Below, in pieces: positions 1 through 25,818 of a DNA stretch of 25,818 nt. A model generated the notes under the pieces. It was not told the origin of the DNA. It did no database searches and saw only the letters and a list, made by a program, of their open reading frames with translations. The stretch is taken from positions 1-25,818 of the forward strand of contig JAAYWX010000005.1 in assembly GCA_012516225.1 (NCBI GenBank), in the 5' to 3' direction. Origin of the DNA: Clostridiales bacterium. GTDB taxonomy: Bacteria; Bacillota; Clostridia; Oscillospirales; Oscillospiraceae. How positions within the stretch are numbered: position 1 is the stretch's first letter; each line of letters starts with the position of its first letter. The translations under genes were made by a program, and so were the position numbers.

Positions 1-360
1 CGCGTGGAATATTTCCCACAATTCCTTGTTTTCAACCATCTTTTCCATTACTCCGGGGACATAGACGGTCAGTTCAAATACGTCCTCGCCGTTTTCTTCA
101 TGGAAAATGCAGGCTCCGACCTGAGCAAGCTCACGGGCGAGCCTTTCAGTTTCATCCAAAGACTTCCCGCACTTTTTCGCTATCTGAGCTATAGTCTGGG
201 GCTTTCTGAGTTCCATAGCAAGCCCGACTTCAGCCATCTCATCTGTTACAACGCAGTCTAAAACGTAATATTCCGGAGCGTTTTCGTCAATTTTTATCAT
301 CAGCGCCGTCGGACCGCTGATTTTTTTTGCCAGTTTCAAAATCTTCTCTCTCGCAGCCAT
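1..360 (-). CDS. Partial CDS (first 120 codons, runs off the left edge); probable Fe-S/FAD-dependent oxidoreductase N-terminus
   Basis: Not in the ORF track. ATG at 360 with GGGGTGG RBS upstream; the frame stays open to position 1: MAAREKILKLAKKISGPTALMIKIDENAPEYYVLDCVVTDEMAEVGLAMELRKPQTIAQIAKKCGKSLDETERLARELAQVG... This resembles, from memory, the wHTH-like N-terminus of large anaerobe pyridine nucleotide-disulfide/4Fe-4S oxidoreductases. The catalytic domains lie outside the window. Confidence 0.55.
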   Translation of the reverse strand, partial: MAAREKILKLAKKISGPTALMIKIDENAPEYYVLDCVVTDEMAEVGLAMELRKPQTIAQIAKKCGKSLDETERLARELAQVGACIFHEENGEDVFELTVYVPGVMEKMVENKELWEIFHA

Positions 361-413
361 ACTTTACCACCCCAAATTCCTTTTTTTGCCGTCAAGAAAT
401 TAACTAATAGCAG

Positions 414-439
414 TAAAAACAAAACGGTTTTTAAAACCG
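414..439. promoter_or_regulatory. Overlapping inverted repeats, candidate LysR-binding region
   Basis: TAAAAAC-N6-GTTTTTA (414-433) and CGGTTTT-T-AAAACCG (425-439), between a LysR gene and its divergent neighbour, which is the usual LysR arrangement. Confidence 0.35.
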
Positions 440-495
440 CCTAATTCCTTGTACAATTTTATCAATATATTACTGAAGTGTAAAACAATTAATAA

Positions 496-524
496 TAGAC
501 AACCACAATAAACCGTTGTAGAAT
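496..524 (+). promoter_or_regulatory. Putative sigma-A promoter of the LysR gene, overlapped by an inverted repeat
   Basis: TAGACA (496-501), 17 bp spacer, TAGAAT (519-524). ACAAC-N11-GTTGT (499-519) spans the spacer. Confidence 0.5.
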
Positions 525-556
525 ATGTTTAGTGTTTAACAAAGGTGGTGTTACAG

Positions 557-1471
557 TTGCAGATGAAATATGTCCTGTCATTTTTGACGCTATATAGAGA
601 AAGGAATATCTCAAGGGCAAGTGCCAAACTGTTTATCACACAGCAGGGGCTTAGCAGGCAGATTCAGATGCTCGAAGAGGAAATGGGAGCAGTTTTGTTT
701 GAACGCTCAAAATTGGGGGCCTCTCCTACCGAAGTCTGCGAAGCGGTTTATCCGCATTTTCAAAAAATGTACGATGAATACGAGAAATCCATTTCAGTGA
801 TTGACAGCTTCAGAAAAAAGGACAGAACGTGCATAACCGTTGCTTTTGCTCAGGGACTGTCGAACAGCGGAAGTCCGGAGTTCATTTTTGACTATCAGAA
901 ACTGCATCCTGAAATAAATATAGAGATTGTGGAGAACACACAGGCGGAGTGTATTAGGAAACTTCTTGACGGGGAAATTGACGTTGCCTTTCTTGTTAAT
1001 CCTATTGACAAGTCGATGTTCAACACTATAACGCTGGGCGAGGGGTATATGTATGCTGCCATGCATAAGACTCATCCTTTTGCTGAAGGAAATGAGCCGA
1101 TAGATTTTTCTTTGCTTGACGGAGAAAACATAATAACCGGATCGACGCAGAACGCGCTGAGAGGTATGTTCGATTATTTCTGTGAGCTGACCGGCATACA
1201 TCCTTATGTTATTGTTTCTTCCAACTACAGTTTGGACTATGTCAATGCTATGACCGAAAATATCGGGATAGCGACGGTTACGTCTTCTATGGCGCTAAGA
1301 ATAGTCAATCCTGATATAAGGATTCACAGACTGATTACGCCGGAACCGGGGTATGTATATTGCTGTACGCCGCGAAGCGCCGTACCGGACAAGGAAATTT
1401 CTGCTTTGCTGCGTTTTGTGAAACGGCATTTTGAACTTGAGCCCATACCAACGCTGGAAAATTGTCCGTAG
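557..1471 (+). CDS. LysR-family transcriptional regulator
   Basis: N-terminal HTH 'NISRASAKLFITQQGLSRQIQMLEEEMGAVLFERS' plus a substrate-binding domain, ~305 aa. The ORF opens at 545; TTG at 557 is preferred because AAGGTGGT lies 7 nt upstream. Confidence 0.95.
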   Translation: MQMKYVLSFLTLYRERNISRASAKLFITQQGLSRQIQMLEEEMGAVLFERSKLGASPTEVCEAVYPHFQKMYDEYEKSISVIDSFRKKDRTCITVAFAQGLSNSGSPEFIFDYQKLHPEINIEIVENTQAECIRKLLDGEIDVAFLVNPIDKSMFNTITLGEGYMYAAMHKTHPFAEGNEPIDFSLLDGENIITGSTQNALRGMFDYFCELTGIHPYVIVSSNYSLDYVNAMTENIGIATVTSSMALRIVNPDIRIHRLITPEPGYVYCCTPRSAVPDKEISALLRFVKRHFELEPIPTLENCP

Positions 1472-1481
1472 AAAAAATAAA

Positions 1482-1510
1482 ACGAAGCGCGGTTTAATAC
1501 CGCGCTCCGT
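1482..1510 (-). terminator. Rho-independent terminator of the PTS operon (possibly bidirectional)
   Basis: AGCGCGGT-TTAAT-ACCGCGCT stem. On the minus strand it is followed by TTTTATTTTTT. It lies between convergent genes. Confidence 0.75.
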
Positions 1511-1536
1511 CCGTCGATTCCGTACTGCGGAATGAC

Positions 1537-2007
1537 TTAGATATACAGCATAAATATGACCCCGACAGATATTAAAATAACGCCTATTACACGGCAAACT
1601 GCAACAACCCTGCGTATGGGGGTGTGCTGAAAAGTTTCAAACATCGAAATTGGGTAGGGAAGAAAAACAAAAGCTGCACCCGCAATGACAACGCCGATGT
1701 TCATAAGAAAAGACATACCGGCGGAAAGCGAACTTATTAGTATGCACGCGGCAGAGGCTAAAATTAGAAGATACATATACTTTTTCAGTCTTTTGTCATT
1801 CTCCACATAGCTTTCCGCGGCTTCTTTGCAGGAAAGTCCGCAAACAGGAAAACTTCTTGTTTTAACCCTCGCCTTGGCTATAACTGTATCATTGCCGTTG
1901 ACGGAATTCCCGCAATAAACACACCTGTCGCCGCCGGCAAACTCGATTTTATCATTTTTTGTACTTTTATTCGGCATTTTTTTTGGCAGGCGCTTTTGCT
2001 GCTTCAT
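1537..2007 (-). CDS. Hypothetical membrane protein with an N-terminal CxxC...CxxxC putative metal-binding motif
   Basis: CVYC-x23-CGLSC followed by about 3 hydrophobic segments. ATGA overlap with the ptsI stop codon. An alternative start at MPNKST is possible. Confidence 0.75.
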   Translation of the reverse strand: MKQQKRLPKKMPNKSTKNDKIEFAGGDRCVYCGNSVNGNDTVIAKARVKTRSFPVCGLSCKEAAESYVENDKRLKKYMYLLILASAACILISSLSAGMSFLMNIGVVIAGAAFVFLPYPISMFETFQHTPIRRVVAVCRVIGVILISVGVIFMLYI

Positions 2008-3734
2008 ATGCCCAGTTCCTCCAATATTTTTTCAAGCATATTCTTTGCGTCGGATATTTTGCCGGAGGATAGAATTTTATCGGTCTTTTCCATAATATCA
2101 CTTTTGGTGACTTGTGTCACTATATATTTTGTACGTCCGACAAGTGCCGGAGCAACGGAAAGCTCGTCTACACCAAAAGCACACCAGAGAGGTATAAGGC
2201 GCGGCTCGGATGCCGTTTCTCCGCAGATTCCCACCTCGATATTGTTTGCATGGGCATTGTCACATACGGTTTTTACGGCGCGCAGAACAGATACATTGCA
2301 GCTGTCATACAAATACTGTACCCGTTCATTCATGCGGTCTGTTGCCGTAGTGTACTGGATGAGGTCGTTTGAACCTATGCTGAAGAAATCGGAATGTTTT
2401 GCGAGAGCATCGGAAATCAGAACGGCTGCGGGAGTTTCAACCATTATGCCGACAGGGATGTCGGGATTGAAGGGGAAGCCCTTTTCCTCAAGTTCTGCCA
2501 TGCACTCCCTAACAAGCTCTTTGGCGCGGAGAAGCTCCTCAAGGCTTACTATCATGGGAAACATTATTTTCACATTGCCGAAAGCACTTGCGCGAAGAAT
2601 GGCGCGGAGCTGGGTTTTAAACATCTCTGTACGATCCAAGCAAAGGCGGATGGCGCGATATCCGAGGAAAGGATTGCTTTCTTTCGGCAGATCCATATAG
2701 CCAAGCTGTTTGTCTCCGCCGATGTCAAGTGTGCGGATGATAAGCTCTTTGCCGGCAGTACGAACCGCCATATCCTTATATACCTCGAACTGCTCGTCCT
2801 CGGTAGGGTAATCCGAATGACCCATATAGAGGAATTCCGTACGGAAAAGTCCGACTCCGTCACAGCCTGCCGCATCGAACGTTGCTATGCTTTCTTTATC
2901 TCCCGAATTCACGTTTACCCTTACTGGAAAGCCGTCCTTTGTGGCCGCCGGCTTAATGCGGCACTCATCATAAACTGCCTTCATCTTTGCGGCCTGACCG
3001 CTCTTAGCTTCAAATTCAGCAAGCTTTTTTGAGTCCGGGGAAACAACTGCAACACCTGCCGAACCGTCTACAAGAACTGTTTCGCCGGAAGCCAGCCGGT
3101 CAAGCATGGGACCGCAGCCGACAACGGCGGGAATACCGAGTGCCTTTGCAAGAATAACAGTGTGCGAGGTAACTCCGCCGCGCTCCGTAACCATGCCTTT
3201 AAGTCTGCTCCGGTCAAGACGGACGGTATCGGACGGAGTGAGGTCTTCGGCGAATATTATGAGATCATCGCCGACGGCTCCGGCAAAGGGGTCTCCGGAA
3301 CTGATCCCCTGAAGCTCTGACATAAGCTCACGGCAGACGTTGTTTATGTCGGCCGCGCGGGCTTTAAGATAATCGTCGTCAACGACGGAGAAGGCTTCCT
3401 CCACCTCTGCACGTTTTTTCTCGATAGCATAGGAAGCGCATACGTTTTCAGAAAGTATAATGTCCTTTACCTGACCGAAAAAAACGTCGTCTTGAATTAT
3501 TTCCTGGTAAGCTTCAAAAATTTCAGCACTCTTGTCACCGTGGGAAACACGTGCTTCCTCTGCCAGTTTTTTCAAGGTTTCATTGTATTTCTGGCGGCCG
3601 TTTTCCATAGCTTCAATTTCCGCGGCCGTATCGGAAACAAATTTTTTTTCAAGAGACAGGCTGCCTGTGCGGAATATAACGGCGTGGCCTCGCGCGCAGC
3701 CTGATGCGGCTCCAAGACCTTTTATTTCTGTCAT
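2004..3734 (-). CDS. ptsI: PEP-protein phosphotransferase (PTS Enzyme I)
   Basis: GGVTSHTVILAKALGIPAVVG (phospho-His), GVGLFRTEFLY, RTLDIGGDK, NPFLGYRAIR, GSNDLIQY, GICGE; 576 aa. Confidence 0.98.
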   Translation of the reverse strand: MTEIKGLGAASGCARGHAVIFRTGSLSLEKKFVSDTAAEIEAMENGRQKYNETLKKLAEEARVSHGDKSAEIFEAYQEIIQDDVFFGQVKDIILSENVCASYAIEKKRAEVEEAFSVVDDDYLKARAADINNVCRELMSELQGISSGDPFAGAVGDDLIIFAEDLTPSDTVRLDRSRLKGMVTERGGVTSHTVILAKALGIPAVVGCGPMLDRLASGETVLVDGSAGVAVVSPDSKKLAEFEAKSGQAAKMKAVYDECRIKPAATKDGFPVRVNVNSGDKESIATFDAAGCDGVGLFRTEFLYMGHSDYPTEDEQFEVYKDMAVRTAGKELIIRTLDIGGDKQLGYMDLPKESNPFLGYRAIRLCLDRTEMFKTQLRAILRASAFGNVKIMFPMIVSLEELLRAKELVRECMAELEEKGFPFNPDIPVGIMVETPAAVLISDALAKHSDFFSIGSNDLIQYTTATDRMNERVQYLYDSCNVSVLRAVKTVCDNAHANNIEVGICGETASEPRLIPLWCAFGVDELSVAPALVGRTKYIVTQVTKSDIMEKTDKILSSGKISDAKNMLEKILEELGI

Positions 3735-3749
3735 GCTGCTCTCTCCGTT

Positions 3750-4394
3750 CTATTTTTGACGGTAATTCTGGAACTGCCCAAGTACGACCTTAAGGTCATC
3801 ATCGCTTAAAAGTACAGGTTTGCCGGCGGTGCGGGCATAGTAATAGATTTGTGAAACGAATTCTATCTGCTGCGCGATATCCATGGTATAGGGCAGAGTG
3901 CCGCCGCAGGTCAAAAGTCCGTGATTGCCGAGCAGGCAGGCGTAATGGTCGCTGCCCATTGCGTTAAAAGCCGCTTCCGCAAGCTCATAGGTGCCAAACT
4001 GTACATAGGGGATGCAGGGAACGTCAGCACCGGAATAAGCGATAAGATAGTGCAGGGGTTCAATGCTCCAGTGCAGGCATGCCAGAGTTGTCGCAAAGGT
4101 TGAGTGCGTGTGTACAACAGCGTTTATTCCCGGTCTTCTCTGGTAAAATATTCTGTGCATATCATATTCGCTCGACGGTTTTCTGTCGCCGTCAACCTTT
4201 TCGCCGTCGGGCGTGAGAACTACGACATCTTCAGGCTTTGTAAGGTAATAGTCCATACCTGAGGGGCTTATTGCCATGAGATTTTCTTTAGGATTAAATA
4301 CGCTCAGATTGCCAAAAGTTCCGACGGTAAGACCAAGCTCCACCATTTTTTTGCCGTATTCGACAACCATTTCACGTTCTTCCTGCAGTATCAT
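3750..4394 (-). CDS. Class II aldolase/adducin family, FucA-type
   Basis: GNLS, SPSG, KPSSE, VVHTHS, LLGNHG. Start placed at ATG 4394 (ATGA overlap with the upstream gene, AAGGAG RBS). Confidence 0.9.
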   Translation of the reverse strand: MILQEEREMVVEYGKKMVELGLTVGTFGNLSVFNPKENLMAISPSGMDYYLTKPEDVVVLTPDGEKVDGDRKPSSEYDMHRIFYQRRPGINAVVHTHSTFATTLACLHWSIEPLHYLIAYSGADVPCIPYVQFGTYELAEAAFNAMGSDHYACLLGNHGLLTCGGTLPYTMDIAQQIEFVSQIYYYARTAGKPVLLSDDDLKVVLGQFQNYRQK

Positions 4395-5488
4395 TCCAAA
4401 CACACTCCTTTTATTTTGTCGAAGTTTACTATTCGATCTGTAAGTCCTTTTTCGATTATTTTATCTGTTTCGCGCATGAGAAGATACGGAGACATAGGTA
4501 TGGCGTCCACTGTTGCCCCCGCAATATGCGGTGTTATCACAACGTTGTCAAGACCGGAAAAACCACTGTTTTCCGGCAAGGGCTCTTTATCGAAAACATC
4601 CAGTGCTGCACCGGCTATGCGGTGGTTTTTAAGTGTATCGATAAGGTCTGCCTGGTTTACAAGACCTCCCCTTGATGTATTTATAAAATATGCGGTAGGC
4701 TTCATCAAATCAAAATATTTTTTATTTATAATCCCTTCGGTTTCCGGAGTGAGCCTGAGGTGCAGGCTTATTATATCCGCTGTTGAGAACAGCTCTTCCA
4801 TTGAACCTACCATTTTTATATCTGCAAGGCCGTTCCTCTCCAGTCGTTCTTTTGAAATATATTCGTCAAAGGCGATCAGGGATACGCCAAGCGCCTTTAG
4901 GCGCACAGCCAGTTCGATGCCGATATTTCCTATGCCGATAAGTCCGACCGTCATATTTGACAGGGTAGATGTATATTCGGAATTTGGATATACTTTTTCC
5001 CATTTTCCGTCTATAAGAAGATGATGGGACGTGGAAATGTTCCTTGTTACGCTCAAAATAAGCCCAAGTGCGAATTCGGCGACGGGGATGGCGTTTCTTA
5101 TTACATTGACCACAGGTATACCGCGGTTGTTTGCGGCATTCAAGTCAATATGCTCAAGACCACCTCTGCAGGTCAATATGGCCTTGAGATTAGGGGCTTT
5201 TTCTATTAATGCAGCGGGAACGGGGTTGAAATGCGTTACCAGAACTGTGCAGTCTTCCATAAGCTGCTCTAATCCGTCAGCCCATGCTTCGGCCTCAGCT
5301 CCGTGACGTTCGATATTAAGCTGACGTTCCGCAAATTCGCTTTTGTCGGGCGTTCCCCAGTATGCTTTGCTTATTTTGCCTATGCTGATTTTTGAGGAGC
5401 GCACCGCCGCTTCCATTGTGTCGGGGGAAACAAAAGCGTCCCCGACCAAAACAATATTCTGAGGTTTTTTTGTGAGTGTGTTTAGCAT
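4391..5488 (-). CDS. D-isomer-specific 2-hydroxyacid dehydrogenase fold (SerA-like) oxidoreductase
   Basis: GLIGIGNIG, INTSRGGLV, LDVFDKEP, TPHIAGAT. Start placed at ATG 5488 (GGAGGT RBS). Confidence 0.9.
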   Translation of the reverse strand: MLNTLTKKPQNIVLVGDAFVSPDTMEAAVRSSKISIGKISKAYWGTPDKSEFAERQLNIERHGAEAEAWADGLEQLMEDCTVLVTHFNPVPAALIEKAPNLKAILTCRGGLEHIDLNAANNRGIPVVNVIRNAIPVAEFALGLILSVTRNISTSHHLLIDGKWEKVYPNSEYTSTLSNMTVGLIGIGNIGIELAVRLKALGVSLIAFDEYISKERLERNGLADIKMVGSMEELFSTADIISLHLRLTPETEGIINKKYFDLMKPTAYFINTSRGGLVNQADLIDTLKNHRIAGAALDVFDKEPLPENSGFSGLDNVVITPHIAGATVDAIPMSPYLLMRETDKIIEKGLTDRIVNFDKIKGVCLE

Positions 5489-5507
5489 GGATACCTCCAA
5501 TAATATG

Positions 5508-5541
5508 GAAAGCCGCTGTTGTTTTATCAACAGCGGCTTTC
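5508..5541 (-). terminator. Intra-operon 14 bp perfect hairpin (attenuator or mRNA stabiliser)
   Basis: GAAAGCCGCTGTTG-N6-CAACAGCGGCTTTC between the IIC gene and the dehydrogenase; only a short U-tract on the minus strand. Confidence 0.5.
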
Positions 5542-5589
5542 TGTCTGCGATCTCTTTATATAGCCGCTAAAAGCTGGTAAAATTTATAC

Positions 5590-7020
5590 TCAGACAACCT
5601 GCGGCTCGCTGCCGTTTCCTGCGTCCTCAACGCCGTAAGTTTCAAGCCAGTTGACAATGGCTTCTTTGTGCTTTTTGAACAGGAAGTAGAGGACAAAGTA
5701 AAGAATTACAACCGCACCGATGATAATCGGGTTCTGGGAATAGAACGCATAGAAGAGACCCGCCATCAAGGGGTGGCACATGATACCGAAGCTGATAACA
5801 TACATTGTTGCGTTTTCTGGAAGAACAAATCCGGCCTGAACGGCAACGTCCGTAAATGTTGGAGCAAGCTGGGAAGCTATGATAAGACCAAGGCTGAACC
5901 AGATTGCACCGGTGATAAGGCTCTTTGCAATGTTGCCGTGGGAAATGCAGACGAAAATCTCAACCATGTACGGCAGAGCAACAAGGTCAAGCATGGGGAG
6001 AACTTTGTTGCCGGGAAGAATGAAAGCAAGGAGAAGCATAATGGGGATGAGAAGAATGCCGGTTACGAGGGTGTTGGGTTCGCCGTAACCTGCGGCATCG
6101 TTAACCGACAGATACCACTCGCGGTTTTTGCCGCTTTCGATAGCTTTTGCTTTGTAAGCGTCCGTGAGGGAAGAGAATGCAGACGCGAAAATTCCTCCGA
6201 CTTTCGGGAAAACAGCCATGACGGCCGCGGTGGATACTGCTGAAGCTGTGATTTTTCCCCAGCTTTCAAGTGCGCCAAGAGCGTTGAAGTAAGCGATAAT
6301 GCCTATCAGAGCGCCGATTACAAGACCGATGAACATGGGCTCACCAAGAAGTCCGAATCTTTTCTGGATTGTTTCGGCATCAAGCTTTATTTTGTTGAAG
6401 CCTATTTTGCCGAGCAGCCAGTTCATCAGGATTGCGAAAGGCACGCCTTCCAAATGGTGAGGAGCTGTCATGCAGCAGCTTGGATACTGGTAGTGTGTGG
6501 ACCAGCGTTTTGCTGCAACTTCGCTGAACAAAAGAATGTAGAGAAGCTGCATAACCATGACCGCAAGAGCAAGCCACATGCTTTTTGTGAGAAGATAAAG
6601 CATGGAGCCCCAAACCATGAAGGAATAGTTGTTCCAAAGGTCACTGGCCATGAAAACGTTTGTCCATTTTACAAGGAAGAGTACTATCTGCAGCACTATA
6701 GCAATGCCGATGAATACAAGACCTACTGTTGTTGAATAGGCAATTACGGAAGTGGACTGCCAGCCGGTATCAAGAACTGGCAGGTTGACGCCTGAACTTT
6801 CTACCATTCGGGTTACGACGGGCGCGATTATCCCGCCGTAGCTGTTGATGACGAGGTTGAATCCAGTTAAACCGACTGCGCAGAGTAAAGCGGAATTAAA
6901 TGCGCTTTTCGGCTTTACGCCAAGGAACAGAGCGATAATGAACAGGATCAGTGGAACGAACACAGGCGCTCCGAGCGTTGAGAATACGTTGCTTAGACTT
7001 TGAAAAAATGAGCCCAACAA
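5590..7020 (-). CDS. PTS galactitol-family EIIC permease (GatC-like)
   Basis: 476 aa polytopic membrane protein with DTGW, DLWNNYSF, LLGEPMFIG and ILPGNKVLPMLDL, which match GatC-family motifs. TTG start with GAGGAGG RBS. Confidence 0.92.
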   Translation of the reverse strand: MLGSFFQSLSNVFSTLGAPVFVPLILFIIALFLGVKPKSAFNSALLCAVGLTGFNLVINSYGGIIAPVVTRMVESSGVNLPVLDTGWQSTSVIAYSTTVGLVFIGIAIVLQIVLFLVKWTNVFMASDLWNNYSFMVWGSMLYLLTKSMWLALAVMVMQLLYILLFSEVAAKRWSTHYQYPSCCMTAPHHLEGVPFAILMNWLLGKIGFNKIKLDAETIQKRFGLLGEPMFIGLVIGALIGIIAYFNALGALESWGKITASAVSTAAVMAVFPKVGGIFASAFSSLTDAYKAKAIESGKNREWYLSVNDAAGYGEPNTLVTGILLIPIMLLLAFILPGNKVLPMLDLVALPYMVEIFVCISHGNIAKSLITGAIWFSLGLIIASQLAPTFTDVAVQAGFVLPENATMYVISFGIMCHPLMAGLFYAFYSQNPIIIGAVVILYFVLYFLFKKHKEAIVNWLETYGVEDAGNGSEPQVV

Positions 7021-7092
7021 AATAAACCCTCCTCAAAAATATTTTCCATCGTTGCCGATGAATCCGATTTTTCTGTCTGCCTTTTACACGCT

Positions 7093-7386
7093 TTATTTAG
7101 CGTTCAGAATTTTAAGGCAGTCGTCGATAACCTGCTGTTCGGCAAGCCCTGTCAGCAAACCAACAGCGTTAACCTTAGGAATGCCGTAATCCTTGTAAAC
7201 AGGGGAAACACAAGCGATCAATGAGAAACCGCCGGCAGCCAAGGCCGATTCAACCGAATTCGGACTTGCTTCAACAGGAGTTACTGCATAGCCGTGCTTT
7301 GCAAGCTTTTCTTTGAGCTTGTTTGCGACCATGGCGGAACTTACCGTACCCGAGCCGCAGACACATAGGATTTTGACATTTTTCAT
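7093..7386 (-). CDS. PTS galactitol-family EIIB (GatB-like)
   Basis: KILCVCGSGTVSS phospho-Cys loop; 97 aa. Confidence 0.92.
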   Translation of the reverse strand: MKNVKILCVCGSGTVSSAMVANKLKEKLAKHGYAVTPVEASPNSVESALAAGGFSLIACVSPVYKDYGIPKVNAVGLLTGLAEQQVIDDCLKILNAK

Positions 7387-7435
7387 TAGTGATACATCTC
7401 CTTACTTCTTTCTTCTTAAATATTAAAAATAATAT

Positions 7436-7891
7436 TTACCCCATATATTTCATTGCCGCTTCGTAAAGCTTGTCCTTATCGGAGGCGGCGCTCAGCTCTT
7501 CTACCGCTTCTTCGTTGGTGAATACGCGCATTACTTTTTGGTGCGTGTCAAGCTGTGCGTCCGGATCTTTTATGGCCATCATGAAAATCAGCTGCGCTTG
7601 AACTTTTGTATCAGGATCACCCATGTGCCTGAATTCCACCGGGTCGGAGAGCTTTGCCACGCAAACGGCTGGAATATTAACATGTATGCCAGCGGTATGG
7701 GGCATGGCAACTCCTATGGTTTTAAGCTGCAGCCCGGTAGGATATTCGGTTTCTCTCTCCAAAACGGCAGGCAGGTAAGTATCTTTGACATAGCCGCCGT
7801 TTATAAGGTAAGCGCCGATGGTTTTTATTGCGTCTTCGGCATTTTCGGCTTTAACGCCGCAGACTATAAGATCTTTGGTTATAGTGCTCAA
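7436..7891 (-). CDS. PTS EIIA, fructose/mannitol/galactitol type (GatA-like)
   Basis: VLERETEYPTGL and VAMPH (phospho-His). TTG start with AGGAG RBS. Confidence 0.93.
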   Translation of the reverse strand: MSTITKDLIVCGVKAENAEDAIKTIGAYLINGGYVKDTYLPAVLERETEYPTGLQLKTIGVAMPHTAGIHVNIPAVCVAKLSDPVEFRHMGDPDTKVQAQLIFMMAIKDPDAQLDTHQKVMRVFTNEEAVEELSAASDKDKLYEAAMKYMG

Positions 7892-7905
7892 GTTAATGCT
7901 CCTTC

Positions 7906-8166
7906 CTATTCGGTCAGCCCATTGATAAAGGATATAAGCTCTTCGCCTACCAGATTTTCGTTTTCGCCTTCAACTATAACATTAACTTCAGTTCCGCACT
8001 TTATACCTGCGGAAAGCAGTGAAATGATGCTCTTAGGATCAATGCTGCTGCCTCCGACTTCAATAGTGATTTTTTCGGGGAATTTTTTGCAAAAAGCTGT
8101 AAGCTGCGATGCGGGACGAGCATGCAGACCAGTGGGATTTTTGATTGTAGTTGCCTGTTTAAACAT
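7906..8166 (-). CDS. ptsH: HPr phosphocarrier protein
   Basis: GLHARPA (His15) and KSI (Ser46 motif); 86 aa. Confidence 0.95.
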   Translation of the reverse strand: MFKQATTIKNPTGLHARPASQLTAFCKKFPEKITIEVGGSSIDPKSIISLLSAGIKCGTEVNVIVEGENENLVGEELISFINGLTE

Positions 8167-8194
8167 ATTTCATATCTCCGTTTTTTAAAATTAT

Positions 8195-8226
8195 TCATTT
8201 TACTTTGGAAACAAATGTGCTATACT
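8195..8226. promoter_or_regulatory. Divergent promoter region with a candidate SorC-type operator
   Basis: Plus strand: TTTACT (8199-8204), 16 bp spacer, TG-c-TATACT (8221-8226). Minus strand: CACATTTGTTT-CCAA-AGTAAAATGA, which resembles the repeats at 10399 and 10562. Confidence 0.45.
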
Positions 8227-8266
8227 TTCAACGGATAAAGGCATATATTCCGGGAGGAAAGGCATA

Positions 8267-9205
8267 ATGGATGACAAAAAAGAACTTTTGATCCGCGTTG
8301 CGGAACTGTACTATGAGGAAAACCTAAACCAGAACGACATAGCAAAAATCCTTAATACTTCAAGACCGACAGTATCGCGGCTTCTTGACGAGGCGAAAGA
8401 TACCGGCGTTGTGGAAATTATTGTCCACAGTCCTATTTTGAAAGATGCGCAGCTTGCGTATGCTCTTCGCAAAAAACTTGGCCTGAGGGACGCTGTTGTC
8501 GTTTCGGGTGAATACAAATACGAGAAAGCAATCCGCCGCTGCTGCGAAACAGCGCTTCAGTATTTCTATGCGATCATGGAGAACAACACCACCATAGGGA
8601 TAAGCTGGGGAACCGTACCTCACCAGTTTTGCGAAATGCTTGAAGACCGTGAGTATTATAATGTCAATGTCGTCCAGATGGTCGGCTGTCTTGGAACGGG
8701 GAACCCAAAGCTTGATGGGCTCGAACTCGCGCTTCGCATATCAAGAAAGCTTGGCGGAACATACTCCAACATATATGCTCCCGTATATGTGGAGAACAAA
8801 ATTGTCCATGATTATCTTATGGCTGAGCCGCAGATAGCGGCGACAATTAAGAAAGCTATGCATACTGACATAATTATTACAGGAGTAGGGTCATTTGACG
8901 CAGGTACTTCACTGCAGCTTTCCGGAAACCTGAACGATAAGGACCGGATGGAGCTTATCGAACAGGGGGCTGTCGGACATCTTCTTGCCAGACCTTATGA
9001 CAAAGACGGAAATGAGATAATCCAGAGAGGACGATATACTATAGGCGCTCCGCTGGAGGCAATGAAGCATGCTCAGTGGTCGGTCGGAGTAAGCGCGGCA
9101 GAGTTTAAGGCTGAAGCCGTGCTCGCGGCGGTCCGCGGGGGATATCTCAACACGCTCGTCGTTGATGAAATACTTGCAAAGAAGCTTTTGGAGTTGGCCG
9201 ACTGA
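8267..9205 (+). CDS. SorC/DeoR(Gram-positive)/LsrR-family sugar-binding transcriptional regulator
   Basis: N-terminal 'VAELYYEENLNQNDIAKILNTSRPTVSRLL', IGISWG, VQMVG, and C-terminal 'AAVRGGYLNTLVVDE'. Confidence 0.95.
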   Translation: MDDKKELLIRVAELYYEENLNQNDIAKILNTSRPTVSRLLDEAKDTGVVEIIVHSPILKDAQLAYALRKKLGLRDAVVVSGEYKYEKAIRRCCETALQYFYAIMENNTTIGISWGTVPHQFCEMLEDREYYNVNVVQMVGCLGTGNPKLDGLELALRISRKLGGTYSNIYAPVYVENKIVHDYLMAEPQIAATIKKAMHTDIIITGVGSFDAGTSLQLSGNLNDKDRMELIEQGAVGHLLARPYDKDGNEIIQRGRYTIGAPLEAMKHAQWSVGVSAAEFKAEAVLAAVRGGYLNTLVVDEILAKKLLELAD

Positions 9206-9220
9206 AGTTCCTTTTCCTAT

Positions 9221-9250
9221 ACCGCGGAAACTTATGTTTCCGCGGTTTTT
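9221..9250 (+). terminator. Rho-independent terminator
   Basis: ACCGCGGAAAC-TTAT-GTTTCCGCGGT followed by a T-run. Confidence 0.85.
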
Positions 9251-9326
9251 TGTCTTTTTTGTCGATTGGCTATTCTAAACTACCAGTTTTAATCTTATTT
9301 GTCAATCCGTTCCGTTAGCAGATGCC

Positions 9327-10373
9327 TCAATCCATTCCAGGATTGCAGCATATGACTGCTTTAACGCCTTCTCCATTGAGCGAGGCATTGAATGCATCGC
9401 GCCAGTCTTTAAGATCCGTGATAAGAGTTACGATTTTTTCTGGCACTACCAGTCCTTCTTTAAGCAGATGAATTGAAGTCACCCAAGAACTGGGCTTTTG
9501 GCTGCGTGAACCTACATATACTATTTCTTTATGCAGAATATAATCGGCACGTATTGGAACTTTAGCATCGGCGAAAACGCCCATTTGAACAACTTTGCCC
9601 TTACGACGGGTTATTTCAAGCGCTTTGTTCGCTGCGGCGACAGAACCCGAACATTCAAACGAAATGTCAACTCCGACTCCATTCGTAAGTTCTTTCACAA
9701 TTTCGGAAAGATCTTCTTTTTCTTGGTTTACAACAATGTCCGCACCGTTGGCTTTGGCAATGGCAAAGCGTTCAGCATCTGTGGAAAGACCTGCAACTAT
9801 TACCGTGGCTTTTAGGGACTTTGCCACTTGGGCCACCATCTGTCCGATAGCTCCGGCGCCGAAAATACAAACGACATCTCCCTTTTTGACATCACCTTTT
9901 TCGATAACTGCATGGACGCCGCAGGCGAGAGGTTCGGTAAGGGAAGCGGATAAAAGACTTACATTATCGGGAAGAATATGAACGCTTTCTTCTCTGCTCA
10001 CCAAATATTCCGCCATACTTCCGTTTATCTGCGTGCCTATGCCCTGACGGTTTCCACAAAGGTTATAATCCTTGCTCAGACAGCTTGGACATATGCCGCA
10101 GGTTTTAAAAGTCGTTTCGCTGGTTACTCGGTCTCCAACCTTAACATTTTTTACGTCTGGCCCTACGGCTACAACTATGCCGGAAAACTCATGGCCCAAA
10201 ACTACAGGCGGCTTCGTGCTGGAATAAGTTCCTTTGAAAGCATGGAGGTCGGTTCCGCAGACGCCGCTGTATGCAATTTTTATTTTTACCAAGTCGCCAA
10301 CGGCTTCCGGTTCTGGAATCTCTGTATAAATCATATTATCATAGCCGCTGGCTGTTTTAACTACCGCTTTCAT
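9327..10373 (-). CDS. Zn-dependent medium-chain polyol(-phosphate) dehydrogenase (sorbitol DH/GatD-like)
   Basis: GVCGTDLH, LGHEFSG, structural-Zn motif CGICPSCLSKDYNLC, EPLAC, GAGAIG. Start placed at ATG 10373 (MKAVVK). Confidence 0.93.
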   Translation of the reverse strand: MKAVVKTASGYDNMIYTEIPEPEAVGDLVKIKIAYSGVCGTDLHAFKGTYSSTKPPVVLGHEFSGIVVAVGPDVKNVKVGDRVTSETTFKTCGICPSCLSKDYNLCGNRQGIGTQINGSMAEYLVSREESVHILPDNVSLLSASLTEPLACGVHAVIEKGDVKKGDVVCIFGAGAIGQMVAQVAKSLKATVIVAGLSTDAERFAIAKANGADIVVNQEKEDLSEIVKELTNGVGVDISFECSGSVAAANKALEITRRKGKVVQMGVFADAKVPIRADYILHKEIVYVGSRSQKPSSWVTSIHLLKEGLVVPEKIVTLITDLKDWRDAFNASLNGEGVKAVICCNPGMD

Positions 10374-10398
10374 GTTAACCCCCATCATTGTTATTGTT

Positions 10399-10426
10399 TT
10401 GTCATTTGTTCGTTTCTGTGAAATTA
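10399..10426 (+). promoter_or_regulatory. Candidate operator, copy A
   Basis: TTGTCATTTGTTC-GTTTC-TGTGAAATTA; direct repeat of 10562-10589. Confidence 0.55.
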
Positions 10427-10448
10427 AGTTTCTATCTATTCTGGCTCA

Positions 10449-10477
10449 ATTGTAGCCAAACATTCGACTTTCGTCAA
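10449..10477 (-). promoter_or_regulatory. Sigma-A promoter for the Zn-dehydrogenase gene
   Basis: Minus strand: TTGACG, 17 bp spacer, TACAAT. Confidence 0.7.
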
Positions 10478-10561
10478 CGATATTTTGTCAGTACTGACGA
10501 ATTTGTATAAATATCTAAGTTTAGCATGCTCTTTTAGTCAAAAATAGCGAATAAAATAGTG

Positions 10562-10590
10562 TTGACATTTGTTCAGTAATGTGAAATTAT
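10562..10590 (+). promoter_or_regulatory. Candidate operator, copy B, overlapping a probable -35 of the transketolase-like operon
   Basis: TTGACATTTGTTC-AGTAA-TGTGAAATTA. Perfect TTGACA; a weak TG-extended -10 (AATTAT) lies 17 bp downstream. Confidence 0.55.
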
Positions 10591-10701
10591 ATTTACAGAA
10601 AGATACTGCCATATTCCAACCTTCTGGAGCTTTGGCTATATAGTATTAAATTGCAAATTGCGCGGTTAAAGATAAATATATTTGGAAGGGAGAACTGCTG
10701 T

Positions 10702-11604
10702 ATGTCAGACATTAAATATTCAAACGAGCAGATCGCGCGGGCGGCAACCAATATCCGCAAGCAGATCCTCGGCATAGCCCTCGAAAGGGGAGGGTGTTAT
10801 CTCACTCAAGCGTGTTCATCGGCCGAGATAGTAGCCACATTATATATGGATATACTCAATATCGGACCAAGTCTTGGAAACCCGGAAGCACAGCCTTTCC
10901 CGGGAGTCCCTTCTCCGGACAACATGGATTATCCGAAAGGCTCGCTTTATAACGGGGCGCATGATCCGGACAAAGACCGTTTCTTTGTTTCCTGTTGCCA
11001 TTACGCATCCGTTATTTACTGCGCTCTTGCGGAGTGCGGCAGAATTTCACACAGCGCACTCAAAAAATTCAATGTAGACGGATGGAACATGGAGATGATA
11101 GGAGCGGAGCACTCTCCCGGGTTTGAAAACACCGCAGGCTCTCTCGGGCAAACCGTTTCCATTGCCGCTGGTACAGCGCATGCATATAAACTTAAAGGCT
11201 GCACAGGAAAAATTTACTGTATGCTTTCCGATGGGGAACTTGAGGAAGGCCAGGCGTGGGAATGCTTCCAGGCAGCAGCATTCTATAAACTTGATAACTT
11301 TGTCATTTATGTCGATGTAAACGGACAACAGGTTGAAGGCTGGACAAAGGATGTTATGAACATTGAACCCATGATTGAACGCATGAAGGCTTTCGGATGG
11401 GAAGCGGTGGAAGTAAACGGCCATGATATAGATGCCCTTAAAGCCGCGGCGAAAACGCCCCATGAAGGCAAACCACTTATGATTCTTTGCAAAACTTCAC
11501 CGGCACAGGGAATTCCTCTTTTGGAAAAGATGATCCCGAAGCACTTTGTGACGATTACAGAGGCCGACAGAGCAGAATTTAAAAAGTTTTATGACGAAAT
11601 GTAA
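10702..11604 (+). CDS. Transketolase-like ThDP enzyme, N-terminal (ThDP-binding) subunit, atypical
   Basis: DRFFVSCCH, GSLGQ, SDGELEEGQAWE...N (ThDP/Mg motif), VNGHD. Start placed at ATG 10702 (GGAAGGGAG RBS). Confidence 0.9.
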   Translation: MSDIKYSNEQIARAATNIRKQILGIALERGGCYLTQACSSAEIVATLYMDILNIGPSLGNPEAQPFPGVPSPDNMDYPKGSLYNGAHDPDKDRFFVSCCHYASVIYCALAECGRISHSALKKFNVDGWNMEMIGAEHSPGFENTAGSLGQTVSIAAGTAHAYKLKGCTGKIYCMLSDGELEEGQAWECFQAAAFYKLDNFVIYVDVNGQQVEGWTKDVMNIEPMIERMKAFGWEAVEVNGHDIDALKAAAKTPHEGKPLMILCKTSPAQGIPLLEKMIPKHFVTITEADRAEFKKFYDEM

Positions 11605-11619
11605 AGTGAGGTGGCAGCA

Positions 11620-12609
11620 ATGAAAATAGAAACAAATACACATTCAAAAAACATTCTTAGATTTGCTGAAAAGCACCCGGAAGTAGTTGTTATGTCGGCT
11701 GATTTGGGCACATCATGCGAAGTTAAGGAATTTGCGAAAGTTTATCCGGACCGTTATTTTTCCATGGGGATTGCCGAGCAGAACATGTGCTCATGGGCCG
11801 CAGGGCTTGCAAGAGAAGGTTTCCGCCCGATGCTGCACACGTTCGGCGTGTTCCTGTACCGCCGCATACTTGACCAGATTGAAATGAGTCTGGCTTATCC
11901 CAATCTGCCGGTTGTTCTTATTGGTTTTGTGCCGGGAATAACAACTCCGGGCGGCGTTTCTCACCAGTCCACAAATGATATAGGCGTGCTCCGTACTGTT
12001 CCTAATATGGCTATTTTCGATATCGGTGATGCAACGGAGATAGAAGGTGTGCTCGATATTGCTTATAATTTCAACGGCCCTGTATATATAAGAATGCTCC
12101 GCAAAGACGTACCCCGTTTCTTCCCGGCAAATGAGCCGATGCAATTCAACCGTGCACGCATATTGTCGGAAGGAACCGACATTGCGCTTCTTTCCTCATC
12201 AGTCTGCACGGAAGAAGCAATGCGAGCCACCGCGGCACTGAAGGCTAAGGGACTCTCAATACAGCATTTGCATGTATCCACTCTCAAGCCTTTTACGGAT
12301 CCTCAAGTGGTTGAAGCCTGTGAAAAAGCAAAATACGGCGTTATAACGATTGAAAATCACACCGTTATAGGAGGGCTTGGAACTGCGGTGGCGGAAGTGA
12401 TGGCGGAAAACGGAATAGGCAAGAAACTTGTCAAGGTAGGCTTGCAGGATACCTATGCACACGGAGCCTCCAAAATGTACCTTCTCAGAAAATATGGTAT
12501 GGACGCTATGACTCTGATAAAGGGCGTTGAGAAGCTGACAGGCGAGAATTTCGGAATTGAAGAACACGATCTTGAGGAAATCCGTTTTGAAGACTTCACT
12601 ACCGTATAA
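11620..12609 (+). CDS. Transketolase-like enzyme, C-terminal (pyrimidine-binding and C-terminal domain) subunit
   Basis: SADLGTS, MGIAEQNM (catalytic Glu), SHQ, GPVYIR, ENHTVIGGLG. ATG 11620 with GAGGTG RBS. Confidence 0.92.
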   Translation: MKIETNTHSKNILRFAEKHPEVVVMSADLGTSCEVKEFAKVYPDRYFSMGIAEQNMCSWAAGLAREGFRPMLHTFGVFLYRRILDQIEMSLAYPNLPVVLIGFVPGITTPGGVSHQSTNDIGVLRTVPNMAIFDIGDATEIEGVLDIAYNFNGPVYIRMLRKDVPRFFPANEPMQFNRARILSEGTDIALLSSSVCTEEAMRATAALKAKGLSIQHLHVSTLKPFTDPQVVEACEKAKYGVITIENHTVIGGLGTAVAEVMAENGIGKKLVKVGLQDTYAHGASKMYLLRKYGMDAMTLIKGVEKLTGENFGIEEHDLEEIRFEDFTTV

Positions 12610-13273
12610 AAAGAACGGGTATAAAGCCTGTATTTTTGATCTGGACGGTACGGTTGTAAATACTTTGCCGACAGTTCATCACTACTGCAACATTACTCTG
12701 GATCGATTCGGATTCTCCGCCATAAGCGAGCTGCAGTGCCGGAATTTATGCCGCCTGCCAATTAAAGAGTTCTATCATGAGCTGCTCAGATTGGGAGGTT
12801 GTCCGCCTGAAAATATTGAGAAGCTTGCGCCGCAGGCGCGCGATTATGATATAAAACGCTACCTTGAGAACCCTGCCGTAGGCAGTATGCCATATGAGGG
12901 AGTACCCGAACTTCTGCAAGAATTGAAGAGCAGAGGAATTATCCTCGGTGTTCTGACGAACAAGCCGCACGCCATAGCACAGTCGCTTATAGGCAGCCTG
13001 TATCCCGGTATTTTTGACAGCGTAACGGGACAGACTCCCGATACCATATCCAAACCTGATCCGAGATGCCTTTTAAATTACATCGGAGACATGGGACTTG
13101 CTAAAACCGAATGCCTTTATGTAGGAGATAGTGACGTTGATATGAAAACGGCAAAGGCGGCCAGAGTAGATGTTGCTGCAGTTACATGGGGATTTCAGTC
13201 CAGAGAACATTTGCTTGAATATAATCCGGAATATGTTTTCGACAAACCCGCAGAATTACTGAAACTGTTTTGA
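12587..13273 (+). CDS. HAD-superfamily phosphatase (Gph-like)
   Basis: IFDLDGT, LTNK, KPDP, VGDSDVD. Start uncertain: TTG 12587 (GAGG 9 nt upstream) or TTG 12557. Both overlap the upstream gene. Confidence 0.9.
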   Translation: MKTSLPYKKNGYKACIFDLDGTVVNTLPTVHHYCNITLDRFGFSAISELQCRNLCRLPIKEFYHELLRLGGCPPENIEKLAPQARDYDIKRYLENPAVGSMPYEGVPELLQELKSRGIILGVLTNKPHAIAQSLIGSLYPGIFDSVTGQTPDTISKPDPRCLLNYIGDMGLAKTECLYVGDSDVDMKTAKAARVDVAAVTWGFQSREHLLEYNPEYVFDKPAELLKLF

Positions 13274-13314
13274 CCAGAATAATTATCAAATAATTATCAG
13301 GAGGTTTTTAAGCC

Positions 13315-13995
13315 ATGTTTGAAGCACAAAAGCGCGAAATTATAAAAGCGGGAATAAGCCTTGATCGTTACGGACTGATTGCCCTTTCGGGCGGCAACGT
13401 AAGCGCCCGCATGGAAACTGGAGAAATACTCGTAACGCCATCAGGAATGATCTATGAAGATATGGTTGAAGACGATATCGTCGTAATGGATATTGACGGA
13501 AACATCATCGAAGGTTCGCGCAAGCCGTCCTCCGATACAGACGCAATTCTTTATATTTTCAAACACCGCCCCGATTTGAAAGCGGTTATTCATACGCACC
13601 AGCCCTATGCGACTGCCATAAGCCTCATTGAGGATGAGTTCCGCGCAGATCTGACCACTCTTGCAAATGCATGCGCCGGAAGCGTAAAGGTTACGCCTTA
13701 CAGTTCCCCCGGAAGCGAGGATATGGGCGTTGACACCGTAAAGTATCTTGGCAGCAGTCTGGCGGTTATTCTTGCTCATCACGGAGTTATTACAGTAGGT
13801 ACCTCGGTTAAGCAGGCGCTCTATGCCGCAGTGTATATGGAAGAAGCTGCGCGAGGCTATCTTGCCGCAAGAGCCGTTGGACCGATTAAGCACCTTTCGG
13901 ATGCCCAAATTCAGCAGGCTGTCGATGTCTTCAAGTATGTCGGACAGGGAACAGGCAGAATACCGAAAGAAATGACAAAGCGCATTACCAATTAA
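13315..13995 (+). CDS. Class II aldolase fold, AraD/UlaF-type (L-ribulose-5-P 4-epimerase-like)
   Basis: GGNVS, TPSG, KPSSDT (Asp, as in AraD, rather than the Glu of FucA), IHTHQ, AHHG. AGGAGG RBS. Confidence 0.85.
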   Translation: MFEAQKREIIKAGISLDRYGLIALSGGNVSARMETGEILVTPSGMIYEDMVEDDIVVMDIDGNIIEGSRKPSSDTDAILYIFKHRPDLKAVIHTHQPYATAISLIEDEFRADLTTLANACAGSVKVTPYSSPGSEDMGVDTVKYLGSSLAVILAHHGVITVGTSVKQALYAAVYMEEAARGYLAARAVGPIKHLSDAQIQQAVDVFKYVGQGTGRIPKEMTKRITN

Positions 13996-14043
13996 CCTTT
14001 ATAGATTCCATAATTCCTCTCCATATTCCTCTTTCTTTTTAAA

Positions 14044-14104
14044 TATTTGCACCGGATATTGCTTTCATTTGACGCACTTATGCCGGTCATATCCGGTGCA
14101 AATA
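14044..14104. repeat. 16 bp perfect inverted repeat with a 29 nt loop
   Basis: TATTTGCACCGGATAT (14044-14059) and ATATCCGGTGCAAATA (14089-14104). Confidence 0.8.
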
Positions 14105-14210
14105 GGGTATTAGCCAAATTAATTAGCCAACTCCTTTTTTCGCTGATATAGAGATAGAGAAAAGAAAACAGCGAAGAGGGCGTGAAATTCAGCGCCCGTT
14201 ATAATTTGAA

Positions 14211-14290
14211 AAGCCATTTTCAGCACCCCATATATCCCGCCGGAGAAGACGGGAACAGAGAGAACGGTGCAGAAAATGGCTTCTTTTTAT
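14211..14290. repeat. 17 bp inverted repeat (1 mismatch) enclosing a second hairpin; possible terminator or structured RNA
   Basis: AAGCCATTTTCAGCACC (14211-14227) and GGTGCAGAAAATGGCTT (14266-14282). Inner TCCCG/CGGGA helix. T-rich tails on both strands. Confidence 0.7.
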
Positions 14291-14430
14291 TTAAAATAAA
14301 GAAATAGCAATTTCATCGTATCATCAATTTTTATAGACTGGAAACTTTAAAAAGACAACCGCAAGACTTTCTTCCCTATACAGAAAAACTGAAGAATTTT
14401 ATAGATAATAAGAACTAAGCAAGGCGAATA

Positions 14431-15090
14431 TTATCTGAATATGTTCATATCGCAGTCATAAAGCTGAGTGCGAGTAAACGCCCCAAAGTCTGGAGCAAGT
14501 TCTGGAGCAAGATGCTCCAGCGCCGACACAAGAAGCTCCGGATTGAGAGTGGGATTCTGTGCGGAAACAATGGCTTTAAGCCTTACGAAGCTGCCGCTCG
14601 AATCAAATTCTATGCTTTTTATAGACGGAGCAATGTCAACTTCGGAAATGCCGCTTTTGTTTTTTTTAGGTATTATTATGCTGTTTTGGGAAAAGAAATC
14701 CATCAACCCCGAAACCTTATCGTCGGCACTGCGGCCGTCGTATTCAAAAGCGCCGTCCACATCCAGCCACTTTATGTCTTTGAATTTAGTCTGAGGTTCA
14801 TACGCTTCAAGAACGGAAATTCCTTCAGGAAGAGCCTTGTTAAGCAAAAAAGGAATTTCGGTGAGACTCATAAATTCGGAAAGTCTGAAATCCATAAGTT
14901 CGCAGCAGCTTGCAGTTCCGACAGAAAGAGGGAGCGCAAATGAAATCTGCGCGTGGGGGTTAAATCCCTCGCTGTACTTAAGCTTCAACCCTGCGCGGAA
15001 GAAAGCGCGCTGCATAGTGCGCATGAGGTCAAGGTGGGAGATATATATGGCACGGCCAGTCTTTGAAAATTTCAGCCTTAAATTATCCAT
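14431..15090 (-). CDS. Radical SAM-linked protein (TIGR03936/DUF2344-like)
   Basis: LRLKFSKTGRAIYISHLDLMR, YSEGFNPH, ALPLSVG. Overlaps the end of the radical SAM gene, the typical pairing. Confidence 0.9.
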   Translation of the reverse strand: MDNLRLKFSKTGRAIYISHLDLMRTMQRAFFRAGLKLKYSEGFNPHAQISFALPLSVGTASCCELMDFRLSEFMSLTEIPFLLNKALPEGISVLEAYEPQTKFKDIKWLDVDGAFEYDGRSADDKVSGLMDFFSQNSIIIPKKNKSGISEVDIAPSIKSIEFDSSGSFVRLKAIVSAQNPTLNPELLVSALEHLAPELAPDFGAFTRTQLYDCDMNIFR

Positions 15091-16918
15091 CGCAGCGCCC
15101 TCCTTTCATCAGCAAGACAGCACCACAGTTTTCACATTTTTTGCGGCAGTCGGGAGAAAGCAGACCTTTATAGCACATTTCGCGCTCATGCCGGAAAAAT
15201 TCGGGTTTTACACCTATATCTATACGGCTCCACGGAAGAACTTCATCAAAGGGGCGTTCCCTGCACGCATAAAATTTCGGATCAAGTCCGCATTTTTTAA
15301 AGGCGGTCATCCAACGTTCAAAAGAGAAGTATTCGCTCCACGAATCAAGTTTTCCGCCGTTTTTCCAAACTTCTTCGATAACGGTACCAATACGCCTGTC
15401 ACCTCGGGAAAGTACGGCTTCAACAAAGCTTGTATCGGCATCATGCCAGTTATAGGTTATGGCCTTCGCTCTCATATTGCCTCGCAGCAACGCTACACGT
15501 CTGCGGTATTCGTCCATATCAACCTGTGCTTCCCACTGAAAAGGAGTATGGGGCTTCGGAACAAAGCAGGAGGTGGACACTGTAATGTTTATGCCCTTGG
15601 ATTTGTTTGACGAATATGATTTCCAAGCGGAAAGGACCTTCATGGCAAGACCGCCTATGGCAAGAACGTCTTCGGCTGTTTCGGTCGGAAGTCCAAGCAT
15701 GAAATACAGCTTTATGTTATTCCAGCCGCCTTCAAAGGCTATGCGGCAGGTGGAAAGGATGTCTTCCTCACGTACGTTTTTGTTTATCGCATCGCGCAGT
15801 CTCTGAGTACCGGCTTCCGGTGCAAAAGTAAGACCGCTTTTTCTAACCTGATGAACTTTGTCCATAAGCTCCATTGAAAAATTATCTGCACGGAGGGAAG
15901 GAAGTGAAAGTCCAATACTCTTGGGAATGCAGAAATCCAGAAGACCGTCGCAAAGGCCGTTTAAAGATCTGTAATCGCTTGTACTGAGTGATGACAAGGT
16001 TATCTCCTGATAACCGGTATTTTCGAGGGAATCGATACCTTGGTTTATAAGTCTATTGACATTTCTGGATCGGACGGGACGATAAACAAAACCGGCCTGG
16101 CAAAAGCGGCATCCGCGAATACAGCCCCGGAAAAGCTCGAGAGTTACTCGGTCGTGGACAATTTCCGTTGAAGGCACAACAGGTTTGACGGGGAAATAAC
16201 TGCCGTCAAAATCGGTTACAATACGGCGGGTTACATATTCCGGGGCGTTCTCGAGAGTTCTAAGCTCTTTCAGGGTTCCGTCCTCATTATATACGGGTTC
16301 GTAAAGTGAAGGAACATAAATGCCTTCAATTTTGGCGGCTTCAGATAAAAACTCTTTCTTGCTCATACCGGTTTTCTTTGCTTCGCGCAAAAGCAAAAGA
16401 AGTTCTCTGTCCGCGTCCTCCCCCTCGCCTATAACACAGAGGTCAAAAAAATCTGCCATTGGCTCCGGATTGCAGCAGCTTGTCCCGCCGGCAAAAACAA
16501 GCGGGGTAAGCTCGGGCCTGTCTTTGCTTCTTATAGGGATTCCTGCAAGGTCAAGCATATTGAGAACATTGGTGTAGGCCATTTCATATCCGATTGAAAA
16601 GCCGATTGCATCGAATTCCGCAAGAGGGTCACCGCTTTCAAGCGCCCAAAGGGGAATATTGTTTGAGCGCATTTCATTTTCCATATCCCCCCAAGGTGCG
16701 AAAACGCGTTCGCACCAGACACCGTCCATCTCGTTTATTATTCCATATAATATCCTTATGCCAAGATTTGACATTCCTATTTCATAGGTATCCGGAAAAC
16801 AAAGGGCCATGCGTATATCGACACTGGCCTTGTCTTTTATTATCTGGTTATATTCGCCTCCGGTGTAGCGCGCGGGCTTTTGCACCTTTGGCAATATGCG
16901 GAGAAGTTTTTTGTCCAT
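15083..16918 (-). CDS. TIGR03960-like B12-binding-type radical SAM protein
   Basis: KPARYTGGE, FPDTYEIGMSNLG, CIRGCRFC (CxxxCxxC), LTFAPEAG, FVPKPHTPFQW. Start placed at ATG 16918 (MDKKL); the ORF opens at 16957. Confidence 0.92.
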   Translation of the reverse strand: MDKKLLRILPKVQKPARYTGGEYNQIIKDKASVDIRMALCFPDTYEIGMSNLGIRILYGIINEMDGVWCERVFAPWGDMENEMRSNNIPLWALESGDPLAEFDAIGFSIGYEMAYTNVLNMLDLAGIPIRSKDRPELTPLVFAGGTSCCNPEPMADFFDLCVIGEGEDADRELLLLLREAKKTGMSKKEFLSEAAKIEGIYVPSLYEPVYNEDGTLKELRTLENAPEYVTRRIVTDFDGSYFPVKPVVPSTEIVHDRVTLELFRGCIRGCRFCQAGFVYRPVRSRNVNRLINQGIDSLENTGYQEITLSSLSTSDYRSLNGLCDGLLDFCIPKSIGLSLPSLRADNFSMELMDKVHQVRKSGLTFAPEAGTQRLRDAINKNVREEDILSTCRIAFEGGWNNIKLYFMLGLPTETAEDVLAIGGLAMKVLSAWKSYSSNKSKGINITVSTSCFVPKPHTPFQWEAQVDMDEYRRRVALLRGNMRAKAITYNWHDADTSFVEAVLSRGDRRIGTVIEEVWKNGGKLDSWSEYFSFERWMTAFKKCGLDPKFYACRERPFDEVLPWSRIDIGVKPEFFRHEREMCYKGLLSPDCRKKCENCGAVLLMKGGRCDG

Positions 16919-16986
16919 ATCACACATCCGTTTTTTAAGTGCCGTCAGTTTCGGCAATCTATTTTTCCTAAGTATTTTATACCTTT

Positions 16987-17616
16987 TCAGGAATATTTAC
17001 AAGAGTTCTTACGCTGCAGTATAAAAAGCCATATGCCTGCGGTAAAAAGAGAAAAGCCGCAGCCCTTGGCAATGAGGAAAAGACCGCCGGAGATAAGCGC
17101 CGCAGAGGTAATAAGGCCGGCATACTTTATGACCTTATGCGCTGATGCGGAGCCAAAAGCGGATATTAGGGCAAAATTTAAAATACGGCCGCCGTCAAGA
17201 GGTTTTGCTGGCAGCAAGTTAAAGATGTTTAGCAAAAAAGAAAGCCCCGAGCACATAAGGAGATAGTCGCTGCACCAGTAAGCTCCCATCTTTGCGCAAA
17301 TAAAGGTAAAAATCAAACCAAAGGCAGGACCGGCAAGGGCAGCGAGCATTTCCTGCTTTTCACTGAGAGAGCCTGAATAATCAAGAGCAAAGCCGGATAA
17401 GGTGGCGTTAAGCTTGGTAGGATATGCCCTGAACAGGCGCAAAGCTATGATATGACCGAATTCGTGAACCAAGACGGCGGGAAAAAGCGCGGCTATAAGA
17501 CCCTTGTCGTCAAAAAAATAAACAAGGGCAAAAAACAGCATAAATCCTCCACCGAGCCTTATGCGGAACGGCGGGGCAGATCGTTTGTCAGAACTTCTCT
17601 TTAAAGTTTTTTTCAT
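16987..17616 (-). CDS. M50 site-2 metalloprotease, SpoIVFB-like
   Basis: HEFGH, LAGP, NLLPAKPLDGG. Lies downstream of an M23 gene; TGATG overlap at 17616 supports this start. Confidence 0.88.
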   Translation of the reverse strand: MKKTLKRSSDKRSAPPFRIRLGGGFMLFFALVYFFDDKGLIAALFPAVLVHEFGHIIALRLFRAYPTKLNATLSGFALDYSGSLSEKQEMLAALAGPAFGLIFTFICAKMGAYWCSDYLLMCSGLSFLLNIFNLLPAKPLDGGRILNFALISAFGSASAHKVIKYAGLITSAALISGGLFLIAKGCGFSLFTAGIWLFILQRKNSCKYS

Positions 17617-18593
17617 CAGCAATAAAATTCCGGATTCAGATATGTCCTTCCGCACATGAGCTCAAAATGGATGTGGGGGCCGGTTACGCGTCCGGAATGG
17701 CCGGAAAGAGCGATTTTGCCGCCGCGGGAGACTTTGTCTCCCGGTTTTACGAGCGCTTGGCCCAAGTGGGCATAAAGAGTAGTATAGCCGGATCCGTGGT
17801 CGATAATTACCGTCAGCCCGTATCCATCGAACTCCTGAACAGTGAGAACAGTTCCGTCCGCAAAAGCCGCAACGTCGCTTCCGTCAACTACGGCGAAATC
17901 TGTGCCGTAATGAAACCGCACGTCACCATCAATAGGATGTACGCGGTACCCGAAGCCGGAAGAAACTACGCTTAGAACGGGCGAGGAATATTTAAAAGGA
18001 AGTTCTGATGCATCAAGGCTGACATTTGCGGGGAGAGAATAGTCTGAAAAGCTGGATTGCTGCCGGAGAAAAGCCTCGGCCTTTGCGGCACGCGCTGACG
18101 CTGCTTCTTTCTCTGCGGAATCCGGATCCGGTGTTTCCGCCGAAATTTCGGCGGAAGGTGAAGGCGAGGGAGAAGTTTCCGAAACAGCAGATTTGCCTGG
18201 ATTGCATGAAGCTGCCGGAGAGCTTTCCGGTTCGGGCAGACCGACAAGGCATTCATAGCCGCGGAGATTTTGGCTTATTAGGTTTGAAAGTACAAAACTT
18301 TCGGAAGAGTTGGAAGAGCTTGGGCGGAAACTCGGTTCCGGAGAAAGCTCAGGATCTGATTTTGCAACGCTCTTTTCTGAACTTCCGCCGAGAAGGCGTT
18401 GCCAGACATATACATAATCTCCGTCACCGGAAATTGCGCGTCCCAAGGCGATGATATCGCCGCGCAGGTCTGCCTCTCTCGTTATTGCGGGGATTATGTA
18501 TCCCCTTATCTCCGCGGCCTGTTTTGGGAGCAGGATTTTTACGGTGCATAAGGAAAGAAATATGAATGACGATATCAGTGTTCTTGTTCTCAT
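17616..18593 (-). CDS. M23 peptidase-domain protein, SpoIVFA-like by position
   Basis: N-terminal hydrophobic anchor, S/P/E-rich linker, C-terminal HYGTD ... YAHL ... GPHIHFE. Confidence 0.85.
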   Translation of the reverse strand: MRTRTLISSFIFLSLCTVKILLPKQAAEIRGYIIPAITREADLRGDIIALGRAISGDGDYVYVWQRLLGGSSEKSVAKSDPELSPEPSFRPSSSNSSESFVLSNLISQNLRGYECLVGLPEPESSPAASCNPGKSAVSETSPSPSPSAEISAETPDPDSAEKEAASARAAKAEAFLRQQSSFSDYSLPANVSLDASELPFKYSSPVLSVVSSGFGYRVHPIDGDVRFHYGTDFAVVDGSDVAAFADGTVLTVQEFDGYGLTVIIDHGSGYTTLYAHLGQALVKPGDKVSRGGKIALSGHSGRVTGPHIHFELMCGRTYLNPEFYC

Positions 18594-18630
18594 GAGCTGC
18601 TCCTTCCGAAAACAGTAAAATATATTCTTC

Positions 18631-18659
18631 TTTATTTATCGGGGGATGAATGGTATAAT
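18631..18659 (+). promoter_or_regulatory. Sigma-A promoter for cls
   Basis: TTTATT, 17 bp spacer, TG-g-TATAAT (extended -10). Confidence 0.6.
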
Positions 18660-18757
18660 TCCAAATAGTCTGACACAGTAGGTGAGGCACCAGAAAAACA
18701 GCAAGACCGAATTTGCGAAAACGCAGCCGGCATGTCAGATGCCGGCATAGGCAGGGA

Positions 18758-20317
18758 GTGATAGGCATAGGAAGGTTCAGGCTGCTAAAAATTCTTACAA
18801 GCAGGATGTTTATTACAGTCGTTCTTATATTGGTTCAGGCTGCATGGATTGCGCTTATGTTTATGAGAGTTTTCGGCGATTCGGAGATATTTTCCACCGC
18901 ATTTAAAATTCTGAGCGTTGTAATGGCGTTTTATGTTATAAGCAAGACCGATGTCCCTGCCTATAGAATGGGCTGGATTTTAATTATCCTGATTGTCCCG
19001 CTGTTCGGCGGCCTTTTGTACCTGCTTATAGGCGAAAAGCGCCCCGCAAGGTATATGCGCCTTAGACTTGCAAAAGGAATGAAAAGCCATGACGTCATGG
19101 CGGTGCAGGACCCTGAGGTCCAGAGAGAATTGAGGGAAAAGTCTCCGCGTGCGGCAGGCTGCGCCTCGTATATATCAAACTGCGCCAGATATCCCGTCTG
19201 GAAAAATACCCAAGTGAAGTATCATCCGCTCGGCGAATATCAGTATGCAGACATGCTCGAAGAACTGAAAAAAGCGAAAAAGTTCATCTTCCTTGAATAT
19301 TTCATAATTGAAGAGGGCGAGATGTGGAATACGATACTTGACATTCTCAGCGAAAAAGTCAAGGAAGGCGTAGATGTCCGCGTAATCTATGACGATATGG
19401 GATGTCTTACGAAGATACCCTCCAATTACTATGAAAAAATTGAAAAACGCGGTATAAAATGCCTCGTATTCAACCCTGTAATACCGATAATATCCGTTGT
19501 GATGAACAACCGCGATCACAGGAAAATCATGATAATAGACGGGGATACCGCTTTTACGGGAGGAATAAACCTCGCGGATGAATATATAAACCACAGGGTG
19601 AGGTTCGGTCACTGGAAAGACAGCGGAATAATGCTTAAAGGCGACGCAGTATGGAATTTTACCATAATGTTTCTTGAAATCTGGAACTCATATAATCCCG
19701 AAGATGATGACTTTACAGTATTTAAGCCGAATGCGGAAAGACACGCCGAATTTCACAGTGATGGCTTTGTCCAGCCCTTCTGCGATTCGCCGCTTGACGG
19801 AGAAACCGTTTCCGTAAATGTATATCTTGACATTCTCGCTCAGGCAAAAGACTATGTGTATATATTTACCCCATATCTTGCGATAATCGATGAGCTTAAC
19901 ATAGCGCTTTGCGCGGCGGCAAAGCGAGGAGTGGACGTACGCATGGTTCTTCCCGGAATACCGGACAAAAAAGTGGCCTACCGCCTGTCACGTTCATATT
20001 ACGGGCCCTTGCTTGAAGCGGGAGTAAGGATTTACGAATATACTCCCGGTTTTATCCATGCGAAAAGCTATGTCAGCGATGACAAGATAGCTGTTGTAGG
20101 GACAATCAATATGGATTACCGCAGCCTTTACCTGCACTTTGAATGCGGCGTTGTTATGTATGAAAACAGTGCGGTGCAGGAACTTAAAAAAGCCGCGCTG
20201 AAGACGTTTGAAATTTCGCATGAGGTAAAAATAGGGGAGCGCAAACAGGGGAAATACCGCAGAGTGACGGGGAAGCTGATAGATTCATTCCTGAGGGTTT
20301 TCGCTCCGCTGTTCTGA
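18758..20317 (+). CDS. cls: Cardiolipin synthase
   Basis: Two HKD motifs (HRKIMIIDG, HAKSYVSDD), GGINLADEY, GTINMDYRS, N-terminal TM helices. Start uncertain: GTG 18758 or TTG 18713. Confidence 0.95.
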   Translation: MIGIGRFRLLKILTSRMFITVVLILVQAAWIALMFMRVFGDSEIFSTAFKILSVVMAFYVISKTDVPAYRMGWILIILIVPLFGGLLYLLIGEKRPARYMRLRLAKGMKSHDVMAVQDPEVQRELREKSPRAAGCASYISNCARYPVWKNTQVKYHPLGEYQYADMLEELKKAKKFIFLEYFIIEEGEMWNTILDILSEKVKEGVDVRVIYDDMGCLTKIPSNYYEKIEKRGIKCLVFNPVIPIISVVMNNRDHRKIMIIDGDTAFTGGINLADEYINHRVRFGHWKDSGIMLKGDAVWNFTIMFLEIWNSYNPEDDDFTVFKPNAERHAEFHSDGFVQPFCDSPLDGETVSVNVYLDILAQAKDYVYIFTPYLAIIDELNIALCAAAKRGVDVRMVLPGIPDKKVAYRLSRSYYGPLLEAGVRIYEYTPGFIHAKSYVSDDKIAVVGTINMDYRSLYLHFECGVVMYENSAVQELKKAALKTFEISHEVKIGERKQGKYRRVTGKLIDSFLRVFAPLF

Positions 20318-20403
20318 CCGGCAGCGCCCTCAAATCGTCAAATAAAAGCTTTCCGCGCAAACTAAGGCGTATTTTAATACTACACTGAAAGGTAAGCAGA
20401 AAT

Positions 20404-21786
20404 ATGAAACTTTGGGCAGGAAGATTTGACAAAAATACGGATGTGCTTGTGGATGAACTGAACGCAAGCATCGGATTTGATTTCAGAATGTACAGGGAAG
20501 ACATAACGGGAAGTATTGCACATTCGGCAATGCTTGCAAAGCAGGGGATTATATCCGAAGAGGACGCAAAGCTGATAGCCGAAGGACTCAAAGCGATTCT
20601 TGCCGATATAGAGGAGGGCAGGCTGCCTTTCGGCAGCGATGCGGAAGATGTGCATATGGCGATCGAAGGCGAGCTTACCCGGAGAATAGGGGATGCCGGC
20701 AAACGCCTTCATACGGCAAGAAGCCGCAACGACCAAGTCGCACTGGACATAAGACTTTATCTCAAACGGGAGATAGTGGAGATAAAGGAGCTTGTGCTTG
20801 AATTGATTGAAACGCTTGTAAATATTGCGGAGAAAAATACGGACGTGATTATGCCCGCATATACGCATCTTCAGAGGGCCCAGCCGACCACCTTTGCCCA
20901 CTACATGATGGCATATGCCAATATGCTCGGGCGTGACGTTACGCGTCTGGAAGACTGCCTTAACAGAATGGACGAATGTCCGCTCGGAAGCGGAGCGCTG
21001 ACATCTACGACCTATCCTATAGACAGAGAGTTTACGGCAAAAGAGCTTGGATTTGCAAGAATTACGCAAAACAGACTTGACGGGGTTTCGGATCGGGATT
21101 TTGCCATCGAGTTCCTTAACGACATATCTATACTGATGATGCATCTTTCCCGCTTTTCGGAGGAAATAATACTGTGGTGTTCATGGGAGTTTAAATTCAT
21201 CGAGCTTGATGATGCCTATTCCACAGGCTCGTCTATAATGCCGCAGAAGAAAAACCCCGACATTGCGGAGTTGGTTCGCGGCAAAACGGGCCGAGTTTAC
21301 GGAGACCTGATGACGCTTCTGTCGGTTATGAAGGCTTTGCCGCTTGCCTACAATAAGGATATTCATGAGGATAAAGAGCCGCTGTTAGATGCGATAGACA
21401 CTATTAAAAAGTGTCTGCCGGTATTTACGGCCATGCTGAATACTATGCGGCTGAACACTGAAAATATGCGTACTGCTGCGGGAAAAGGATTTATCAATGC
21501 GACGGATTGCGCGGATTATCTCGTAAAAAAAGGGCTGCCATTCCGCGACGCATATACGGTTGTGGGCAGGCTGGTAAACTATTGCATTGAAACAGGGAAA
21601 ACGCTTGAAACTCTCGGACCGGATGAATATAAAAGCTTCTCTACGGCTTTTGACGGGGACGTTTACGAGGCTATTTCACTGGAAACCTGTGTAGCAAAGA
21701 GAAATGCCGCAGGCGGTCCGTCTAAAGAAAGCGTCGGTGTCCAGATAAAATATATTAAAGAATTTCTGAACGAGCACGGGCGCTGA
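20404..21786 (+). CDS. argH: Argininosuccinate lyase
   Basis: [38 protein letters not shown]. Confidence 0.98.
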
Positions 21787-21827
21787 ATAATGTTCTGAAA
21801 AAGAAAACAGGGCAAGGAGTGTGGGAA

Positions 21828-23564
21828 ATGAAAAGAATATGTGTTATACTGGCGGCAGCTCTTCTGTTCTCAGTTTTTCAGCCCTGCTACGCTTCTTCGG
21901 GCAATCAAAGTGCGGAGAACAGCGCAGGCGGATACATAGTTAAACTGAAAGAAACTAAAGAAAACTCCGCCTCTCTTATGGCATTGGATATGGGACTGCG
22001 TGAGGTATGCGGAGAGGCTGGAATTTATCATGCCGATACCTTGTCGGAAATTGCCGAACTTGGCGACATGGTTGAGTATTATGAACCGGACTGCATGGTT
22101 ACCCTTTCCGCTCTGCCTAACGATACATATGCCTCAAAGGAATGGAGCATAGGAAACCTTGAGGCGGATTATGCGTGGGAAAAAGGATATAACGGGGAAG
22201 GTGTCAGAGTAGCGGTTATAGACAGCGGAGTCAACTCGCTGCATGAGGACTTTGACGGGACTGTTTTTGACAAGGGACTGAACAAAATCAACGGTTCCCA
22301 TGATGTTACCGATGAGATGGGGCACGGCACCTTTGTCAGTGGAGTTCTGGGCGCAGCAAGAAACAACGGCATCGGCGTTGCTGGATTGTGTACGGGCGCG
22401 ACCATTGTTCCTATAAAATGCTTCGGAAAAAGTGTTGAAACAAACGCCTCTTATATTGTTTCGGCTGTCTATGACGCCGTTGATGTTTATGACTGCGACG
22501 TGATAAACCTCAGTCTCGGAATGACCGCCGATATGCAGAGCATGAAGGATGCTGTTGAATATGCTGCGGGCAAAGGGGTCATCATTGTTTCCGCGGTAGG
22601 AAACAGCGGAACATCGCAGCTTAATTATCCGGCCGCTTATGACTGTGTTGTTGGCGTAGGATCTATAAATCAGAGCGGGCAGGTTGCAAGTTTTTCGCAG
22701 AAAAACAGTTCGGTATATGTAGTGGCTCCGGGAGTCGGTCTGGTGGGGCTTAAAAACACTTCATATAACTCATATGAATTTAACGGAAACGGTACATCCT
22801 ATTCGACTCCCCATGCAACGGTGGCTGCGGTTATACTGAAGCAGTATGCACCGTTTGCAGATTATCAGGATTTTGAGGCGATCCTGCGGCAGTCGGCAAT
22901 TGACCGGGGTACGAAAGGATATGACACTTCATACGGATACGGATGCCTTAATATTAAGAATTTTATACAAGTTATGGAAGCTTATGATTTCGGGGACGTA
23001 GGGGATGCCTTCCCTGATATTAAAGGGCATTGGGCGGAAGAGAGCATTAAATACTGCGTAAACCAGAAGTTGTTTACTGGAGTGACGAGCAGCAGGTTTA
23101 TGCCGGAGATTAATATGACGCGTGCTATGTTCGTTACGGTGTTGAGCCGTATGAGCGGCGAGAATATCAGCGGTTTTCCTAATATGTTTTCTGACGTGGA
23201 CGGGAACGCATGGTATGCGCAACCCTGTGGATGGGGTGCGGCTACGGGAATAGTCAGCGGAACCGGAAACGGCGTATTTTCCCCGGAAGGCAATGTAACG
23301 AGAGAACAGATGGCCGTTTTCCTATATAGATATGCAAATCTATATAACCTAACGGACGGGGCGTTCAGCGAAAGCGTACTTTATAATTACAGTGACAGAG
23401 GAAAAGTTTCTCCATGGGCAAAGGATGCGCTTGCATGGGCTGTGGGGAACGGCCTTATTACGGGGCGTACCGAGAACACTCTTTGTCCTCAGGACAGTGC
23501 GAAAAGATGTGAAGTTGCTGCCATTATTTTTAGGTTTTTAAACAATTTTAATGGCTTGGCATAG
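21828..23564 (+). CDS. Secreted S8 (subtilisin-like) serine protease with three C-terminal SLH domains
   Basis: Signal peptide MKRICVILAAALLFSVFQPCYA. Catalytic triad VIDSG / GHGT / GTSYSTPH. SLH motifs (MTRAMFVTVL, VTREQMAVFL, AKRCEVAAII). ATG 21828 with AAGGAG RBS. Confidence 0.93.
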   Translation: MKRICVILAAALLFSVFQPCYASSGNQSAENSAGGYIVKLKETKENSASLMALDMGLREVCGEAGIYHADTLSEIAELGDMVEYYEPDCMVTLSALPNDTYASKEWSIGNLEADYAWEKGYNGEGVRVAVIDSGVNSLHEDFDGTVFDKGLNKINGSHDVTDEMGHGTFVSGVLGAARNNGIGVAGLCTGATIVPIKCFGKSVETNASYIVSAVYDAVDVYDCDVINLSLGMTADMQSMKDAVEYAAGKGVIIVSAVGNSGTSQLNYPAAYDCVVGVGSINQSGQVASFSQKNSSVYVVAPGVGLVGLKNTSYNSYEFNGNGTSYSTPHATVAAVILKQYAPFADYQDFEAILRQSAIDRGTKGYDTSYGYGCLNIKNFIQVMEAYDFGDVGDAFPDIKGHWAEESIKYCVNQKLFTGVTSSRFMPEINMTRAMFVTVLSRMSGENISGFPNMFSDVDGNAWYAQPCGWGAATGIVSGTGNGVFSPEGNVTREQMAVFLYRYANLYNLTDGAFSESVLYNYSDRGKVSPWAKDALAWAVGNGLITGRTENTLCPQDSAKRCEVAAIIFRFLNNFNGLA

Positions 23565-23603
23565 CTTTTCGGTTCGATTTTTTAATTTTAGGAGAAGAAC
23601 GTA

Positions 23604-24587
23604 ATGCCGGAAGAATTAATGAAGAACATTTACAGAATACGGGTGAACCTTCCTGACAGCCCTTTGAAAACACTCAACAGTTATGTGATAAAAGGGGAGC
23701 GCCGGAACCTGATAGTGGATACGGGATTCAGAACCCGGGAGTGCAGGGGATCGCTTGAAAGTGGACTGAAAGACCTCGGGATAGACATGGAAAACACGGA
23801 CATAGTTTTAACACATCTGCATTCCGACCATACAGGTCTTGCACCGGATATTGCCGTTCCCGGAACAAGAATTTTTATAAGCAGGGAAGAAATTCCGTGG
23901 ATGTACGGCGAAACGAGGACAATGCTGTGGCGGATGGACAACATAAAAGTGCGGCGTTCTGGCTTTCCTTCTGAAATAATCGAAAAATATCTGGATGATG
24001 CTGCCCCTCGCAGTATGGCTTCCGATATAGAATTTGAGGACTATCTGCCGATAGATGACGGGGATGAGTTCACATACGGGGAATATACGCTCAAAGCTGT
24101 GAGAACTCCCGGGCATACGCCTGCACATATGTGCTTTTGGATGGAAGAACAGAAAACAATGTTTACAGGCGACCATGTTCTTTTCGATATTTCGCCTAAC
24201 ATTACTCTCTGGCATTTTGTTGAGGATTCTCTCGGAGATTATCTAAACAGCCTGAAAATGATTGACAGATACGATGTACGCCTTGCTCTTCCGGGACACA
24301 GGGAAACGGGAAACTTCCATGAAAGGACAGCACAGCTGATTGAACATCATGAAAGACGGCTGGAAGAGTGTCTGAACGCGGTTATAGGCTATCCCGACTC
24401 TTCCGCTTACGATATAGCCGGGAAAATGACATGGAAAATCCGCTGCGGTTCGTGGGACGATTTTCCGATAAGCCAGAAATGGTTCGCGGTAGGTGAATGT
24501 TTGAGTCATCTCCGCCACCTTGAAATGACAGGAAAAATTAAGGCAGATGAAAGCAGGGAAGTTATACGGTTCAGAGCCTTGCGATAA
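23604..24587 (+). CDS. Metallo-beta-lactamase-fold hydrolase with a probable C-terminal wHTH
   Basis: THLHSDH, PGHT, GDH, PGH. Confidence 0.92.
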   Translation: MPEELMKNIYRIRVNLPDSPLKTLNSYVIKGERRNLIVDTGFRTRECRGSLESGLKDLGIDMENTDIVLTHLHSDHTGLAPDIAVPGTRIFISREEIPWMYGETRTMLWRMDNIKVRRSGFPSEIIEKYLDDAAPRSMASDIEFEDYLPIDDGDEFTYGEYTLKAVRTPGHTPAHMCFWMEEQKTMFTGDHVLFDISPNITLWHFVEDSLGDYLNSLKMIDRYDVRLALPGHRETGNFHERTAQLIEHHERRLEECLNAVIGYPDSSAYDIAGKMTWKIRCGSWDDFPISQKWFAVGECLSHLRHLEMTGKIKADESREVIRFRALR

Positions 24588-24631
24588 AACAAAAAGAGCG
24601 TGAAGGAAATGCCTTCACGCTCTTTTTGTTT
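24587..24631. terminator. Bidirectional Rho-independent terminator
   Basis: AAACAAAAAGAGCGTGAAGG-AAATG-CCTTCACGCTCTTTTTGTTT, a 20 bp perfect stem between convergent genes. Confidence 0.92.
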
Positions 24632-24633
24632 GT

Positions 24634-25044
24634 TTAATTTTTGACCCGGCTATAAATCTGACAGATATATGAGGACAGTCCGGCACATACAAGCAAAACG
24701 CCGGCGACCCAGTAAACCGAAGTATATCCGGATGACGTTCCGTAAATATCAAGTATACCTTTTATACAGCTTCCCGTCGTAAATGATGCTATACCGGAAT
24801 TATAGCTCCTTTTAGCCGCGGGTGTGGGGAAAGGAAGCTTATTTATGAGGCCTATTGCGGTAAACGGCAGTGTCCCTCCAGCAAGTGGAAACATAAAAAG
24901 ATATACCATGAAGTCGGAATATACCCCATGGCTGAAGTGCTCATAAATGGCACTGAACATGCCGCAAAACATAGATACGCAAAGATATATTATGGCTATT
25001 CTTCCAGTCTGCAGTTTTTTAGCTTTAGTATCCGATAAAGACAA
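24634..25044 (-). CDS. Hypothetical membrane protein (about 4 TM segments)
   Basis: 136 aa, hydrophobic. YEHFSHGVYS motif. Overlaps the end of the upstream gene. Confidence 0.75.
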   Translation of the reverse strand: MSLSDTKAKKLQTGRIAIIYLCVSMFCGMFSAIYEHFSHGVYSDFMVYLFMFPLAGGTLPFTAIGLINKLPFPTPAAKRSYNSGIASFTTGSCIKGILDIYGTSSGYTSVYWVAGVLLVCAGLSSYICQIYSRVKN

Positions 25045-25816
25045 TATCGCTCACGCTCCTTTCTTTAATTATGCTTCCGGTTGAAGTGGGGTTATTTACA
25101 ACACTACCATCAAAAACCATTGTCGACGAGCCTCCCCCATCAAGGTTGTATGCGGTTTCAACGCCCAGATCCTGCATAAATTCGGCAAGCTGAAGAAGGG
25201 TAAGCCCCGCGCTTTCCTCAGTGCGTCCGTCCGAAACTACAAAAACGTAGTGCAGGGCCTCTATTTGACCGATGGCTGTTCTCGGATTGCTTGCCTTAGC
25301 CTTATCAACTTCATCTTTACTTGATACTGATATTTTGCCGTTTTCAATCAGTCCGGGACCGAATGAGAGTACATGCACAGCTCCGTCCTGTATGAGATCT
25401 GATGCAGTGATTGAACCTTCCGATATAATCTGAAAAGTACCGTCTTTATATATTGCAAGATCTTCCTGAGCTCCGCTCCTTGGGGTTTCTCTGTATAGAA
25501 CGCCGTTGCGAATGACATAGCCGCTGTTTTGGACACCATAAAAATCTCCGTTTACGGCGAGGATTGCATTATTTTCAGAAGCAATTTCAGAGGTCTGCTT
25601 TTTTATGTTTTTTCCGAAAACACCGTCAGCAAAGGCGGTTTTTAAGTATTCCGCGCTTGACAATGAAATGTCAGCAACGTATATGTCAGTATCATATTTG
25701 CGATATTTTGTTATTGAAATCTTTATGTTTTCGTCGCTGTACGAATTTTTGGTTATGGCAGCCTGAGAAGGCGATAAATCTGCGTCCTGCCCGGTTGCAG
25801 CGCTGTTTTCATTGGA
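25025..25816 (-). CDS. Phosphodiester glycosidase family (NAGPA/DUF2233, EpsL-like), partial; 5' end lies outside the window
   Basis: AVNGDFY, SFGP, NPRTAIG, YNLDGGGSS. The frame stays open upstream of 25663 to the window edge (...YSDENIKISITKYRKYDTDIYVADIS). Confidence 0.9.
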   Translation of the reverse strand, partial: SNENSAATGQDADLSPSQAAITKNSYSDENIKISITKYRKYDTDIYVADISLSSAEYLKTAFADGVFGKNIKKQTSEIASENNAILAVNGDFYGVQNSGYVIRNGVLYRETPRSGAQEDLAIYKDGTFQIISEGSITASDLIQDGAVHVLSFGPGLIENGKISVSSKDEVDKAKASNPRTAIGQIEALHYVFVVSDGRTEESAGLTLLQLAEFMQDLGVETAYNLDGGGSSTMVFDGSVVNNPTSTGSIIKERSVSDIVFIGY

Positions 25817-25818
25817 AG

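Follow-up and report, generated by a model that had tools for sequence, protein, structure and literature searches.

A conserved PTS-linked catabolic gene cluster of gut and digester Clostridia with an atypical transketolase-like enzyme

An uncultured bacterium from an anaerobic digester carries a compact gene set for sugar uptake and breakdown, including a transketolase-like enzyme (TK) that probably, judging from its rewired pocket, splits sugars without the usual hydroxyl on the end carbon. A TK-like enzyme of this kind has not previously been described. The set occupies positions 1537-13995 of the window (the whole 25,818-nt stretch of DNA that was analysed) and is a widespread, conserved feature of many gut and digester Clostridia rather than a peculiarity of the source genome. 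The assignment that we tentatively prefer is breakdown of a polyol or pentose derivative with a deoxy or thio terminus, such as 5-deoxyribitol or L-fucitol. The initial annotation called the system probably uncharacterised, and a literature search indeed turned up no paper giving the cluster a substrate. All the gene families that it named were recovered with Pfam and NCBIfam at the positions given below. Its four divergent units also stand, but its count of 13 genes becomes 14 ORFs, since the one at 1537-2007 (-) had been left out.

The TK is split into an N subunit (10702..11604, +; Tyr-26 clade) and a C subunit (11611..12609, +), both assigned by Pfam/NCBIfam, alignment and tree; the start at 10702 is preferred to an alternative ORF start at 10651 because homologues are 300-304 aa long. 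Alignment with E. coli TktA bears out the atypical pocket noticed earlier. His26 is replaced by Tyr, Arg358 by Asn, His461 by Phe and Asp469 by Gly, while position 100, whose assignment depends on how a remodelled loop (MEMIGAEHSPG) is aligned, carries no His. A His five residues downstream of this position could take over. The cofactor residues are intact, R520, S385, H473 and H261 are retained, and the pocket changes are invariant throughout a monophyletic clade that lies apart from TktA, AptAB and the canonical split TK (SGHPG and GHP motifs) that the MAG also encodes. Identity with AptAB was considered and rejected, as the two subunits are 30% and 34% identical to AptA and AptB, which fall outside the clade. 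In engineered E. coli TK, H100L/F admits a donor with a methyl group replacing CH2OH, a hydrophobic residue at position 100 being required for the methyl-bearing donor (bioRxiv 10.1101/719906), and D469 variants accept non-hydroxylated aldehydes (PMC3657141).

The same pocket signature recurs in a sister clade with 45-51% identity; a value of 45-50% to this RLP-linked clade is no guarantee of the same substrate. Its members occur in TKN-TKC-RLP trios at 12 of 13 genome loci and at nine of ten full-context loci overall. Their RLP resembles DeepYkr proteins, with 3qfw as best PDB match (E = 8e-75), and MtnK and MtnA equivalogs are often found near the trios. The product of this RLP type is reportedly 1-methylthio-xylulose-5-P. 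The RLP/MtnK/MtnA context thus suggests that the donors are compounds such as 1-deoxy- or 1-methylthio-xylulose-5-P. At one locus (L132), TKN-TKC-RLP directly adjoins a Gat-type PTS with an IIC 48% identical to that of the window.

Uptake is encoded by the first unit, in the order HPr, IIA, IIB, IIC, 2-hydroxyacid dehydrogenase (2-HADH), FucA/DrdA-type aldolase (Ald1), Enzyme I (EI) and a small zinc-ribbon membrane protein, all on the minus strand. It starts with HPr (7906..8166; PF00381), the only one found in the MAG, and continues with an EIIA-2 type IIA (7436..7891; PF00359; GatA closest, below cut-off), IIB (7093..7386; PF02302) and a galactitol-family IIC (5590..7020; EIIC-GAT, PF03611, 224 bits). 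The IIC scores 257.6 against TIGR00827, under the cut-off of 542; it is 29-30% identical to three E. coli Gat-family IICs and, among the E. coli IICs compared, gave no UlaA match. EI (2004..3734) contains three PEP-utiliser domains, exceeds the TIGR01417 cut-off (565.8 bits against 341.7) and is likewise the only one found. The proposal of a self-contained PTS is borne out, in that no EI, HPr or EII genes were found in the 88%-complete MAG outside the window. Pfam and NCBIfam detected in the cluster no kinase domain, no GatY/Z-type aldolase and no UlaG/D/E domain, as the initial annotation had held, and its view of a PTS-dependent catabolic system without a kinase is supported.

The last gene of this operon encodes a conserved protein of 156 aa (1537..2007, -) with an N-terminal four-Cys zinc ribbon and C-terminal hydrophobic (transmembrane) helices. 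It has no match in Pfam or NCBIfam; its Atlas neighbours are TRASH/DUF2116-like, C29, C32, C56 and C60 are kept across 14 homologues, and its single-sequence fold is of low confidence. The 2-HADH (4391..5530, -; Pfam 2-Hacid_dh_C) is PGDH-like, with P. horikoshii PGDH (1wwk) as best PDB match and GIGNIG, R287, E316 and H335 conserved, and falls under every NCBIfam cut-off. The TTG at 5530 sits within a 14-bp GC-rich hairpin (5508..5541, -) between the IIC and 2-HADH genes, so the true start of 2-HADH is probably near 5488. This hairpin, picked up by a terminator-like scan and devoid of a clean T-run, is possibly an attenuator or an RNA-stability element.

Two proteins have the class II aldolase fold. 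Ald1 (3750..4403, -; start likely at 4394) passes the NF005302 cut-off (284 bits against 264) and is closest to DrdA, the 5-deoxyribulose-1-P aldolase, scoring 243 bits with the B. thuringiensis enzyme (6BTD) and 185 with S. pneumoniae FucA. Every catalytic residue of FucA is retained in the alignment (S71, S72, E73, H92, H94, Y113, F131, H155, F206 and Y209), and its family suggests that it would form DHAP and an aldehyde. The AraD-like Ald2 (13315..13995, +; nearest family PRK06557, 191.8 bits against a cut-off of 251) is probably a sugar-phosphate epimerase or aldolase. The AraD-type Asp metal ligand, Thr116 and a C-terminal Y-G-Q are present, but AraD D120 is replaced by Asn and K42 by Thr, and Ald2 therefore may not be an epimerase. 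The Zn-dependent MDR dehydrogenase (ADH; 9327..10388, -; ADH_N and ADH_zinc_N), a monocistronic unit, conserves the zinc ligands C44, H66 and E67 as well as C97, C100, C103 and C111. Its closest families are L-threonine 3-dehydrogenase and YdjJ, all below cut-off; threonine and butanediol dehydrogenases act on CH3-CHOH- groups, which weakly favours a deoxy substrate. A HAD-IA, phosphoglycolate-phosphatase-like enzyme (12557..13273, +; Pfam/NCBIfam) lies between the TK and Ald2 genes in the same unit and is an optional member, found in 10 of the 25 full-context loci.

The remaining unit encodes a SorC-family repressor (8267..9205, +; PF04198 and HTH), whose best PDB matches are B. subtilis DeoR (108 bits), SorC (89) and LsrR (78). 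The four-unit layout agrees with the promoter and terminator scan, which placed promoter-like sites at 10477-10449 (-) and 10562-10590 (+) and terminators at 9221-9246, following the SorC gene, and at 1512-1480. In the regulatory region (10393..10594, +) a 39-nt repeat occurs twice (10393-10431 and 10556-10594), and the TK promoter falls within the second copy; two matches were reached in none of 100 shuffles, and the region is conserved at loci L017 and L022. These repeats, with the common core ATGTTC/TTGTTC, are a candidate SorC operator.

The search for the same gene set in other genomes, suggested with the initial annotation, found it again at no fewer than 25 loci in metagenomes from digesters and guts. 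Over the 25 full-context loci, ADH is found in 24, SorC in 23, Ald2 in 22 (60-76% identity), IIA in 20, IIB and 2-HADH in 19 each, IIC and Ald1 in 18 each, and the small zinc-ribbon protein in 14. The invariant core consists of ADH, TK and the AraD-like protein, with SorC also counted in; full copies of the cluster occur at L017/L018, L020, L022, L024 and L052. Uptake is mostly by a Gat-type PTS and sometimes by an ABC transporter with an FGGY kinase, as in L051, where ADH, TK and Ald2 are kept at 67-73% identity. The kinases of such non-PTS variants resemble xylulokinase and LsrK, so a ketose or diketone fits as well as a polyol.

Read together, these features would describe a SorC-controlled, self-sufficient PTS island for a small polyol-like carbohydrate whose far end is not CH2OH. 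From their protein families, EI, HPr, IIA, IIB and IIC would import the compound and phosphorylate its sole free primary hydroxyl. In the proposed core route, ADH would oxidise the carbinol beside the unusual end to a 1-deoxy (1-X) 2-ketose phosphate, the AraD-like protein would set the C4 configuration from L to D, and the TK-like enzyme would cut C2-C3 to give glyceraldehyde-3-P or erythrose-4-P and a hydroxyethyl-type C2 unit on ThDP. In an accessory branch, the PGDH-like dehydrogenase may oxidise C2 beside the phosphate, and Ald1 may split the resulting (3R,4R)-ketose-1-P into DHAP and a small aldehyde. The HAD phosphatase would be optional, and the divergent promoters are probably kept repressed by SorC as long as no phosphorylated intermediate has built up. 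The two branches look redundant, and the scheme gives no fate for the C2 unit; deoxy-polyols are not known as abundant nutrients. Among the candidates listed earlier, the deoxy class, L-fucitol included, gains from the RLP/MtnK/MtnA link, position 100 and the DrdA likeness, whereas nothing specific favours plain pentitols or a tetritol. The FucA-type aldolase on which the L-fucitol argument partly rested, Ald1, is absent or replaced in some variants and lies outside the core.

A system for an ordinary pentitol or hexitol, be it galactitol, D-arabitol, ribitol or xylitol, would also resemble known polyol operons in its Gat-family PTS and MDR dehydrogenase. Its dehydrogenases would make a normal ketose phosphate, Ald2, with its AraD-type ligands, would epimerise it (e.g. 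L-ribulose-5-P, tagatose-6-P), and the TK, with R520, S385, H473 and H261 in place, would lead into the pentose-phosphate pathway. Such a system is nevertheless rather unlikely, given that a canonical split TK is already available in the MAG, that His26, His100, His461, Asp469 and Arg358 are missing clade-wide, that the GatC, GatD and AraD NCBIfam models all stay below cut-off, and that the sister clade is bound to RLP/MtnK/MtnA and not to polyol genes. The D-apiose or apiitol route, where two oxidoreductases would stand in for the isomerase and the TK would split apulose-4-P into DHAP and a ketol unit, seems most improbable. In the E. coli SE15 apiose cluster a split TK likewise occurs with a SorC-type regulator, two oxidoreductases probably act in this way, and AptAB also lacks R358, H461 and D469; yet AptA and AptB are no closer to the two subunits than ordinary split TKs are, AptA has the His26 and His100 missing here, AptAB branches elsewhere, and Ald1, Ald2 and the RLP link would have no role.

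Other readings assign the TK a different chemistry. It might be a DXS-like or hydroxypyruvate-dependent carboligase that scavenges the Ald1 aldehyde with pyruvate or another 2-oxo donor, ADH then reducing the acyloin. The C subunit matches E. coli AptB and Dxs, not TktA, in the genome search, the clade joins Dxs in the tree, albeit with long branches, and H100/D469 changes let E. coli TK take pyruvate and non-hydroxylated aldehydes (bioRxiv 10.1101/719906). The ADH resembles butanediol and threonine dehydrogenases, and an acetoin-dehydrogenase-like complex adjoins the cluster in L053. Such a role is nonetheless quite unlikely, since L053, L019 and L051 keep ADH, TK and Ald2 without Ald1, the RLP-type trios have no aldolase, and Ald2 is left without function. 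The Aco-like complex of L053 would also suit 2-C-methyl-D-erythritol catabolism, in which PTS-formed MEP is oxidised by ADH to methylerythrose-4-P, rearranged by Ald2 through retro-aldol/aldol steps to DXP (a two-enzyme reverse DXR) and split by the TK. This route accounts for exactly the ADH, Ald2 and TK core and suits a pocket for a methyl ketone donor, but it is very unlikely: it comes from mechanistic reasoning alone, no DXR or DXR-II homologue is present, such a rearrangement is known for no AraD-family enzyme, and Ald1 and 2-HADH remain without a role. Lsr-like processing of autoinducer-2 (DPD) would involve C5 phosphorylation, reduction of the diketone to 1-deoxy-L-ribulose-5-P, epimerisation to DXP by the AraD-like protein, and cleavage or onward transfer by the TK. 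The SorC/LsrR-family regulator, the Lsr layout of L051 (SorC, SBP, ATPase, two permeases and FGGY kinase) and the L086 kinase, whose best NCBIfam match is AI-2 kinase, are in its favour; ribose-derived DPD, being L at C4, would presumably need an AraD-type 4-epimerase, and LuxS was not found in the MAG, which could therefore belong to an AI-2 consumer. Its probability is low all the same, as every kinase match is far below cut-off (XylB equal or better in L051), LsrF and LsrG are absent, LsrR ranks only third among structural relatives of the regulator, linear polyols are the known substrates of Gat-type PTSs, and 14 genes seem a lot for a signal present at micromolar levels.

Among known systems, E. 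coli gatYZABCDR shares with the cluster Gat-family IIA/IIB/IIC, a Zn-dependent MDR dehydrogenase acting after PTS phosphorylation and the lack of a separate substrate kinase. The cluster differs in having neither tagatose-6-P kinase nor GatY/GatZ aldolase, an IIC and an ADH far under the GatC and GatD model cut-offs, and a SorC-type instead of a DeoR-type regulator; it adds the TK-like enzyme, two PF00596 proteins, 2-HADH and its own EI and HPr. Pentitol PTS operons for D-arabitol, xylitol and ribitol are reportedly found in Listeria, Enterococcus and Lactobacillus. In these operons a Gat-type PTS and polyol-phosphate dehydrogenases feed the pentose-phosphate pathway, and the Listeria operon has a transketolase gene. 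They include a canonical TK along with ribulose-P 3-epimerase and RpiB; the cluster has none of the three, its TK belonging to the Tyr-26 clade.

AptA/AptB of D-apiose catabolism (Carter 2018; E. coli SE15, PMC13001218) resemble the cluster in a dedicated split TK, a divergent SorC-type regulator and the loss of several phosphate-site residues, but form a separate lineage. In the DrdK-DrdI-DrdA salvage of 5-deoxyribose, the DHAP shunt (PMC6079011), DrdA is the protein most like Ald1 (roughly half the residues identical by eye in the alignment), which would likewise give DHAP and a small aldehyde. Here, by contrast, the PTS phosphorylates, MtnK-like kinase and MtnA-like isomerase are lacking, and Ald1 is dispensable in some variants. 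The Lsr system (LsrR, LsrK, LsrACDB, LsrF, LsrG) offers a SorC/LsrR-family repressor, a transporter and kinase layout shared by L051, and a substrate that is a 1-deoxy sugar derivative; the cluster differs in the absence of LsrF/LsrG, in variant kinases far under the LsrK cut-off and in the window's Gat-type PTS. The MTA-isoprenoid shunt of Rhodospirillum rubrum is said to proceed through a DeepYkr RLP and then a cupin methylsulfurylase. The sister TK clade lies beside such an RLP with MtnK and MtnA, and the TK-like enzyme would take the place of the cupin. The window cluster has ADH and the AraD-like protein rather than RLP, and the RLP product, a xylulose-5-P analogue without the C1 hydroxyl, matches the TK pocket.

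The island at 1537-13995 is a widespread variant of the PTS polyol operon, centred on a distinct transketolase (TK) lineage. Six-frame ORFs combined with Pfam and NCBIfam scans bear out the gene inventory of the initial annotation. Its division into four transcription units stands, while its count of 13 genes has to be raised to 14 ORFs. The minus-strand operon encodes, in order, HPr, IIA, IIB, IIC (EIIC-GAT), a PGDH-like D-2-hydroxyacid dehydrogenase (2-HADH, 4391-5530), a FucA/DrdA-type class II aldolase (Ald1, 3750-4403), Enzyme I (EI) and a 156-amino-acid protein (1537-2007). The SorC regulator gene, on the plus strand, is followed by a strong terminator (9221-9246), and a Zn-dependent MDR dehydrogenase (ADH, 9327-10388, minus strand) forms a stand-alone unit. 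The plus-strand operon comprises the two genes of a split TK-like ThDP enzyme (TKN and TKC, 10702-12609), a HAD phosphatase and an AraD-like class II aldolase-fold protein (Ald2, 13315-13995). The absence of a sugar kinase, of GatY/Z and of UlaG/D/E is confirmed, as the Pfam and NCBIfam scans detect no such domain in the island. Further along the window, 14431-25818 has a housekeeping look, with genes for a DUF2344 protein and a radical SAM protein, for peptidases of the M50 and M23 families and for a PLD protein resembling cardiolipin synthase.

The spacer between ADH and TK contains promoter-like sites in both directions and two copies of a 39-nt repeat, the second of which is the TK promoter itself. 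Because the ATGTTC/TTGTTC core of this repeat is also found in orthologous spacers, and once in the HPr-SorC spacer, the repeat is a reasonable candidate operator. The SorC protein combines an N-terminal HTH with a PF04198 sugar-phosphate-binding domain and belongs to the SorC/DeoR(Bsu)/LsrR family. Between the IIC stop and the 2-HADH start, a 14-bp perfect GC-rich hairpin without a clear T-run (5508-5541) spans the TTG at 5530. The hairpin may act as a partial terminator, or as a site of processing, and so set two levels of expression within the PTS operon. Since 2-HADH homologues have about 360 residues, the 2-HADH start is probably near 5488; TKN starts at 10702. Rfam models over 1300-14500 reveal no riboswitch or leader, and the one match (PYLIS_2, E = 0.82) is read as chance.

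The search for the gene set in other genomes, which the initial annotation had suggested, shows that the whole set recurs on other contigs carrying TKN relatives. TKN has more than 2000 database relatives, and the best 120 of them, all at least 64% identical, come from Oscillibacter, Caproiciproducens, Anaerovoracaceae, Peptococcaceae, Lachnospiraceae and even Planctomycetota bins. A metagenome scan for TK relatives gave at least 556 matches, and 80 loci were kept. Among 25 loci with full flanks, roughly de-replicated, ADH is present in 24, SorC in 23 and Ald2 in 22, followed by IIA (20), IIB and 2-HADH (19 each), IIC and Ald1 (18 each), HPr (15), the 156-residue protein, which ends the PTS operon (14), HAD (10) and EI (6). 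According to these counts, the invariant core is ADH, TK, Ald2 and SorC. L076, L089 and L102 are loci from the human gut, a hint that there may be cultured carriers. A contig pattern scan with 2-HADH yielded relatives at no more than 39% identity and no copies of the island. Metagenomes from anaerobic digesters and sludge contain DNA nearly identical to the searched stretch 8267-13995; nine runs from six studies match half or more of the words sampled from it, and the public runs listed as containing it include no RNA run.

In one related locus (L051), an SBP, an ATPase, two permeases and an FGGY kinase take the place of the PTS; ADH, TK and Ald2 are 67-73% identical to those of the window, and the 2-HADH (36%) and class II aldolase (26%) are different. 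In another (L086:1657-10895, also L087), the ADH operon extends into an FGGY kinase, a Cys/Met-family PLP enzyme and an AgcS amino-acid carrier, an association that may point to a substrate linked to sulfur or amino acids. Ald1 is absent from L053, and L019 has ADH-SorC-TK only. Throughout the loci compared, the 2-HADH gene comes right after the phosphorylating gene, be it IIC or a kinase. The island copy of L053 adjoins an acetoin-dehydrogenase-like E1alpha/E1beta/E2/E3 set (L053:12029-19653), which is accompanied by a lipoate ligase/radical SAM gene and has a SorC regulator to itself. At L023:10001-14309, an unannotated 185-residue protein and the dihydroxyacetone-kinase subunits Dak1/Dak2 come after a TK of the window type; upstream of this TK lie RbsD, an ABC transporter, MtnK, MtnA, a RuBisCO-like protein (RLP) and a class II aldolase.

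In a PDB comparison, the N subunit of the TK aligns only over residues 89-281, with 6yak as best match (E = 2e-34). The concatenated subunits were examined in an alignment, numbered after E. coli TktA, that included TktA itself, AptAB, Dxs and 15 relatives. The ThDP/Mg2+ residues expected of EC 2.2.1.1 (D155, N185, E411, H66, H261 and H473) are kept and invariant. The substrate channel departs from that class: His26 is replaced by Tyr, Arg358 by Asn, His461 by Phe and Asp469 by Gly, and the His100 loop reads MEMIGAEHSPG, hydrophobic and with no His at position 100, while Ser385 and Arg520 are kept. This pocket pattern is invariant throughout the clade, and no NCBIfam TK model reaches its cut-off. 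In a maximum-likelihood tree, 20 sequences with Tyr-26 share one long branch (support 99/98) that leaves out TktA, AptAB and the canonical TK of the window's metagenome-assembled genome (MAG) and divides into two groups (99/97 each). The reaction of this lineage is probably undescribed. In engineered E. coli TK, acceptance of pyruvate comes from H100L/F, the Leu at 100 packs on the methyl of hydroxyethyl-ThDP, and D469 variants prefer non-hydroxylated aldehydes (bioRxiv 10.1101/719906; PMC3657141). Given this behavior of mutants at positions 100 and 469, the natural pocket looks suited to a donor with CH3 or CH2-X, and not CH2OH, at C1.

The strongest clue to function comes from the second, or sister, group of the Tyr-26 lineage. 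Of 400 genomes sampled from the phylum, 13 encode TKs 45-51% identical to that of the window with the signature Tyr-26/Phe-461/Gly-469, and in 12 of these the RLP gene directly follows the TK genes, as it does in metagenome loci. Outside the window's MAG, the sample contains only this RLP-type TK and none of the window type. The TKN-TKC-RLP arrangement holds almost always (L026-L038 and L113-L133, e.g. L028:7275-10446), often with MtnK and MtnA equivalogs nearby; they adjoin the trio in L028, L116, L119 and L133, and the window-type TK in L023. The best solved relative of the RLP is 3qfw (E = 8e-75), which we take to be a DeepYkr-type RLP of Rhodopseudomonas. DeepYkr RLPs reportedly (work of Erb, 2012) turn methylthioribulose-1-P into 1-methylthio-xylulose-5-P, an analogue of xylulose-5-P in which the C1 hydroxyl is missing. 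With 5-deoxyribulose-1-P as substrate, the RLP would produce DXP. The window-type and sister groups are tied together by L132:3-8244, where HPr, EI, IIB and a Gat-type IIC (48% identical to that of the window) lie directly upstream of TKN-TKC-RLP-HAD on one strand, with no dehydrogenase, an arrangement in which a PTS would supply the RLP-type module. A literature search returned no paper describing the island or the TK-RLP pairing.

Ald1 scores 284 with NF005302 (cut-off 264), which places it with FucA/DrdA. It gives 243 bits to B. thuringiensis DrdA (6BTD), a 5-deoxyribulose-1-P aldolase (PMC6079011), 185 to pneumococcal FucA and 126 to E. coli FucA. All FucA catalytic residues are retained, namely the ligands H92, H94, H155 and E73, Tyr113′ and the C-terminal Tyr. 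Sequence alone does not separate FucA from DrdA here, and the enzyme should convert a (3R,4R)-ketose-1-P into DHAP and a small aldehyde. The acid/base pair of AraD is formed by Asp120′ and Tyr229′. Ald2 possesses the AraD-type ligands (Asp76, His95, His97 and His171), Thr116 and the C-terminal Y-G-Q, with Asp120 changed to Asn and Lys42 to Thr, and falls below the cut-off of all L-ribulose-5-P 4-epimerase models (AraD/UlaF/SgbE); it appears epimerase-like, with epimerase activity not assured. The PGDH-like 2-HADH stays below the PGDH (211.5 versus 454) and PdxB (85 versus 434) equivalog cut-offs and is predicted to be an active 2-hydroxyacid dehydrogenase, since its catalytic Arg/Glu/His triad and NAD motif are intact. 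ADH has both zinc sites and comes closest to the threonine dehydrogenase and YdjJ families. The 156-residue protein combines a conserved 4-Cys zinc ribbon with two or three membrane helices (pLDDT 57 in a single-sequence AlphaFold model).

The host MAG (2.2 Mb, 491 contigs, 88% complete) contains no EI, HPr or EII genes elsewhere, and of 41 relatives, only 12 have an EI that passes the cut-off. No close copy of the island dehydrogenase was found among 40 relatives, and the nearest one, in a single genome, is 44% identical. A canonical split TK, carrying SGHPG and GHP motifs, is encoded on another contig (C141:2121-4865), directly downstream of a paralogous 2-HADH 35% identical to that of the island, which makes a second dehydrogenase-TK pair in the MAG. 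Dxs and an MtnA equivalog are present; RLP, MtnK, Dak and LuxS were not found in this 88% complete assembly. The MtnA equivalog lies at the end of contig C211 (L134:3629-4618), and a third class II aldolase stands beside a Zn-ADH on C127 (L135:769-2477); together they may constitute a DHAP-shunt-like salvage route of the host.

The island is tentatively read as catabolising a polyol-like compound with a deoxy or thio end, through reaction steps that we infer as follows. The PTS would phosphorylate the sole primary hydroxyl, and ADH would oxidise the carbinol beside the unusual end to yield a 1-deoxy (1-X) 2-ketose phosphate. Ald2 would then invert C4, as phosphorylation of a ribose-derived skeleton at its former C1 would leave it L-configured, the same problem that AraD faces. 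The TK-like enzyme would release GAP or E4P and a C2 unit, with 2-HADH and Ald1 forming an accessory DHAP-shunt-like branch. A bolder and less probable reading is that the Tyr-26 clade represents a new ThDP enzyme cleaving analogues of xylulose-5-P with no C1 hydroxyl (1-deoxy- or 1-methylthio-xylulose-5-P, the DeepYkr products); the window's island would be the import version of such a route.

Several other explanations have to be weighed against catabolism of a deoxy or thio compound. An ordinary polyol route is rather unlikely. The uptake genes belong to the PTS galactitol (Gat) family (TC 4.A.5), with an EIIC-GAT IIC and separate IIB (PF02302) and IIA (PF00359), and the IIC is 29-30% identical to three E. 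coli Gat-family IICs; galactitol-specific models are missed (TIGR00827, 257.6 versus a cut-off of 542; GatA, 81.6 versus 139; GatD, 143 versus 550), and domain scans find neither F_bP_aldolase nor PfkB in the island, so it does not match the galactitol-specific system (GatABC, GatD and GatYZ). The L-ascorbate (Ula) system is rejected, since the 14 ORFs lack UlaA-type IIC, UlaG, UlaD and UlaE domains and the IIC has no UlaA match. The overall interpretation of the initial annotation, a self-contained PTS-dependent polyol or sugar system, is supported in part. A tetritol route (erythrulose phosphates), one of its candidates, is dropped along with a formaldehyde/DHA-synthase role prompted by Dak1/Dak2 of L023, because the Dak1/Dak2-TK link is seen in one locus only.

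Processing of AI-2/DPD is improbable. The FGGY kinase of L086 has AI-2 kinase as its best match, far under the cut-off, and the kinases of variant loci score 127-144 bits versus 528 required for LsrK; LsrK, LsrG and LsrF are absent from the window, which places it outside the Lsr system, and LsrR is not singled out for the SorC protein in the PDB ranking. Equally improbable is a TK acting as an aldehyde-scavenging carboligase, a role to be set beside the aldehyde preference of D469 variants. Use of methylerythritol through a two-enzyme reverse DXR is very unlikely, and an apiose-type route least likely of all. The reference AptA/AptB pair of the apiose pathway is that of E. coli SE15 (PMC13001218); the window's subunits are 30% and 34% identical to it, AptA retains His26 and His100, and AptAB lies outside the clade, so that membership is rejected.

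If the Tyr-26 clade does cleave such C1-deoxy or methylthio analogues, anaerobes would possess an oxygen-independent path that returns SAM-derived ribose by-products (methylthioribose, 5-deoxyribose and perhaps AI-2) to central metabolism. ADH and the AraD-like epimerase of the island would then take the place of RLP and make exogenous reduced or modified forms of these by-products usable as food. The anoxic disposal of S-adenosylmethionine by-products is an open problem, and since the TK lineage is steadily paired with RLP genes and those for methylthioribose, it may include a ThDP-dependent step that has yet to be described. The identity of the substrate would put another nutrient or signal on the map of anaerobic communities, and would also provide a natural enzyme taking methyl-bearing donors, an ability sought by transketolase engineers. 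PTS polyol operons are familiar; here, a module widespread in gut and digesters is built around a TK that has lost five canonical substrate-binding residues.

Follow-up and report, generated by a model that had tools for sequence, protein, structure and literature searches.

A split transketolase-like enzyme with a substituted substrate pocket and a candidate role in cleavage of 1-deoxy- or 1-methylthio-xylulose-5-phosphate

Genes in the window and their closest families

The window, which is the whole 25,818-nucleotide stretch of DNA analysed, includes a pair of genes for a split transketolase-like ThDP enzyme together with PTS, dehydrogenase and aldolase-fold genes. Features are listed in the order of their coordinates.

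1537-2007, minus strand: conserved 156-aa protein, Cys-rich near its N terminus and with membrane helices predicted; kept in 25 loci
2004-3734, minus strand: PTS Enzyme I, within the operon (TIGR01417, 566 bits, above cut-off)
3750-4403, minus strand: DrdA-like class II aldolase, predicted 5-deoxyribulose-1-phosphate aldolase (NF005302, 284 bits, above the cut-off of 264)
4391-5530, minus strand: SerA-like D-2-hydroxyacid dehydrogenase, predicted to oxidise the carbon beside the phosphate ester (2-Hacid_dh_C, 7e-57)
5590-7020, minus strand: galactitol-type PTS EIIC (EIIC-GAT, TIGR00827, 258 bits, below cut-off)
7093-7386, minus strand: PTS EIIB
7436-7891, minus strand: PTS EIIA
7906-8166, minus strand: HPr (PTS-HPr, 1e-22)
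8267-9205, plus strand: SorC/DeoR-type sugar-phosphate-sensing regulator (Pfam Sugar-bind, 1e-50); kept in 45 loci
9327-10388, minus strand: Zn-dependent medium-chain dehydrogenase, divergent (ADH_N, ADH_zinc_N), predicted to oxidise the CH3-CHOH carbon of a deoxy-pentitol phosphate
10562-10590, plus strand: promoter-like site before the transketolase-like operon (TTGACA-17-AATTAT, 10/12, with TG ahead of the -10; a consensus match only)
10702-11604, plus strand: N subunit (PP domain) of the split transketolase-like ThDP enzyme, 300 aa, ATG start
11620-12609, plus strand: C subunit (Pyr and C domains), 329 aa, with GTG at 11611 as another candidate start
12557-13273, plus strand: HAD-family phosphatase, phosphoglycolate-phosphatase-like (HAD_2, 3e-32; all NCBIfam matches below cut-off)
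13315-13995, plus strand: AraD-like class II aldolase-fold protein, predicted 4-epimerase converting 1-deoxy-L-ribulose-5-phosphate to DXP (Aldolase_II, 2e-49)

The sequence upstream of the N-subunit ATG is GGAAGGGAG. Pfam matches to the pair are Transketolase_N, which begins only at residue 89, Transket_pyr and Transketolase_C, with a weak DXP_synthase_N match (Pfam/NCBIfam) in the N subunit; XFP (phosphoketolase) families are absent from them. The best NCBIfam model for the pair is NF004559 (N subunit 165 bits, C subunit 181 bits, cut-off 488). Scores to TIGR00232 are 77 and 38 bits for the N and C subunits, against a cut-off of 682, and the C subunit scores 154 bits to the DXS model TIGR00204 (cut-off 466), so that neither subunit reaches an NCBIfam transketolase or DXS cut-off. 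A PDB search returned the split transketolase of Carboxydothermus hydrogenoformans (6YAK/6YAJ) as the best solved relative of both subunits. This canonical form, also represented by a near-canonical copy elsewhere in the same genome (contig C141), is the best sequence match to the pair and has the same two-subunit PP plus Pyr/C architecture and ThDP/Mg motif, but the first 88 residues of the pair barely align with it.

The DrdA-like aldolase carries a PSSE motif, and its best PDB match, aligned over the full length (2.3e-71, 243 bits), is 6BTD/6BTG, the structure of DrdA (PMC6079011). It is nearer to DrdA than to any FucA, and also scores 187 bits to a haloarchaeal ribulose-1-phosphate aldolase. 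The AraD-like protein has the AraD-type PSSD motif; its best NCBIfam match is an L-ribulose-5-phosphate 4-epimerase subfamily (192 bits, below the 251 cut-off), and copies with 58-77% identity are found in 55 of 85 fetched loci, typically directly downstream of the transketolase-like genes. The Zn-dehydrogenase, found in 56 of the 85, is closest among NCBIfam models to threonine 3-dehydrogenase, below the cut-off, and its PDB relatives include threonine, sorbitol, butanediol and galactitol-1-phosphate dehydrogenases. The top NCBIfam and PDB matches of the SerA-like dehydrogenase are phosphoglycerate dehydrogenases. The HAD phosphatase is kept in the same position in 15 loci; its listed start overlaps the end of the C-subunit gene and the true start is uncertain. 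The 156-aa protein gave no Pfam or NCBIfam match.

The substrate pocket and the clade that shares it

Residues were mapped by aligning the pair to E. coli TktA and to the near-canonical split transketolase of the same genome, and E. coli numbering is used throughout. The cofactor set of the PP, Pyr and C domains, which the first-pass annotation had described as intact, is complete. H66, H261, H473 and D155/N185 (SDGE...N) align to their TktA counterparts, and the Glu of GIAEQ in the C subunit aligns to E411. S385 and R520 are also retained, and H66, H261, H473, E411, S385 and R520 are shared with the canonical split enzymes.

The same annotation held that five substrate-binding residues had been replaced. 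Tyr at the H26 position of the N subunit (GCYL) was confirmed against the fetched TktA sequence and is invariant in relatives. In the C subunit, the expected loss of H461 (to Phe or Val) and D469 (to Gly) is borne out by a Phe at the first position and by Pro-Gly in place of E468-D469. The Ile proposed for H100 holds against the same-length canonical split transketolase and becomes Met in the E. coli/6YAK register; the residue, which sits inside an invariant EMIGAEHSPG, is hydrophobic in both. Likewise, the Asn proposed for R358 holds in the E. coli alignment, the canonical split-transketolase register giving Thr, Val, Leu or Ile, and the position is never basic. The N-subunit insertion ahead of the DRF motif, put at about 25 aa, is present and is 27 residues long. 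Hence H26 and H100, 2 of the 5 active-site His (H26/H66/H100/H261/H473), and R358, H461 and D469, 3 of the 5 sugar-phosphate residues (R358/S385/H461/D469/R520), are replaced.

In transketolase, H100 contacts the donor C1 hydroxyl, and hydrophobic replacements there permit the use of pyruvate-type donors. H26, D469, R358 and H461 bind the C3-OH, C4-OH and 5-phosphate groups in transketolase and partly in DXS. In the pair, an NTH motif stands where transketolase has SRKA, with an invariant His at the A360 position, and the Q521 position, adjoining the retained R520, is an invariant Lys. The retention of R520 and S385, together with the invariance of the new Lys and His, makes it probable that phosphate binding has been rewired and not abolished, and the distal phosphate site may have been rebuilt rather than lost. 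In subunit numbering, R164, K165, S35 and H11 of the C subunit are candidates for such a phosphate site, and I150 and Y50 of the N subunit may line the C1 pocket. Engineered transketolases reportedly include E. coli H26Y and D469 variants and Geobacillus H102L/H474S, and laboratory changes at these positions lead to acceptance of non-hydroxylated or non-phosphorylated substrates and of pyruvate-type donors. Those are single or double mutations, whereas the pair carries the full set naturally and without variation among relatives, and retains H473.

The 'YLxQACS' clade was defined here by the motifs G[CG]YLxQACS, E[ML]IGAEHSPG and GF[LV]PGxxTPGGxxHQ plus the 27-aa insertion, all of which the window pair carries. 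Essentially every one of the 120 closest homologues has the pocket motifs. The pocket states do not vary across about 80 fetched loci, from which 53+7 N-subunit and 46+11 C-subunit sequences were compared, and the invariance spans many families and phyla. More distant members with 43-47% identity, including fused 661-aa forms, also have the clade motifs. On these sequence criteria, the pair belongs to a tight clade found mainly in anaerobic Bacillota. Cultured carriers of the cluster include Caproicibacter fermentans EA1, Agathobaculum and Butyricicoccus.

Since the genome already encodes the near-canonical split transketolase and a separate DXS, the pair would be a third, specialised enzyme. 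These two genes, the sub-cut-off scores and the clade-wide invariant substitutions support the earlier view that the pair does not act as a pentose-phosphate transketolase; the predicted product is a heteromeric transketolase-fold ThDP enzyme distinct from the one serving that pathway in the cell. No biochemical assignment of the subfamily was found in the literature searched, most subscription papers lying outside the search; the split-transketolase biocatalysis papers that were found concern canonical enzymes.

Two sets of neighbouring genes

Two types of neighbourhood were distinguished. Type 1, seen in the window, has the polyol-type PTS, the Zn-dehydrogenase, the AraD-like 4-epimerase, the SerA-like dehydrogenase and the aldolase nearest to DrdA. 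The SerA-like dehydrogenase is missing from many loci that retain the transketolase-like, Zn-dehydrogenase and epimerase genes, and from all type 2 loci. Type 2 has MtnK, MtnA and a RuBisCO-like protein (RLP), in two gene arrangements: in Parasporobacterium the genes for the N subunit, C subunit and RLP form one operon with abutting ends, and Scatomonas-type loci have an RLP operon that runs divergently from the transketolase-like genes. MtnK (391 bits, cut-off 275) and MtnA (418 bits, cut-off 279) both score above equivalog cut-offs. The RLP aligns over its full length (1.4e-74) to 3QFW, which the search confirms as an RLP only and which we take to be a member of the DeepYkr clade; it scores ∼150 bits against MtnW-type enolases and ∼117 bits against Photo-type RLPs. 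DhaK and DhaL genes directly follow the transketolase-like genes in type 2, where a PduL-like phosphotransacylase is also near, and AdhE is near them in type 1 loci of Erysipelotrichaceae. A class II aldolase-fold protein accompanies the enzyme in both contexts. A 185-aa protein of type 2 loci, for which no informative match was found, and the 156-aa protein of the window are unrelated small membrane proteins.

Among the 85 loci, the Zn-dehydrogenase (56) and AraD-like (55) genes never co-occur with those for the RLP (11), MtnA (12) or MtnK (12). This suggests that the type 1 and type 2 neighbours are alternative, mutually exclusive feeder sets of one enzyme, serving the same pocket. The type 2 enzymes form one clade (SH-aLRT 99) nested within the type 1 enzymes, and the RLP association therefore arose once, which counts against the reading preferred below. 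One feeder set brings together the DrdA-like aldolase, the AraD-like epimerase and a dehydrogenase of the methyl-carbinol type, the other MtnK, MtnA and the RLP. Of the substrates that the first-pass annotation had proposed the adjacent pathway might supply, a 1-deoxy compound fits neighbours associated with 5-deoxy- and 5-methylthio-pentose chemistry, and the branched and non-phosphorylated options gained no specific support. The PTS-less variants have FGGY kinases whose best-scoring models are LsrK or XylB, enzymes that add phosphate at C5 of (deoxy)pentuloses; their binding protein matches RhaS and RbsB rather than LsrB. One distant subfamily member lacks a neighbouring kinase gene; the genes beside it encode a beta-hydroxyacid dehydrogenase, a ketopantoate-reductase-like protein and a GntR regulator.

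AptA/AptB, the apulose-4-phosphate transketolase of the D-apiose route, and SqwGH, the sulfo-transketolase, are split transketolase homologues in unusual sugar catabolism, and their donors keep the C1 hydroxyl. Apiose isomerase and apulose kinase are not among the neighbours in the ∼85 loci, and sulfoquinovose and sulfoerythrose isomerases, sulfoacetaldehyde reductase and the exporter were not seen in the examined neighbourhoods; the comparison with both systems is one of gene neighbours. The DHAP shunt for 5-deoxyribose salvage (DrdK, DrdI, DrdA; MtnK, MtnA, Ald2) handles the same substrate family and shares the DrdA-like aldolase with the window and MtnK and MtnA with type 2. However, a kinase, an isomerase and an aldolase suffice for that shunt, whereas the set found here adds a polyol PTS and a ThDP enzyme, along with an epimerase and two dehydrogenases. 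DeepYkr RLPs isomerise 5-methylthioribulose-1-phosphate to 1-methylthio-xylulose-5-phosphate and 1-methylthio-ribulose-5-phosphate, and the cupin methylsulfurylase for 1-methylthio-D-xylulose-5-phosphate in the Rhodospirillum/Rhodopseudomonas MTA-isoprenoid shunt acts straight afterwards on the former (PMC5893883). The transketolase-like genes hold the genomic position of this cupin enzyme in type 2, but the cupin is of unrelated fold and removes the methylthio group in a glutathione-dependent reaction that yields DXP with no C-C cleavage.

A candidate reaction and its alternatives

Taking pocket and neighbours together, the pair may cleave 1-deoxy- or 1-methylthio-xylulose-5-phosphate to glyceraldehyde-3-phosphate and a C2 unit, a reading that we prefer but hold tentatively, at slightly under an even chance. 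The substrate would be an analogue of xylulose-5-phosphate (Xu5P) with H or S-methyl on C1 in place of OH. Attack of ThDP on C2 and breakage of the C2-C3 bond would release glyceraldehyde-3-phosphate, and the two-carbon ThDP adduct would then depart as acetaldehyde or methylthioacetaldehyde or, with the thio compound, might lose methanethiol to leave an acetyl unit. DXS, of the same superfamily, likewise works with a C2 unit that bears methyl in place of hydroxymethyl, and its product DXP is the proposed substrate here. It differs in being a single chain that decarboxylates pyruvate and is irreversible toward synthesis, and it keeps the Asp and His that the split pair has lost.

In type 1, a deoxy-pentitol such as 5-deoxyribitol would be imported by the galactitol-type PTS and phosphorylated on its sole primary hydroxyl. 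The Zn-dehydrogenase would oxidise the carbon beside the methyl group to give 1-deoxy-L-ribulose-5-phosphate, the AraD-like 4-epimerase would convert this to DXP, and the transketolase-like enzyme would split DXP. Stereochemistry worked by hand agrees that 5-deoxy-D-ribitol-1-phosphate oxidised beside the methyl group is 1-deoxy-L-ribulose-5-phosphate, which 4-epimerisation converts to DXP, and the Zn-dehydrogenase and 4-epimerase genes adjoining the transketolase-like genes are exactly the set that this route needs. A second branch, through the SerA-like dehydrogenase and the DrdA-like aldolase, would give DHAP and acetaldehyde. In type 2, the RuBisCO-like isomerase would yield the same product class, 1-deoxy- or 1-methylthio-D-xylulose-5-phosphate. 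Rats are reported to excrete 5-deoxyribitol (PMC6079011). That it serves as a gut substrate is conjecture, and isomerase-free routes for 6-deoxyhexitols or AI-2 are alternatives.

Some features fit this scheme poorly. DXP retains the C3-OH, C4-OH and 5-phosphate of Xu5P, yet H26, D469, R358 and H461 are all replaced, which suggests a smaller or less polar tail than that of DXP. The transketolase branch looks redundant, because the DrdA-like branch already gives triose phosphate and acetaldehyde, and the HAD phosphatase (type 1) and DhaK/DhaL and PduL-like phosphotransacylase (type 2) are left without a role. No DXP-cleaving enzyme was found in the literature search. If the preferred reading is correct, cleavage of DXP or its methylthio analogue would be a new transketolase-superfamily reaction, giving a function to a widespread clade of genes that carry the annotation 'transketolase' in gut and rumen anaerobes. 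One O2-free scheme for disposal of S-adenosylmethionine waste would then join a polyol PTS and the 5-deoxyribose shunt with RuBisCO-like proteins. For engineering, the pocket would show together, in a natural enzyme, substitutions that are introduced singly in the laboratory to broaden transketolase donor and acceptor scope.

A further extension, which we consider unlikely, is that an undescribed '1-X-xylulose-5-phosphate ketolase' completes an O2-independent catabolic and salvage route by which gut and rumen anaerobes would handle 5-deoxyribose, 5-deoxyribitol and 5-methylthioribose, by-products of SAM, the methylthio C2 unit expelling methanethiol to form acetyl phosphate. Phosphoketolase, which expels water, and sulfoacetaldehyde acetyltransferase, which expels sulfite, are models for such a step. 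Sulfur and ATP would then be recovered without the cupin enzyme or a nitrogenase-like system, and the window PTS cluster would be the first dedicated deoxy-pentitol pathway.

Several other readings account for part of the data. The same gene set works if C1 bears OH, and would then form an ordinary pentitol or pentose route in which a ribitol-type substrate reaches Xu5P via L-ribulose-5-phosphate and the epimerase, the aldolase splits D-ribulose-1-phosphate to DHAP and glycolaldehyde, and the transketolase-like enzyme moves the ketol of Xu5P onto free glycolaldehyde to form erythrulose. DhaK-type kinases phosphorylate erythrulose in Mycobacterium, which gives a place to the DhaK/DhaL genes of type 2; the haloarchaeal ribulose-1-phosphate aldolase match is in keeping, and a small unphosphorylated acceptor would account for the loss of R358, H461 and D469. 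However, with Ile invariant at H100 a ketol donor loses the C1-OH contact on which it depends, an Xu5P donor still requires a phosphate site, MtnK and MtnA score as 5-methylthioribose enzymes, and the aldolase is closest to DrdA, making this route distinctly unlikely. That the pair is an auxiliary pentose-phosphate transketolase for the PTS sugar, its substitutions being neutral drift, is very improbable. Its cofactor residues are intact, and split transketolases are common in PTS operons, where some, such as Salmonella TktC, are genuine transketolases, but drift is hard to reconcile with replacements that are invariant across many families and phyla, with scores far below the transketolase cut-offs or with the near-canonical enzyme elsewhere in the genome.

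The remaining readings change the chemistry or the imported compound. A DXS-like decarboxylase or carboligase could act on a 2-oxo acid phosphate that the SerA-like dehydrogenase forms from a phosphorylated sugar acid; the carboxylate would then face the hydrophobic side chain at position 100. The phosphoglycerate dehydrogenase kinship of that dehydrogenase, the C-subunit score to DXS and the kinase-free neighbourhood of the distant member are in its favour, but it is improbable given the many loci that lack the dehydrogenase, an MtnK/MtnA/RLP context that supplies no 2-oxo acid and a permease of the galactitol type. Direct loading of a free aldehyde released by the aldolase (methylthioacetaldehyde or acetaldehyde) onto ThDP, ending in methanethiol elimination to an acetyl unit, comparable to sulfite loss by sulfoacetaldehyde acetyltransferase, or in acetoin, is likewise improbable. 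A small hydrophobic substrate would account for all five replacements together, an aldolase of fitting fold occurs in both contexts, and PduL-like phosphotransacylase or AdhE genes are near; however, this leaves no role for the RLP co-operonic with the transketolase-like genes or for the always-adjacent epimerase and dehydrogenase, and the kept R520 and S385 with the new Lys and His suggest a bound phosphate. We also think it quite improbable that the same cleavage is fed by autoinducer-2 (DPD), phosphorylated at C5 by the PTS or an LsrK-like kinase and reduced by the dehydrogenases to a 1-deoxy-pentulose-5-phosphate. In favour are the natural occurrence of DPD as a 1-deoxy pentose derivative, a regulator of the SorC/LsrR type, the butanediol dehydrogenase relatives of the Zn-dehydrogenase, and two PTS-less variants in which the autoinducer-2 kinase model is the best match of the FGGY kinase. 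All of these scores, however, lie far below cut-off (for the kinase, 133-144 bits against 528). The binding-protein match to RhaS/RbsB instead of LsrB and the lack of precedent for a galactitol-type PTS for DPD also stand against it, and the DrdA-like aldolase and epimerase are explained less well.

Erythritol or threitol routes and the conversion of galactitol to tagatose-6-phosphate were considered and set aside, as were the branched sugars apiose, hamamelose and methylerythritol, which keep the C1 hydroxyl or leave conserved neighbours unused. An amino-acid-like substrate was considered in view of a Na:alanine symporter gene in three loci; the neighbours in locus L069 belong to a separate amino-acid cluster with a diaminopropionate ammonia-lyase and a Cys/Met PLP enzyme.

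Split transketolase-like pair and its active site

The two subunit genes, TK-N and TK-C, are as follows.

10702-11604, +, TK-N, 300 aa, ATG start with GGAAGGGAG 5′ of the start
11620-12609, +, TK-C, 329 aa, with GTG at 11611 as an alternative start

TK-N matches Pfam Transketolase_N, beginning only at residue 89, and TK-C matches Transket_pyr and Transketolase_C. Among solved structures, the Carboxydothermus split transketolase is closest: its chains align with TK-N over residues 89-281 only (6YAK; 2e-34) and with TK-C (6YAJ; 5e-60). Neither subunit reaches an NCBIfam model for transketolase or for 1-deoxy-D-xylulose-5-P (DXP) synthase (DXS); the top scores are 165 and 181 bits, where the cut-off is 488. 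Judged from sequence, the fold and cofactor machinery place the pair in the transketolase superfamily, and the curated scores and defining catalytic and substrate-binding residues place it outside both transketolase proper and DXS.

Residues were mapped by aligning the pair and its relatives with E. coli TktA, taken from the annotated K-12 record and used for numbering, and with a second split transketolase from the same genome (contig C141, L006:1456-3224). The latter is near-canonical, with SGHPG, GHAAP, GHP and a DG..SHH block. It retains H26, H66, H100, H261, D469, H473 and R520, with Ala-Tyr at E. coli H461-D462 and SHH in place of THQ. DXS halves were found on two contig ends of the same assembly (88% complete), making the window pair a third superfamily member in the cell.

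The Mg/ThDP motif SDGE...N, the cofactor Glu (GIAEQ) and H66, H261 and H473 are retained in the pair, as the first-pass annotation had proposed from the sequence alone, and so are S385 and R520. Its replacement of H26 by Tyr, inside GCYLxQACS, was borne out and is invariant in the fetched loci, and the Pro-rich insertion that it placed before the DRF motif (about 25 aa) is 27 residues long and lies N-terminal to that motif. Other assignments hold in part. H100 is replaced by Ile relative to the same-length canonical split enzyme but by Met in the E. coli/6YAK spacing, within an invariant EMIGAEHSPG. The change of R358 to Asn stands in the E. coli alignment, but the register of canonical split enzymes gives Thr, Val, Leu or Ile. 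H461, listed as Phe or Val, is Phe, and the Gly reported for D469 belongs to a Pro-Gly that replaces E468-D469 with a one-residue deletion. The Q521 position, adjoining R520, is an invariant Lys, and an invariant His lies two residues past the Asn of the R358 region (NTH motif), suggesting that the distal phosphate site may have been rebuilt rather than deleted.

Among the sequences from the fetched loci, 53+7 for TK-N and 46+11 for TK-C, these pocket states occur without exception, and the motifs are present in essentially all of the closest 120 database homologues. The remodelling is real, and its invariance reflects not drift but purifying selection acting on a new pocket. Together with the sub-cut-off scores and the separate near-canonical enzyme, the replaced residues support the earlier view that this is not a pentose-phosphate transketolase.

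A database search with TK-N returned approximately 4,150 proteins. The closest 120 (64-87% identity) come mainly from gut and rumen assemblies and belong to Oscillospiraceae, Lachnospiraceae, Butyricicoccaceae, Erysipelotrichaceae, Christensenellaceae, Coriobacteriia, Planctomycetota and Spirochaetota. Cultured carriers among the homologues include Caproicibacter fermentans EA1, Agathobaculum, Butyricicoccus, Khoudiadiopia and Sinanaerobacter. When 50%-identity representatives were searched exhaustively, full-length matches that extend through the divergent N-terminus were limited to a few dozen clusters. At 43-47% identity, several of these clusters retain GGYLSQACS, E[ML]IGAEHSPG and GFLPGxTTPGGxTHQ, and some divergent members are a single fused chain of 661 aa. 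More remote matches are ordinary split transketolases that align only from residue ∼88. No publication naming a function for this subfamily was found, and the word 'transketolase' is absent from the methionine-salvage reviews searched (2018; Chem Rev 2026).

Two alternative gene contexts

The genes surrounding the pair in the window are listed in map order.

1537-2007, -, conserved 156-aa membrane protein, at the end of the PTS run
between the preceding and following genes, -, Enzyme I
3750-4403, -, class II aldolase
in the same run (8166 to 1537), after EIIC, -, SerA-like D-2-hydroxyacid dehydrogenase
from 8166 downwards, -, HPr, EIIA, EIIB and galactitol-type EIIC in succession (family matches)
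past the PTS run, +, SorC regulator
divergent from the TK operon, -, Zn-dehydrogenase
from 10702, +, operon of TK-N, TK-C, a HAD phosphatase gene and a second class II aldolase-fold gene

The 156-aa protein has no family match; its N-terminus is rich in Cys, membrane helices are predicted, and it closes the PTS operon in 25 related loci. The longest HAD phosphatase ORF overlaps the end of TK-C by 53 bases (12557-12609), and translation probably begins at a later position. The cluster is followed closely (14431-16957, -) by a TIGR03960 B12-binding radical SAM protein and its TIGR03936 partner; no tie between them and the TK cluster was seen.

The AraD-like gene 3′ of the TK pair carries the AraD-type PSSD motif and its top family match is L-ribulose-5-P 4-epimerase, whereas the aldolase at 3750-4403 has PSSE. 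The latter aligns over its full length with its closest PDB entries, 6BTD/6BTG (2.3e-71, 243 bits), and scores 185 bits against Streptococcus FucA and 126 against that of E. coli. 6BTD/6BTG are DrdA, a 5-deoxyribulose-1-P aldolase (PMC6079011). The top family match of the Zn-dehydrogenase is threonine 3-dehydrogenase, and its PDB relatives include polyol-phosphate dehydrogenases and butanediol dehydrogenase, another CH3-CHOH oxidiser.

Neighbourhoods were compared by clustering the ORFs of fetched loci, 76 of them from genomes and others from metagenomes (85 loci in the set, in part redundant). The comparison revealed two mutually exclusive contexts around an invariant pocket: type 1, as in the window, and type 2, with MtnK, MtnA and a RuBisCO-like protein (RLP), none of which occurs in any locus bearing the type 1 set.

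Occurrence of genes in the 85 loci
Zn-dehydrogenase: 56
AraD-like gene: 55
Gat-type EIIC: 42
2-hydroxyacid dehydrogenase: 39
Window-type aldolase: 37
MtnA: 12
MtnK: 12
RuBisCO-like protein: 11

In type 1 variants, the PTS is exchanged for a ribose-type ABC system and an FGGY kinase, or for the kinase alone. The top matches of these kinases are xylulokinase or autoinducer-2 (AI-2) kinase, with every score below cut-off; both of those enzymes phosphorylate C5 of pentulose-like molecules.

Type 2 MtnK (391 bits, cut-off 275) and MtnA (418 bits, cut-off 279) exceed their equivalog cut-offs. These loci also include a ribose-type ABC transporter, an RbsD/FucU mutarotase, DhaK/DhaL 3′ of the TK genes, and a third kind of class II aldolase-fold protein adjoining a PduL-like phosphotransacylase. 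In the Scatomonas-type loci (L040, L086-L088 and L095), DhaK/DhaL and a 185-aa membrane protein are directly 3′ of the TK genes, and the aldolase-fold protein (291 aa) and phosphotransacylase lie beside the RLP gene. The RLP aligns over its whole length with 3QFW (1.4e-74), confirmed from its record as an RLP and presumably the Rhodopseudomonas palustris DeepYkr protein, and much more weakly with MtnW-type enolases and Photo-type RLPs. DeepYkr RLPs isomerise 5-methylthioribulose-1-P to 1-methylthio-xylulose-5-P and 1-methylthio-ribulose-5-P, and the product then passes to a cupin enzyme in Rhodospirillum and Rhodopseudomonas (PMC5893883).

In Parasporobacterium, RLP follows TK-N and TK-C, and the gene ends abut; in Scatomonas-type loci, the TK genes and the RLP operon are divergently oriented. 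Type 2 enzymes form one clade (SH-aLRT 99) nested within type 1 enzymes in a tree of concatenated subunits, indicating that the RLP link arose once. On this phylogeny, it has outlived a rearrangement with the pocket unchanged. The genome of the window itself includes MtnA (5-methylthioribose-1-P isomerase; above cut-off) at the end of contig C211 (L091:3629-4618), and no RuBisCO-like gene was found in this 88%-complete assembly.

Proposed reaction and alternatives

5-Deoxy-D-ribitol has one primary hydroxyl, and phosphorylation there would give what is equally 1-deoxy-L-ribitol-5-P. Oxidation of the carbon beside the methyl group would yield 1-deoxy-L-ribulose-5-P, which an L-ribulose-5-P 4-epimerase would convert to DXP. 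The RLP route would lead from 5-deoxy- or 5-methylthio-ribose to 1-deoxy- or 1-methylthio-D-xylulose-5-P, the same compound class, so that the two feeder sets would converge on a xylulose-5-P analogue without a C1 hydroxyl. The H100 position is the one transketolase residue that reads the donor C1 hydroxyl, and it is Ile in every member. This convergence and the Ile suggest cleavage of a C1-deoxy or methylthio xylulose-5-P analogue to glyceraldehyde-3-P and a two-carbon ThDP adduct, which would leave as acetaldehyde or methylthioacetaldehyde; the thio adduct might alternatively become an acetyl unit with loss of methanethiol. In a parallel branch, the SerA-like dehydrogenase would oxidise next to the phosphate and the DrdA-like aldolase would then release DHAP and acetaldehyde. 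The feeder genes of both types thus support and sharpen the earlier suggestion of a 1-deoxy-type substrate from the adjacent pathway, and this specific reaction is a well-motivated prediction. It fits reports that rats reduce 5-deoxyribose to 5-deoxyribitol and excrete it, and that E. coli excretes 5-methylthioribose, with like excretion of 5-deoxyribose suggested (PMC6079011).

Several points do not fit. Although DXP still bears its phosphate and the hydroxyls at C3 and C4, the pair has replaced each of H26, R358, H461 and D469; the TK and aldolase branches look redundant; and the scheme assigns no role to the HAD phosphatase, DhaK/DhaL and phosphotransacylase, or to the 185-aa membrane protein and 291-aa aldolase-fold protein of the Scatomonas-type loci. 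The main rivals are an ordinary pentitol route in which glycolaldehyde serves as acceptor, decarboxylation of 2-oxo acids by a DXS-like enzyme, and an enzyme acting directly on the aldehyde product of the aldolase. For the proposed analogue cleavage, 5-deoxyribitol as the imported compound is a guess, and 6-deoxyhexitols or AI-2 would likewise lead to 1-deoxy ketose phosphates. Recruitment of split transketolases has precedents in AptAB and SqwGH, but both act on donors that retain a C1 hydroxyl, and the clusters that encode them differ in gene content from that of the window.

In L048, L052, L056, L058 and L017 (Erysipelotrichaceae), a bifunctional aldehyde/alcohol dehydrogenase gene, adhE (876 aa), directly adjoins the cluster. 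This fits an acetaldehyde product, though it could also reflect shared ancestry.

L092 and L093 carry a remote relative that shares the family motifs (P0125; N subunit 47% identical). The adjacent genes encode a GntR regulator, a CUT1 ABC transporter, a beta-hydroxyacid dehydrogenase, a crotonase-fold protein and a ketopantoate-reductase-like protein, and no kinase. This acid-related, kinase-free context suggests that the wider family may include enzymes for unphosphorylated acids.
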